Source: an uncultured Methanomicrobiales archaeon
Lineage (GTDB): Archaea; Halobacteriota; Methanomicrobia; Methanomicrobiales; Methanospirillaceae
NCBI GenBank assembly: GCA_963697895.1
Contig: OY969100.1
Span: 1,152,001-1,216,000, forward strand
Length of the DNA stretch: 64,000 nucleotides
Reading direction: 5' to 3'
Shown here: in pieces, positions 1 to 64,000 of the stretch
Position numbering within the stretch: the first letter of the stretch is position 1
Layout: the number at the start of each line of letters is the position of its first letter
Made by a program: the position numbers and the translations under genes
The notes under the pieces: generated by a model
Database searches by the model: none
Told to the model about the DNA's origin: nothing
The model's input: the letters and a program-made list of their open reading frames with translations, nothing else

Positions 1-2
1 TT

Positions 3-659
3 CCCCTCTTCGTTTCCATCGGCCTGCCTTATCTGATCCACTTTATCCTGACGAGGTCCGGAAGTATCACTCCTGATGTACTGGCAGGGCTGCTCATCGT
101 GATAAACGCCTTCGGCTTTTTCTTCATCATCGGGGCGGCCACCCTTCCCACCGCGATCGCGTCCTATAGTATTGTCGGTGAGAAGCAGGAACAGAGCCTG
201 GAGCCGCTGCTCGCCACACCCACAACCGACGGCGAGATCCTCCTGGGCAAGAGCATCGGGGCACTCCTTCCCCCCCTGATCGCCATCTGGATCGGTGCGG
301 TCATCTTCATGGGTCTGATGGATTACTATCTCTTCGGCCTGCTCGGCTATCTCTACTACCCCAACGCGGTCATGGCGGTCATCATGCTGCTGCTGGTGCC
401 CCTGTCGGCCATCACCGCGGTGGAGGTGAGCGTGATCATATCGGCCAGGGTCAACGATGTCCGGACCGCACAGCAGCTCGGGTCCCTGATCGTGATCCCC
501 TTCGCCCTCATCTACGTGCTGGGCGAGATCAACGCGTTCCCGCTCACGGTGCTGTATCTCCTCGTCCTCTCGGCCGTCATCCTGGTCGTCGATATCGGAC
601 TCTATTATCTGGCCGTGTCCACGTTCCAACGGGAAGAGATCCTCACCAGGTGGAAGTAG
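3..659 (+). CDS. ABC-2 type transporter permease (5' partial)
   Basis: Frame is open from the window edge; hydrophobic protein with the IVGEKQEQSLEPLLATP...EILLGK motif of ABC-2 permeases. Confidence 0.85.
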   Translation, partial: PLFVSIGLPYLIHFILTRSGSITPDVLAGLLIVINAFGFFFIIGAATLPTAIASYSIVGEKQEQSLEPLLATPTTDGEILLGKSIGALLPPLIAIWIGAVIFMGLMDYYLFGLLGYLYYPNAVMAVIMLLLVPLSAITAVEVSVIISARVNDVRTAQQLGSLIVIPFALIYVLGEINAFPLTVLYLLVLSAVILVVDIGLYYLAVSTFQREEILTRWK

Positions 660-676
660 CACAGGGGTTCGACGCG

Positions 677-911
677 GTCTTTCGGGACCGGTTCAATTAT
701 TCAGGACAGCTATTCACGGTTCCTGGCCCTGCACTCCAACACGGTCTCCTTCATCCAGGTGCCGCTCATCGTGCTGGTGGCTTTCTCTCTGAAGGGACTC
801 GTCCTTCCACCACTGCTAACGTTTGTCCTGGTTTCGTTCGTCACGGTCCCGTTCTGTTTCGCCGTGGCATACCTGGTGCTGAAGATCCGGTACGCGGACA
901 GGGTGCTGTGA
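677..911 (+). pseudogene. 3' remnant of an acyltransferase-3 (MdoC/OpgC-like) membrane protein
   Basis: VFRDRFNYSGQL / SRFLALHSNTVSFIQVPLIVLVAFSLKGLVLPPLLTFVLVSFVTVPFCFAVAYLVLKIRYADRVL* across one frameshift, no start codon; resembles the C-terminus of acyltransferase-3 proteins (recognised by eye). Confidence 0.45.
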
Positions 912-924
912 CCACATCGGGCCT

Positions 925-1212
925 TTATCCCTTTTTCGGATCTTCTCTCATTCCCCAGACCACGAATACGATGGCGAAGACGATCAGGAACCAGATGATG
1001 AAGTCCACGGCCGCCATCGTCCAGTTCACGAACGGCGGTCCGGGGAATGTGACGACCCGGTGGAGGTAGGGGAACGGGGATCCCCACTGCAGTACGTCTA
1101 CGGTCATTTCCGGGAAGAGCGGCCGGAAAAATCCGGATACATACGTAATGACAACCCCTGCGATGACCGCGATGATGAGACTGATACCCAGACGCGTGGA
1201 ATTCAAAGCCAT
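925..1212 (-). CDS. small hypothetical membrane protein (2 TM)
   Basis: MALNSTRLG... with two hydrophobic segments around a WGSPFPY motif. Confidence 0.7.
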   Translation of the reverse strand: MALNSTRLGISLIIAVIAGVVITYVSGFFRPLFPEMTVDVLQWGSPFPYLHRVVTFPGPPFVNWTMAAVDFIIWFLIVFAIVFVVWGMREDPKKG

Positions 1213-1444
1213 GACATTCTCCTGATCATGGCGATAGGCAGCCATAACCATTTAATGATGATCACCCGCTTCTTCCATTGCATTGATACAACCCGGTGCC
1301 GGTAATGCGGGACGTCTTGGATTATTCCGGATAAAAGAGAGGTCCCTCCGTGAATGAAACGGCGAGACGCATTCAGGTTATTCCCGGATCGGCTGCTGGG
1401 TATCCCATAGTAAATCCTTTGGGTTATCCTTCCGATTATCCCGA

Positions 1445-1909
1445 TTATTCCTCATCAAGCTGCCCGATGTCCTCGTACCAGAGTTCAGGGTTCTCCGCGA
1501 TGAACCGCTCCATCATCCGGATGCAGTCGTCGCGGGCGAGGTCGATGACCCGGACTCCCTGTGATTCGAGGAATTCCCGTGCACCGGTAAAATTCTTCGA
1601 TTCGCCCGCGACGACAACGGGGATCCGGAACTGCACGATCGCCCCTGCACAGAGAAAGCAGGGCATGAGCGTCGAGTACAGGACCGTGTTCCCGTAGTTC
1701 CCTATCCTCCCGGCCCTGCAGAGGCAGTCTATCTCGGCGTGCCGGATCGGGTCTTCCTCCTGGACCCTCCGGTTATGCCCCCGGCCGATGATCGTACCCT
1801 CCCGCACGAGCACGGACCCGATCGGGATCCCTCCCTCGGAGAGACCGATCTGTGCTTCCCGGACCGCCTCGTCCATGAACCGGTTATGGACGCTATCGTC
1901 TGTGTGCAT
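1445..1909 (-). CDS. nucleoside/cytosine deaminase (CDA-fold zinc deaminase)
   Basis: HAEIDC and PCFLC zinc motifs, GGIPIGSVLV, and the C-terminal WYEDIG typical of yeast-type cytosine deaminases. Confidence 0.9.
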   Translation of the reverse strand: MHTDDSVHNRFMDEAVREAQIGLSEGGIPIGSVLVREGTIIGRGHNRRVQEEDPIRHAEIDCLCRAGRIGNYGNTVLYSTLMPCFLCAGAIVQFRIPVVVAGESKNFTGAREFLESQGVRVIDLARDDCIRMMERFIAENPELWYEDIGQLDEE

Positions 1910-1978
1910 AATACTCGCAGAGGGTATGTGTTGTACCAGAATAATAAAGGAAAGACCCTTCCCCAATCATCGGGCGGC

Positions 1979-2647
1979 TTACCTTCCCATCCTCCGGAAC
2001 AGGAGGTACGTCAGTGCCCCGAAGAGAATCACCGCGATGACCACCCCGACACCCAGGTACACGTTTTCGAGGATCAACCGGAAGATCAGTTCGGAGCCAA
2101 GGGCAAACATCAGGCTTTCTGCCGTACCCCCGATGCCGATCGCGAGGAGTATCTCCCCCGGCGTAAGGCCCATCATCATCCCGACGACCGTGGCCCCTAT
2201 CCCTCCGGTGCCCTGGAAGGGGAGGAAGACGAAGAAGGCGACCCCGAGCACCCTCCACCGGGCCAGCCAGGGCCGTTTCCGCATGAACTCGTCCCCCGAT
2301 GCGAGAAACCGGGAGATCCAGGGTCCGAGATACGGCAGGCGGAGGGCGATGCCGAAGTTGAGGATCATGAAGAGGCCGGTGAGGACATCCAGGAGGGAGA
2401 GCGCGATCACCATCAGCCACCAGGGAATTCCCAGGGCGATCCCCAGCGGAATGACAGACTCCTTGCCTGCCGGAGGGATGAAATAGACGATCATCAGCCC
2501 GCCGAGGATCGCGCTCAGTTCGGGGGGGAGAATGAGATAGCACCCAAGGTAGAAGGCCAGTGCCAGAGAAAACGGCAACAGCATCCGGCCTGCAAGGGAA
2601 GGAAGGGAGCACTCCTGATCCCCGCAGAAGACCCACTTCAGGCGCAT
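1979..2647 (-). CDS. small multi-drug export protein family (COG2426-like)
   Basis: Multi-TM protein with PPAGKESVIPLG and FVFLPFQGTGG motifs. Confidence 0.75.
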   Translation of the reverse strand: MRLKWVFCGDQECSLPSLAGRMLLPFSLALAFYLGCYLILPPELSAILGGLMIVYFIPPAGKESVIPLGIALGIPWWLMVIALSLLDVLTGLFMILNFGIALRLPYLGPWISRFLASGDEFMRKRPWLARWRVLGVAFFVFLPFQGTGGIGATVVGMMMGLTPGEILLAIGIGGTAESLMFALGSELIFRLILENVYLGVGVVIAVILFGALTYLLFRRMGR

Positions 2648-2883
2648 AATTCCCCGTAAGACATTATCGGTGAAGTGTGCGGGATCCGCTCATATCTCTA
2701 TCCATCTTTCCGCAGGAACAGAGTTATGAACCCGAAGCGGTCCGGTTCCGCTTCCCTGCCCTTCCCGTCTTTGAACGGGAAGTTGAGACCCGTATTCTCC
2801 CCCGGAATCAGGCATCCGGCTTCGAGGAGTGATGAATGCCGCTCAATACCTTTATCAGCCTTCCTGCTCCCTCTTTCTCCACA

Positions 2884-3732
2884 ATGGATGCACTCGTGGT
2901 GGCGACGTTTCTCATCGTCGCGGCACTGGAGATCGCGGTCCCGCTCATCGTCGGGTACCTCGTCATCCGGAGATTCTCCCTGTCCTGGAGGCTCTTCGGC
3001 CTCGGTGCCCTCTCGTTCATCATCGTGCAGGTCTTTCACACCCCCCTCGTGCTCCTCATCCAGCAGCCGCTCCTCGAGTCGCTTCAGGCAGCGTTCCCGA
3101 CCGGGGATACGGCACTGGCGCTCTTCTCTCTCACGCTCGGCTTCCTCGCCGGGATCTTCGAAGAGCCGGCACGGTACGCAGTCGTCCGGTGGATCTTCCC
3201 CCGCCTCAGTATCCCGCAGAAACGGGACCGGGGAGTCCTCTTCGGGGTGGGATGGGCTGGTGCAGAGAGCATCTTCATCGCCCTCCTCCTCCTCACCACG
3301 ATGATCTCCTACCTCTACGCGGCACCGCTCACGGAGCAGCAGATCCAGTCAATCAATGCCTCATCGGGAGGGAACCTCACCGAGCAGCAGATCCAGGCGA
3401 TCAATGCCCAGATGGAGGCACTCATCACCCTCACCCCGGCCGACATCCTCCCGGGGCTTGCCGAGCGAATGATGGTGATCGTCAACCAGGTCGCTTGGAC
3501 CCTGATGGTCCTTGCCGCGGTCGTCTTCAGCCGCTATATCTTCCTGGTCGTCGCGATCGCCTGGCATACCCTCCTCGACGCCGGCGCCGTGTTTGTGGCT
3601 CAGACGGGCGGAGTCCTCCCCGCCGAATCCCTGATCTTTATCTCCACGCTCATCGCGATCGCGTACATCATCTGGCAGTGGCGCCGGTTCGGGGAATTCG
3701 AGAACCGGTTCCCTGATGTGTGGGAGATCTGA
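2884..3732 (+). CDS. YhfC/DUF2324 family intramembrane protease (PrsW-like)
   Basis: AGIFEEPARY, GVGWAGAE, ER and WHTLLD motifs in a multi-TM protein. Confidence 0.8.
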   Translation: MDALVVATFLIVAALEIAVPLIVGYLVIRRFSLSWRLFGLGALSFIIVQVFHTPLVLLIQQPLLESLQAAFPTGDTALALFSLTLGFLAGIFEEPARYAVVRWIFPRLSIPQKRDRGVLFGVGWAGAESIFIALLLLTTMISYLYAAPLTEQQIQSINASSGGNLTEQQIQAINAQMEALITLTPADILPGLAERMMVIVNQVAWTLMVLAAVVFSRYIFLVVAIAWHTLLDAGAVFVAQTGGVLPAESLIFISTLIAIAYIIWQWRRFGEFENRFPDVWEI

Positions 3733-3981
3733 GTTCCGCCCTTGTCGGGCGGGAAAACCGGATAATGCGCCTGGTCAGTCTCCCGTCTCTTTTAACCGGG
3801 GCCGGCCCCTGACCATGGCCTCCCGGAGTTCATACCTCTCCCGTTGTAGCGCGCTCCCGGACAAATACCCACGTAAGATGGCGGGATCATTTCGAAATAG
3901 TTGGGACCGGTGATGTATAGTATTGTTAACATCGTCGGTCCTTATACCCTCAGAGATAACCTGTACTGTATGCCGGTAGTT

Positions 3982-4311
3982 ATGTACCATGCACAACCCG
4001 GAATGTACGCCACGGGGCACCCTGCACTGGGGTTCCTCGGTATGCTCGTTCTGTGGCTTATCCAGCTGGTTATAGCATACTTCGTCTTCAAGGACGCAAA
4101 AGATCAGAAGATGAGTGCCCCGCTCTGGTTCATCCTCGTCATCATCCCGTTCTTCGGGTACCTGGCCGCGGTCCTCTACGTGATCATCCGTGAGGTCCGA
4201 AAGCCGCTCGAACCTGAGAAGACCCCCGTCGATACCTTAAAAGAGCGGTTCGCCCGGGGAGAGATCACCGCGGAAGAGTTCGAGAAGGCCAAAGAGATCC
4301 TGATGAAGTAA
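3982..4311 (+). CDS. 2-TM membrane protein with C-terminal SHOCT domain
   Basis: LKERFARGEITAEEFEKAKEIL SHOCT motif; paralog of 60804..61142. Confidence 0.8.
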   Translation: MYHAQPGMYATGHPALGFLGMLVLWLIQLVIAYFVFKDAKDQKMSAPLWFILVIIPFFGYLAAVLYVIIREVRKPLEPEKTPVDTLKERFARGEITAEEFEKAKEILMK

Positions 4312-4638
4312 CCGGGAGTCCGGAACCAGGCTCGTGCGGGATATCTCCGCCTCATGAATGGACGGGGGAAAATCTTCCGGGGTTATCCTCGTGGAGAAGA
4401 GGGGGAAAACCTTCCGGGGGATGTCTCCGGAGAAAGGAAAGAGGGGGTAACTCCCCTCCTGTTTTTAGGTTTCATCTTCCTAAAAAGATTTCAAAACCGG
4501 ATTAACCGGCGTATGAACAGTTCGGTTTTTCCCGGGTCTCCTGGCGTTCCCCATCGGATCATCCAGGTGTTTTAATTCCCTGAATATTTTCGGGGTTGGT
4601 TCGGAATCTTTCCAGATATCCCTTCGGGGGGGTCCGAT

Positions 4639-4736
4639 CGATTCAGACCGGGTCTACCCCGGGTGCACTGCTCTGTCGTCGCGATTCAGACCGGGTCCTC
4701 CCCGGGTGCACTCTCTGCCGTTCGCCTTCAGACGGG
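4639..4736. repeat. ~43-bp tandem repeat (2 copies plus a partial third)
   Basis: cgattcagaccgggtc..ccccgggtgcact at 4639 and 4682; partial ttcagacggg at 4727 overlaps the stop codon of the UbiA-like gene. Confidence 0.75.
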
Positions 4737-5699
4737 CCAGATGAATTTTCCCGCGAGAAACACGAGCGAGACGATCATCGAGGCCTGCCCGACGATCGTG
4801 ATCCATCCGGGGCTCTGCCGGGCGATCTGCAGGATCTCGTCCTTTCCTGTCTCTTCCTCCCCTTGTTCCTGCCGTCTTGAAAGATCGATGAGCCTGATAA
4901 GTTTTCTCGCGACGATATAACTGCCACCGGCGATGAAGACGAGGAAGATATTCAGGTACGGATCGATCGCAGTCAACACCCATGCAAACGCGGCGATCAC
5001 GAGGATCCCGCCGGTGACGAGCAGCGCGAGGCTCCACCGCGAGGCACGGAGAAGCCCGAGCCGTACTGTCACCGTCCGGACACCCATCGCCTTATCCTCG
5101 TAATAATCGGGGATCTCGGTCGCGATGACGAGGCTGTAGGACGCGATCCCCTGCCCGACGAGGAAGAGGAGAAAGGCGGGGTCGAAGACCGAGCTGAAGG
5201 TGTAGTACACGAAGAGCACCGGGAAGACGCAGAGAACGAGGATGAGCGGCACGATCGAGAGGTACGACCGGGACTTTAACCTGAACGGGGGTGCGGAGAA
5301 GCCATACCCGAGGTAGATCCCGATAAACCAGAGGAGAAGGAGCCCGATCTTTCCCTGCAGGTTCGCCAGCACAAGGACCAGGGCGAACGTAAGGAAGAAT
5401 TCGAGGATGATCACCGATACCAGCCTCTTCTGCCCGACCGTCGCGAAGGCCGAGACCAGGTGGATCTTCCGGGGGTCTGCCTCATCCAGCCGGGAATCGG
5501 CGAGCGTATTCACCTGTGCCCCGATAATGGCGCTGAGAACGAGAACGGCGAGGGCGAGCACCGCGGGAACAAGCAGGGAAAGACCTGCAACCGGGGGAGC
5601 GACCCCCCAGCAGAACCCGATCAGGAACCACCCGATTCCCATTGCCGGAAGGAACTCCGGCCGGGAGACGACGGCGAGCGACCTGAGAAAGGATACCAT
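4728..5699 (-). CDS. UbiA family prenyltransferase
   Basis: NTLADSRLDEAD and EIPDYYEDKAMGVRT Asp-rich motifs, FSAPPFRLK, multiple TM segments. Confidence 0.85.
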   Translation of the reverse strand: MVSFLRSLAVVSRPEFLPAMGIGWFLIGFCWGVAPPVAGLSLLVPAVLALAVLVLSAIIGAQVNTLADSRLDEADPRKIHLVSAFATVGQKRLVSVIILEFFLTFALVLVLANLQGKIGLLLLWFIGIYLGYGFSAPPFRLKSRSYLSIVPLILVLCVFPVLFVYYTFSSVFDPAFLLFLVGQGIASYSLVIATEIPDYYEDKAMGVRTVTVRLGLLRASRWSLALLVTGGILVIAAFAWVLTAIDPYLNIFLVFIAGGSYIVARKLIRLIDLSRRQEQGEEETGKDEILQIARQSPGWITIVGQASMIVSLVFLAGKFIWPV

Positions 5700-5796
5700 T
5701 GAACCTGAAGAACAGGTACGAACAGGATGTTCATACGCTTTGTGAAATGGCTCCCGGGAAGGTTACGCGATGGATCCTTCGAAAATCCGTAGTATT

Positions 5797-6642
5797 TCAG
5801 ATACCCTCGCGATAGTACGCGAGACGGGCTGCATCCGGCCGGACGGCCTCCACCAGCCGGGCCTGCTCCTCCTCGTCCATCCGAGGATGGAGGTTCCCCA
5901 GGCCGGCGAGGAGTCTCGCCTCACCCGGCGTCGAACACCCGACGATCACAAGGTCGACGTCCTGGGAGAGGGCGAACCGGATCAGCCGTTCCGGTGACAA
6001 CCCCGCTTCGGGGGAGAGGTGATACCCTGCGCCGAGCACCTTCATCCCGATCACGCCGATCCCCCGTTCCCGTGCCGCCGGGATCACCCGGTCGAGGAAT
6101 CCCCCGAGTGCCGATTCGACGGGGCTGACCGGCAGGAGTACCGAATCGACGTCCCAGTTCGTCACCGCATGGAGGAGGATCTCCGGGTCGGCGTGTCCGG
6201 TCACCCCGATACCCTTCACCATCCCCGTATCGCGGGCATGGGAAAATGCCTGGAGTGCCCCGCCTTCTCCCTCGACCCGCCGGATATCGTCCCGGTCCCG
6301 GAGGTCGTGGATCTGCCAGAGACCGAGATGGTCACGACCCATCCGGGAGAGCGTTCTCCCGAGGTCCGCGGTCGCCCCCGCGGCATCCCTCTTTGCGGAT
6401 TTGCTCGTCTGGAACGTGAGTCCTTTCCGGGCAGGATAGAGCGAGAAGAACTTTCCCAGGTAGCGCTCGCTGCCCGCATATGCCGGTGCGGAGTCGTAGT
6501 ACCGGATACCGCTCTCGTATGCCGCTTTGAGCATCGCCAGGGCTTCCTCTTCCCTTCCCTCCGTGCGAAGGATGCCTTCGCCCCCGAGACCGACCCGGAG
6601 CGGACTGCCGATGATCGCCCGGAGCCTGCTGTTCCCTGCCAT
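5797..6642 (-). CDS. aldo/keto reductase
   Basis: GIRYYDSAPAYAGSERYLG, IGVTGH and GMKVLG motifs. Confidence 0.9.
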   Translation of the reverse strand: MAGNSRLRAIIGSPLRVGLGGEGILRTEGREEEALAMLKAAYESGIRYYDSAPAYAGSERYLGKFFSLYPARKGLTFQTSKSAKRDAAGATADLGRTLSRMGRDHLGLWQIHDLRDRDDIRRVEGEGGALQAFSHARDTGMVKGIGVTGHADPEILLHAVTNWDVDSVLLPVSPVESALGGFLDRVIPAARERGIGVIGMKVLGAGYHLSPEAGLSPERLIRFALSQDVDLVIVGCSTPGEARLLAGLGNLHPRMDEEEQARLVEAVRPDAARLAYYREGI

Positions 6643-6889
6643 AATGAGTACCGGAGCATGGCGAACGATAAACCCTGTGTATTACACAATTCTCCCTTAT
6701 GGCGATCGGAGTATAAACAGGCTTCACAGGAAAGGAAACACCCTTTTCCCTTCTTTTCTGCAGGAGAGGAACCAAAAGATCCCGCTACCGTTTCTCATGA
6801 GATTTATAAGCACGAGAACCAATCATCTGCATGGAACCGGGGAGGTATCACCATAGTATGAAACGACTGCCGGATGCGAGGGTACGGGA

Positions 6890-8296
6890 ATGACCGGGAA
6901 GAAGGTGCGGATGGAGTCCGACAGCATGGGGGGGATCGAGGTCCCTGCCGACCGGTACTGGGGAGCTGAGACGCAACGATCGCTGGTCCATTTTTCGATC
7001 GGGTCCGACCTGATCCCGGTCGAGATGATCCATGCGCTCGCCCTGATCAAGAAGGCCGCGGCACAGGCCAATCACGAACTGGGCACCCTTTCGGGAGAGA
7101 AAGCAGACCTGATCGCCCGGGCGGCCGACGAGGTGATCGGCGGGAAGCTCGACGACCATTTCCCGCTCCATGTCTGGATGACCGGGAGCGGTACCCAGTC
7201 GAACATGAACGTGAACGAGGTCATCTCCAACCGGGCGATCGAGCTCGCCGGCGGGGTGACGGGGAGCAAGAAACCGGTCCACCCGAACGACGACGTGAAT
7301 AAGTCGCAGTCGTCCAACGATGCGTTCCCGGCGGGGATGCACATCGCTACCGCCCTCCTCTTCAGGAACCGGCTGATCCCTGCCGTGAGATGCATGCGGG
7401 CCGACCTGGAGAAGAAAGCGAAAGCCTGGGATTCGATCGTCAAGATCGGCCGGACCCACCTGCAGGACGCGGTACCTCTCACCCTGGGGCAGGAGTTCTC
7501 GGGGTACGTGGCGATGCTCGACGAGGATATCGCACGCCTGGAGCGGTCCCTCGACGACCTGTACAAACTCGCGCTCGGCGGGACCGCGGTCGGGACCGGG
7601 TTGAACGCACCGGCCGGGTTCGACATACGGGTGGCAAAGAAGATCGCCCAGGAGACCGGGCTTCCGTTCGTCGCGGCACCGAACAAGTTTGCCCTGATCG
7701 GATCGCACGATGCGCTGGCCGCGGCCAGTGCGGCAGTGAAGGTCCTCGCGACGTCGCTCTACAAGATAGCGAACGATATCCGGCTCCTGGGCTGCGGGCC
7801 CCGGGCCGGCATTCACGAGCTGATCCTCCCGTCCAACGAGCCCGGCTCCTCGATCATGCCCGGCAAGGTGAACCCGACCCAGTGCGAGGCGATGGCGATG
7901 GTCGCCGTGCAGGTGATGGGGTACGATAGTGCCGTTTCCTTCGCCAACGCCGGCGGATATCTCGAGCTGAACGTGTACAAGCCGCTCATCATCTACAACA
8001 TCGTCCAGTCGGTCCGGATGATATCGGACAGCTGTGATGCCTTTACCAAGTACCTGCTGAAGGAGCTGCAGCCGGACAGGGAGCGGATCGATCGGTACCT
8101 GAAGGAATCCCTCATGCTCGTGACGGCGCTCTCCCCGGTGATCGGGTATGACAAGGCGTCAGAGCTGGCCCTCTATGCAGACAAGAATAACTGCACCCTG
8201 AAGGATGCAAATAACGCCCTGAAACTGGTCCCGGAGGAGGAATTCGACCGGATCGTGGATCCCTACAGGATGGCCTATCCCCATAAGGGGAAATAA
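6890..8296 (+). CDS. fumC: class II fumarate hydratase
   Basis: [15 protein letters not shown] signature, [34 protein letters not shown]. Confidence 0.95.
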
Positions 8297-8433
8297 AATA
8301 TTTTACCGGGGAGAAATGCCGCAGTCCGGGCGGCGTGACGTTCCCCGCCCTGAAAAGATAAGAAAAGAAGTGTCACCGGGAGGAAAGGAAAAAGAATTAA
8401 TTCTCCCCATCGGTCCCGGTTTATTCAATCCGG

Positions 8434-8541
8434 TTATTTCTTTTCCTCAGGTTTCGCGGCTTCTTCTTCTTTTTTCTCTTCCTTGCCTTCTTTGCGTCCT
8501 TTCACGACTTTCACTGCAGCAACTTTACCTATTAGTCCCAT
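8434..8541 (-). CDS. 35-aa Lys/Glu-rich small protein (not in the ORF track)
   Basis: MGLIGKVAAVKVVKGRKEGKEEKKEEEAAKPEEKK*; AGGAGG 8 nt upstream of the ATG and a TATATAAA-like box at about 8618-8625. Confidence 0.55.
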   Translation of the reverse strand: MGLIGKVAAVKVVKGRKEGKEEKKEEEAAKPEEKK

Positions 8542-8755
8542 TTAGTTTCCCTCCTGGCCCAATATCAGTTCGGGATCTGAATCCCGAAGTTGGCCTGTAG
8601 TGAAATACCTGTTTTCATTTATATACGTTTGGCACGGCGCAATCAATTGGTTCTGATCGGTAGATGCGTGGTACCACTCCACTCTAACCCGAACCGGGGA
8701 AGATTGATTAAAAAATTGAATGTATTCTGTAAGGGAGGGGCGTCCGGAATACCGG

Positions 8756-10379
8756 TCAAAACCCTTTTTCGAGCCCTTCGTCGATCGAAGACCTCTTCTC
8801 CCGGTTCAACGTCGCCACATAGTCCTCGAACTTGTGGATCCGGGTGCTCACCGGGAACGGGATGCCGATGGTGCTGATGATCGCCTCGCCCGCGGTCGAG
8901 GGTCTGGATCTCGATCTCCATCCGCGAGAGGTCCTGTTTTGCGCTCCCCATGATGATATCCCGGTCCCCGCGGTCCCCGAGGCCCATCACGACGAAGGTG
9001 TTGATCTGGGCGAGGACCTTCGGGTCGACGTTCTTCGGCTGCTGGGTGACGACGCAGAGCCCGACCCCGAACTTCCGCCCTTCCATGGCGCACTCCCGGA
9101 ATACCTGGGTGGAGGAGCCGCCGCTCGCGAGCACCCGCTGCGCCTCCTCGATCGTGATCAGCACCTGGTGAGATGCCTCCCGCCGGTCGTCGATCCCGAA
9201 GCCCCGTGCCTCGGACCGGTGTTTCTCCATGATCATGCGGGTGATGACCGAGAGGACGAAGAGTTCGCTCCGTTCGCTCATGTCCGGGATATCGATCAGG
9301 ACCACCCGGTTGTCGTGGAGGTTCGTGAGGATCTCGGGGACCGACGACCCCTGGGTCCGGAAGAAGGCCCGGTTTCCGTTGACGAGGTTCTCGATGTGGC
9401 TCTTGATGACCCGGACCGGCCCGCCCATGGAGTTCCGGATCTTCCAGGCGAGGCCGTCCTCCGTGATCCCGGCCGCTTCGGGATCCTTGATCGGGAATAT
9501 CTCGGGGTCGACCGTCTGGAAGAACTCGATGATCCTCTTCCCTTTCGTGCCGGAGAACGCCTCGACGATCTCGTGCTGGGCGGCAGAGAGGTCGTAGAGG
9601 ATCGAGAGGTCGCTGATCCTGAAGTCGTCGTACTCGAGGGAGAGCCGGTTCATCGCGTACTTCCGGCGGTCCTCCTCGCCCCGGATCGTAAAGATGGCGA
9701 GCCCGTCCTTTCCTTTCGTGTAGTGGACGAGGCCGTTCGTCGGCTCCCCCGTTGAGGACTTCCCGCCGCTCACGTATTCCCCGTGGGGATCGACGATCAG
9801 GAGCCCGAACTTCTGTTCCTTCATGCAGGACGCACAGAAGGTCTTCATGAAGTTGGACTTTCCCATCCCCGTCGTCGCAAAGACCCCCATGTGCTGGGGG
9901 AGGACCCGGCTCGGGATCCGGACCGCGACGTCCCGGATCACGTCCTGGCCGCTCCGCATCAGGCCGACCTCGATCTCGCCCATCTGCCGGGTCAGGAACC
10001 GGAAGTCCTCTGCCTCCGGGTCTTCGACGATCGAGAACTTCGAGGGGATCGTCCGGGGCTTGTGGAATGTCCCGTCCCCGTTGTCCACGAACCCCAGCGG
10101 GACCGCATCGACGGTGAAGAAGACGTCCTCGCCGAGGCCGTAGAACTCCTCCGCATACACCCGGGTGTCCCACCGGGTATCGGCGAAGTTGCTGTCGTGG
10201 GAGAGGTCGGTGATCTTTGCAAAGAACGTGACGTCCTTCGCCGGGTCTGTGATCTTCTTGATGTCCCCGATGTAGAGAGTGGCATCGTAGGGCGCAATGA
10301 ACCGGTACGCTAGCACGCTGCGCCCGATCAACCGGTACTTCGAAGGGTCCTTCCCGTCAATATCTTGCAAATTCATCAT
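8756..10379 (-). CDS. herA: HerA DNA translocase/helicase (one +1 frameshift near 8890)
   Basis: HMGVFATTGMGKSN Walker A, IEEAQR Walker B, EGRKFGVGLCVVTQQP; C-terminus continues in the next frame as GEAIISTIGIPFPV...GLEKGF*. Confidence 0.9.
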
Positions 10380-11386
10380 GGTAATCTCCGAACAGGATAT
10401 CATAGGTCTGTCGTTCGATCCCCGTCCCGGCGATCCGCCGCATCAGGTCGGACCGGACCTGTTCCACGAGCTCCTCGGTGAGCACGACCGTGCGGTGGGC
10501 ATCGAAGAGGGGGAACGGGTACCCGGGGATCCGCCCGTCCCCGGAACAGGCCGCGAGACGGTCCATGATCCCCTGCACCCGTGCATCCGGTAGACCCGGG
10601 GGGAGTTCGATCTTCAGCGGGGACCGGGCACGCGGGTGCAGGCAGGCGATATACATCTGCCCGTGCTGCCACCGGGGGAACTGGGCGTGATCGAGGATGG
10701 CCGGGTCGATCCGGACCCACCAGGGGGCACGGATCTCCCGGGTGCTCTGCAAGCCCCTTGACGGAGGGGAGGACCGGGTGGCCGCCGCCCCAGGTCGCCG
10801 TCGTCCGCTTGCTCACCCCGGCGAGGTCGATGTCCCGGGCCCGGCAGGCCTCTTCGATCCGGACGAGCACCGGGTCGTGGCTCGCGTGGGAGACCCGCAA
10901 GGGACCGTCACGGAGGAGGAGGGCTCCCCGCTCGAGGTTTCCTGCCATCTGTTCGGCGATCCAGTACTCGAGCGTGTCCCGGAGGACCCCCGCCGTCCGG
11001 GTCCGGTCCTCGTTCCCGAGCGGGGTCCCCGGAGCCTCGCCGAAGCATTCACGGTACAGTTCGGGGAAGTCCCGGTTCTCCGCACCCGGGCCGATGATCG
11101 CGAACGTTAACGGCGAGAGAGACCTCCGGCCCCGTTTCCTCCCGTAAAAGGTGCTCTGGGCGGCCCGGAAGAGGACGAGTGCCATGCTCCCCGATTCGAT
11201 GAGGACGACGTTGGACCCGTCGACCGCACAGATCTCCCCGGACTCCTTCGGCGTGCAGGGGTGGAAATCTCCCGGGGATATCCCGCTCACGGCACCGAAC
11301 CGCTCGACCAGGTCCGCCGGGACCGTCTCCCGGATCCGGTTCGCAGCGGTGTCCACCGAACGGGCATAGTCCGGGTTATTTGGCAT
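10357..11386 (-). CDS. nurA: NurA 5'-3' nuclease (one +1 frameshift near 10743)
   Basis: AVDGS, LRDGPL, GVSKRT and GYPFPLFDAH motifs across two frames; lies between rad50 and herA. Confidence 0.9.
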
Positions 11387-11514
11387 TTAAGCAACCTCCG
11401 TTATTCTGCAGGGGAGGGCGAAATCCGGGTCGTTAGTCATCACGCAACCTCCTTTACCCTGATTGCGGGGTCGTGACCCTGGTCTTCCGGCATCACGCAA
11501 CCTCCTTTACCCTG
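11387..11514 (-). repeat. ~53-bp tandem triplication of the rad50/nurA junction encoding two 17-aa mini-ORFs
   Basis: Exact 24-mer catcacgcaacctcctttaccctg at 11438-11461 and 11491-11514, degenerate copy at about 11384-11408; ORFs 11440..11493 and 11387..11440. Confidence 0.85.
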
Positions 11515-13935
11515 CTTGCAAGGTCGCTCCCGATCTCGACCATGAGGGTGTTCGTGAACTCACCCTGCATCTCCGGGATGTGGGAGATCAGGACGATCTG
11601 GGGGAACCGGGACTCCTGTGTCCGCAGCGCGGTGAGGAGGTTTGTCCGCCGCTCCTCGTCCTGGCTCCCGAATATCTCGTCGAAGATGAGGAGCGTGCTC
11701 TCGTGCACCCGGTGGAGCTCCGCGAGGTACCGGGAGAGGGCGATCCGGAGGGCGACCGCGATATCGTCCTGTTCCCCGCCGCTGAACCGGTCGATCGGGT
11801 AGTCGTTGTCGATGTCCCGGACAAGGAGGTTGAAGTCCCCGTCGAGGAGGACCTGCTCGTACCGGCCCCCGGTGATCTCGCCGATGATCCGGCTCACTTC
11901 TCCCTCTATCCGGCTCCGGACGACCTGCATCAGGTAGAGCACGTACTCGCCGATGACCGTCCGGGTCAGCCGGAGGAGGTCGATCTCCTCTTTCAACGTC
12001 CCGACCTTCCGTTTCAGTCCGGCGATCTTTTCCTCGTCTCTCTCGTACTGGGCGATCTTCTCTCCGGTATGCCGGAGGCGTTCCGACGTCCTCGCGATCC
12101 CGGTCCCGACCGTACCGATGGCTGAATCTGTCTCCGCACGCAGTTGTTCGAGTCTCGCCCCGGCCTCCGGGTCGAAGGCGGACTGGTCGATCATGGCTTT
12201 GAGATGTACGAGTTCGCCCTGTTTCTCCGTTACCTGTCTGCCCAGGTCGGCGACCTGTGCCTTCAGCGCCGTACCGTGGGCGATCTGTTTCCCGAGCTCG
12301 ATGAAGCGTTTCTGGACCTTCTCCAGCCCGGCGACCTCCCGCTCTGTCTTCGTATACACCGCCTCGTCGTACCCGGTTTCGCGGATCCGGAGGCCGACGG
12401 ACTGCATCGCATCTTCCTTTGCCTGTAATTGTGCGAGCAGCTCCCGGAGATCGTCCTCAAGAACGGGCCTCGTCTTCAGCCTCTCGGAGATGCCCCGGAT
12501 CTCGTCGAGTGCCGGTTTCTGGTGGATAATCCGCTCCTTCTCGGCCGTCACAGCCTCCTGGTCCTCGAAGACCTGTAACCCCTCCTGCTCGATGCACTCG
12601 AGCCGGGAGGTAAACTCCTCCTCGATGCGGCCGAAATGGCTGCCGAGCGTCTGGCGGCAGAGGGGGCATACCCCGTCCTCCCCGGCGTCCTGTATCTTGT
12701 TCCAGTTGGCGAGCACCTTGTTCCTCTCGGAGACGAGCTGCTCCCGCCTTGCCGAGAGCGTCCCGATGGTGCCGAGGACCTCCGATTCCCTCGCCCGGAT
12801 CGCATGTTCCAGGCCGGTGTCCGGTACCCCGGGCCCGATCCCGAAGAGGCTCCTGATCCCCGCGAGCAGCGATGCGAGCCGTTCTTTGTCCCGGTCGAGG
12901 GCAGCGATCTTCGCCTTCTCCTTCTCCACCCTCGCGGTTAACGCGGCGCACTCCTGGCCGGCGAACCGCTGCTCGGCGGAGAGGCGCTCGAACTCCGCTT
13001 TTCGCCTCCGCAGTTCCTCGAGCGTCCGTTTCTTCTCTTCGCAGCCGGGAACTTCACGCTCGAGTTCCCGGTACTCCTGTTCCTTTCCGGCAAGGTCTGC
13101 CAGTTGTGCCGTAATCTGGTCCCGCTGCCGGACGAGTCCCCCGCTCTCGACCGTAACCGCCCGGTGCCATTCGACGAGACGGGTATACTCGGTCTTCTGC
13201 TCGAAGAACTGCTGCAGCCCGGCGGCGACCTGTTTTTTCTTCCCGTCGAGGGCTTCGTGCTGCTTCTCCAGCTCCCGGATCGCGGCCTGGTCCGTGGCGA
13301 CCGATGCCTGCAGGTTCTTCAGCACTTCGGGGTCCTGCCGCTCCGCGAGTCCTTTCAGTTCCCCTTCGAGGAGCTGGAGCTCCCGGTCCTTCGCATCGAC
13401 CCGCTCTTTCAGGAGCCTGTCACTCTCCGTCTTCAGGTAGTCGATACCGAGCGCCCGGAGGAACCATTCCTTCCGCTTTCCCGGGCGTGTTCTCGAGGAG
13501 GGTGAGGAGGTCTTTCTGGGCCGCATAGACCGTGTTCCGGAAATCGACCGGCCCCATCCCGAGCACCCGACGGACCTCGGTCTCCACCTGGCTCACCCCG
13601 GTCGCCCGGAGCTTCCCGCCCGCGTGAAACGTCGCGTCGTGCTGGGTCGCGGACTTCGTCTTCCGGAACGTCCGGAGGACCGTGTACTCGTCCCCGCCGA
13701 TCCGGAAGTCCAGCCGGACCTCGCACTTCTCCTTCGGGGACGCAAACGAGGAGACGATGTAATCCGAGGATATCCCCGTCGCCTGCACCCCATAGAGGGC
13801 AAAGAAGATCGCCTCCACGATACTGCTCTTCCCCGTCCCGTTATTCCCGAGGATTCCCGTGATCCCGTCCCTGAACCGGATCTCCTGGTCCCGGAACCGC
13901 TTGAAATTCTTGAGGCAGATCCGGTCGATGATCAT
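11493..13935 (-). CDS. rad50: Rad50/SbcC SMC-like ATPase (one +1 frameshift near 13478)
   Basis: LKNFKRF, GNNGTGKSS Walker A, coiled coil with CPLC zinc hook, FSGGE signature, LIFDE Walker B, ISH; ATGA overlap with mre11. Confidence 0.92.
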
Positions 13936-15107
13936 TCTGCATCCTCCCGGTGCTGGTCCATGACCGTCCGGAGCACGTCGAGGCCGCACCGTGCGACGTA
14001 CTCCTTCTGCTTCGCACTGATCTGCTGTTTCTCCAGGAAAGACGAGAACTCCTGCAGGTAATCGATCGCCCGCACGTCCTGCTGGAGCGGGACGACATCC
14101 CCGCCCTGATCCCGGGAAGGCTGACGGATCTTCAGGTCGAGGAGCTGTTCCCGCACGCAGGCAAGGTCCCGCATATCGATTCCCTTCCCGTGCTCCCGCG
14201 AGATCCCGTCGAGCGTCACCTGGGCCATCGCAAGCGGAGGCACTCTCTTTTCCGCGACCCGGGAGACGATCTCGGCGGTGATATCCTGCGGGTGCACCCC
14301 TTCGCAGGAGATCGTCCCCAGGTCGACCATCGGGGTCCGGGGGAGTTCGAGGGGGCGGACACCCGCAGGTCTCCGGCAGTTTTCACCCGGGGTGCACTTA
14401 TCCAGGTCGACGAGGAGACCGCCCTTCGCATCGGAGATCTCGCCGTAGGTCAGGTATTCCATCGACCCCGAGTACCAGGCATTGCCGGTGATCTGCGACT
14501 GCCGGTGGTAATGCCCGAGTGCGATATAGTCGAACCGGTCCGAGAGGATGGTATTGTCCAGCTCGTGCTCCGCCACCGTCGCGAGCCGCTTGTCCTTGAT
14601 CGCGGTCGCGAGCCCGTGCGTCACGAGCACGTTATGATGGTCCCGGGAGAGTTCGACCTGGTCGTACGCGGCCCGGTAATCCTCGGGCCGGAGCATGTTC
14701 GGGATCAGGTGGAAGACCGTATCCCCGATCTCCACGTTCTCGTACCGGAACGAGTAGGCCGCGGTGATATGCCCCGGATGATAGGTCAGCACGGCAAAGG
14801 GGGAGGTTGTGTACCGGGTCTTCACCATGCTGTGGTTCCCCGCGATGACCACGAACGGGATCCCCGCGTTATGGAGCCGTTCGAGCGCTTCGAGGACCGT
14901 CGTATATGCCCGGGTCTTCGGCTTCACCTGGTCGAAGAGGTCCCCTGCATGGACGAGCACGTCGGGTTTCTCTGCGATGATCCGCTCGATCGCCGAGAGA
15001 AAATTGTCATAGATCTGCTTCTCGCGGAGGTTCATCCCGGATTCCGGGTCGAGCCGGTTGAACTGCGAGAGGCCGAGGTGGGTATCGGCGATGTGGACGA
15101 CGTGCAT
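13932..15107 (-). CDS. mre11: Mre11/SbcD nuclease
   Basis: HIADTHLG, AGDLFD, GNH and ALGHYH phosphoesterase motifs; first gene of the repair operon. Confidence 0.92.
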   Translation of the reverse strand: MHVVHIADTHLGLSQFNRLDPESGMNLREKQIYDNFLSAIERIIAEKPDVLVHAGDLFDQVKPKTRAYTTVLEALERLHNAGIPFVVIAGNHSMVKTRYTTSPFAVLTYHPGHITAAYSFRYENVEIGDTVFHLIPNMLRPEDYRAAYDQVELSRDHHNVLVTHGLATAIKDKRLATVAEHELDNTILSDRFDYIALGHYHRQSQITGNAWYSGSMEYLTYGEISDAKGGLLVDLDKCTPGENCRRPAGVRPLELPRTPMVDLGTISCEGVHPQDITAEIVSRVAEKRVPPLAMAQVTLDGISREHGKGIDMRDLACVREQLLDLKIRQPSRDQGGDVVPLQQDVRAIDYLQEFSSFLEKQQISAKQKEYVARCGLDVLRTVMDQHREDAE

Positions 15108-15312
15108 CGGTAGTACTCTTGTATTGCTTTTGTCGGAGAGTGATATAAGCTGGGGTGGGTGGGGTGAAACTGGTTCGCTGAAGAGGGTTTTTTTATTTCT
15201 TTACCATGAACAGACCCCATGCCAATTAAGACCGGATAACGGAGAAAGGACAGGATCATCCTCATCCCAATCGGGGAAAAAACTACTCTGTACACTCCGC
15301 AACTGAGTGCCT

Positions 15313-15422
15313 GATACACAGTTCGTTGTCGTGGAGGTCTCATCCCAGGTTTTCATCAGTCTCGTCCATCCTCATACCTCCTCCAGATAAACAGTTCTTT
15401 GTCGTGGAGGTCTCATTCCAGG
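15313..15422. repeat. two 37-bp direct repeats (34/37 identical) separated by a 36-bp unique spacer; CRISPR-like geometry
   Basis: gatacacagttcgttgtcgtggaggtctcatcccagg (15313-15349) and gataaacagttctttgtcgtggaggtctcattccagg (15386-15422). Confidence 0.75.
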
Positions 15423-15638
15423 CCGTGCGCAGAATTCCATAAGGGTCACGTACCGCTCCTGGATCCCGGTCTCCCCCGGCGCTGTCACTGCTTTAATCCT
15501 GTTTCTTTGATTTTTGATCATTCCCTGCTTCACCGATAAGGCGGTAGATCATACCCGTCCCGGGCCGGAATTGCCCGGAACCGGTGGATCAATTTATGGG
15601 GAATTCACCCGAACACTCAGGAGATCGGGAGGGGATTC

Positions 15639-17072
15639 ATGGAACTGTATCCGGTCATCATCGGGGGATCCCGGACATACACCAAGGAGATCGCGGACGT
15701 GCGATTCCCGTTTACCGGTGAATTGTATGCCCGGGTCTGCCAGGCGGGTCCTGCCGAGCTGGACGAAGCGGTCGCGGCGGCGTGTCGGGGGTTTGAGAAA
15801 ACAAAGAGACTGTCATCATTCGAGCGTTCGCGGATCTTATCGAACCTTGCCGACGGGATTCGTGAGCGGTCCGATGAGTTGATCGACGTGATCGTGATGG
15901 AGGGGGGCAAGACCCGGAAATTTGCAGCAAGCGAGGTCACCCGGGCCGAGAGCACGGTCAGAATATCGGCCGAGGAGGCGAAACGGGTGACCGGGGAGAT
16001 CATCCCCCTCGACTGGACCGAGGATTCGCACGGTAAGGTGGGGTATCTTATGAGATTCCCGATCGGACCGGTACTCGGAATCGTTCCTTTCAATTACCCT
16101 CTTAACCTGGCCTGCCACAAGCTCGCCCCTGCGATCGCGGCAGGGAATTCCATCATTTTAAAGCCATCATCCGCCACCCCGGTTTCATGTCTCCTTCTGG
16201 GCGAGATGGCGCTCGCAGCGGGGGCGCCTCCGGAATCGATCAGCATCGTGCCCTGTATCGGCGAACGAGCCGAACGTCTTGCGGCTGATCCCCGGATTGC
16301 ATACCTCTCGTTCACCGGCAGCTGCGCGGTCGGCTGGCATTTACGGGAGATCGCAGGGAGGAAGAAGGTGGGCCTCGAGCTCGGCGGGAACGCGGCGGTG
16401 ATCGTGCACGAGGACGCCGACCTCGATCTCGCAGCGGGACGGATTGCAACGGGAGGATTCGCCAATGCCGGACAGGTCTGCATCTCGGTGCAGAGGGTAC
16501 TCATTCACCGCCCGGTGTACGAGTTCTTCGTCCTGAAGTGCCTTGAGGCGGTCAGGTCGCTCCGTACTGGCGACCCCCGGGACCCAGGATCCGATATCGG
16601 GCCGATGATCTCCCGGGAGAAGGCCAAAGAAGCACGGGAAAAGGTCGACGAGGCGGTCCGGCAGGGCGCCAGTCTCCTCGCGGGGGGGACGCGGGAAGGA
16701 AACCTCTTTGCGCCAACGGTCCTAGCCGGGACGACAGCGGAGATGCGGGTGAACCGAGAGGAGATCTTTGCTCCCGTCATTTCTCTCACCGTCTACGACG
16801 ACTTTTCCGAAGCACTCCGGATCGCGAATTCAGGAGACTATGGCCTCCAGGTCGGCATCTTCACGCAGAATATCGAACGGGTTATGCGTGCATTCGAGGG
16901 GATGGATGTCGGGGGTGTGATCGTGAACGATATCCCGACGTTCCGGGCCGATCACATGCCTTACGGCGGAGTCAAGGCCTCAGGCACCGGCCGGGAGGGG
17001 CCGCGGTACGCGATCGAGGAGATGACCGAGCCCCGGCTGATGGTGATAAACCGGGCCGGGTGCAGGGAGTGA
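15639..17072 (+). CDS. NAD(P)-dependent aldehyde dehydrogenase (lactaldehyde dehydrogenase/GAPN-like)
   Basis: PFNYPLNL, FTGS, LELGGNAA, GQVCISVQR, EEIFAPV and PYGGVKASG motifs. Confidence 0.92.
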   Translation: MELYPVIIGGSRTYTKEIADVRFPFTGELYARVCQAGPAELDEAVAAACRGFEKTKRLSSFERSRILSNLADGIRERSDELIDVIVMEGGKTRKFAASEVTRAESTVRISAEEAKRVTGEIIPLDWTEDSHGKVGYLMRFPIGPVLGIVPFNYPLNLACHKLAPAIAAGNSIILKPSSATPVSCLLLGEMALAAGAPPESISIVPCIGERAERLAADPRIAYLSFTGSCAVGWHLREIAGRKKVGLELGGNAAVIVHEDADLDLAAGRIATGGFANAGQVCISVQRVLIHRPVYEFFVLKCLEAVRSLRTGDPRDPGSDIGPMISREKAKEAREKVDEAVRQGASLLAGGTREGNLFAPTVLAGTTAEMRVNREEIFAPVISLTVYDDFSEALRIANSGDYGLQVGIFTQNIERVMRAFEGMDVGGVIVNDIPTFRADHMPYGGVKASGTGREGPRYAIEEMTEPRLMVINRAGCRE

Positions 17073-17217
17073 TCGCTCCGCCTCCGGATCATCGGAAGAA
17101 GGCAGGGACCATCCCGGGTCACCGGTGAAACAGGAAAGACCGGTGAGTGACAGAATGCAGGTAAGAGATATTCTGGCGCCTGATTTATATCCGGAAGGGT
17201 CCTCAAACAGAAAACAT

Positions 17218-17251
17218 ATATGTAAAGTCATGTAAAATATACTTTACATAT
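17218..17251. promoter_or_regulatory. palindromic operator candidate
   Basis: ATATGTAAAGT-N12-ACTTTACATAT, a perfect 11-bp inverted repeat just downstream of a TTTATAT box at about 17184. Confidence 0.55.
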
Positions 17252-17299
17252 TGTATGTTTCCGGGAGGATCCGATCCGGCGACAACAGGGTGTTTGGGT

Positions 17300-18671
17300 A
17301 TGAAAATCGCATCTTCTCTCATCTGTCTCGTGCTTCTCATCTCATGCGTGGCGTTCGCAACGGCAGCCGACACGACAGCGGGCACGAGTTCCAGTACCAG
17401 TACCACTTCCAGTACTGAAGCCGCCCTGGCAGCAGCATCCCAGGTATATGTCTCGGGGGTCGAACTCGATCCACCGGTATTCTACCCCGGTGAACCCGGC
17501 ACGATCACGGTCCACGTGACGAATGCCGGTACCCAGACCGTTACCCTCGGGGATCCGGCCATCATCGATCCGAACCTGAAGGTGTACACCAAAAATTCGT
17601 TCCAGGCCAAAACAAATATCGGACCGGGATCTACCGTGAATTTTATTTTTCTTGCCACCGTGAACGCAGGAGAGGGCAAGAACACCTATTTCCCGTTCTT
17701 TACCGTTTCCCCCACGGTCGGGGACTCCATTCACGCCTCATTCAAACTCGTGATCCGATTCCCGGGAGATCCAGGCGAGCATCTCGAGTAAACCGGATGC
17801 ATTTACCCTTTCAAATCCCGGGACGGTCAACCTGAGCATCGTGAATCCCCGTGACGGTGCGTTGAAGAACATCATGATCACCGCGGAAGGTCCCGGCCTC
17901 CAGGTATCCCCGTCGAAAAAATTTGTCAGTTCCCTGGATGCAAGTGAGGCCGTCGAACTGCCCTTCTCGGTCACTCCCGACCCAGGAATCGGATCTCACC
18001 TTCACGATAAGTTACCAGGGAGGCGATACGACCCATTCGACCGAGGTTGTCCTCCCCGATCACCCTCGGCGACGATAAAACGGCTGCGGTGCCGGTGATC
18101 AACAATGTCGCGCTCACCTCCCGGGGGACCTATTATGATATCACCGGGGACGTGACGAATGCCGGCATATCGGATGCAAAAGGCCTCGTCATCGTGGTCG
18201 GTTCTCCGGCCGAAGGAACGGGAAAATACCCGGAATATGCGATAGGCAGCCTTGCAGCGGATGACTCCTCCAGCTTCGAACTGACCTTCACGGCCCCGGA
18301 TCTCTCGCGGGTCCCGATCGTCCTCCACTGGAAGGATAGTTACGGGAATAACTATGCCGCGAACAAGACGCTCGACCTCCGATCGGATACCGCTTCGTCC
18401 GGCGCAACTGCCGGGACTTCGGTATCCTCCGGGAGGACTTCCGGGAATACGTCCGGTACATACTTATACCGGCCCCGGGGGAAATACGCCGGGAAGGGCC
18501 CCCGGGAGCGGAAGCATTCTCGGGATCGGCGGGAGCAGGGGGAACGGCATGAGCGCCTTTTACCCGGTCATTGCGGGAGGGGTCATCCTTGTCGTCGCGA
18601 TCGTCCTCTATGTGAAACGGAAACCGATCAAGGCAAAGATCGCCGGCATGAAACGGAAACCGAACCAGTGA
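17300..18671 (+). CDS. COG1361 S-layer-domain protein (about four +1 frameshifts: ~17756, ~17981, ~18057, ~18463)
   Basis: Signal peptide, repeated Ig-like modules (TVHVTNAG, GDVTNAG, IGSLAADDSSSFELTF), C-terminal TM plus basic tail; precedes an ABC ATPase and permease. Confidence 0.8.
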
Positions 18672-18682
18672 CGGGTTTCAGA

Positions 18683-19363
18683 ATGAGTACCAGCCCCCTT
18701 ATCCGGCTTGACGACGTCAGCAAGATCTATCACCTCGAGAGCGGGGATGTCTTTGCGCTGGACCATGTCTCGCTCGAGATCGGAGAGAACGAATTCGTCG
18801 CGATCATGGGACCCTCGGGATCCGGGAAGTCCACGCTGATGAACCATCTCGGGATCCTGGACGTCCCGACGAGCGGGGTCGTGTCCATCGCGGGAAGGGA
18901 TGTCGCATCGATGACCACGCTCGAACGGACCCACATGCGGCGGGATATCATCGGCTACATCTTCCAGAAATTTTACTTAATCCCCCTCCTTTCGGCCTAC
19001 GAGAACGTGGAGTACCCGCTCATCCTGAAATACAAGAAGAGGGATACTTCGGGCAGGGCCAGGGAATTCCTCGATTCCGTGGGGATCGACGAGGCGATGA
19101 GCGCCCACCGCCCGAACCAGCTCTCCGGCGGGCAGCAGCAGCGGGTCGCGATCGCGAGGGCCCTCGTGAACGATCCGAAGATCCTCCTCTGCGACGAACC
19201 GACCGGGAACCTCGACCGGAAGACCGGCCGCCAGATCATGGATATCCTCGTGCACCTGCACGAGACGGGAAAGACGGTGATCCTCGTCACCCATGACCCG
19301 AAGCTGGCAGACTACGCCCAGCGGACGATCGAGCTCGAGGACGGGAGGATTGCCGCATCATGA
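18683..19363 (+). CDS. ABC transporter ATP-binding protein (LolD/MacB type)
   Basis: GPSGSGKST, LSGGQQQRVAIARAL, LCDEPTGNLD, VTHD. Confidence 0.95.
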   Translation: MSTSPLIRLDDVSKIYHLESGDVFALDHVSLEIGENEFVAIMGPSGSGKSTLMNHLGILDVPTSGVVSIAGRDVASMTTLERTHMRRDIIGYIFQKFYLIPLLSAYENVEYPLILKYKKRDTSGRAREFLDSVGIDEAMSAHRPNQLSGGQQQRVAIARALVNDPKILLCDEPTGNLDRKTGRQIMDILVHLHETGKTVILVTHDPKLADYAQRTIELEDGRIAAS

Positions 19364-20562
19364 AGGACATCTTCCTCGACCTGTCGGTACGGAGCGTCCG
19401 GCGGAATTTCCTCCGGTCCGTCCTCGCATCGATCGGCATCGTGATCGGTGTCGTCGCGATATCGGCGATGGGGATGCTCGGGGCCAACATGCAGCTCCAG
19501 GTGAAGAGCGAGCTCTCCTCGAACGCGAACACGATCGTCATCTCGCCCGGACACCGTGCGGATGGGCCCGCCGGGCACGTTCATCTTCTCCCAGTCCTCC
19601 TCCGCGAACGGGATCACGAAGAGCCAGCTCACCCAGATCCGGAACGCGGTCGGGTCCGACGGTGCCGTGATCCCGATCATGTCGAACAGTACCCAGTACA
19701 TCATCAATTCGCTCCCGGGCAGGGGATCCCTCTATGCCCTGGACCCGAACGACATCCCGAAGTTCCTCACCGTCGCTGACGGGACGAACATCGTGAATGA
19801 CAACGATGCCCTCGTCGGGGCGACGATCGCAGCGAACTTCGACGTCAAACCGGGACGCGGATCCAGCTCGGGTCGTCTTCCGACTCCACCCTCCCGGTCC
19901 TCAGGGTTGCCGGGATCCTGGAAGCACGCGGTACCTCGTCGGACAACATCAACGCGGACAACGCGATCATCGTCTCCAAGAGCTGGTACACCGACCAGTT
20001 CAGCACGCCGGACTACTCCCAGGTGAACGTGATCGTGAACGACATCGACACCATCAACGCGACCGAGATGGCGATCGGTGCGAAGCTGAACACGAAGAAG
20101 GATGTCGTCCGGATCGCCGATGCGAGTTCCCGGCTCTCCTCCATAACCTCGACGATCGGCACGCTCTCGTCGATGATGATGGCGATCGGCGCGATATCCC
20201 TGGTCGTCGCGGCCGTGAGCATCTTCAACGTCATGATGATGTCGGTGAACGAACGCGTCCAGGAGATCGGCATCCTGCTCTCCATCGGGACAGAGAAGGG
20301 CGAGGTCCGCCGCATGTTCCTCTACGAGGCAGTCATTCTCGGCATCGTCGGGGGAGGCGTCGGGGCGATCGCGAGTTTCGCCATCGGCTTTTCCGTGGTG
20401 AGCGCCCTCCTCGGTACGACGGCATACTTCTTCCTCTGGGAAAACCTGATCTACCTCCCCATCGGGATGGTCGTGGGTATCGCGGTCTGCGTCCTCTCGG
20501 GGCTCTATCCGGCCTGGAGGGCATCGAACATGGACCCGATCGATGCGCTGAGGGCGGAATGA
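19360..20562 (+). CDS. MacB/FtsX family ABC permease (frameshifts near 19549 and 19851)
   Basis: RSVLASIGIVIGV N-terminus; SVNERVQEIGILLSIG and YPAWRASNMDPIDALR C-terminus. Confidence 0.88.
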
Positions 20563-20608
20563 AACTCCACCCTTCTTTACCTTACGAATCTATTTTTCCA
20601 ATACTACA

Positions 20609-20998
20609 ATGAAATCCGGAACACCCGCTCATCCGATGATACTTTCAAGATCCGATATCCTGTACTCGGACCGCCTTGTCGAGATATTGGAAAAAGGGAT
20701 CCTGTTCCGGAAGTACTACCTCCCCATACTGTCCGCCAGGTTCGTCCCTTTTTCCGAGATCAACCATATAGATGTCAGGATGCCGATGATCACCACGGGA
20801 AAATGGCGGATCGGCGGGACGGGGTCCCCCTTTAGCATCTGGTTCCCGTTCGACTGGCACCGCCCATCTCGTGACCGGATCTTCCGGGCCGCCCTGAAAA
20901 ACGGGACGGCGATCGGCTTCACCGTCGAGGACTCTGCCAGGGTGATCGATATTCTCAGGAGGCTGGGTATGATCGGCATGGACGAGACGGCAATATGA
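20609..20998 (+). CDS. hypothetical protein
   Basis: 129-aa ORF with ordinary composition and a KWRIGGTG...WFPFDW motif; function unknown. Confidence 0.6.
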   Translation: MKSGTPAHPMILSRSDILYSDRLVEILEKGILFRKYYLPILSARFVPFSEINHIDVRMPMITTGKWRIGGTGSPFSIWFPFDWHRPSRDRIFRAALKNGTAIGFTVEDSARVIDILRRLGMIGMDETAI

Positions 20999-21200
20999 TC
21001 TGGGATGAAAGAAGGGGTTTTCTGATCACCGCACGGTTTCGGGCCTGCGTTATTCAACATTTGGCAATGGCGGTTCCGGCAAGGCGAATATCCCGTAGTT
21101 TATAAAAGAAATAGCGTATCATTTTCATATCGCAACACAGCTCCGTGCTATTTATCTGTCACAGTCGTGAATGATTGAAATATCAAGAGGCCATAGAAAA

Positions 21201-24051
21201 ATGCCCGATCCAACCGAAGCACAGACCCGGCGGGAGAAGATCGATCCCCTCCTCAAAGAACAGGGATGGGACGTCAGGAACCGCTCCCAGGTTGTGCTTG
21301 AGGTCGATACCAGGCAGTCCGATTTTGTATCCCGTGATTACAAGACGGTGAAAGAGACTCTTAAAAACGATGAAGAAAGCAAATATGTCGATTATCTCCT
21401 CCTTGATTCTGCCGGTGCACCTTTGGCCATTGTCGAGGCAAAACGTACCTCGAAGGATTCTCACGTCGGGCAGAAGCAGGCCGAAGAATATACAGACGAT
21501 ATCAAACGACAGACCGGGAAGGAGGTTTTCATTTTTCTTACCAATGGCGACCAGATCATGTTCTGGGACCGGTCACGATATCCGCCCCGGTACGTAAAGG
21601 GTTTCTATTCCCGCCGGGACCTTGAACGGGTGAGGTTCCAGACATCGTTCGGCCAGATCCCAAAGGAGATTGAGATCGATCCCCACATCATCGACCGGGC
21701 GAGGGGTATCGAATGTGCAAAGAGAGTCGTTGAACATATTCACAAGGGGAACCGGAAAGGCCTGATCGTCATGGCAACCGGGACCGGGAAGACCCGGGTC
21801 GCCATGGCCATCATCGATGTCCTCATGAGAGAGAACCTTGTCCAGAAAGTCCTCTTTCTCACCGATCGGATCGCCCTCCGGGACCAGGCATTTGTCAAGG
21901 GGTTCAAGGCCTTTTTCCCGGAAGAATCAAAGGATAAAATCCTCTCCGGGATTTACAACCAGAATAAACGATTGTATGTCTCGACGATTCAGACTTTCCA
22001 GGAAATTTTTCTGGAAAAGACGAACGGAGTATATAACCTCTCGCCAGGTGAATTTGACCTGATCATCTCCGATGAGGCTCACCGGTCCATCTATCATAAG
22101 TGGCGTGATATCTTCACCTATTTTGACTCTATGCAGATCGGATTGACCGCAACTCCGGCAGACCTCATCGAGCGGGATACGTTCCGGTTCTTCGGATGCC
22201 AGGACCATTCCCCCACAGCTCTCTACACCTATGAGGAAGCAGTGGAGGACGGGGTTCTGGTTGATTTCCGGAAGGGTATCGTCAGTGCCCAGACCCATTT
22301 CAAGATACACGGGATTACTCCCCGCGACCTTACCGATGGAGAACGTCAGCGGCTCATCGATCAGGGAATCGATCCCGACGAAATCAATTTCGAGGGGAGC
22401 GATCTTGAGAAGAAAATCGCGGTGAAAGGAACTTCCGAAGCGATCGTGCGTGAGTTCATGGACAGTCTGTCTTCGTGACGAGTCCGGGATGCTTCCGGCA
22501 AAGTCGATCTTCTTTGCGATCTCGAAGAAGCATGCCTCCCGGCTGCAGGAGGCATTTGATTCGCTCTATCCGGAATACCGGGGCGATTTGGCAAGGACGA
22601 TCGTATCCGAAGATTCGCGGGCCTCTACCCTGATCAGAGAGTTTGAGGACAAGTCCCTACCGAGAGTTGCGATCTCAGTGGATATGCTCGATACGGGTAT
22701 CGATATTCCGGAGGTGAGCAACCTGGTCTTTGCAAAGCCGGTCTTCTCGAAGATCAAATTCTGGCAGATGATCGGGAGGGGCACCCGGTCGAACGCTGCC
22801 TGCACGCACTTTAACTGGTTGCCGAACGGGAAGAAAGAAAGGTTCCTGATCTTCGACTTCTGGAATAATTTCGAATACTGGGAGATGCATCCCGAGGGAG
22901 AGGTCCCGGCACAGGTCGAGGCGATGATGGGAAGGATCTTCCTGACCCGGCTGAAGCAGCTCGAATATGCGATGAACCGGGGGGATGAAGCCCTTGCCTC
23001 ATCAGTCCGTGAGAAGATCAGGGACGATATTCAGGCCCTGCCCATGGAATCGGTGACTGTCCGAGAACACAAGAAGGATGTGGAAAAAGCCCTCTCTCCG
23101 GATCTCTGGGACAATGTGGGCCTCGATCCTCTCTCGTTTCTCAGGGAACGGATCCTGTCGCTGATGCGGTTCCGGTCCGGAGGGAACCCTGAGACGGCCT
23201 CCTTCACCCTGAAGTGTGAGCAGCTGGGACTAGCCTCGCTCCAGCACAACGACCGGGAGATCGAACGGCTGAAGGGGGATATCGGCACCATGGTAGACTG
23301 TCTTCCGGAGACGATCAACGCAGTCCGTGAGATGGCCGATGTGAAACGGATGGTACTCTCCCATTCGTTCTGGGACACGCTCAGCTATGACGACAGCCAG
23401 AAAATGATGGCCGACCTCGGTCCCCTGATGCTCTATATGCAGAAGGAACCCACCCGTACGATCATTATCGACATGGCTGACCCGATCGAGAAAGTCCGGG
23501 TTCTATCGCTGCATGAAGAGAAGGAGGAGGAATACATCACCCACTACCGCGAGCAGGTCGAGGCCCGGATCAAGGCCCTTGCCGACCGTAACTTGGCGAT
23601 GAAGAAGATCCGGGAGAACACGCCGCTCACACATGACGACCTGGTATCTCTCGAAGAGACGCTGCTCGGACCGGAGTTCGGCGAAGAGGTCGAGCCTGGC
23701 GAGTATGGGGCCGGAGGGGTGACGGTACGGGATTCGGTCCTGGTCCGGTTCATCCGGCAGGTGCTCGGGCTCTATGAGCAGCCAGACCCCGAAACGTTGA
23801 TCCGGGACGCGTTCCAGACCTTCATGATCGAGCAGAACCGACAGTATTCCGCCGACCAGCTCACCTTTATTCGGATGATCCAATCGTTCTTTGCGAAGAA
23901 GCACCATATCGAGTTCCGAGATTTCTACGAGCCGCCGTTCATTATTCTTGGGTCGAGCGTGCCGATGCCGATGTTCTCGGAGGAGGACCTCAATACATTT
24001 GTGGGAATTTGTAATCGGGTTGAGCGGCAACTGGTCGGGGCGGAGGCGTGA
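21201..24051 (+). CDS. hsdR: type I restriction enzyme R subunit (EcoAI/EcoEI-like; +1 frameshift near 22465)
   Basis: VDYLL...IVEAKR nuclease motif, MATGTGKT, DEAHRS, GLTATP, VDMLDTGID, QMIGRGTR. Confidence 0.92.
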
Positions 24052-24054
24052 GGG

Positions 24055-25224
24055 ATGGAAAAGAGGGAGCTGCCGGAGGGGTGGGAATGGAAGAAATTGC
24101 AGGAAGTCACTTTAAAATATATTAATGGTGGAACGCCTTCCACAGCAATACCAGAATATTGGGATGGTCCAATTCCTTGGACCACCAGTAAATCGATTAT
24201 ATCATGCACTATACACAATGGTGAAAAATTAATATCAGAAGAAGCAATTAAAAAAAGTTCATCAAATATCGTTCCAAAAAATAATGTTCTCATTGCGACA
24301 CGAGTTGGAATTGGAAAATCTGCGGTTAACTCAATAGATATTGCAATTAGTCAAGATTTAACGGGTGTTATCCTCGATAAAAAGATAATTTCACCTGAAT
24401 TTTTTGTCCATTATCTACACAATCAAAAGTTATTAAAGAAACTTGAATCAAGTGCCCGAGGTTCCACAATCAAAGGGCTTCAACGTTCGGATTTGGACCG
24501 AATAGAGATCCCCCTCCCACCTCTCCCCGTCCAGCGCCGCATCGTTGAGATCCTCGAACAGGCGGATGCCCTGCGACGACTCCGGACACAGGCCGATGCA
24601 GAGACGCAGAAACTGCTGCAGAGCGTATTCTATGAGATGTTCGGGGACCCGGTGAGGAATGAGAAGGGGTGGGAAGTTATTGAGCTTGGAGACATTGCTC
24701 TGTTTCAAATGGGTCAATCCCCCCCCGGAATAAGTTATAACAAGAAAGGTATTGGTTTGCCTTTATTGAATGGACCTGAAGAATTTGGGAATAAATATCC
24801 GAATCCAATACAATATACAACACAACCAAAGAAAGTTTGTAAAAAAGGCGATATTTTATTTTGCGTGCGAGGAGCGACAGCAGGAAGGATGAATTTTGCA
24901 GATAAAATATATTGTATAGGTCGGGGATTGGCATCCATAAGGGAAATTCCGAATAAATCAGTAAAACAATATTTATATCAATTTCTTGCATTAAATTATA
25001 ACAAATTTCAGAAAATAGGTCGAGGAAGTACTTTCATTAATATTTCACGTGCCGACTTAAGCACAATAAAAATACCTCTTCCACCCATCTCACTTCAAGA
25101 AAAGTTTTGCTTAGTTGTTGAGGAAACAGAATTGATCCGTGACTTTCAAGGAAGATCAAGCCAAGAAGCTGAGAATTTGTTCGAAGGATTAATGGCCAAA
25201 GTATTCAATGGAGAATTAAAATAA
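24055..25224 (+). CDS. hsdS: type I R-M specificity subunit
   Basis: LPEGWEW, two TRDs, IPLPPLPVQRRIV and IPLPPISLQ conserved repeats, FYEMFGDP. Confidence 0.93.
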   Translation: MEKRELPEGWEWKKLQEVTLKYINGGTPSTAIPEYWDGPIPWTTSKSIISCTIHNGEKLISEEAIKKSSSNIVPKNNVLIATRVGIGKSAVNSIDIAISQDLTGVILDKKIISPEFFVHYLHNQKLLKKLESSARGSTIKGLQRSDLDRIEIPLPPLPVQRRIVEILEQADALRRLRTQADAETQKLLQSVFYEMFGDPVRNEKGWEVIELGDIALFQMGQSPPGISYNKKGIGLPLLNGPEEFGNKYPNPIQYTTQPKKVCKKGDILFCVRGATAGRMNFADKIYCIGRGLASIREIPNKSVKQYLYQFLALNYNKFQKIGRGSTFINISRADLSTIKIPLPPISLQEKFCLVVEETELIRDFQGRSSQEAENLFEGLMAKVFNGELK

Positions 25225-25225
25225 A

Positions 25226-26743
25226 ATGCGCCTCGCCCCCGAACTCAAGTCCAATATTGACATCCTCTGGGACCGCTTCTGGAGCGGAGGCATGTCGAAC
25301 CCTCTCCAGTCCATCGAGCAGATGTCTTACCTTATCTTCATGAAGCGGCTCGAAGACATGGACCTTCAGGAAGCGAACAGGGCGAGGGCAAACAAGATCC
25401 CCTTCACTTCGGCCTTTGCCGGCCACGAAAACTGCCGCTGGTCGGTGTGGAAACACTTCCCTGCCGATAAAATGCTGATCCATGTCCGGGACGTCGTATT
25501 CCCATTCATCAAGAATCTCCACAACGGTGAGAAATCGCTCTTCGCTCAGCATATGCAGGACGCCATCTTTATCATCCCCAAACCCTCCCTCCTCCAGGAA
25601 GCGGTGGCCATCCTTGACGATATGAACATCACCGCCCAGAACCGCGACACACAGGGGGATATCTACGAATACCTCCTCTCCCAGCTCAAGACCGCCGGGA
25701 AGAACGGCCAGTTCCGGACACCTCGTCATCTCATCAGGATGATCGTCGCCCTGGTCGATCCCGATATCAACGACCGGATCTGTGATCCTGCCTGCGGCAC
25801 GGCGGGGTTCCTGGTGAACGCCTACGAGCACATCATCCGGAAATACACGAGCAAAGACCTCCTACACGAAGACGAAGAAGGGGAGATATACAACCTGGTT
25901 GGGGATCGTATCACTAACCCCGAGCATTGGAAGAAGCTCTGGACCGACACCCTCTACGGCTATGACTTTGATGTGACCATGGTCCGTATCTCGCTCATGA
26001 ACATGGTGCTCCACGGGATTCGTGCACCGAAAGTCAATCTCATGGACACCCTCTCCAAGCGGTTCGAGGAGAGAAACCGCTACACTGTCGTCCTGGCCAA
26101 TCCGCCCTTCAAGGGGAGCATCGACAAGACGGATATCAACGACAAGCTCACCCTAGCGACCACCAAGACCGAACTGCTGTTCGTGGAACGGATGATGCAG
26201 CTCCTCCAGGTCGGCGGAAGGTGCGGGGTCATCGTGCCGGACGGCGTCCTGTTCGGGAGCTCGAAGGCTCACAAGAAATTGAGGCAGATGCTCATTGAGA
26301 CCTGTCAGGTCGAAGGTGTGGTGTCCATGCCTTCCGGCGTATTCCGACCGTATGCTGGGGTCTCCACCGCCGTTTTGGTCTTTACCAGGGGCGGGTGCAC
26401 CGACCGTGTGTGGTTCTATGACATGGATGCCGACGGGTACTCGCTTGATGACAAACGGACCTTCATTGACGGCAAAGGGGATATCCCGGATGTCATCGGA
26501 CACTTCAGAAACCGGCGGGAAGAGAACCCTGTCGACCGGAAAAAGAAATACTTCTTCGTCCCGGTAAAAGAGATCATCGAGAACGGGTACGACCTCACCG
26601 TGTCCCGGTACAAGGAGATCGAATACGAGGAGGTCGAGTACGAGAAGCCCGAGATCATCCTTCAGCGGATCGGTGAGCTGGAGGATGAAATTAGGAAAAA
26701 GGTTACTGAACTGGAAATTATTTTAAAAAAAATGAATAAGTGA
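25226..26743 (+). CDS. hsdM: type I R-M N6-adenine methyltransferase subunit
   Basis: GQFRTPRH, DPACGTAGFL and NPPF motifs. Confidence 0.95.
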   Translation: MRLAPELKSNIDILWDRFWSGGMSNPLQSIEQMSYLIFMKRLEDMDLQEANRARANKIPFTSAFAGHENCRWSVWKHFPADKMLIHVRDVVFPFIKNLHNGEKSLFAQHMQDAIFIIPKPSLLQEAVAILDDMNITAQNRDTQGDIYEYLLSQLKTAGKNGQFRTPRHLIRMIVALVDPDINDRICDPACGTAGFLVNAYEHIIRKYTSKDLLHEDEEGEIYNLVGDRITNPEHWKKLWTDTLYGYDFDVTMVRISLMNMVLHGIRAPKVNLMDTLSKRFEERNRYTVVLANPPFKGSIDKTDINDKLTLATTKTELLFVERMMQLLQVGGRCGVIVPDGVLFGSSKAHKKLRQMLIETCQVEGVVSMPSGVFRPYAGVSTAVLVFTRGGCTDRVWFYDMDADGYSLDDKRTFIDGKGDIPDVIGHFRNRREENPVDRKKKYFFVPVKEIIENGYDLTVSRYKEIEYEEVEYEKPEIILQRIGELEDEIRKKVTELEIILKKMNK

Positions 26744-26810
26744 TTCACTTTCTCCTCTATAATCAGGTTATTGAAGAATATCCAGGTGACACTCCCTATC
26801 CAAGTTACCT

Positions 26811-27052
26811 CACCTATTCGAAGAAGTCGCCTGCATGCAGGAGCATGCTCGGATTTTTCTGCGTTGATCCGGTCGATCGCCGATAGAAAATTGTCATGGA
26901 CCTACTTCTCGCGAAGTTTCAATCCGGATTCCAGGTCGAGCCGATTGAACTACAAAAGGCCGGGGTGGGTATTGGCGATGTGGACGAGGTGCATTTTGTA
27001 TTACACTTGTATTGCTTTTGTGGAGAGTGATATAAGCTGGGGTGGGTGGGGT
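26811..27052 (-). pseudogene. mre11: decayed copy of the mre11 5' end plus its upstream region
   Basis: Aligns with 14925..15165. From ATG at 26994 it reads MHLVHIANTHPGLL*FNRLDLESGLKLREK*VHDNFLSAIDRI, versus MHVVHIADTHLGLSQFNRLDPESGMNLREKQIYDNFLSAIERI in the intact gene. Confidence 0.9.
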
Positions 27053-27146
27053 TAAGGTGAAGCAAATCTTTTTTCCGTTAAATGTTAGAGGAAAATATAT
27101 TTGGATTGAAATAAATTGTTTTAATAGTAATGCTGGGGATGCATAG

Positions 27147-27938
27147 ATGCTCACAGGTTCAATTGAATATCGGATTGAAGATGGGCCTGTGTTAGGTTTG
27201 GGCATCTCCATCACAGAAGATGAACTTGAATCAGCACTTGATGGGCCAGTTGCTAAAATAATTTTTGACACCGAAGAAACAGCTCGTTTGACTTTACTTA
27301 TCGAAAGCATTCCTGATACAAATTTCACTTCTGTATCAATTCAAGGAGTATTCTCTTCACGGAGTATTCCAAAAAACTGGCGTGTAGGAGAGGCATTAGC
27401 AGAGGTATATTTAGTTTATAATCATGCTTGTCAATTTCCATGGCCGAATAGTAGAGATGAGAAAAAATCAGGTTCGAGTTTACCTGGGGCAGATCTTGTT
27501 GGTTTTCACAAACATGGTTCAACGTATCGATTTGCATTTGGGGAAGTAAAAACATCCTGTGAAAGCAGGTATCCCCCAGGAGTGATGTATGGAAGGTCCG
27601 GCTTTAAGCAGCAGCTTGAGGATCTAAAGGGAGACCAGACAATTCGTGACGATTTAGTAAAATATCTTGCACATAGGGCAGCAAATTCTACATGGTTAGA
27701 TCAGTTTATTGAAGCGGCTAAGCGTTATTTTTCCAACAGCGGTGACTGCCAAATTTTTGGAATTCTAATTCGTGATGTTCCCCCAAATGGAGATGACCTC
27801 CATTCTCGGACTAACAGACTGGGTCTAAATTGCGCAAACCCCATGTCGATACGTTTATTTGCTTTTTATCTACCTACAAATAGAATACCAACATTAAGTG
27901 AAAATGTCATGCGACGGATACAAGGGGGCAATACATGA
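27147..27938 (+). CDS. PD-(D/E)xK nuclease, Hachiman HamA/DUF1837-like
   Basis: GEALAE...GADLVG...FGEVKT motif spacing; ATGA-coupled to a Ski2-like helicase; AT-rich. Confidence 0.65.
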   Translation: MLTGSIEYRIEDGPVLGLGISITEDELESALDGPVAKIIFDTEETARLTLLIESIPDTNFTSVSIQGVFSSRSIPKNWRVGEALAEVYLVYNHACQFPWPNSRDEKKSGSSLPGADLVGFHKHGSTYRFAFGEVKTSCESRYPPGVMYGRSGFKQQLEDLKGDQTIRDDLVKYLAHRAANSTWLDQFIEAAKRYFSNSGDCQIFGILIRDVPPNGDDLHSRTNRLGLNCANPMSIRLFAFYLPTNRIPTLSENVMRRIQGGNT

Positions 27939-30900
27939 ATATTACGCATGAATCTCTGAGAGATGTTGATTCTCATTGGGCTGTATTCAGCTGTAGGGGA
28001 AGTTGAAAGGGATCGAGGACTTGAGGTGGTTGATGCTCGGTTGGTTAATAAAGCAGTTGGGAGGTGGATAACCTTTGACTTTCATGAAACTGATTTTGAT
28101 GACGATATCTTAAAACGATTAGCAATGGCTTATGAAATAGCAGCAATAGAAGGGCTTTCCTCATTTACAAGTACGACTGCTGATTCAACGATTTTACGTA
28201 TGAAATGCGCCTCCGGTGCATATAGGGCTTTTGAAATTCGACGAATTTTCAACATTCCAGAAGGGAATGAAGAAAAAATCTATCACATTTTACATTTATC
28301 CGCTCTAGCTTATTGTGGGGATCGATGGTCAGATCTTCGACGTTGGTATAATGATAACCGTGAAGCAATTCATCTGTCTTTGCCTGAAAATCCGGCCTGG
28401 GATCATCGTGTATTATATCGTCTTTTTGATTGCTGGATACGGCTATTCCGGAAAGATGGATGGGATGACATAGACCAGATTAACCAAATTATCGCCGATT
28501 TACGAGAAGATCAAGCTTCTTTTGAAGCTGGCGTCCTAAATTCAGGATCTAAGACTAGAGACCAATTTATGGCCTTCAGATTAATTGGATTATATCATTG
28601 GGCAAAAGGGACAGAATTACTTTCAAACTACATGATACATGGGAGACCTTTAGACATCTCGACCCTTCTAGATAAACACTTTGAGACTGCAATAGAATCG
28701 GCAAAGTTAGGTTCTGATGCCCAACTGGAAATATTACTCAGGTGGCTCCATACTACATCGCGACAAATGGTAACCGGATCAATATGGTGGGTTGCAAGAG
28801 CTGAAAATTCGCGAGTTACAGCGTTTGTGAAAGAACTTACTGAAAAACAAGCGATGTTTGAATTATTACCACCCCAACGGGCAGCTTTACAAGAACAAGG
28901 GCTTCTGGATCAAGCAGCTACTGCCGTTGTGATTGATATGCCCACGTCTGGTGGGAAAACTTTGTTGGCCCAGTTCCGAATTTTACAGGCATTGAATACG
29001 TTTTCAGGAGATAATGGATGGGTCGCTTATGTTGCACCTACACGAGCTTTGACCTCTCAAATAACCAGAAGATTACGTCGAGATTTTGAACCAATTAATG
29101 TCCGTGTCGAGCAACTTACTGGCGCGATTGAAATTGATACATTTGAGAATGATTTACTTGCAAGGACGGATGCCTCTAAGTCATTCAATGTCCTCGTCGC
29201 AACCCCTGAGAAACTACAGCTCGTCATTCGAAATAGAAAGGTCCCAAGACCTTTAGCGCTTGTCGTGATGGATGAAGCCCATAATATTGAAAATGCAAAT
29301 CGAGGATTAAGGATTGAATTACTCCTTGCGACAATCAAGCGGGAATGTCGAACTGCCAAATTTCTTTTGTTGATGCCCTATGTCGAAAAAACCGAGACAC
29401 TTGCCAGATGGCTAGCTGACGATATTCATGCCGGACGTGCGATTAGTTTCGGCACAGGTATTTGGAAACCGAATGAGAGAATTGTTGGAATGTATCATGC
29501 TATTGAGGACGCATCTGTAAAGGCTGGGTGGCGCATATCATATAAAACTTTAACAACAACGCCAAAAACCATCACTTTAACTGGTGTTCATTCTGTTGGG
29601 GGTGTGAAACCTCTTCCTCTACCAAAAAGCAGAGTACTCCATAATCTAAGTATTCAAACTGCAGCGATTGCGTCAGTATTATCAGGGCGTGGGACAAGTA
29701 TCGCCGTTGCAAAAACAATTAGAGATACTTGGAGTATGGCTAGGCATCTCAACGCTGCATTCACTCCATTATCCCCAATTCCCCACGAGATCAATCTTGT
29801 TCAGAACTATTTGAAAACAGAAGTGAGTCCTGATTTCGAATTAATCGAGATGTTATCAAAAGGAATCGGCGTCCATCATGCAGGCCTCTCCGACGAAATC
29901 AGAGCATTAATTGAATGGTTAGCAGAGGAAGGCAAGCTGAAAGTATTATGCGCAACAACAACGATTGCTCAAGGTATTAATTTCCCTGTTACATCGGTAT
30001 TCCTTGCCTCCCGTTTTGTTTATAATGAACCTTACAGCGAAGAAATGCCGCCACGAGATTTTTGGAACCTTGCAGGACGAGCAGGTCGAATGAAACACGA
30101 TAGTGTTGGGGTTGTAGGCTTGGCGGGGGGGAATAATCCTGATGAAATTGTGGAATATGTTAAAAAAGCCACAGGGGAATTAGCTTCGCAATTAGTGGAT
30201 TTATTAAATGATTTGGAGAGGAATGGTCAGTTAAATAATCTTCAAGTTGTGATACAAGATAAACAATGGGAAGATTTCCGGTGTTATGTTGCCCATTTAT
30301 GGAATGAGGTAAGAAATTTAGAAAATGTTCTCTCAAATACCGAACAACTTTTACGTAATACATATGGATATAACATTCTTCGCGATTCCGAAAATGGACG
30401 AAGAAAAGCAGATAAACTTCTTGAAGTCACAAAAAATTACGCTAGGTGGTTATCAGACCATTCGGATTATGCAGAAATGGCAGATATGACAGGTTTTTCT
30501 CCTGAAGGAGTAGAGGAAGCGATTAATGGTTTAAACGGATTAGAACGACAACTAACACCTGATGATTGGACTCCAGAGAGTTTATTCGGTCAGGCCTCTG
30601 AGATGGCCCATCTTTATGGAATCATGCTCAATGTGCCAAAACTTGCTGAATCTCTAAAAAAGATAGGAGGCGAAGGAAGAGAATTTGAACACATCGCTGA
30701 TTTAACAAGTGATTGGGTGAACGGGAAAAGCATTCAGGAAATTGCGCGAGCATATTTTGGTGGAGACATTGATCAAACAAAAGCGATAACTCTTGCTAGT
30801 AAAGCAATCTATCAAAATCTAGTAAATTCAGGAACATGGGGCTTTTCAGACTTTAAGTCATCTCTCCGGGTTCGATTTTGAAAATTTATCTGAATCTATG

Positions 30901-31185
30901 CGTCGTCAAATAAATGCAATACCTGCTATGGTGTATTATGGTGTTAAAACCGAGGATGCGGTTTTGATGAGAATGAATTCAGTTCCAAGAAGTGTTGCGG
31001 AAAAACTTGGTCAAAAATATAGAGCATCATTTAGTGAACAATCCACAGACTTTGGGGTTCAAGAAGCTCGCTTTTTCCTTAAAAATCTTGATGAATCTGG
31101 CTGGGATCTAGTGCGTCCAGATAATGCCTTTTTGTCAGGAGCAGAATATAAAGGTATATGGAAAATTCTATCCGGTGAGGAATGA
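27935..31185 (+). CDS. Ski2-like SF2 DEAH helicase, Hachiman HamB-like (+1 frameshifts near 27985 and 30850)
   Basis: PTSGGKT, APTRAL, ATPEK, DEAH, HHAGL, TTTIAQGINFP, NLAGRAGR; long helical N-terminus; C-terminal part is ORF 30898..31185. Confidence 0.8.
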
Positions 31186-31682
31186 TTTGTTATATACTAC
31201 AGGAAGTTAAACATAAAAATTTTTAAACCTATATTATCGTCCAACAAAAGAAGAATTTGAGTTTATTTATTGCATATTTCTGCAATATTGTTATATTTTG
31301 TTACAGACCATCAAGGTTTTATTGTAAGATTCTCCGTTTGGAGGAGAGTCCAAATAATTTCTTAGGTTTTATGCACATACTTGATATTATCAGGTCTATC
31401 AAATTCAAGCTGCGTTGTTTTGTCATATATACTTAGATAAGAATTACTCGTCGATCTCCTGTCTATACCCAACTCAATTAATCGGTAAATCTTATCCAAC
31501 AGAAGGATATATGCATGAGAAAATACGAGCACATGTTCGAAACACTTGAGAACTTCTACTTTGTCGGCTAACTATGACGTTTTTCGCCAGGTGATCGAAC
31601 GAGGACCCAATCCCTTCGATGAAAAATGAGCAAGGATTACTCACGTATATCTCCTTCCTTATCGACAATTAACCAGATCACC

Positions 31683-32174
31683 ATGACTCTCACAGACCTC
31701 CTCATCATCCTCTTAGCCTTCATCATCGGCCTCTTCGCGGCATATCTTTATTTCCGGCAGCGGATCTCCGTGATCGAAGAACGGGCGAGAAACGACCTCG
31801 AACGCTGGAAACTGGAATGCACGAGTGATATCCGGAAGGATTCCGTCAACCGCTCGCGTTCGACGCTCAAAGGAAAAATCTCCGAGCAGATGGCCCCGTT
31901 CCTGCCGGAGTTCCCGTTCTCCCCGGCCGATGCCCGGTTCATCGGCAACCCGATCGATTTTGTCGTCTTCGACGGGTACACGAAGGCAAAGGACGAGAAG
32001 GGCGATTCGATCGGGGTCGTGCTCGTTGAGGTGAAGAAGGGAAAGGGGAAACTCTCGCGGGAAGAACGGCTGATCCAGAAGGCGGTCGAAGAGGGGCGGG
32101 TCACCTGGCAGACGATCGTGTTGAAGGATGAAAACTCCATCGGTTCCGGGGCAGACGAAGACCCTGCTGCATGA
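31683..32174 (+). CDS. membrane-anchored Holliday junction resolvase-like endonuclease (COG4741)
   Basis: N-terminal TM, GKISEQMAPFLP, FIGNPIDFVVFDG, VEVKKG. Confidence 0.88.
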   Translation: MTLTDLLIILLAFIIGLFAAYLYFRQRISVIEERARNDLERWKLECTSDIRKDSVNRSRSTLKGKISEQMAPFLPEFPFSPADARFIGNPIDFVVFDGYTKAKDEKGDSIGVVLVEVKKGKGKLSREERLIQKAVEEGRVTWQTIVLKDENSIGSGADEDPAA

Positions 32175-32288
32175 AGGAGTCAGGGAAATCGAAAGAAAAC
32201 AATTGAATATTATTCCGGTTCTTATTGTACCTTTTATTTGCTCAATTAACCCGAAAGGATATAATCTCTTCATTCTAACCGTTTAACA

Positions 32289-33044
32289 ATGGACGTTACC
32301 CTTATTTCTGCAATGTTTGAAGGATTACCCCGGCAAGGTCCGGGATCGGATGAATCAACCGTTCGTGCCTGTTCCTGTATCCCGTCCTCTTTCAGGGTGG
32401 GGAAAATTCTGGACATCGGGTGCGGTTCCGGGATGCAGACCCTTGCTCTGGCACAGTACTTTCCGGATAGCAAGGTTACGGCGATCGATATCCATCGACC
32501 GTTTCTCGATGAACTGCGGAAAAGGGCAAAAATTGCCGGTCTTGATGAGAGGATCTTAACTCACCGGGCATCGATGGACAATCTTCCCTTTGAAGAAGAG
32601 TCCTTTGATATTGTCTGGGCAGAAGGTTCCGCGTTTATCATGGGGCTCTCTTCTGCGCTCGGGTACTGGAAAACATTTTTAAAACCGGATGGATTTCTGG
32701 TATTTTCTGACTGTACCTGGTTTACTGATTCGCCGTCAGAAGAGTGCAGGGTTTTCTTCGATACCGTATCTCCTGATATGCCGTCGGAATCCGGTACTGA
32801 AGAGATCGTTCGATCTGCAGGGTTTACCGTTGTCGGTTCATTCCGGCTTCCCGATGCAGGGTGGTGGGATCAGTGTTATTCTCCTTTGGCAGAACGGATT
32901 CCCCGGTTAAAAGAAAAATATGCAACCAATCACGATGCACTGGATATCATACACGGGTTAGAAACTGAGCTGGAGATTCATCGAAAATATTCAAAGGAAT
33001 ATGGATATTGCTTTTTCATAATAAAGAATACCGATTCGGAATAA
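32289..33044 (+). CDS. class I SAM-dependent methyltransferase
   Basis: LPRQGPGS, ILDIGCGSG, FDIVWAEG, LKPDG. Confidence 0.9.
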   Translation: MDVTLISAMFEGLPRQGPGSDESTVRACSCIPSSFRVGKILDIGCGSGMQTLALAQYFPDSKVTAIDIHRPFLDELRKRAKIAGLDERILTHRASMDNLPFEEESFDIVWAEGSAFIMGLSSALGYWKTFLKPDGFLVFSDCTWFTDSPSEECRVFFDTVSPDMPSESGTEEIVRSAGFTVVGSFRLPDAGWWDQCYSPLAERIPRLKEKYATNHDALDIIHGLETELEIHRKYSKEYGYCFFIIKNTDSE

Positions 33045-33118
33045 ATCAGGAAGAGAAGAGCGGGGCTGTATCGTCGTGCAGAAAGAATGATTAAGCAAAA
33101 CCGGAGCTATGGTGACGT

Positions 33119-33541
33119 ATGGATTTTTTTAACGCGGCATACAAAGGCTCACCTCCCTGGGACATCGGCCGGCCCCAGAAGGAGTTCGTCGGGCTGGTCC
33201 GGAGCGGAGAGATCACCGGATCGGTACTCGACATCGGATGCGGGACCGGGGAGCATGCCCTCTTCTTTGCGGGTGAAGGGCACGAGGTCTGGGGGATCGA
33301 CTCGGCACCCCGGGCGATAGAGAAGGCAAAGGAGAAGGCTGCCGAAAGAGGACTTCATGTAAATTTTCTCGTCTGGAGTGCCCTGGACCTCTCCTCGCTC
33401 GACCGGACGTTCGATACCGCCACGGATTCCGGGCTCTTCCATACGCTGTCCGATGCAGACCGCCCGGTCTTCGTGGAGAACCTTGCAGCCGTCCTGGCTC
33501 CGGGCGGGAAATACTTCATGCTCTGCTTCTCCGATATCGAA
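33119..33541 (+). pseudogene. class I SAM methyltransferase, N-terminal part (interrupted by an insertion)
   Basis: PPWDIGRPQ, VLDIGCGTGE, DSGLFH; breaks after MLCFSDIE where the sequence turns AT-rich. Confidence 0.85.
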
Positions 33542-33744
33542 ATCACTTTCAATTGATTCAAGTCAAACTGAATTAGTGCACCCTGTGGCAAGCTGTGGTG
33601 TATACGGATAAAATTAAGTGATTCTAAAGGTTTTGAAGAACAATAAGAGACTTTATTCTTTATTAGACAACCCTGGTAGTCACCCCAGGGAACGCGTTTG
33701 GAGGAATTGGGAACTTCACGGTGATTTGTTTATATTTTATCAAT

Positions 33745-34051
33745 TGTGATATCTGGAGAGCCTATACCGGAATTGCCTCTCGCGGATTGTTCATTGTCTG
33801 GTGAATCATGGAGAGAAACCGTATACCGATGGGAAAGGAAATCATATCAATGGCCTCGAAGGATTCTGGGGTTACCTGAAGAGAAAACTTGCCTTAAAAG
33901 GAGGAATCCGACGGGAGATACTACCTCTTTATCTCGGTGAATGTGAATATATGGGCGATACAATCATCGAAAGGGAAAGTGGGATCATGAGGGTGAGACG
34001 AATTCTCAAATTGTTACAACAGGAGGTTGGTGGCTAGATTGCCACTATACC
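33745..34051 (+). mobile_element. IS1595-family transposase remnant (3' part, frameshifted)
   Basis: DIWRAYTGIASRG / VNHG...GNHINGLEGFWGYLKRKL...LYLGE, the ISXO2-like DDE C-terminal motif. Confidence 0.8.
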
Positions 34052-34082
34052 CACAAAATAATGTTTCAAAGAAAATACTGTC

Positions 34083-35228
34083 TCATACCAAATGTGACCC
34101 GCATTGCCCGCAATATTTTGATCCTTGAAGAACTGAAGCCCCGCAGTTACCACATTTGATTGATTGTTCTGATATTTTCACTTCAATCCCACATTCAGGA
34201 CAAAATTTTATATTAGCTGCAATTTTGTTACCACATTTTCTACAAATAGATGATTCTTGAGATTCAAGAGAAGAACTCTCCGATGCAGTTTTCTCTCCAG
34301 CCGAACGTCCGAAGTCTTTATTCTTATCTCCACCTACCATACCTTTCGAGAGCTCTTGAGCCATAGAAAAGCCTGCACCCATTCCAACCCCTAGTCCCGC
34401 AAGATTCGCTGTATCTCCTCCCTTTGAAGCACCGATTCCAATACCCTCAATGGTTTTTCCTGTTTGGTATTGCATATAGTCAACACCGAGAGCTGACATG
34501 GCACCCCTTTTATCAATGGCAGATTGAACCTCATCCGGGAGATTTAGGTTTAGTCCCGCGAATTTTGTAACTTTTAACCCATAATTTTCAGTCTCTGATG
34601 TTAATTTTGCGAGGCACAGTTGTTCAATTGCCTGTAAATACGAAGGCATATCAAGAACACCCATCCCCTTATGCATTTTTAGCTCTCCAAGAGCATTGTT
34701 AAGAACCATTACAATCTGGTCCTTCAGCCAGTTTACAATCTCCTCAGACTTCGTCATTCCCTTAGTTCCAACGAACTGGGTGATTAAAAGCATCGGATCT
34801 GTAACTTTATATGCGAACTGTCCGAACGAACGAATTCTTATAACCCCAAAATCAACATCTCTGAAGGTCAGGGGTTCGGTTGTTCCAAAATATGAACGGA
34901 ATTCCCTTCTCTGAAGCCAATAAAATTCGCCTATCTGCTTAATACCTATGAGTTTACTCGCAATTGCTTGAAGCCCGGGAATATTCTGAGTTGTGAGAGC
35001 ATATCGATTAGCGCTGTCAAAAGTACGCATTACCTTCCCGTCTCGAAGGAAAACCCCATATTCATCTTCTCTAACGACAACATTGTCATTCCACATAATA
35101 TTCTGGGGAAGCCGCCAGATTACATTCTCCCCCTTATGTTCATCCGGCCAATAGAATGTTTTCCGAGATTCTGTTCCCTTGATATCGCTGCCCACTCCCG
35201 TACTTCGCACCCTCTCAAAGTTGCTCAT
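34083..35228 (-). CDS. SPFH (Band 7)-domain protein with C-terminal double zinc ribbon (YdjI-like)
   Basis: VVREDEYGVFLRDGK, LTTQNIP, FGTTEP, RSFGQFAYKVTDP, GLGVGMGAG, then CRKC/CPEC and CGNC/CGQC. Confidence 0.85.
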   Translation of the reverse strand: MSNFERVRSTGVGSDIKGTESRKTFYWPDEHKGENVIWRLPQNIMWNDNVVVREDEYGVFLRDGKVMRTFDSANRYALTTQNIPGLQAIASKLIGIKQIGEFYWLQRREFRSYFGTTEPLTFRDVDFGVIRIRSFGQFAYKVTDPMLLITQFVGTKGMTKSEEIVNWLKDQIVMVLNNALGELKMHKGMGVLDMPSYLQAIEQLCLAKLTSETENYGLKVTKFAGLNLNLPDEVQSAIDKRGAMSALGVDYMQYQTGKTIEGIGIGASKGGDTANLAGLGVGMGAGFSMAQELSKGMVGGDKNKDFGRSAGEKTASESSSLESQESSICRKCGNKIAANIKFCPECGIEVKISEQSIKCGNCGASVLQGSKYCGQCGSHLV

Positions 35229-35764
35229 CAGATTACCCCTATATCTGCCATTTTTTCATGCCTTTCCTCAAGAAGTTCAATAACAGCTTCGAACCTTTGT
35301 CTTAGTTCGGAACATATTTGTTGTGCTTGACTTGTTTCATCCTTGTTAATTTCTTGATTAAGTTTAATGCTAAGATCTTCTAATTCCTTGATTTTCTGAA
35401 TCATACCCCAGTCATAATAATAGAGTGCATATAGTTGTTCTTCGTCAATCTGGTAACTGGGAGAAATGCCAGAGTACCCTTGTTCAGCATGCCCAATGCG
35501 CCCTTCAATCGTTTTTTCCATTTGGATAAGGGTTCCTACTTCACTTAAAAGAGGTAGGTTAAGCCGAGAAGCAATAATCTTTCGGGATTCTTCCAAATTA
35601 TCTCCAATATCCTCACGAAGTTTTTTTGCAAGCTCGAGTCGCAAAAGACTATCAGATGCTCTGATATCCTCTCGCTTCCGATATCCACGAAAACCGGGAA
35701 TTGCAAGTTCAATGTTTTTTATGAGTCCACGGTCTTTTTCAACTCGTTCAATCAGATCAGTCAT
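35228..35764 (-). CDS. alpha-helical hypothetical protein (IPGFRGY motif), coupled to the SPFH gene
   Basis: IPGFRGYRKREDIRASDSLLR and AEQGYSG motifs; TGATG overlap with the SPFH gene. Confidence 0.75.
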   Translation of the reverse strand: MTDLIERVEKDRGLIKNIELAIPGFRGYRKREDIRASDSLLRLELAKKLREDIGDNLEESRKIIASRLNLPLLSEVGTLIQMEKTIEGRIGHAEQGYSGISPSYQIDEEQLYALYYYDWGMIQKIKELEDLSIKLNQEINKDETSQAQQICSELRQRFEAVIELLEERHEKMADIGVI

Positions 35765-35785
35765 ATCACAACTTAGTTCTCTTCT

Positions 35786-36136
35786 TTATTCATAACAAGA
35801 TAAAAGAATAACCCCCAAAGCACAAATGATTAGAATCCCACCAATTAAGAGACCCAAATTTAATGCAGGTCCCTGGGGTCTTGTGAAAAGACTCACAATT
35901 CCAATGAATGCGAGAACCCCCGCAAATCCAAAGAGGTAATTATTTTTTTCTCCGACTTTTATTGCTAGGACTCCTAAAATAATTGAAAGACCAAGGAAAA
36001 AAATCCCTCCAGCGAGATGAATATCCCCGCCACTAATATAATTAAGAATTATTCCTATACCTAGCATCAATGCCAGGGATGCATATCCCAGCTTAAATCT
36101 TTTATCACTGGATCCTTTTCTTTTCTTACTATCCAT
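35786..36136 (-). CDS. 4-TM small membrane protein
   Basis: Basic N-terminus then four Gly-rich hydrophobic segments; first gene of the SPFH operon. Confidence 0.75.
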   Translation of the reverse strand: MDSKKRKGSSDKRFKLGYASLALMLGIGIILNYISGGDIHLAGGIFFLGLSIILGVLAIKVGEKNNYLFGFAGVLAFIGIVSLFTRPQGPALNLGLLIGGILIICALGVILLSCYE

Positions 36137-36266
36137 AATAAATAAAAAATATAATTTTTGGCTTTTAAAAGTGTCGGAATATTTACCAAAATTGATCCAA
36201 CTATATCGATCAATTAAATTACATCCTGTGAGTAAAGTCTAAATAGAGAATCAATAAAGAATTTTT

Positions 36267-37076
36267 ATGCCATTTCATGTAGCCAAATGCCCAACGTGTG
36301 GTGCTAGCCTAGAATTAGAAAAACCAAGCGACGTTATGATATGCAAATTTTGTGGCAATAAAATCTTTTTCAAAGAATCAATAGAAGGAGATATCAATAA
36401 AATCACTAACTTTCTTCAGTTGGCCAACAATGAAATGGAATCTGGCAATTTTCAGAAAGCTATTGAATATTTCAATAAAGTCTTAGAGAATGACCCTAAG
36501 AATTCTGCTGCATATCTTGGAAAAGGGTTGTCCTATGGCAGACTGTGTACTGTTGAAGATTTTAAATTTAATGAGTTGCTAGCTGGGTATTCGAATGCGC
36601 AAAAATATGTACCAAATAATGGTAAAAAAGAATTCATCTCTTCTTCAACTGATTTATTATATAATCATGGCATGAATTGCGAAAAAGAATTACATGAAAA
36701 ATTTATTTATGGTGTGACTGATAAGGAATTGAATTATTATATTGAAAGATCTTTCCAAATAATCAGCTTTTATCAAGCAATATACCAGATTAACGAATGT
36801 GATCTGAGATCTCCCAAAAGAATAGTGGAGATAACAAAAACATTGAGTCTCGGTGTAAAAGGGAAGGGTAATCGCTATGATACAAATTGTAATTTGATAC
36901 AAGATTGGAGATATGAGCTAAAACCCGAGATAATTGAAAGGATAAAAACAATACAAAATGATTATATTGAAATTATTCAAAAAACTGAGCCCGAATTTAT
37001 CTTGGTTACGGAAGAAAGAGATATTATCAAGCCTGAATCTAAAAAGAAGGGATTCTTTGAGAGATTTAGAATATAA
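36267..37076 (+). CDS. zinc-ribbon plus TPR protein with amphipathic C-terminal tail
   Basis: CPTC...CKFC, TPR-like GNFQKAIEYFNKVLENDPKNSAAYLGKG, ends KKKGFFERFRI. Confidence 0.8.
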   Translation: MPFHVAKCPTCGASLELEKPSDVMICKFCGNKIFFKESIEGDINKITNFLQLANNEMESGNFQKAIEYFNKVLENDPKNSAAYLGKGLSYGRLCTVEDFKFNELLAGYSNAQKYVPNNGKKEFISSSTDLLYNHGMNCEKELHEKFIYGVTDKELNYYIERSFQIISFYQAIYQINECDLRSPKRIVEITKTLSLGVKGKGNRYDTNCNLIQDWRYELKPEIIERIKTIQNDYIEIIQKTEPEFILVTEERDIIKPESKKKGFFERFRI

Positions 37077-37113
37077 CCTTTTAATGGTTTTTATCCCTCC
37101 CAAAACAAGCTAA

Positions 37114-37341
37114 TTAAGGATAATCAATATAATCTCTATCGGAATAAGGATTGCAATCTCTCAGTCGATAAATTATCTTTTTGCTGGCATTTCTGAATGG
37201 GTATTTTTCCAAAGCAAAAATTGCATAGTTCGAGCAAGTCGGGTAATGTAAACATTTATGATTCTTATTTCTTGTGGAATATTGATAAACCTTAATCAAT
37301 GCGATAGCCTGGCAATTTAACCAGGGAATTTTCTTCTCCAT
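37114..37341 (-). CDS. YidD/haemolytic-domain-like protein
   Basis: IKVYQ...CLHYPTCSNYAIFALEKY...RLRDCNPY...IDYP matches the three-Cys YidD pattern. Confidence 0.8.
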   Translation of the reverse strand: MEKKIPWLNCQAIALIKVYQYSTRNKNHKCLHYPTCSNYAIFALEKYPFRNASKKIIYRLRDCNPYSDRDYIDYP

Positions 37342-37368
37342 AAAAAAGGATATATTTTAATGAAATTT

Positions 37369-37762
37369 TTATCCTCCAGTTAATTCGTGGTGTATGGCGC
37401 GAATCTCAAGTCCCTTTTGCCTATTCGGGAAGGGGACCCCAAACACTGCTCCTTGAGCATTCACTCTTAGTTCCCAATATTTTTTAGCCAGACATCCTTT
37501 AGGTTGTACTTCAACAATTTCCATACTTGAAATGTTTTTTAGTCTGTAACGTGCCTTCTCTTTCCACATATGCCTCTCCTTCTTTAACCTTTGCATGGTA
37601 TAAAAACCTCTTATCGGTTAATGCTGCCCAAAAATTCCCTTTGCTCAAGAAACTTAGACACCCACTCATCTCAACTGGAGAGAAAAAATAAATTTTTTCA
37701 TCGGGTGTAAGCTGCTTTACTAAATCGTCTGGTAGACCTTCTCTCTTTAATTCTACTGGCAT
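37369..37762 (-). CDS. putative PH-like domain protein (+1 frameshift near 37545)
   Basis: LTPDEKI...AALTDKRFLY...LKNISSMEI...LRVNAQG spacing typical of bacterial PH domains; made of two overlapping ORFs. Confidence 0.6.
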
Positions 37763-37920
37763 ATAGCATTTCTTAATTATCCTTCATTATATAAAATTAA
37801 CGAAATAAGTTTCAATAAATTTAGATAAAAATTTAATGATTTGAAGCTCACTCCTCAAACGGTGCCAGGATCCTGGCGATTTCAGGATTACCGACGCATC
37901 TTTCAGCAATTGAAGTATCT

Positions 37921-38076
37921 CCTCCCGGGTACGGCCCGCGGAGGATAACGCAAAAAGAGATCCGGGACAGTTTCCGCGACGGGTGGACGATCAATTACAT
38001 CCGGGCAGCGGCCTTCGAGAGCCGCACCCGGCCCGGAGGACCCCGTGCCTGGCTCTCCTCGATATCTAAAGAATGA
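37921..38076 (+). pseudogene. class I SAM methyltransferase, C-terminal part
   Basis: PPGYGPRRITQKEIRDSFRDGWTINYIRAAAFESRTRPGGPRAWLSSISKE*, no start codon; completes 33119..33541 to 192 aa. Confidence 0.8.
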
Positions 38077-38168
38077 CGCTCGTTGACGGGAAACGCCCGC
38101 TCCTGAATGACCGGATCCAAACGTAGTGGTACATCAAAAGTCCGGGGTAAAAAGGAAGGAGATTTACC

Positions 38169-38768
38169 TTAAAATACGATCTCTTCCTTTGCAAACCGCA
38201 CCTTGGGCATCGGCTTGTCCGCCGCGTACCCGAGCGGGCAGAGCATCGTGGGGACGAGCGGCGACGGGATCTTCAGGATCCGCGTGTACTCCCCGGGGTC
38301 GAACCCTCCCATCGGGCAGGAATCGAAGCCGAGCGACTTTGCGCCGTTCACGGCATTCCCGAGCGCAAGGAAGACCTGGGACTGCGCCCAGCAGAGTTTC
38401 TGCTCCGGGCTCATCTTCCCGGTCATATCGGTTGCGATCCCGATCACCATGTTCCGCATCTCATCGGGTGCGCCGGACGTCTTCAACAACGTATCGACTT
38501 TCTGAATCAGGCTTCCAAAGTCCGGGTTCGCGCAGAAGACCAGCAGGTGCGAACAGGTAGTGACCTGCTCCTGGTCATTGGTCGCCGGCTTCAGCTGCTC
38601 CTTTACCTTCTGGTCGGTGACCACCGTGATCTTCCACGGCTGGAGGTTGAGGGCCGAAGGAGCGAACCGGACGATCTCCAGGAGCTGGTTGACCTTCTCT
38701 TCGGGAAGCTTCCGGCCGTCGAATTTCTTGGTCGCATACCGCGACATGACAATTTCCGCAAAATCCAT
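38169..38768 (-). CDS. nitroreductase family (NAD(P)H-flavin oxidoreductase)
   Basis: RYATKKFD, APSALNLQPW, DSCPMGGFD. Confidence 0.92.
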   Translation of the reverse strand: MDFAEIVMSRYATKKFDGRKLPEEKVNQLLEIVRFAPSALNLQPWKITVVTDQKVKEQLKPATNDQEQVTTCSHLLVFCANPDFGSLIQKVDTLLKTSGAPDEMRNMVIGIATDMTGKMSPEQKLCWAQSQVFLALGNAVNGAKSLGFDSCPMGGFDPGEYTRILKIPSPLVPTMLCPLGYAADKPMPKVRFAKEEIVF

Positions 38769-38904
38769 TTCATCACTCCGTTCCAGGATACGCTTCTCTT
38801 ACCCGGGGCTGCTATTTATACCATTCCCATCCGGCCCGATGACCCCGGTCTCACCGCCATCTTTATGGTGAGACAGGCATATCAGCAGGACAGGAGTGAG
38901 GGAG

Positions 38905-39552
38905 ATGGAACAGGAGACCGTAGGGGAGAGGGAATACCTGGTATTCCCGGGGAGATATCCGGTAGGTATCGTCCTCGTGCATGAGATCCGGGGCGTCGAC
39001 GAGTACGCACGGTCGGTCGCCGGTAAGCTTGCCGCGGCCGGGTACCCCGTGGTCGCCGTGGACCTCTTCCGGGGCCGTCATGCGACGACGCTTCAGGAAG
39101 GGTACGATATCGTCGCGAAGCTGAACAAGGAGGAGGTCCTCGGGACGCTCTCCGTCGGGATCCGCCTCCTGAAGGAGCGGTCTGGCGAGGATGCCGTCAT
39201 CGGCTCGATGGGGTTCTGCATGGGCGGCGGGTATGCCCTGCAGGGGGCATGCGACCTGGACTTCGGGTTCTGCATCGATTACTACGGCATGGTCCCGGAG
39301 GCCGGCGATCTCCGCGGCCTGAAAGGACCGGTCATCCTCTTCCTCGGGACCGAGGACCCCCGCGTCACCCCGTGGGCGTACACGGGTTTCCTCCCGGCGG
39401 CGAACCAGTACAAAAAACGGGTCGATCTCCACCTGTACCCCGGGGCAGGCCACGCGTTTCACCGGCCCGGATGGGAAGGCCACAACCCGGAGGCGGCGAA
39501 GGATGCCTGGACAAAGACGATGGCATTCCTCAGCGCATGCCGGACGGATTGA
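38905..39552 (+). CDS. dienelactone hydrolase family protein
   Basis: VHEIRGV, GFCMGG nucleophile, GTED, AGHAF. Confidence 0.92.
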   Translation: MEQETVGEREYLVFPGRYPVGIVLVHEIRGVDEYARSVAGKLAAAGYPVVAVDLFRGRHATTLQEGYDIVAKLNKEEVLGTLSVGIRLLKERSGEDAVIGSMGFCMGGGYALQGACDLDFGFCIDYYGMVPEAGDLRGLKGPVILFLGTEDPRVTPWAYTGFLPAANQYKKRVDLHLYPGAGHAFHRPGWEGHNPEAAKDAWTKTMAFLSACRTD

Positions 39553-39654
39553 AACGGACAGGAATGGATATCGAACGGATCAGGCTCCGGCCGGTCGGAT
39601 ACCCGCCGAAGAACTTTTACAGAACACCCCCATAACGGAATAGAGCAGGATCCC

Positions 39655-40014
39655 ATGACAGACATAGTCCCCGAACCCGACCGGCTGGTCATCCTCTGGA
39701 CCAGCGGCGACCGGGAGGTCGCGTTGAAGATGGTCTTCATGTACGTGCATAATGCAGCCCGGAAGAAATGGTGGAAGGAACTCACGTTCGTCGTCTGGGG
39801 ACCCTCGACCCGGCTGCTCTCGCAGGACCCCGAACTGCAGTCCCATATCCGGGAGATGAAAGGAGAGGGAGTGATCCTCCAGGCCTGCCGGACATGTGCG
39901 GATTCGTACGGGGTCGCCCCGGTCCTCTCCGAACTCGGTATCGACGTGAAACTGATGGGTGAACCGCTGACCCGGTTCCTCAGGGATCCCCGGTGCCGGT
40001 TGATGACCTTCTGA
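39655..40014 (+). CDS. DsrE family protein
   Basis: LVILWTSGDREVA, VWGPS, ACRTCADSYGV. Confidence 0.85.
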   Translation: MTDIVPEPDRLVILWTSGDREVALKMVFMYVHNAARKKWWKELTFVVWGPSTRLLSQDPELQSHIREMKGEGVILQACRTCADSYGVAPVLSELGIDVKLMGEPLTRFLRDPRCRLMTF

Positions 40015-40509
40015 CCGGAACCGTACCGCCGATCGCCAATTGACGAAATCCTTCCCGATATGGAACCGGGCTTTTATACGAAAGAGACTGATATACCGAA
40101 TCCGCATCGAAGTTTATAGGTCTTTATTCATGGATCACAAAACAGGACCGGGGACCCTTTACACCGGATTTCCTCTTTCGGGAACATAACTGTTCTTTGC
40201 ACCTGCCGGGAAATGATTTCCCGTCGCGACAATTTCGTTTTTTCCCCGTCCCCTGACGTGTGTATCGGAATCGATCAGGATTTGCCACGAAGGTTAGAGG
40301 TTTAAGCGGTCACGCTCTTATAGTGCCTATAACTGATCGGTTGAAAAAATTTAAGGTACATGGCGAATATTTTAAAAAACAAAAGGGAAAGGAGTTTTAA
40401 ACAAAATGACTGACAACCTGACAATACCCGTCGACGACGGCCCAATGGGGATCGTCAACCACGATTCGTGCACTTTCCAGACAGGACCGCCGACAGGCGG
40501 GGTGAACCT

Positions 40510-41400
40510 ATGAAACGGACAAGCCTCACTGCGGTCCTCCTCCTCATCGCCATCGCGATGCTGCCTGCCATCGCGGCAGGAGCGAGCTCGTACTGGTCGA
40601 ACCAGATCATCGGGCCGGATTATACCGTACCTGCGAACGCGTTCAACCCGCCCGATGCAACTGAATGGAACAAATTTTATGGAGGCTATGCATCGCAGAT
40701 AGCATCCCCGTACGAAACACCGGGCGGACTCCTGCCGTATGACTTCACGGATACCGCCCCCATCAACGCGACACCGGCAACACCGGGCTCCCTGTACCCG
40801 CGGGCAGTCACCGTGCTTCCGATAATCCCGGGTACGGGTCCCGGCGTGTTCCCGGTATATTCGGATACCGTTCCCTCGCCGGTTGTCCCGGGGAATTTCG
40901 CAGTCGTTTCTCCATCCATATTGTTCCCCTCCGGGAACGGCAGCCCGGTTCCGGTATCGTTCCCGAACCCTGCCATCATTCCCTTCGTATATCCGGTCCC
41001 CGTGCTCCCGGATACCCCGGATTCCGGCGGAGCTTCGGTGACGCCGACACCCACACCGGCACCTGAAGAGGCTGTCTTCATCAGCGACCTGAATCTCCAG
41101 GAGGATTATGTGAAGATTACGAACAGCGGGCTTACGCAGGTGGATCTGACCGGGTGGAAGATTGTCGAGGGAAATACCCGGCAGACGATCACGTTCATCG
41201 CCTTCCCGCAGGGGAACGGCCAGACATTCACCTTCACCCTGTACCCGCTGACCACCCTGACCGTCTATTACGGGAAAACCGGGCCGGTCACGGCGACCGA
41301 GGCATACTGGCCGTCCGCGAAGAACGTCTGGAACGACCAGGGTGATACCGCATACCTCTATAACCCCCAGGGACATCTGGTGAGTTCGCTCACCCGGTAG
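40510..41400 (+). CDS. secreted Pro/Thr-rich protein with C-terminal lamin-tail domain
   Basis: Signal peptide; EDYVKITNSG...VDLTGWKI...VWNDQGDTAYLYNPQG LTD motif. Confidence 0.85.
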   Translation: MKRTSLTAVLLLIAIAMLPAIAAGASSYWSNQIIGPDYTVPANAFNPPDATEWNKFYGGYASQIASPYETPGGLLPYDFTDTAPINATPATPGSLYPRAVTVLPIIPGTGPGVFPVYSDTVPSPVVPGNFAVVSPSILFPSGNGSPVPVSFPNPAIIPFVYPVPVLPDTPDSGGASVTPTPTPAPEEAVFISDLNLQEDYVKITNSGLTQVDLTGWKIVEGNTRQTITFIAFPQGNGQTFTFTLYPLTTLTVYYGKTGPVTATEAYWPSAKNVWNDQGDTAYLYNPQGHLVSSLTR

Positions 41401-41799
41401 AATTTTCTCTTTTTTCTCGTCCGTTTTAGAACAAACCAACCCGTTTTACGCGGATCCTATGCCCCGTGGCCGGGTACCGATCACCGGTTGAAGGATCATA
41501 AGATCGGTTCTGAAATACCCGGCCGGAGCGCGATAGCAAACGGTTATCCTTCGTTATTTTGCCTGAAATAACGAATTATAGGAGAGATCGGGGATTTTCT
41601 CCGATCGGAGACCTATACGGGCAGCATTCAGATAAAACGGAGCCCCCGGAAGCCCCGGATGGGATGACCTCTCCCGCTATTCGAAGAGAATTCAGTCATT
41701 AAAGCAGGAATCCGGTCATTTTTCAGCAAAATTTCAGATCAGTTGTTCCCTCATAGGCATCGGCAAGATCCACGGTAAATGATAGCATCCTCACCCTTA

Positions 41800-41824
41800 T
41801 CATTAGGTAAACCCTAACTAATGA
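41800..41824. promoter_or_regulatory. palindromic operator candidate upstream of marR-lon
   Basis: TTAGG-N5-CCTAA (41803-41817) overlapping TCATTAG...CTAATGA (41800-41824). Confidence 0.45.
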
Positions 41825-41835
41825 GAGATCGAAAC

Positions 41836-42257
41836 ATGAGAGAACGCGGAGGAGCACCTGTTCGAAGCGCTGGAGAACCTTCTCCGCGAAAAGAACGAAT
41901 GTTCCTCCCGGATCCTCTCCGAATGCGGATTATCGGACATGACGGTCAGGCAGATCGCCTACCTAAAAACCATCGACGAGGACAGGGGAAGTCACCTTCA
42001 CCCGGCTCGCGGAGATCACCCGGAACTCGAAACCGACGATCACCGAGATGGTCAACAAGTTCGTCCGGAGGGAGTGCGTCTACCGCGAACCCTGCAGGGA
42101 AGACGGGAGGGTCCTCTACATCCGCCTGACCGAGAAGGGGCAGCGGATCGCACAGGCCGAAGACGACGCCCTGCGCCAGGTGATCGAACGGATGATGGAG
42201 ACCCTCGACGAACGCGAGCAGGAACTCCTCATCCGGCTGCTGGAAAAGGTCAGGTAA
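41836..42257 (+). CDS. MarR family transcriptional regulator (+1 frameshifts near 41849 and 41984)
   Basis: MTVRQIAYL...VTFTRLAEITRNSKPTITEMVNKF...EDGRVLYIRLTEKG winged-helix motif across frames. Confidence 0.82.
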
Positions 42258-42313
42258 TTCTCTTGCCGCACACATTCGCATCAAAGATCAAAGCTTTATT
42301 ATCGAGGCAACCC

Positions 42314-44701
<2,388 letters not shown>

Positions 44702-44865
44702 AAAGGTAAGAAGGGGTTCGGGCGGTATTTAGGAATGACAAAGTCCGGCCCCTCCAAACCCTTCATTCTGTGTACGGAGAAACCCGGGGCGTTCTCTGGA
44801 CCAATTCCGGTGACCATACTCTTATTGTAGAGGAATCGCCAAACACCATACAAGGATGTGAACGG

Positions 44866-45189
44866 ATGCCCGATCTCGTCACAACGCGCCGGCGCAAAAG
44901 TCCTCTTATCAAAAAACTGGAAGGAGCAGCCCCGGCTATCAGCTCACAGTTCGGGGTGACAAAGATCGGCATCTTCGGGTCGTTTGCCCGCGGCGAACAG
45001 ACACGGAAGAGCGACGTGGACGTGCTCGTGGATTTTGCCGAAGGGCACGCAACACTTAAAAATTTTGTCGGACTTGCCGATCTCCTTGAAACGCTCTTCA
45101 AACGGAAAGTGGATCTCATCACGGTCGAAGGGGTTGATAAATATATCCGCGAGAAGATTGAGGCCGAGGTGATCTGGGTTGAAGGATAA
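44866..45189 (+). CDS. minimal nucleotidyltransferase (MNT) antitoxin
   Basis: GIFGSFARGEQTRKSDVDVLV (GSx10DxD), RKVDL. Confidence 0.9.
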   Translation: MPDLVTTRRRKSPLIKKLEGAAPAISSQFGVTKIGIFGSFARGEQTRKSDVDVLVDFAEGHATLKNFVGLADLLETLFKRKVDLITVEGVDKYIREKIEAEVIWVEG

Positions 45190-45532
45190 CACAGTCTATC
45201 TCCACCACATCCTTGACGAGATCCTGTTCCTGAAACGGATATCGCATGACCGGACACGTGATGACCTCATGAACGATGATTATTTTGCACACGCCGTCCG
45301 GAGCGCAATCGAAGTAATCGGAGAAGCGGCCGGAAATGTCCCGGATCCAATCAGAACAGAAAACCCGGATATTCCCTGGAGGGAGATGGCGGCACTTCGT
45401 AACCGGATCATTCACGGCTATTTCAGGATCGATTATTCCATTGTCTGGAATGTGATTGTCCAGGATCTCCCGGCGATCGAACCGAAAATCTCTGCACTTA
45501 TTCAGAGAATGGATAACAGGTCAGGGAAATAA
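45179..45532 (+). CDS. HEPN/DUF86 RNase toxin
   Basis: [21 protein letters not shown] (Rx4H plus Tyr); overlaps the MNT gene. Confidence 0.9.
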
Positions 45533-45538
45533 AACCTT

Positions 45539-45747
45539 TCACCGGGCGGGAATAAAGAAGGTGATCCTCCCGAAGGAGAACGAGCGGGACCTGCAGGACG
45601 TGCCGGAGGATGTCCGGGCCGAACTCGCGTTCGTGACGGTCGAGACCGTCGAAGAGGTCCTCCGGGAGGCGCTCGGCATCGACCTGCCCCGGACCTCCGT
45701 CATGCTCCATGCCGGGAACCAGCTTCGTCCCCGTGCAGAACGTGTGA
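45539..45747 (+). repeat. duplicate of the lon 3' end (44494..44701)
   Basis: About 208-bp direct repeat with a few substitutions, one extra base, and TGA instead of TAA. Confidence 0.92.
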
Positions 45748-45907
45748 ACGGGACGAGGAGAATGCGGCGAGCCGGATCATCCATTCTCCTGCACAATACG
45801 GATACGCTCCTCTCAATCGAAAGAAAGAATCCCTCTTTTTTTTACCCTGATGCGTGGCAGGCCGTTTCAGTACTCCACGAAGCCAAAAAAAAGGAACAAT
45901 CCAATAA

Positions 45908-46630
45908 TCACCCGATCAGGTACGTAACCGTGACCGTTGCAGTTACGGTCACATCTCCGGGCTGGATCGGCGTTGTCGTTGCGCCGGGTGCGATATCGCT
46001 CCGTACATAGTTCTGGAACGGGATCGGCGTGTACCCACCGCCGGTATCGGCGGACTTCACCGAGATGATATTGACCCCGAGCGCAGCGGCGACCGTCTGT
46101 GCATCGGCAGCAGCCCTGGCGGTGGCTTCTTTCAGCGCTTCGGTCCGCATCACCTGGGCCTGTTCGTCTGAGAGGAGGAACTGGATGGAACTCGCCTGGT
46201 TGATCCCGTTCGCAACGCCGATGTCGATAACTTCTCCGGTCCGGTTCACATCGTGTAGGGTGACGGTCAGGGTGTTTGTCACGCGATAGGTCCTGATCTT
46301 CTGCAGGGTGCCGAGCTTCGACTCGTCGTACACCGGGTAGATGGTATAACCGGTGGTCTTGAGAGCGTCCTCCGGGATCCCGGCGGCGGTCAGTGCATTC
46401 ATCACCGTCGTCATGCGGGCGGCATTCTCAGCCTGGGCTGCCCGTACATTGGGATTCTCGGTCTCGACCGCGAGAGAGATCTGTGCACGGTCGGGTGTCC
46501 CGATGACGGAACCGGTCCCCGACGCCGTGATCGTATGGTCGGTGCCGGTCTCGGCCGCTGAAACCGCCCCGATCGCAACCATGGCGATGAGGAGCAGGAC
46601 AACGGTAAGAATCGCTCTTTTGTGTTTCAT
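45908..46630 (-). CDS. SIMPL/DUF541 (BP26-like) secreted protein
   Basis: Signal peptide, [10 protein letters not shown]...[32 protein letters not shown]. Confidence 0.9.
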
Positions 46631-46796
46631 AATGGATCAGGACAGACATTAACCGGCGTTCGGTTTTAAGGTTGCCTTGACTGCGAACGGAATGGCAGTC
46701 ATCATGAGATTGCCGCGGAGCCTGAACTGTCCCGGAGAATGCCTGCCCTCCTTATCCAATAGTTCACCTCGTGATCCAACGAAAGAAGGTATCCCC

Positions 46797-47357
46797 TCAC
46801 CCCTTCCGGTACTTCTTCCCTTCCGAGAATGCCCGGCCGACCTGTTTTCCCACCCCGAAATAGGCGAGATTCGCGTACACAATCGGGTTGACCTTGGTGA
46901 TATCCGGTTTCCCGCCCGTCGTGCATGCCTTATCAGCATGGATCTCCACGACCTCGCCGATTCGGAGGATGTGGCTCCCGCAGTCGACCGATTCAAACAG
47001 CCTGCATTCGATGTTGACCGGGCACTCCTCCGCCAGGGGGGCGGTCTTCAGCTTCCCGTAAAAAGACCGGAAGACAGCGGACTTGTCCTCCTGCGCACCG
47101 GAGACGAGACCGCAGTGGTCGGTCGGGATAACCTGGTGTACCGACGGGATGTTCAGGGAAAAGGTCCCGTTCTGTTCAATCCCCTTTGCCGTATACCGTG
47201 CCTTGTTGATCGCGACGCATACCATTGGCGGCACCATGCAGGCGACCGTCGCCCATGCGGCGGTCATGTAGGTCGGCTTTCCATCGACGGTTGCACCCAC
47301 GAGCACGGTGGGGAGTACGCTCATGTACGGCATCGGGCCGAGCGTGATTTTTTCCAT
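46797..47357 (-). CDS. flavin reductase family protein (flavoredoxin-like)
   Basis: PTVLVG, FSLNIPS, CGLVSG, APLAEECPVNIEC, GSHILRIGEV. Confidence 0.9.
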   Translation of the reverse strand: MEKITLGPMPYMSVLPTVLVGATVDGKPTYMTAAWATVACMVPPMVCVAINKARYTAKGIEQNGTFSLNIPSVHQVIPTDHCGLVSGAQEDKSAVFRSFYGKLKTAPLAEECPVNIECRLFESVDCGSHILRIGEVVEIHADKACTTGGKPDITKVNPIVYANLAYFGVGKQVGRAFSEGKKYRKG

Positions 47358-47494
47358 GGTTTCTCTCTCCACGGATAGGAGGGGAGGGGAGGTGCGTTAA
47401 GGGTATCTTTGCATGAGGCAGCGCCAGCGGGCATCGATTCGGGTTGTCCGGTTCAGGGAGAATATCTCTCCGGTGAGTTGAGATCGGGCCCCCC

Positions 47495-47998
47495 TCACAC
47501 CCCGAACTTCCCCGGGAGCTCCTTCGCCCATTGTGCAATCGCGTCCCAGTCGCGGAAATCCCCGACCGGGGCTTTCACCATCCCGATCATCCGTTTCTGG
47601 ATGAAGTTGAGCGTCGCGAGGTCGATCCGGCCGGCAAAGAGCGCCTCGGCGACCGGTTCCAGGGGCGAGAGGGTATCGTGAAGGATCTTCTTCGCTTTCT
47701 CTATCTCCCCGGGATTCGTCCCCACCGGGGCCACCCCGACGGCGAATGCAGCGACCGGCAGCGTTGCCAGGGTCTCCCGGTACCTTCCCACGAACTTCCC
47801 CACATCGCCCACGATCTTTCCCATGTAGAACGGTCCCCCGATGACGACCGCGTTATACCCCTCGGGCGACGGGGCCGATTTCAGTTCGACGACATCGACC
47901 ATGTACCCCACCGACTGCAGTTCCTTTCCGATGGCCTCTGCGATCCCGGCGGTCGATCCCTTCGGCGATACATACGCGACAAGAATGCGGGCGGACAT
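47495..47998 (-). CDS. flavodoxin-domain protein (HemG-like), copy 2
   Basis: ILVAYVSPKGSTAGIA, VVIGGPFY, GDFRDWDAI. Confidence 0.88.
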   Translation of the reverse strand: MSARILVAYVSPKGSTAGIAEAIGKELQSVGYMVDVVELKSAPSPEGYNAVVIGGPFYMGKIVGDVGKFVGRYRETLATLPVAAFAVGVAPVGTNPGEIEKAKKILHDTLSPLEPVAEALFAGRIDLATLNFIQKRMIGMVKAPVGDFRDWDAIAQWAKELPGKFGV

Positions 47999-48084
47999 GA
48001 AATTCCTCAAGGGATATTGAATGAAGTCGCGATATAAAAAGAGATGGGCGTGAGAGCGTTATTGCAATTCGGGAAGGACCCAGC

Positions 48085-48588
48085 TCATACGTTCAGCTTC
48101 CCGGGCAGGTTCTTCGCCCATTTCGCGATCGCTTCCCAGTCGCGGAAGTCCCCGACCGGGGCGTTTACCTTTCCCACCATCCATTTCTGGATGAACGAGA
48201 GCTTCTTCAGCTCTATCCTGCCGGCAAAGATCGTCTCAGCAACCGGTTCCAGGGGTGCGAGAGCCCTATGAAACGTCTTCTTGGCATCGCGTATCTGGAC
48301 GGGATCTCTTCCCACCGGCGCCACGCCGACGGCAAATGCAGCGACCGGCATTTTTACCAGGGTATCGCGGAATCTTTCCACGAACTTCCCCACACCGCTC
48401 ACGACCTTTCCTGAATAGAAGGGGCCCCCGATGACCACCGCCCGGTAGCCTTCGAGCGATTTCACCGTATTCATCCCGGCGACATCGACCGTATACCCCG
48501 CCGACCGCAGTTCTTTCCCGATCGCCTCTGCGATTTCGGCGGTCGATCCCTTCGGCGATACATATGCGACCAGTATGCGGGCGGACAT
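48085..48588 (-). CDS. flavodoxin-domain protein (HemG-like), copy 1
   Basis: ILVAYVSPKGSTAEIA, GDFRDWEAI; tandem paralog of 47495..47998. Confidence 0.88.
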   Translation of the reverse strand: MSARILVAYVSPKGSTAEIAEAIGKELRSAGYTVDVAGMNTVKSLEGYRAVVIGGPFYSGKVVSGVGKFVERFRDTLVKMPVAAFAVGVAPVGRDPVQIRDAKKTFHRALAPLEPVAETIFAGRIELKKLSFIQKWMVGKVNAPVGDFRDWEAIAKWAKNLPGKLNV

Positions 48589-48727
48589 GATTGTTCCTCA
48601 GTGGAGTTCGAGGTCGGATTATAAAAAACGGGCGGAGAGGGGTATCGACCGGGGCATACTGCTCATCCCGGTCATCGGATCTTCCCGGTGCGAAGCCCAT
48701 TTAACTTCCCGGGACGTAATTCCTTTC

Positions 48728-49282
48728 ATGAACCTTCCGGGCCTGATCCTGTGTCTGGGTATCGTATGCATCCTCGTTGCCGGATGCACGACCCTGTCCC
48801 CGCAGGCCACAGCTCCTTCAACAGGAACCGGTACATCTCCCGGGGTTACGACCACCCCGGCGACATCCTCCGTACCGGCGACCGGTATGCCGCTCATCAC
48901 CCCGGGACCGGTGGATCTTTCCATCCGGGTATCTCCGGAACGATACATCCCCCTCATGTCATCCACGGTCGGGATCGGTCTTACCCCCGAGTATTCAGGT
49001 CCCGGCCCGGTCGTGTACAGCTGGAATACCAGTTATGGGTACTTCGTCGGCTGGAATGCACCGGATTTCAACGTGATCCCGTATAGCAACAGCGTCGAAA
49101 CCACCGATCAGACCATCTACTGGTCGTATTCACCCGATGACATGGGGAAAGAGAAACCGCCGGTCACCATCCGTCTCGTCGTAAAAACACCGCCGCGTTC
49201 TCATGGCGGGAACGCAACCATTGTCGTGAGATACCTCCATATAAGATGGGAAAATACCGATACCGCGGTGATCACCCCGTAG
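48728..49282 (+). CDS. hypothetical lipoprotein
   Basis: LVAGC lipobox-like signal, Thr/Pro linker, MSSTVGIGLTP motif. Confidence 0.75.
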   Translation: MNLPGLILCLGIVCILVAGCTTLSPQATAPSTGTGTSPGVTTTPATSSVPATGMPLITPGPVDLSIRVSPERYIPLMSSTVGIGLTPEYSGPGPVVYSWNTSYGYFVGWNAPDFNVIPYSNSVETTDQTIYWSYSPDDMGKEKPPVTIRLVVKTPPRSHGGNATIVVRYLHIRWENTDTAVITP

Positions 49283-49339
49283 GATGAACGGTGTCTCATA
49301 TGGATTAAAAATCAGCGTGCGGATTCCGTGATACGTACC

Positions 49340-49843
49340 ATGAACGAGTGTGTATGCCCCGGATGCGGGATCCATCTCCCCGCCAATAACCTCGAGCCGG
49401 CAGAGCGGTTCAACGCCACGGGCGAGTGCCTCGAGAAGTGCTTCGCGGTGTTCTGCTGGACCCTCGTGCACGAGGACCCCCGGTTCATCCACCAGTACGC
49501 GGTCGATGCCTATGCAGCCCAGCACTCCGGCGACCGGACCCGGCCGGTAACGACGGTCTTTGCACTCATCGGCCTCTATCTTGCCGTGGAGAAAGGGTAC
49601 ACGGGGCGGCAGGTTCAGCTCGCCCACATGCAGATCGGGAAGAAAAGACGGGACTGGCCCCGGCTGGAATCTCCGGAGCACCCGGCGGAACTGACCGTGA
49701 TGGACGTCCTGCAGGCGGGGACGAATACAGAGAAAGAGGAGATGCTGATGCGGTGGGCGGCGTCGGTCTGGCAGAGCTGGGAGCGTCGCCACCAGTGGGT
49801 GAGGGAGACGACGGAGCGGGTGCTCTACGGGGAAGGCAGATAA
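49340..49843 (+). CDS. DUF5946-like protein
   Basis: CPGCG, FIHQYAVDAYAAQH, FALIGLYL. Confidence 0.7.
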   Translation: MNECVCPGCGIHLPANNLEPAERFNATGECLEKCFAVFCWTLVHEDPRFIHQYAVDAYAAQHSGDRTRPVTTVFALIGLYLAVEKGYTGRQVQLAHMQIGKKRRDWPRLESPEHPAELTVMDVLQAGTNTEKEEMLMRWAASVWQSWERRHQWVRETTERVLYGEGR

Positions 49844-50034
49844 CGGGGTATTCACAGCTCGCGGAACACCTGCATCCGGATCATGGATGAGACAGGCTCA
49901 TATCCTCACATCCCGGTATATTTACGTGGAGAAGAGGGTCGTCCTTCCATTCCGAGTCATCCATCCTGAATGGGAGGAAAAAACATACGATGGATGAGTG
50001 CGATACTCATGATTCTTTGTGAGAATGAAACGAC

Positions 50035-50859
50035 ATGACCATGATTATCATTGATCGGGACCTCTGCACATCGTGCGGAATCTGTGCGAAAATATGTCCG
50101 GTCGGGCTCATTCCGCCACCGGACGGTGATCAGGTACCGGATATTCCGGAGTCGGACCAGACGTTCTGTATCAACTGCGGGCACTGTGAAGTCTTCTGCC
50201 CGTCGCAGGCGCTCACGCTGAATTTCGCACCCGGAGAAAAGGAGATCGTCTCACCCGGCACGGGAGTAATTCCATCGGAACAGCTCGGATACTACCTGAA
50301 AAACCGGCGCTCGATACGGCATTTCTCAAAGAGACCGGTCGCACGGGAGGCGATCGAATCGCTTCTGGATATCGTCCGGTATGCACCTTCGGGGGGGAAC
50401 CGGCAACCGGTCCAGTGGATCGTCGTCCACGATCCGAAAAAGGTGTACCGGTATGCGGCGCTTACCATCGACTGGATGCGGGATTTATCGAGGACAAACG
50501 ATCCCCTCGGCAACCGGTACAATCCGGCCGCCATGGTTGCCGCATGGGAGAGGGGAAACGATGTTATCTGCCGGGATGCCCCGCATCTCCTGATTGCGCA
50601 TGCCCCGGCTGAACTCGGCACTCCTTCCGTGGATGCGATAATTGCGCTCACCTATGCAGACATCGCCGCACCCGCGTTCGGGGTCGGGATGTGCTGGGCA
50701 GGATTCCTCTCCCTGGCAGCCATGTCATGGAAACCCCTGCAGGAGGCGATCGATCTCCCCGAAGGACGGGTCTTCTCATATGCGCTGATGTTCGGATACC
50801 CCGATTACCAGACCTATGGAATCCCGCGACGGAACCCCGTGCAGGTGACCTGGCAGTAG
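50035..50859 (+). CDS. nitroreductase with N-terminal 2x[4Fe-4S] ferredoxin domain
   Basis: CTSCGICAKICP, CINCGHCEVFCP, RRSIR, APSGGNRQ. Confidence 0.92.
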   Translation: MTMIIIDRDLCTSCGICAKICPVGLIPPPDGDQVPDIPESDQTFCINCGHCEVFCPSQALTLNFAPGEKEIVSPGTGVIPSEQLGYYLKNRRSIRHFSKRPVAREAIESLLDIVRYAPSGGNRQPVQWIVVHDPKKVYRYAALTIDWMRDLSRTNDPLGNRYNPAAMVAAWERGNDVICRDAPHLLIAHAPAELGTPSVDAIIALTYADIAAPAFGVGMCWAGFLSLAAMSWKPLQEAIDLPEGRVFSYALMFGYPDYQTYGIPRRNPVQVTWQ

Positions 50860-51300
50860 GGCACAAGACGGGTACGAAAAGTCCCACGGCTCCGGTTCCA
50901 TCTGGTTCATCCTGGGTGTTGGAGGCACCCGGGTTGATCTTATGAGAGCGGGTTTAACGAAATGGACGAACGCCATCTCGGCGATCCGGCAAGAGCAGGT
51001 GAGTTGCCGGAGCTTGTTCGGGACTCTCGCCCTGAAAACCGCTCGTCCCAATAATTATTACCCTTCCCGTCCCATGCGTACCTGTGATGGACAACCATGA
51101 CAGACTGTTTTGTACATCCCGGACCATCATGCGATCCCTGCTCCATTAAGCGGGATAGCATACGCTGAATCGCCGATCGAATCAGTAACAACGCTGTTTT
51201 TTCCGCCCAACCCCGTTGCAGCATTCAGGCATATCGCCGCTCCCGGGCATCCTGCATACCGGGACGAATTATCGCCGGAAACGTCGGCAGGGAGGATTCC

Positions 51301-52977
51301 ATGGAACATCCCCTGATATCCGGTGCGGAGATCCTTGTCGAATCACTCCGCCGGCAGGGAGTGACCACGATATTCGGTTATCCCGGTGCCGCGGTTCTTC
51401 CTATCTATGACGAACTCTATTCGTCCCCGATCCGGCATATCCTCGTCCGCCATGAACAGGCGGCAGCCCACGCGGCCGACGGGTTTGCCCGGGCCTCCGG
51501 TCGGACCGGCGTCTGCCTCGCCACCTCCGGGCCCGGCGCATGCAACCTTATTACCGGGATCGCGACCGCATTCATGGACTCGAGCCCGATCGTCGCGATC
51601 ACCGGCCAGGTGCCGACAGATATGCTCGGGAATGACGCCTTTCAGGAAGCCGACATCACGGGGATGACCATGCCGGTCACCAAGCACAATTATCTCGTGA
51701 AACGGACCGAGGACCTCGGGAGGTTGATACAGGAAGCGTTCCACATTGCCGGGACCGGCCGGAAAGGACCGGTGCTGATCGACATCCCCAAGGACGTGAG
51801 TACCGGCCGGATTCCCTGGCACGAGGACGACGATACCGTGGACCTGCGGGGGTACCGGCCGACCCTCGGCGGACACCCCCGGCAGATCGAAAAGGCGGTG
51901 GATCTGATCCGGAATGCCGAACGCCCGCTCATCTATGCCGGAGGGGGAGTGATCGCCGGCGATGCCTCCGGGGCACTGGTCCGTCTTGCGGAGCGGATGA
52001 TGATCCCGGTCGCGACGACCCTGATGGGGCTCGGCTGCATCCCGGGTGATCACCCGCTCAACCTCGGCATGCTCGGGATGCACGGGACCGTTTCAGCAAA
52101 CTATGCAGTCACCGAATGCGATCTGCTGATTGCAACCGGTGTCCGGTTCGATGATCGGGTTACGGGGAAGATCGGGGCCTTCGCTCCTCACGCACAGGTG
52201 ATCCATATCGATATCGACCCGGCGGAGATCGGGAAGAACAAGGAGGCGCACCTTCCGATCGTGGGCGATTCGAAGACAGTCCTCCACCAGCTACTGGCAG
52301 GACTCGACCGGGGAAAAGAACGCGATGCCTGGCACCGGAAGATCCGCGAATGGAAACATCTCCATCCGCTCCGGTCAACGGAGGACGGGAACCTCCACCC
52401 GCAGTACATCCTCCGGACGATGAGCGAAATGCTCCCCGGCGACACGATGATCGTATCCGAGGTCGGCCAGCACCAGATGTGGACGGCACTGCATTATTGT
52501 TTCCGGCATCCCCGCCAGTGGATCACGTCCGGGGGTCTCGGGACGATGGGCTTCGGGCTTCCCGCCGCGATGGGAGTCCATTACGCACGCCCCGGCGTCC
52601 CGGTCTTCGATATATCCGGGGACGGGAGCATCCAGATGAATATCCAGGAACTCGGAACGATAGCCCAGTACCATATCCCGGTAAAGATCGCGATCATGAA
52701 CAACCGGTTCCTCGGAATGGTCAGGCAGTGGCAGGAGCTCTTCTATGACCGGCGATACGCGTTTACCGAGCTCCCGCCCCTGGACTTTGTCAAGATCGCA
52801 GAGGCCTATGGGATACCCGGGTTACAGGTTGAATCCTGTGAAGAAGTGAAACACGCGATACAGACTGCAACCGAGACCGAAGGACCGTTCCTGATGGATT
52901 TCCGGGTCGAACGGGAGGACAATGTCTTTCCCATGGTCCCGGCAGGGGCCGCGATAAACGAGATGATCCAGGAGTAA
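51301..52977 (+). CDS. ilvB: acetolactate synthase large subunit
   Basis: FGYPG, RHEQAA, TSGPGA, RFDDRVTG, GDGSIQMN, GMVRQWQ. Confidence 0.95.
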   Translation: MEHPLISGAEILVESLRRQGVTTIFGYPGAAVLPIYDELYSSPIRHILVRHEQAAAHAADGFARASGRTGVCLATSGPGACNLITGIATAFMDSSPIVAITGQVPTDMLGNDAFQEADITGMTMPVTKHNYLVKRTEDLGRLIQEAFHIAGTGRKGPVLIDIPKDVSTGRIPWHEDDDTVDLRGYRPTLGGHPRQIEKAVDLIRNAERPLIYAGGGVIAGDASGALVRLAERMMIPVATTLMGLGCIPGDHPLNLGMLGMHGTVSANYAVTECDLLIATGVRFDDRVTGKIGAFAPHAQVIHIDIDPAEIGKNKEAHLPIVGDSKTVLHQLLAGLDRGKERDAWHRKIREWKHLHPLRSTEDGNLHPQYILRTMSEMLPGDTMIVSEVGQHQMWTALHYCFRHPRQWITSGGLGTMGFGLPAAMGVHYARPGVPVFDISGDGSIQMNIQELGTIAQYHIPVKIAIMNNRFLGMVRQWQELFYDRRYAFTELPPLDFVKIAEAYGIPGLQVESCEEVKHAIQTATETEGPFLMDFRVEREDNVFPMVPAGAAINEMIQE

Positions 52978-53229
52978 GGGCCGTGAGGAGGTAATCATCC
53001 GGATCCGTACGCCGGAACCAGGGCTCCTCTCCGGTCCCTCCTCCCGGTCTGGACGCCGGAGGGATCACCCCCTGGGAAGGCCTTCCTGTCTATTAGCACA
53101 CGGCGTGGAGGCCGGAATATCCCGGGATTGAAAGATCTCCCTGCATATTAATACCCAGCAAGGAGGCCGGAGTATCCCGCGATTGCAAATACTCCGCCTT
53201 TTTCTCCGCTGAAAAATCCCGGTGCCTGT

Positions 53230-53787
53230 TCAATGCTTCATCGGGACGTCGAAGAAAATGTTCTTCCCCGATGCCTTGAGGGGAATACCGTAAGCAACGG
53301 TGCATCCCTTCAGCATCCCCCGTTTCAGGGCGGCGATACCGATCGAGGCCATGACCCGGTTGTCCACGTTGTGGATACTTGCGGTTTTCACCGCCGATCC
53401 GACGGCGATGCCGATGTCCGTGACCTTGAACACGCAATTTGGTCCCGGGTAGAGCGCGGGTTTGTTCTTCCCCGCCTTAGCCACCTCTTCCATCTCGGCG
53501 CAGGTCGCGAACCCGCATCCACCGCAGTTAATTCCGGGTGTTTCCTGCCCCCTGACCCCGATCAGGACCGTGGCGTCGCTTGCCTTTACCTGTTCTCCGT
53601 TAATACGGAAGAAATCCAGTTTCAGCTCGTCCGCCCACGCGATCATACTGTCTCCCATCCGTTCCTTCTCCTTCCCGGTGAGGATCTCGACCTGAATCGA
53701 GTCGATTCCCACGGCCTTTGGCGCCGTCCGGGCTGCAAGGGCCATGAGTTCTGCAACAGATTTTACCGCTTCCGATTCAATTGACAT
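53230..53787 (-). CDS. DUF2148 ferredoxin-domain-containing protein
   Basis: AARTAPKA, NCGGCGFATC, DIGIAVGSA, VDNRVM, KNIFFD. Confidence 0.85.
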   Translation of the reverse strand: MSIESEAVKSVAELMALAARTAPKAVGIDSIQVEILTGKEKERMGDSMIAWADELKLDFFRINGEQVKASDATVLIGVRGQETPGINCGGCGFATCAEMEEVAKAGKNKPALYPGPNCVFKVTDIGIAVGSAVKTASIHNVDNRVMASIGIAALKRGMLKGCTVAYGIPLKASGKNIFFDVPMKH

Positions 53788-53920
53788 ACCCCGAATGTGT
53801 TCACCGGGGTAAAAAAGGGATCCCCGCATACCCACAGAGTCGATCACGGAAACCTGGCTTCGGACAACCAGTAAACGGCCGAAGAGTATCAGAAAGGAAT
53901 AGTCAGCCGGGAACTGGCGT

Positions 53921-54604
53921 CTACTGAACGGGCGAACCTGTTGCCGGATCACGGACCAGGGTGTACCGGTTTCCGGTCCGGGAAACACACCCCATCGCGA
54001 GAAGATCCCCTATTGCGTCACGGACCTCACGAATCGGCACACGAAGGCAGTAATGGTCCCCGAGTTCCCTCTGAATAGCTTCCTCGCCGAGCGGACCTTC
54101 CGCGAGAACCTTCGCGGCAAATCCCACGAGGTCCTCGTGTACCGCCCACGGGTAAATGATCCAGCGCCATTCCTGCTCCTCCCGGGCGAAATAATCCGGA
54201 CAGAACGATGATTTCACCTTGTGCTGGAGGACCGCCGTCCGGATCTCTTCTGGTCCGAGGCTCCGGATATACGAAACGGCAGCATCCAGGGTCTGGCCGG
54301 TATCGGTCACGTCGTCCACGATCAGCACCGCCTGGTCCCGGATATCGACCGCGAGTGGAAACCGGACGATCACCCGGGGTTTCTCCTGTGCGGCCATCCC
54401 CCAGTGCTCGACCTTGAAACTGGTCAGCATATTGTTGAGTAAAAAATCGCAGACCACGCGGGCGGGGACATACCCTCCCCGGCCGATCGCGATGACGATG
54501 TCCGGCCGATACCCGGACTCCTTTATCAGGAGTGCCAGAGACCTGGCCAGTTCAGAGAAATCCTCCCAGCTCACGAGTTCGCAGGGAAATACCTCGGCAG
54601 CCAT
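53921..54604 (-). CDS. phosphoribosyltransferase (COG2236, purine PRT-like)
   Basis: AIGRGGYVPAR, LIVDDVTDTGQT, WIIYPW. Confidence 0.9.
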   Translation of the reverse strand: MAAEVFPCELVSWEDFSELARSLALLIKESGYRPDIVIAIGRGGYVPARVVCDFLLNNMLTSFKVEHWGMAAQEKPRVIVRFPLAVDIRDQAVLIVDDVTDTGQTLDAAVSYIRSLGPEEIRTAVLQHKVKSSFCPDYFAREEQEWRWIIYPWAVHEDLVGFAAKVLAEGPLGEEAIQRELGDHYCLRVPIREVRDAIGDLLAMGCVSRTGNRYTLVRDPATGSPVQ

Positions 54605-54726
54605 CTGATCCTTAGAGGCACGCTGATGATATTGAGGGTTCCGGGCATCCGGTACCCAGTCTGATGCACGTCACGGTTCAGAACATTTATCTGTATCACC
54701 GGAGACCGCTCCTCCAGGTAGAGGGG

Positions 54727-55629
54727 ATGGACTGCTCAATTGTCACGGGACCGGTCTTCGCACGCCATGACTGCAGTGGGCACCCGGAATGCCAGGAACG
54801 CCTCGCGCTCGCGATATCAGGGGTTCCCGGGGATGTCAGGCGGATCGCTCCCCGGCCCGCGTCCGAAGAGGAACTCGCTCTCGTCCACGACCGGGACTAC
54901 ATCGCGATGATCCGGGAACGGTGCGCAGCCTGCCAGCCGGGCCGTTGCATGTACCTGGACCCCGACACGTACATCACCCGCGATTCCTTCGAGGTCGCCC
55001 GGTTCGCTGCCGGGGGGACGATCCTTGCGGCCGAGCAGGCCCTCTCCGGGACTCATTCGTTCGCGTTCGTCCGGCCGCCCGGTCACCACGCGGGCCGGCG
55101 GTATGCGATGGGCTTCTGCATCTTCAACAATGTGGCGGTCGCGGCCGCCCATGCACTGCAATCGGTCGAACGGGTAGCGATCGTCGACTGGGACATCCAC
55201 CACGGGAACGGGACCCAGGAGATCTTCTATGATTCGGGGCATGTGCTTTACTGCTCGATCCATCAGGCACATTCCTTCCCGGGAACCGGGTTGCCGGGGG
55301 AGACCGGGGTCGGGGAGGGGAAAGGGCATACAGTCAACATCCCCGTCCCTGCCGGATCGACGATTGAAACGTACCGCGACGCATTTGACACCTTCATTCC
55401 ATTGGTGAGGGAATACGATCCGGACCTCGTCCTTGTCTCCGCGGGCCAGGACATCCTCGCGGACGACCCGCTCGGCCGGATGGAGATCCTGCCGGAAAAC
55501 TTTGCGGAACTGACGAGGCTCGTGCGGAAAATGACTGACGATCACCTTGCATTCGTGCTCGAGGGAGGGTATGGTCCGTCCCACGGGGAGGCGATCGCCG
55601 CGATCTTCCGGGAGCTGCGGGAGAAATAG
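54727..55629 (+). CDS. histone deacetylase family protein
   Basis: [38 protein letters not shown]. Confidence 0.93.
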
Positions 55630-55721
55630 GGGAAGGCATTCGCACGTATCGGAATAGAGACAAAGAATATATTCCCGTTTTCATTGATAGGATTCGCAGA
55701 AAAAAAAGAAGATGATATTGT

Positions 55722-56069
55722 TCAGATCATGAGCAGTCTTTCCTGTAATTTGGCCGCTTTGTCCTTATCATAACCTTTTAATTCATCAATAGCCTCGGTT
55801 GCCACCTGCAACGAATTAATCGTCTTCATATTCGCACGATCCGTTCCCATAGCCCCGATCTGATAGCCGAGGAACGCTCCGACAATGGTGCCGAGGACAC
55901 TGGTAAACAGGCCGACAACCGCGGCGACCTGCTCACCATTGAAACTGGTTCCCAGTTTCAAAAGAACGACAACCACCAGCAATGCAATCGCAAGACCGAC
56001 GATGGTGATTAAAAATGCAAACCAAAGCCGATTTGTTTCTAATTTGTAGTACATCTCATGAATATCCAT
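55722..56069 (-). CDS. hypothetical 2-TM protein
   Basis: Two hydrophobic helices (GTIVGAFLG) and a charged tail; lower GC than its neighbours; G-rich RBS. Confidence 0.65.
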   Translation of the reverse strand: MDIHEMYYKLETNRLWFAFLITIVGLAIALLVVVVLLKLGTSFNGEQVAAVVGLFTSVLGTIVGAFLGYQIGAMGTDRANMKTINSLQVATEAIDELKGYDKDKAAKLQERLLMI

Positions 56070-56364
56070 ATGCTGAATACCCCCCTGATGCGGAATAATT
56101 TATGTATGAACTAAAAAATTTTTTTATTTGAATTTCTCACATTTTTCAACTCTTTGTTCCGTGCTCGGTCTGCAGATATTCCGCTGCGTAATTCCGGCAC
56201 CGATCTCACGACCTATGGTGCAGGTGGGGGGTAGACAATTAAAGCCGGAACGCAACAGACGTGAACAGACAAATATTCTATCGGGACTGAAACAAACCCG
56301 GTTAACGTGTTCCGTCAGGTTCCGGAGCTCAGCTATTTATCGATAACCGTCTTCCAAAGGGAGT

Positions 56365-57174
56365 ATGAGATCCAGTATACCCATTCTCCTCCTCGTCGCA
56401 GTACTGCTTCTGATTATCCCGGCCGGGGCGATGGCACACCCGGTAACCGGGTTCAACCTGTTTTCGGGTGGTCTTACTGCATTACCCGGTGCAGCGGACC
56501 TGAACAGCGTCTTATCTTCCCTGCCCGGCGCTGGTGGCAACCTCACCGGGGATGCCCCGGTTATGACCACACCGTCCGGAAGCCCGGACCCTCTCCTGGA
56601 CGAGCTCCTCCTGGGAAACGAGCGGTTCCGGAACGACGTCTATAATTATAGCATCGAACAGTACCAGGAACTTGCCGCCGCCCAGGAACCCGGGGTACTC
56701 TGGATCGGCTGCTCGGATTCGCGTTCCGATCCCGAACGGATCACGGATGCCGGGCCCGGGGAGATCTTTGTCACCCGCAATGTCGGCAATATCGTCCCGA
56801 ACCATGACTGGAGCCTGGCTGCGGTGGTGGAATATTCCATCAACTACCTCCAGGTCCAGGAGATCATCGTCTGCGGGCATTCGGACTGCGGTGCGATGAA
56901 AGCGCTCGACCAAAACCTCACCGACCCCTACATCCCGCTCTGGCTCAACGATGCCCGGGAAGCACAGACCAGGGTCGACAGCCAGATCCCCGCGCCGGTA
57001 ACCCCGGAGGAGAAGAGTGAGCGGGCCCGCCAGATCGAGCTCGAGAACGTCCGGCTCCAGGTCGAACACCTGATGACCTACCCCTCCGTCAAGGAGGCCG
57101 TCGAAGAGGGCAGGGTCCATGTCCACGGCCTCTACTACGATCTCTCGACCGGCGTCCTCTCCCGGGTGGTCTGA
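56365..57174 (+). CDS. beta-class carbonic anhydrase with N-terminal signal peptide
   Basis: WIGCSDSR, RNVGN and CGHSDCG zinc ligands; MRSSIPILLLVAVLLLIIPAGAMA signal peptide. Confidence 0.92.
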   Translation: MRSSIPILLLVAVLLLIIPAGAMAHPVTGFNLFSGGLTALPGAADLNSVLSSLPGAGGNLTGDAPVMTTPSGSPDPLLDELLLGNERFRNDVYNYSIEQYQELAAAQEPGVLWIGCSDSRSDPERITDAGPGEIFVTRNVGNIVPNHDWSLAAVVEYSINYLQVQEIIVCGHSDCGAMKALDQNLTDPYIPLWLNDAREAQTRVDSQIPAPVTPEEKSERARQIELENVRLQVEHLMTYPSVKEAVEEGRVHVHGLYYDLSTGVLSRVV

Positions 57175-57227
57175 CCCGAAAACTCACTTATTTTTAACGG
57201 ATCATTCTCACGGAATGACCAGTCATC

Positions 57228-58052
57228 TCAATCCCGTTTCCTGATCGCCAGGAGTAATCCAGTCAATGCAAGCGCAGCGATGATCGTGAACGGAAAGATC
57301 GGGGCGCTCGTCGGCGGGGTGACCGGCGTCGTGGTTTGCAGGGTCGTCGTCGTGACCGGCGATGCGATCGGCGGATTGACATGGACGACGAAGTTTGAGA
57401 CTGGCTGAACTCCAACGACAGGGGACGCAATCGGGCAGAGGGCAGCCGGTGCCTGGCCGGCAACGAATTGAACGTAGACACTCGAATTGTCGTTCGCCTG
57501 GTTGTAGGTGAAGTTCTGACCGGGGGTGAGCGAGGTGTTCCAGACCGGACCGCCGACCCTGCTTATGGTGACGATGGTGGAATTCGCGGTGCAGAAGGAA
57601 CCGGTACAGTCCGTGCAGTCCGGGATTGTGTAATAGGTGACCGAATAGTCCGCTATCAGGGGTGCAGGAAGGCTTTCCGGGTCCCCAAAGAGGTCCCGGG
57701 CAAACCAGTTCTCGATGCCCGGCGTGGGGAAGAGCGTGCCTATCCCGATCCACATTCCTCCGGGCCCCCCGATGCTCGTCGCCTCGACCTGGCTCCCGAC
57801 TGTGACCGTGGCAAAGACGTCCGATACCGGGGAAGTCCCGTTCAGGGTCAGCGGGATGATCGGGTCCCAGGTGCAATTGGTGGTATTATTCCCGAATACA
57901 CAGCCGTACTGGTGTGTTGCGTTGATAGTGACCACGTTGTTCGCCGGGTCCAGGGAGGTAACCGTCCCCCGGTAGGTGATCTCCTGCAGTGCCGCGGTTG
58001 CTGGAAATACGAGCAGGGCAATGAGAATACAGAACCCTGCCAATCCCGCCAT
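57228..58052 (-). CDS. cell-surface glycoprotein with Thr-rich linker and C-terminal anchor
   Basis: Signal peptide, several NxT/S sites, Cys pairs, TTTP linker, TM segment and RKRD tail. Confidence 0.8.
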   Translation of the reverse strand: MAGLAGFCILIALLVFPATAALQEITYRGTVTSLDPANNVVTINATHQYGCVFGNNTTNCTWDPIIPLTLNGTSPVSDVFATVTVGSQVEATSIGGPGGMWIGIGTLFPTPGIENWFARDLFGDPESLPAPLIADYSVTYYTIPDCTDCTGSFCTANSTIVTISRVGGPVWNTSLTPGQNFTYNQANDNSSVYVQFVAGQAPAALCPIASPVVGVQPVSNFVVHVNPPIASPVTTTTLQTTTPVTPPTSAPIFPFTIIAALALTGLLLAIRKRD

Positions 58053-58236
58053 TTTCACTCCTTTCATGATGCAAAATCCTCCGTTATTTTTCCATGGCTC
58101 ACCGAAGATTGGAGCCGTAAGTTCCGGGAGGAGGATCGGTGAACAAGATACAAGAGCCTGACGGTCGCCGCTAACGGAACCCTAATCTGCGGTATAGTTT
58201 CTGTCATTACCTCCCGCTTTATCATCTTTGCTGATC

Positions 58237-58273
58237 CATAGTTATGACGGTTCGAAAACGGACTATAACTATG
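58237..58273. promoter_or_regulatory. PadR operator candidate
   Basis: CATAGTTAT-N19-ATAACTATG perfect inverted repeat ending on the padR ATG; inner GTTCG-AAAA-CGGAC. Confidence 0.5.
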
Positions 58274-58753
58274 ACCAGCCTGCTGAAGTTTGGAACACAG
58301 AGCGGTAAAAAGCGAGGATTACTCGTTCTCTTTATCCTCCACTCGCTCTCCCGGGAACCCAAGTCGGGATACGACCTCCGGAAGGAGATCGGGGAAAAGA
58401 CCCATGGGATGTGGGTGCCGAGCAAGGGGACCCTCTACCCGGTGCTCCACCAGCTGGAGGACGAACATCTCATCTCGGTCTCGGACACCGGAAAACGGTC
58501 GCGGATCGTCTTTTGCCTGACCCCGAAGGGGGAGGAGACGCTCGCAACCTTCAAGGAACGGAGCCGGGAGTCGCATAAAAAGATGGCACTCTATAAAAAC
58601 CTGATATTCGACATCTTCGGGGGCGAAAAGATCACCATGAAAGGTCTCCTTTTTGAGATCAGAACAACGGTGGACGAACTGCCTCCCGGCACCGAAGATC
58701 TGGCGGTACCGATCCTGGAAACCTGTCTGAACAATTTGAAAAGGATACCCTGA
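58271..58753 (+). CDS. PadR family transcriptional regulator
   Basis: SGYDLRKEI...PSKGTLYPVLHQLE...LTPKG. Confidence 0.92.
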   Translation: MTSLLKFGTQSGKKRGLLVLFILHSLSREPKSGYDLRKEIGEKTHGMWVPSKGTLYPVLHQLEDEHLISVSDTGKRSRIVFCLTPKGEETLATFKERSRESHKKMALYKNLIFDIFGGEKITMKGLLFEIRTTVDELPPGTEDLAVPILETCLNNLKRIP

Positions 58754-58754
58754 A

Positions 58755-59741
58755 ATGCCTGCGGCAATACACGTCGACCAGCTGACCAGAAATTTCAACG
58801 ATCTGGTCGCGGTCGACCATATCTCATTTGATATCGGGCACGGCGAGATCTTCGGCCTGCTCGGCCCGAACGGGGCCGGCAAGACGACCACCATCTCCAT
58901 GCTCGCCACGATGCTGAAGCCGACCTCGGGTTCGGCGACGGTGAACGGTATGGACATCGAACGCGACGAGGACGGGGTCAGGAAGTCGATCGGGATCGTC
59001 TTCCAGGACCAGAGCCTCGACGAGGAACTGACCGGCTGGGAGAACATGGACTTCCATGGCCGCCTCTACCGGATCCCCGGAGAGACCCGCCGGAAGCGGA
59101 TCGCCGAGCTCCTGGACCTCGTGGGGCTCACGGACCGAAAGGACGACCTGGTCAAGACCTACTCCGGGGGCATGCGGCGCCGGCTCGAGATCGCCCGGGG
59201 ACTTCTCCACCACCCGCAGGTGCTTTTCCTCGACGAACCTACCCTCGGCCTCGATCCCCAGACCCGGAACCTCCTCTGGAGTTACATCGCCACCCTGAAC
59301 AAGGAGAAGGAGATCACGATCATCCTGACCACCCATTACATGGAGGAGGCGGACCGGTTGTGCAACCGGGTGGCGATCATCGACCACGGGAAGATCATCG
59401 CCCTCGACACCCCGCAGAACTTAAAAGACGGGATCGGCGGGGACGTGGTGACGATCCGGTCCCCGCAGGCCGAAGCGATCCCGGAAGCCCTGCACGAACC
59501 ATGGATCAGCCACCTCGAGCGGCACGACGGGGCTGTCACCATCAGCCTGCAGAACGCGGAGCAGCACATCCCCGAGATCGTTACCCGGTTAAACGAGAAA
59601 CAGATCGTGCTCGATTCGATATCCATCCACAAGCCGACGCTGGAAGACGTATTCCTGTACTTTACCGGCAAGACCATCCGCGAAGAGGAGGCCGACGGCA
59701 AGGCAAACTTCCGGATGTACCAGAAGATGATGAGGCGGTGA
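58755..59741 (+). CDS. ABC transporter ATP-binding protein (DrrA type)
   Basis: GPNGAGKTT, YSGGMRRRLEIA, LDEPTLGLD, TTHY, PTLEDVFL. Confidence 0.95.
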   Translation: MPAAIHVDQLTRNFNDLVAVDHISFDIGHGEIFGLLGPNGAGKTTTISMLATMLKPTSGSATVNGMDIERDEDGVRKSIGIVFQDQSLDEELTGWENMDFHGRLYRIPGETRRKRIAELLDLVGLTDRKDDLVKTYSGGMRRRLEIARGLLHHPQVLFLDEPTLGLDPQTRNLLWSYIATLNKEKEITIILTTHYMEEADRLCNRVAIIDHGKIIALDTPQNLKDGIGGDVVTIRSPQAEAIPEALHEPWISHLERHDGAVTISLQNAEQHIPEIVTRLNEKQIVLDSISIHKPTLEDVFLYFTGKTIREEEADGKANFRMYQKMMRR

Positions 59742-59743
59742 CC

Positions 59744-60493
59744 ATGGATATCGTATACACCATCTGGCTCCGGAGCCTCAAACGGTACATCCGTTCCAAG
59801 AGCCGGATCATCGGCAGCGTCGCCATGCCCCTGTTCTTCCTGATCTTCCTCGGGTTCGGGCTGAACTCCGTGGTGCAGATCCCCGGGATGGGCCAGGACT
59901 ATATCCAGTTCCTGATCCCCGGGATCGTCTCCATGAGCGTCCTCTTCACCTCCATCTTCGCCGGGATCCAGATCATCTGGGACAAGCAGTTCGGGTTCCT
60001 GAAGGAGACGCTCGTCGCCCCGGTCTCCCGGCTGGAGATCATGTTCGGCCAGACGCTCGGCGGGGCGACGACGGCCTTCATCCAGGGGGTCATCATCTTA
60101 TTCCTCTCGCTCCTCCTCGGGCTCCACGTCACCGGTGCAGCAGGCTTCCTCATCGCCTTCGGGTTCATGGCCCTGATCGGGATCTCCTTCACCGCCTTCG
60201 GGATCGCGATCGCGTCCCGGATGGAGGATATGCAGGGGTTCCAGCTGATCATGAACTTCGTCGTCTTCCCCATCTTCGGCTTCTCCGGGGCACTCTTCCC
60301 GATCAGCAGCCTCCCCTCGTGGGCCGCCGTGCTCACCCTCTTCGATCCCCTCACGTACGGGGTGGAGGGGATCCGGTATGGCCTGACCGGCGTCTCGCAG
60401 ATAAGCCCGCTGGTGAGCCTCGTGGTCCTCGGCGCCTTCGCCGTGGTGATGACGGTCCTCGGCGGGTACCTCTTCCGGAAGATCAAGTTCTGA
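59744..60493 (+). CDS. ABC-2 permease (DrrB type)
   Basis: FGFLKETLVAPVSR, FSGALFP, PLTYGVE; about six TM segments. Confidence 0.93.
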   Translation: MDIVYTIWLRSLKRYIRSKSRIIGSVAMPLFFLIFLGFGLNSVVQIPGMGQDYIQFLIPGIVSMSVLFTSIFAGIQIIWDKQFGFLKETLVAPVSRLEIMFGQTLGGATTAFIQGVIILFLSLLLGLHVTGAAGFLIAFGFMALIGISFTAFGIAIASRMEDMQGFQLIMNFVVFPIFGFSGALFPISSLPSWAAVLTLFDPLTYGVEGIRYGLTGVSQISPLVSLVVLGAFAVVMTVLGGYLFRKIKF

Positions 60494-60803
60494 AGCGATC
60501 GGAAGGCCGGGGGAAAAGAACCCGTTCTTTTATTTTGATACCCGACGATCAAGAGCAGCGATCGATGGTATTTTTTTGTATTTTACGCTTTATTTATCCG
60601 GTGAACCGTGGATCTGGGTTGGTTACCTGAAATGGGTGAGGAGAATTTTCCGAATCCCCCCGTCCGTCCCGGGACAGCAGATCTTCCTTCGATATGTTCT
60701 TTGGCCCGGGGAGAATCGGTCGATCGGATATCCCGTACCGGCCGGAACGGACCCGTTCGTCACGATGAATATCTATATGTATCTCCCGATATCCTCAGGT
60801 TTT

Positions 60804-61142
60804 ATGGGATACCCCGGAAACTATATGCGCCATATGTATTCTGCAGGCCCGTTCCACAGCGGGGTATGGGTGCTGGTCCTCTGGATCTTCCAGGTGATCA
60901 TCGGGTACTTTGTTTACCGCGATGCAAAGGAGCGAAAGATGAACGCCATCCTCTGGCTCATCCTCGTGATCCTTCCACTGATCGGGTACCTCTTCATGGT
61001 GATCTACCTTGTCATCCGTGAAACGGAGCACCCGCTTCCAAAAGCGGGCGGAGATGCCCGGAAGATCCTCGACGAACGATACGCAAAAGGGGAAATTTCT
61101 AACGATGAATACGAGAAGATGAAGGAAGAACTGGAGAAGTGA
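60804..61142 (+). CDS. 2-TM membrane protein with SHOCT domain
   Basis: ILDERYAKGEISNDEYEKMKEEL; paralog of 3982..4311. Confidence 0.82.
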   Translation: MGYPGNYMRHMYSAGPFHSGVWVLVLWIFQVIIGYFVYRDAKERKMNAILWLILVILPLIGYLFMVIYLVIRETEHPLPKAGGDARKILDERYAKGEISNDEYEKMKEELEK

Positions 61143-61277
61143 GACAAATAAAAAACCGGTTCACAAGGATTCCCCAGGGAATCATTTCAGCCTGTTACGA
61201 AAAGATCGAATACCGGGGCAAAATTCCCTGTTTTCATGCAAAGGTATGTCTCATATGGCCACCTATTAGGGCATACC

Positions 61278-61538
61278 ATGACACGGAGTAATATTCGGCA
61301 TACCCAATGGGAAATTGCCGATTCGCTCGTTTCTTACCTGCAGAACGGCCCCGTGCTCATCGGCCAGGTGGGCGAGATCATCCGGCTCTGCGGAATCCAG
61401 GCAGACGGGAACGCCGTGGGAAAATTTCTCCAGCGGGCGCAATCCATGCAGCATTCACCTTTTCGGATTCAAAGAATGTTTAAGCGGGAAACCGCGGCCC
61501 ACAGCCGCATATACCGGATTGCCCTGAAATTGAATTGA
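61278..61538 (+). CDS. small basic hypothetical protein
   Basis: 86-aa ORF followed by a T-tract; no recognised motif. Confidence 0.4.
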   Translation: MTRSNIRHTQWEIADSLVSYLQNGPVLIGQVGEIIRLCGIQADGNAVGKFLQRAQSMQHSPFRIQRMFKRETAAHSRIYRIALKLN

Positions 61539-61581
61539 ACATTTTTCCCGCTCCACGCTGTAAAAAAAAATATTTCTGTTT

Positions 61582-62166
61582 TCATCCCCGTCCGTAGACT
61601 CCAAGAAGGGTACCGTTCGCGATCACCGCACCCTGGATTGAAGCATCGAACTCCGAACGGTTTGCCGTGCCCGGGATCTCAAGGGTCCGGTCGAGTGCGG
61701 AGACCGTGAACAGGTACCGATGTGTCGTTCCGACCGGCGGGCAGGGTCCGCTGTACCCGGTCCTGCCGAAGGTATTGGTTCCCTGTTCCGTCCCGTCGGG
61801 GAGGACACCCGCATTGGAGATATTTTCGGATAAACCCGGTGTTCCGGGAGGAATATTATAGATGATCCAGTGCGTGAACGGTGATCCCGGTGAGTCCAGG
61901 TCTTCCATCAGGACGGCGATGCTCTTCGTGCCTGCCGGGATGCCGGTCCAGGAGATCGGGAGGGAGACCCCTTCCCCGCTGCATCCGTATCGCGCCGGGA
62001 TCGTCTCACCGCCGATGAACGCTGCAGACGAGACTATAACCCATCGTTCAGTCGCGTTCCCGGCGGATCCCGGGTTCTCCGTCATGCATCCCGATACGAG
62101 GAGAAATCCCGGAATCGCGATCATGAGGAGAATCCAGATTGCGGGAAAGAGATCCTTTCGGCCCAT
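61582..62166 (-). CDS. YbhB/YbcL (PEBP) family lipoprotein
   Basis: VSGC lipobox, EDLDSP, FTHWIIYNIP, YSGPCPP, HRYLF. Confidence 0.92.
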   Translation of the reverse strand: MGRKDLFPAIWILLMIAIPGFLLVSGCMTENPGSAGNATERWVIVSSAAFIGGETIPARYGCSGEGVSLPISWTGIPAGTKSIAVLMEDLDSPGSPFTHWIIYNIPPGTPGLSENISNAGVLPDGTEQGTNTFGRTGYSGPCPPVGTTHRYLFTVSALDRTLEIPGTANRSEFDASIQGAVIANGTLLGVYGRG

Positions 62167-62257
62167 ACGCACCTCTCTAACCCTGAAAACTATAAAGGAT
62201 ACCGCGGCCCGATCGATATCTTTATCCTGCTATCATCCGTCTCTACGGGTATCGGGG

Positions 62258-62941
62258 ATGGGAATGAAAGTACTCGGATTGAATGCGAGCCCGAAGGGAA
62301 AGGAGAGCAGGACCCTGCAGCTCGTAAAAGCGGTGCTCGAGGGAGCCCGGGAAGAGGGTGCACAGGTGGAACTCGTCGATCTCTACGAGCTCGGGATAGA
62401 ATACTGCACCGCATGCGGAGCCTGTTACGCGAGCGGGGACTGCACGCTCGAGGACGATTTCGCGGAGCTCTTCGAGAAGATGATGAATGCCGATGGAATC
62501 GTGCTTGGTTCTCCGAACTATATCGATTCCATCACGGCACCGTTAAAAGCGGTCTTCGACCGGATGGCGGATGCGATCCATTGCCAGATGTTTACCGGGA
62601 AATACGGGTGCTCGGTCTGCACCGCCGGGGGAAGCCACCATGACGAGGTCGTGGAGTACATGAACCATGTCCTGACCACGCTCGGGGCGACGACGGTCGG
62701 GGGAATCGGTGTCGCGGTCGGGAGAGACCCGGCGGCACTCCCGAAGGCGGAATCAGAGGCGGTTGCTCTCGGAAAAAAACTCGCACAGTCGATCCGGGGG
62801 GAGCATAAATACCCGGAACAGGAAGAGATCCACCGGCAGCGGCGGGACTATTTCTGCCAGCTCATCCGGTACAACAAGGCGCAGTGGGCACACGAATACG
62901 ACTGGTGGGTCCAGATGGGATGGATCAAGGAAGGCGAGTGA
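62258..62941 (+). CDS. iron-sulfur flavoprotein / flavodoxin family protein
   Basis: NASPKG, CTACGAC...C, ADGIVLGSPNY, FDRM. Confidence 0.9.
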   Translation: MGMKVLGLNASPKGKESRTLQLVKAVLEGAREEGAQVELVDLYELGIEYCTACGACYASGDCTLEDDFAELFEKMMNADGIVLGSPNYIDSITAPLKAVFDRMADAIHCQMFTGKYGCSVCTAGGSHHDEVVEYMNHVLTTLGATTVGGIGVAVGRDPAALPKAESEAVALGKKLAQSIRGEHKYPEQEEIHRQRRDYFCQLIRYNKAQWAHEYDWWVQMGWIKEGE

Positions 62942-63267
62942 AAGCGGCGGGGGCTGATTTTGACAACCTGCAGGGACTGTTTGAGCTACATGCCGGAGAA
63001 TGCAGACGAAGGGGTGTGCCAGATCAACGGACCGACGTTTCCCGACCGTGAATCCGACCGATGCCCGTCGAGGACATTCCGACCGAAACCGACAGATCGA
63101 AGACCGGGATCATGAAGATAACAGTCCGCCGGGAATGATGAAAAGAGATTGGTGATTCAGAACCGGACAGTACATCTCTTCGTCCCGGCGGCAAAACGGC
63201 CTGAAACAGAAGCCTCCGGATATGTTCAAACGCAAAGCGTATGAAATAGAAGCGCAGATCGTATAAT

Positions 63268-63687
63268 ATGCGAAGAGATCTCCTTATCGTCGCCATCGTG
63301 GTTGTGGCTGTCGCAGTAATCGGGGTGATCCTGCTCTCCCTTTCCGGACCGGTCAATGCTGAAATTGCCTCGGTCGATACGGAAAAAGAACTCTACCATT
63401 CTGACGAGATCATGAATATTACCGTTGAGGTCAGTTCGACCGGAAACCTGGACAACGCGACCCTCATGATCGAGGGTATCCAGGATAAACATGGGAGGAC
63501 CCGCCTCTCCCATGAAATGCAGGTGAACCTCACCCCCGGGGAGAATAATTTCACCTATGACTACCAGCTGCCGGAATGTTCCTCCTGTGCGGGACTGAAT
63601 GCCGGAACCTATCAGGTTAACGTTACCCTGAGCCAGAACGGGACCGTCATTTCCAACGCAACGAAAACCGTGGAAATTCAGCAATAA
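63268..63687 (+). CDS. membrane-anchored hypothetical protein (Ig-like, CxxC)
   Basis: N-terminal TM, TEKELYHSDE, LPECSSCAGL. Confidence 0.7.
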   Translation: MRRDLLIVAIVVVAVAVIGVILLSLSGPVNAEIASVDTEKELYHSDEIMNITVEVSSTGNLDNATLMIEGIQDKHGRTRLSHEMQVNLTPGENNFTYDYQLPECSSCAGLNAGTYQVNVTLSQNGTVISNATKTVEIQQ

Positions 63688-63794
63688 CTTTTTTTGACAG
63701 GACTCGACTGCCCGGACCGGCCGGGGATCGGCCCACAAAGAGGCAGTAAAAACGCTTAAATATATCGGTCGGATAGTGACGGAGGTGTGAACGG

Positions 63795-64000
63795 ATGACG
63801 ATCAGGCTGAAACGGGCGTATGAACCACCGGCAGAAGATGACGGGTACCGCATCCTCGTGGAAAGGCTGTGGCCGCGGGGACTGTCAAAAGAGCGTGCAA
63901 AAATCGATCTCTGGATGAAAGAGGCGGGAGCGAGCCCTGAACTTCGCACCTGGTTTGGGCACGACCCGGAAAAATGGGAGGAGTTTCGCCGGAGATATTT
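63795..64000 (+). CDS. DUF488/YeaO family protein (3' partial)
   Basis: [33 protein letters not shown]...[20 protein letters not shown]; GGAGGT RBS; runs off the window. Confidence 0.9.

Follow-up and report, generated by a model that had tools for sequence, protein, structure and literature searches.

We recovered six ORFs between positions 34083 and 37762 of the analyzed stretch of DNA (64,000 nucleotides of contig OY969100.1 from an uncultured Methanomicrobiales archaeon; hereafter, the window). All six are AT rich (GC content, 0.32 to 0.43 versus 0.58 to 0.60 in the flanking genome), in agreement with a preliminary description of this DNA that had presented them as a single membrane-associated system. 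The features are as follows:

34083..35228, minus strand: SPFH (Band_7_1)/zinc-ribbon protein, 381 aa; core gene 3 of the operon
35228..35764, minus strand: HEL178, a helical protein of 178 aa from an unnamed family; core gene 2 of the operon
35786..36136, minus strand: 4-TM protein, 116 aa; core gene 1 of the operon, separated from HEL178 by 21 nt
36137..36266, no strand: AT-rich divergent intergenic region of 130 bp between the 4-TM and Zn-TPR genes, presumably the promoter region for both
36267..37076, plus strand: Zn-ribbon-TPR (Zn-TPR) protein; CPxC...CxxC ribbon at the N terminus and a single TPR repeat
37114..37341, minus strand: YidD-family protein, 75 aa; a neighbor outside the operon
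37369..37762, minus strand: PH-like gene, frame-broken; a neighbor outside the operon

Among the families named in the preliminary description, the SPFH protein, the zinc ribbons, the IPGFRGY helical protein, the 4-TM protein, and YidD were recovered as described, whereas the PH-like protein was not recovered as an intact gene. Hydropathy analysis did not bear out the view that most of the genes are membrane linked: TM segments were predicted in only one of the six proteins, the 4-TM protein (hydrophobic segments at residues 16 to 39, 36 to 64, 65 to 87, and 88 to 116; no Pfam or NCBIfam family matched). This protein is probably the membrane anchor of the operon, and a membrane link of the other five would follow from their family membership.

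SPFH (flotillin/stomatin-type) scaffolds are present in all domains of life, and their cargo and control are poorly understood. The window protein matched Pfam PF13421 (Band_7_1; E = 7.4e-37) and PF01145 (E = 2.6e-7) and, at its C terminus, DZR (4.6e-8) and Zn_Ribbon_1 (3.1e-12), where four CxxC pairs within residues 329 to 376 (at 329, 343, 359, and 373) constitute two zinc ribbons. Residues 256 to 325, rich in Gly, Ser, and Ala, make up a low-complexity linker. No TM segment was found in this protein by hydropathy, the maximum over 19 residues being 0.89 with no stretch reaching 1.6. The mean column identity of the SPFH alignment is 54%, and the profile recovered zinc-ribbon matches only from the PDB sequences.

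HEL178 served to retrieve a set of 80 archaeal loci, in which we evaluated the gene contexts of the operon. In 77 of these, HEL178 is immediately followed by the SPFH gene, and the contigs of the other three (L034, L062, and L068) stop 112, 261, and 99 bases past HEL178, respectively. In the window, the HEL178 stop codon and the SPFH start codon overlap in a TGATG at base 35228; among the 77 junctions are 40 with an overlap of 1 or 4 nt and 6 at which the genes abut, the remainder comprising 2 longer apparent overlaps, 26 gaps of 1 to 43 nt, and 3 gaps of 112 to 377 nt. HEL178 is the obligate partner of the SPFH protein, and the tight coupling previously noted for these genes holds well beyond the window. 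Of 79 loci, 57 have a small multi-TM ORF immediately upstream of HEL178, and the window 4-TM family itself was detected by HMM in 51 of the 80; no 4-TM gene was detected at the other 22 of the 79, some of which have an ABC-2 transporter pair in its place. The record titles of the loci point to Methanomicrobiales, Methanocorpusculum, Methanoperedens/ANME-2, Thermoplasmata/Methanomassiliicoccales, and Aciduliprofundum, with synteny being kept in Methanocorpusculum. Elsewhere, the operon is often found with two or three Zn-ribbon paralogs; such genes are absent from 7 of 36 cases, as in the window. The closest relatives (55 to 86% identity; HEL178 relative P0002 at 86%) were found only on short metagenome contigs.

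The genes on the other side of the intergenic region show a different distribution. A check of gene neighborhoods for co-occurrence of all six families recovered YidD, the PH-like protein, and the C-terminal part of Zn-TPR in 0 of the 80 HEL178 loci. The YidD ORF (37114-37341) scores above both curated cutoffs of its family, that of the membrane protein insertion efficiency factor (PF01809, 3.7e-14, 52.7 bits against a cutoff of 27; TIGR00278, 1.7e-14, 53.4 bits against a cutoff of 40); here the gene lies within a low-GC island of an archaeon, and in none of the 80 loci is it linked to the SPFH operon. A change of frame within or close to a homopolymer run of six bases (37535-37540) splits the PH-like gene: ORF 37511-37762, previously read as the PH-like protein, aligns with the N-terminal part of its family, and the overlapping ORF 37369-37596 aligns with the C-terminal part. 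This family comprises 12 proteins, including the window's own, the 11 relatives being 131 to 140 aa in length. Two of four full-length relatives matched bPH_3 (E = 0.027 and 0.046; 15.4 and 14.6 bits, below the cutoff of 23), and the window ORFs themselves matched no PH-domain profile. In the Zn-TPR protein, the TPR_2 match is marginal (27.1 bits against a cutoff of 27), and residues 95 to 269 returned no usable match from the ESM Atlas. For both Zn-TPR (P0270, 81%) and the PH-like protein (P0276, 91%), the nearest relative is encoded on a lone contig of 1842 bp; the source is shared, and the two appear to be one and the same contig.

These observations make it very improbable that all six genes belong to a single mobile system associated with the membrane and moved together as a block. 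Beyond the count of 0 of 80 loci for YidD, the PH-like protein, and the C-terminal part of Zn-TPR, this proposal has against it the uneven GC content inside the block (0.426 in the SPFH gene down to 0.317 in Zn-TPR), the broken state of the PH-like gene, and the 1842-bp length of the contig with the nearest Zn-TPR and PH-like relatives, which is too short to hold the operon too. What stands of it is the foreign origin indicated by GC content, while movement as a single block is doubtful, with the Zn-TPR gene and the YidD/PH-like pair appearing to travel separately. Three of the six genes are a widely conserved archaeal operon, and the other three are unrelated neighbors. The ribbon of the Zn-TPR protein is similar to that of the Zn-ribbon proteins usually accompanying the operon, and for this reason the Zn-TPR gene may not be fully independent.

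As to the surroundings, the earlier assignment of this region to a defense hotspot is sustained by a type I restriction-modification (R-M) system, Hachiman-like PDC-M23 genes (the adjacent helicase matches PDC-M23B and HamB in PADLOC), a resolvase-like nuclease, and an IS1595 remnant near the operon. The difference in GC content between module and flanks has a median of +0.026 in 39 loci versus about -0.19 in the window, and from this low value relative to the flanks, we conclude that the operon block is foreign in this genome. The window contains no tRNA and the island is not flanked by direct repeats; no integration mechanism can be named.

Such a setting would be expected of an antiviral (abortive-infection-type) membrane module, and the preliminary description had raised an antiviral role. 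The three-gene operon adjoins the R-M system, PDC-M23, the nuclease, and the IS1595 remnant as a defense gene would, it is foreign by GC content, and at one other locus (L026), the operon has a DNA methylase and a kinase/ORC-like protein among its neighbors. However, none of the six proteins matched a component family of PADLOC-DB 2.0 at E <= 0.01, and PHROGs returned ribbon or TPR fragments only. At 12 other loci, a scan of 47 of the 159 neighbor ORFs turned up mainly metabolic or housekeeping families, such as tRNA methyltransferase, MgtE, aminotransferases, thiolase, and amidohydrolase, and this, together with the host-like GC content of the module in the 39 loci, leaves the antiviral role unsupported. 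The synteny kept in Methanocorpusculum and the lack of any nuclease, protease, NTPase, or pore-forming effector among the three genes likewise speak against it. We therefore regard an antiviral module as quite unlikely.

HEL178 has 173 relatives, mostly of about 177 aa, among which there is no functional family, and its family forms 1531 clusters in the representative library. Its layout is an N-terminal helix and a conserved basic loop (IPGFRGYRKRED), followed by four helices modeled as a bundle; across 36 aligned relatives, the IPGFRGYR motif is invariant or nearly so, with P23, G24, R26, G27, Y28, and R29 being invariant. Among 15 longer members scanned, five carry an N-terminal zinc ribbon, one carries DUF4178, and one fuses HEL178 residues 1 to 85 to a Band_7_1 part. 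A LemA identity was considered and set aside, the matches in 7 of 36 members being too weak (best E = 0.0052). The closest named family is NCBIfam NF047596 (LIMLP_15305 family, Leptospira), in which residues 2 to 170 of HEL178 align to positions 5 to 171 of the 175-position model (E = 4.8e-9) with 36.3 bits against a cutoff of 210; with a full-length alignment below the cutoff, HEL178 is distantly related to this family without belonging to it. No function is known for the family, and in the one paper found to name the gene, it figures only as the neighbor of a small RNA.

Structure prediction yielded a model of HEL178 (AF2 pLDDT, 84.6; pTM, 0.81) that is a compact bundle of four helices of 22 to 34 residues each, and the fold search recovered no PDB match at E <= 0.001 (Foldseek; best E = 0.12). 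The top-ranked matches were designed helical repeats, IncA, and V-ATPase c subunits, while a profile search of PDB sequences retrieved only designed helical proteins and the TorS sensor (best E = 0.0013); of 30 ESM Atlas matches, the three listed are unnamed clusters from Archaea and Chloroflexota. A predicted complex of HEL178 with the SPFH/zinc-ribbon protein scored 0.49 versus 0.03 for the best of three controls, to be read against a mark that was reached by 116 of the 157 solved complexes tried and by 2 of the 215 mismatched pairs; only 18 of the 157, but both of the passing mismatches, reached it with scores of <= 0.60. At least 96% of contacts are shared between runs, and the partner pLDDT is at least 75. 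These models hint that HEL178 may bind the SPFH protein.

The architecture of the SPFH protein recalls YdjI/SamI of Bacillus subtilis, which to our knowledge is the only soluble Zn-finger SPFH protein to have been studied, which we take to belong to PF13421 as well, and which links PspA to the membrane in that organism. The two share the SPFH domain, the absence of an anchor, the low-complexity linker, and the C-terminal zinc finger, and the parallel to the pspA-ydjGHI operon drawn in the preliminary description is apt to this extent. Two published accounts of YdjI/SamI (PMC8581546 and PMC13713150) describe a protein that lacks a membrane anchor, has a linker rich in Gly, and ends in zinc ribbons, and the likeness is one of architecture as set out there rather than of directly compared sequences.

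The operon contexts differ. The B. subtilis operon has pspA; at the window operon, we recognized none, as previously proposed, with no PspA_IM30 or Snf7 match in the six ORFs, 36 HEL178 relatives, or 40 of the 46 flanking window ORFs, and neither family is among the conserved neighbor families of the 80 loci. SamH/YdjH, the TPM-domain partner in the B. subtilis operon, has no TPM match in the window ORFs or the neighbors scanned, and no YdjG-like fold corresponding to SamG/YdjG (Zn ribbons plus an NTF2-like domain and a TM segment) could be demonstrated at the window operon. In view of these observations, the SamGHI analogy may not extend to function.

A second comparison is offered by the likewise archaeal Meth_adaptin and Halo_FHA ESCRT loci, which (Makarova et al. 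2024, PMC10936438) combine a "Flotillin-like" SPFH protein, a helical protein, and two Zn-finger proteins, with the SPFH proteins and their zinc fingers being proposed partners of membrane-remodeling machinery. Those loci have Vps4, ESCRT-III, and adaptin-appendage proteins, none of which is found among the annotated neighbor clusters present in at least 6 of the 80 loci (all but clusters F13 to F21); Vps4 and ESCRT-III also had no match in 47 of the 159 neighbor ORFs or in the window. Our literature search, which covered a minor part of the subscription journals, found no published description of the HEL178-SPFH pairing.

HEL178 takes the position of a PspA-type partner beside a YdjI-like SPFH gene, and the preliminary description had suggested that it may replace PspA. 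A functional PspA/ESCRT-III substitute of this kind would be a membrane-binding, polymerizing repair protein recruited by the SPFH scaffold. Like the PspA/IM30/Vipp1/ESCRT-III superfamily, it is an all-helical protein of similar size encoded next to an SPFH scaffold, its family is very widespread (the 1531 clusters), and the complex score of 0.49 weakly favors binding. It differs from that superfamily in profile, fold, and amphipathic character: 0 of 36 members matched PspA_IM30 or Snf7 at E <= 1; no PspA, Vipp1, or ESCRT-III structure appears among the 42 top-ranked PDB matches listed by Foldseek; the modeled compact four-helix bundle lacks the long alpha1-alpha2 hairpin; and the N-terminal helix is not amphipathic (muH of 0.17 for residues 2 to 21, a value that 1419 of 2000 shuffles reach; family median, 0.24). 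We consider such a substitution unlikely.

Instead, we find it reasonably probable that two unrelated things lie side by side here. One is the three-gene minus-strand operon, which is the archaeal counterpart of YdjI/SamI-type SPFH modules and whose window copy is a pared-down version, gained by horizontal transfer, on the border of a defense island; the other is a separate small block (Zn-TPR, YidD, and PH-like) that does not travel with it. By analogy to SamGHI, the soluble SPFH protein of this operon would oligomerize under the membrane, to which the 4-TM protein, together with Zn-ribbon membrane proteins where present, would tether it, and HEL178 would bind it through the invariant basic loop as a stoichiometric partner or client. 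The resulting complex might organize or monitor the membrane without PspA, as an envelope-stress or membrane-homeostasis scaffold.

A broader proposal, possible but on balance doubtful, is that the 4-TM/HEL178/SPFH operon gives archaea and some bacteria a widespread, previously undescribed means of membrane surveillance that is independent of PspA, with HEL178 as a new class of SPFH-bound effector or regulator and the window Zn-TPR protein as an alternative ribbon-bearing adaptor swapped in on the move into the defense island. The operon that this proposal concerns is extended by two or three Zn-ribbon paralogs in most lineages and sometimes by a small TPR protein.

The six-gene "system" is thereby removed as a false lead. 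In its place, archaea are seen to combine a YdjI-like SPFH protein almost invariably with a conserved partner other than PspA, one that has no name, no Pfam family, and no solved structure matched in the searches run. The operon offers a testable protein pair and a candidate anchor for the role of an SPFH scaffold where the operon has no PspA.

The preliminary description, which assigned six ORFs to one mobile archaeal envelope-stress or antiviral module, was borne out in part as an observation and is supported in part as an interpretation. All six ORFs are present in the window, as follows (TM, transmembrane).

The six ORFs, with the GC content of each gene
34083-35228, minus strand: SPFH-ZnR, with an SPFH domain (PF13421, Band_7_1; E = 7.4e-37) and a double zinc ribbon; GC 0.426
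35228-35764, minus strand: HEL178, a 178-aa helical protein without a Pfam family; GC 0.387
35786-36136, minus strand: 4-TM protein, 116 aa, matched by none of the family scans; GC 0.370
36267-37076, plus strand: Zn-TPR, with an N-terminal ribbon and one TPR repeat (TPR_2, 27.1 bits; cut-off, 27); GC 0.317
37114-37341, minus strand: YidD, exceeding both curated cut-offs; GC 0.329
37511-37762, minus strand: PH-like ORF, matched by none of the family scans; GC 0.401

Searches of these genes with PADLOC returned nothing, those with PHROGs matched ribbon and TPR pieces at most, and hydropathy analysis singled out the 116-aa product, with four TM segments, as the only one of the six to have any. 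To determine which of the genes belong together, an alignment of 36 HEL178 relatives (A1) was scanned against one genome per species, matching 168 stretches, of which 158 were confirmed; the best 80 of these 158 furnished the archaeal loci analyzed here, and the window proteins were compared with all of their ORFs by BLASTP. SPFH-ZnR was recovered in 77 of the 80 loci, every time directly 3' of HEL178 and on the same strand; in the remaining loci (L034, L062, and L068), the sequence stops 112, 261, and 99 bases past HEL178, respectively. At the HEL178-SPFH junction, the genes overlap by 1 or 4 nt in 40 of the 77 loci, abut in 6, show a longer apparent overlap in 2, and are separated by gaps of 1 to 43 nt in 26 and of 112 to 377 nt in 3. 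In the window, the TGATG at base 35228, where the HEL178 stop overlaps the SPFH start, agrees with the coupling first noted there. The 4-TM protein was found in 20 of the 80 loci by BLASTP and its family in 51 by HMM, and a small ORF (<200 aa, two or more hydrophobic segments) immediately precedes HEL178 in 57 of the 79 testable loci. Thus, the SPFH adjacency, the junction overlaps, and the upstream multi-TM ORF identify these three genes as a real, translationally coupled operon.

The proposed co-occurrence of all six families holds for these three genes and fails for the others. YidD, the PH-like ORF, and the second frame of the latter were found in none of the 80 loci by BLASTP, and YidD and PH remained at 0 of 80 with iterated HMMs. 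Zn-TPR gave matches in 13 of the 80 loci, confined to its N-terminal 35 to 95 residues and to longer Zn-ribbon proteins, and a profile of its residues 41 to 269 matched none. Hence, Zn-TPR, YidD, and the PH-like gene are outside the operon. A search of a 5.8-billion-cluster set with Zn-TPR recovered only six proteins, including that of the window. P0270 (81%), the relative closest to Zn-TPR, and P0276 (91%), the one closest to the PH-like ORF, are each encoded on a contig of exactly 1,842 bases from the same source, which we infer to be one and the same contig; a contig of that length would have room for the Zn-TPR, YidD, and PH genes but not for the operon too. Together with the GC differences (0.426 for SPFH versus 0.317 for Zn-TPR), this leads us to argue, contrary to the proposal that all six genes moved as one block, that the three form a separate small block. 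The claimed PH-like protein is itself only partly represented by its ORF. Searches with the 83-aa product recovered 12 proteins, including that of the window, the 11 relatives being 131 to 140 aa long; an alignment of these (A4) showed that ORF 37511-37762 corresponds to their first ~73 residues and ORF 37369-37596, which overlaps it in a different frame, to the remainder, with the swap at or beside a six-base homopolymer run (37535-37540). The gene is therefore broken. Two of the four relatives scanned matched bPH_3 below the cut-off (E = 0.027 and 0.046), weakly supporting a PH domain.

The six genes occupy the right-hand end of an island of low GC (~24000-37850), whose per-kilobase GC is 0.31 to 0.53 versus 0.58 to 0.60 in 1-20000 and 38100-64000; GC-rich sequence returns within ~100 bases of the end of the last ORF (37762). 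We found no tRNA in the window and no repeats flanking the island. The type I restriction-modification (R-M) and Hachiman-like genes to the left of the operon uphold the earlier view of the setting as a defense hotspot.

Other genes in and beside the island
21171-26743: type I R-M genes hsdR, hsdS, and hsdM
27147-31185: Hachiman-like PDC-M23, a candidate defense system, its helicase split into 972 and 95 aa
31626-32174: Endonuc_Holl protein, 182 aa (PF10107; E = 3.3e-36)
32289-33556: two SAM methyltransferases
33746-34037 (also delimited as 33801-34037): IS1595/ISXO2-like transposase remnant, only the C-terminal ~50 residues matching PF12762 (E = 2.9e-4)
38169-38768: nitroreductase, beyond the right end of the island

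In PADLOC, the 972-aa ORF matched PDC-M23B (1,282 bits) and also HamB models, and the last ~90 residues of this HamB-like protein come from the 95-aa ORF (30898-31185), which is read in a different frame; for the 263-aa ORF (27147-27938) that precedes the 972-aa one, no Pfam family was identified. hsdR, too, is interrupted, its sequence being shared between ORFs 21171-22478 and 22450-24051, which overlap; with the PH-like gene, this makes three broken genes in one island, reflecting either decay or sequencing indels, and the stretches concerned are 22450-22478, 30881-30898, and 37535-37540. The Endonuc_Holl protein, encoded between the Hachiman-like genes and the methyltransferases, is related to archaeal Holliday junction resolvases and has a hydrophobic N-terminal stretch. 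The IS1595 remnant is immediately next to the SPFH gene, on its 3' side; past it come the operon and then the Zn-TPR, YidD, and PH-like genes. Elsewhere in the window, an archaeal-type DNA repair cluster (8643-15107, minus strand: HerA-like helicase [DUF87], an unassigned 328-aa ORF, SMC_N/Rad50-like, and Mre11-like phosphoesterase) is compatible with an archaeal host. Two proteins (3901-4311 and 60576-61142) have C-terminal SHOCT domains, and their genes adjoin, one each, those for a YhfC-type intramembrane metalloprotease (2836-3732) and an ABC-2 permease (59360-60493); SHOCT-like domains are reported as envelope-stress system partners in PMC11237479.

Conserved neighbors in the 80 loci were sought by ORF clustering and domain-only profiles. 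A 108-aa TPR protein occurs in 13 loci and an upstream ABC ATPase in 11, with an ABC-2 permease adjoining HEL178 in the scanned example. In L022 (6008-7905) and also in L023, L072, and L078, all Thermoplasmata type, an ABC ATPase and an ABC-2 permease take the place of the 4-TM gene; in L022, the SPFH gene is moreover followed immediately by one for a DUF2085 membrane protein, and a Thermoplasmatota locus (L004, 10655-11134) has an arrestin-like protein (Arrestin_N; E = 3.3e-8) two genes 3' of SPFH on the same strand. Domain scans of 47 of the 159 neighbor ORFs of 12 diverse loci, setting aside core genes and the remaining neighbors, recovered mainly metabolic and housekeeping proteins (GCD14, histidine phosphatase, MgtE, amidohydrolase, aminotransferases, and thiolase), plus a single DNA methylase and a single kinase/ORC-like protein, both in L026. 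The median module-minus-flank GC is +0.026 (39 loci) versus about -0.19 in the window. From this host-like GC and these neighbors elsewhere, and the low GC here, we conclude that the operon is a resident chromosomal cluster in most archaea and that the window holds a foreign copy.

HEL178 matched the LIMLP_15305 family of NCBIfam weakly but end to end (E = 4.8e-9, 36.3 bits; cut-off, 210); the namesake of that family has one literature mention, tabled as a small-RNA neighbor. Bacterial relatives of HEL178 include Leptospira LIMLP_15305 and Chloroflexota clusters. A near-length search recovered 173 relatives, mostly ~177 aa and none with a functional family, and cluster representatives number 1,531 at E ≤ 1e-3 and 879 at E ≤ 1e-10. 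Among 15 longer members scanned, a zinc ribbon is present N-terminally in five and DUF4178 C-terminally in one; in another, residues 1 to 85 of HEL178 are fused to a partial Band_7_1 domain, a form that may be a deletion or assembly artifact (fused forms: P0029, P0141, P0144, P0145, P0156, P0237, and P0222). The AF2 model (pLDDT 84.6, pTM 0.81) has helices at 2-21, then an invariant loop, and then 33-66, 70-91, 108-140, and 144-173; the N-terminal helix lacks amphipathicity. Foldseek searches against the PDB gave no matches at E ≤ 0.001, with PspA, Vipp1, and ESCRT-III absent among the matches listed, and none of the 36 aligned members matched PspA_IM30 or Snf7. Complex prediction for SPFH-ZnR and HEL178 gave 0.49 versus 0.03 for the best of three controls (at least 96% of contacts agreeing between runs; partner pLDDT at least 75), a weak support: of 157 solved complexes, 116 reach the mark, only 18 of them at ≤0.60, and of 215 mismatches, 2 reach it, both at ≤0.60. 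Since gene adjacency already makes the pairing likely, we take the prediction as modest corroboration. We found no published description of HEL178 or of its pairing with SPFH.

SPFH-ZnR is a highly conserved protein (mean column identity of 54% among the 31 sequences of A2), with a Gly/Met-rich linker followed by two or three ribbons, two in the window copy. In Bacillus subtilis, YdjG and YdjH recruit YdjI to the membrane and YdjI is needed for PspA foci, according to PMC8581546 and PMC13713150; in PMC11237479, YdjG is described as combining an NTF2-like domain with two ribbons and a TM segment. In the model of a ribbon-bearing protein compared with YdjG (pLDDT 84.1), the ribbon is accompanied by two units, each a helix plus a long beta-sheet, and by two long helices (250-277 and 282-308), which we read as putative TM helices; whole-chain Foldseek with it returned nothing usable. 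Vps4, ESCRT-III, and PspA were absent from the annotated clusters present in at least six of the 80 loci (clusters F13 to F21 being left unannotated). The archaeal ESCRT loci described in PMC10936438 encode "flotillin-like" SPFH/Zn-finger proteins; we regard the operon as distinct from them, since neither Vps4 nor ESCRT-III was found among its annotated neighbors.

The makeup of the operon is far more certain than its role. Alongside the gene order, coupling, domain architecture, and absence of an anchor, all directly observed, we propose a mechanism that we consider somewhat probable: the SPFH protein would oligomerize beneath the membrane, HEL178 would bind it through its invariant basic loop, and the assembly would act in membrane organization or stress sensing. 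By analogy, the archaeal module, although without the PspA and TPM proteins present in Bacillus PspA-SamGHI, may work like the SamI (YdjI) part of that system.
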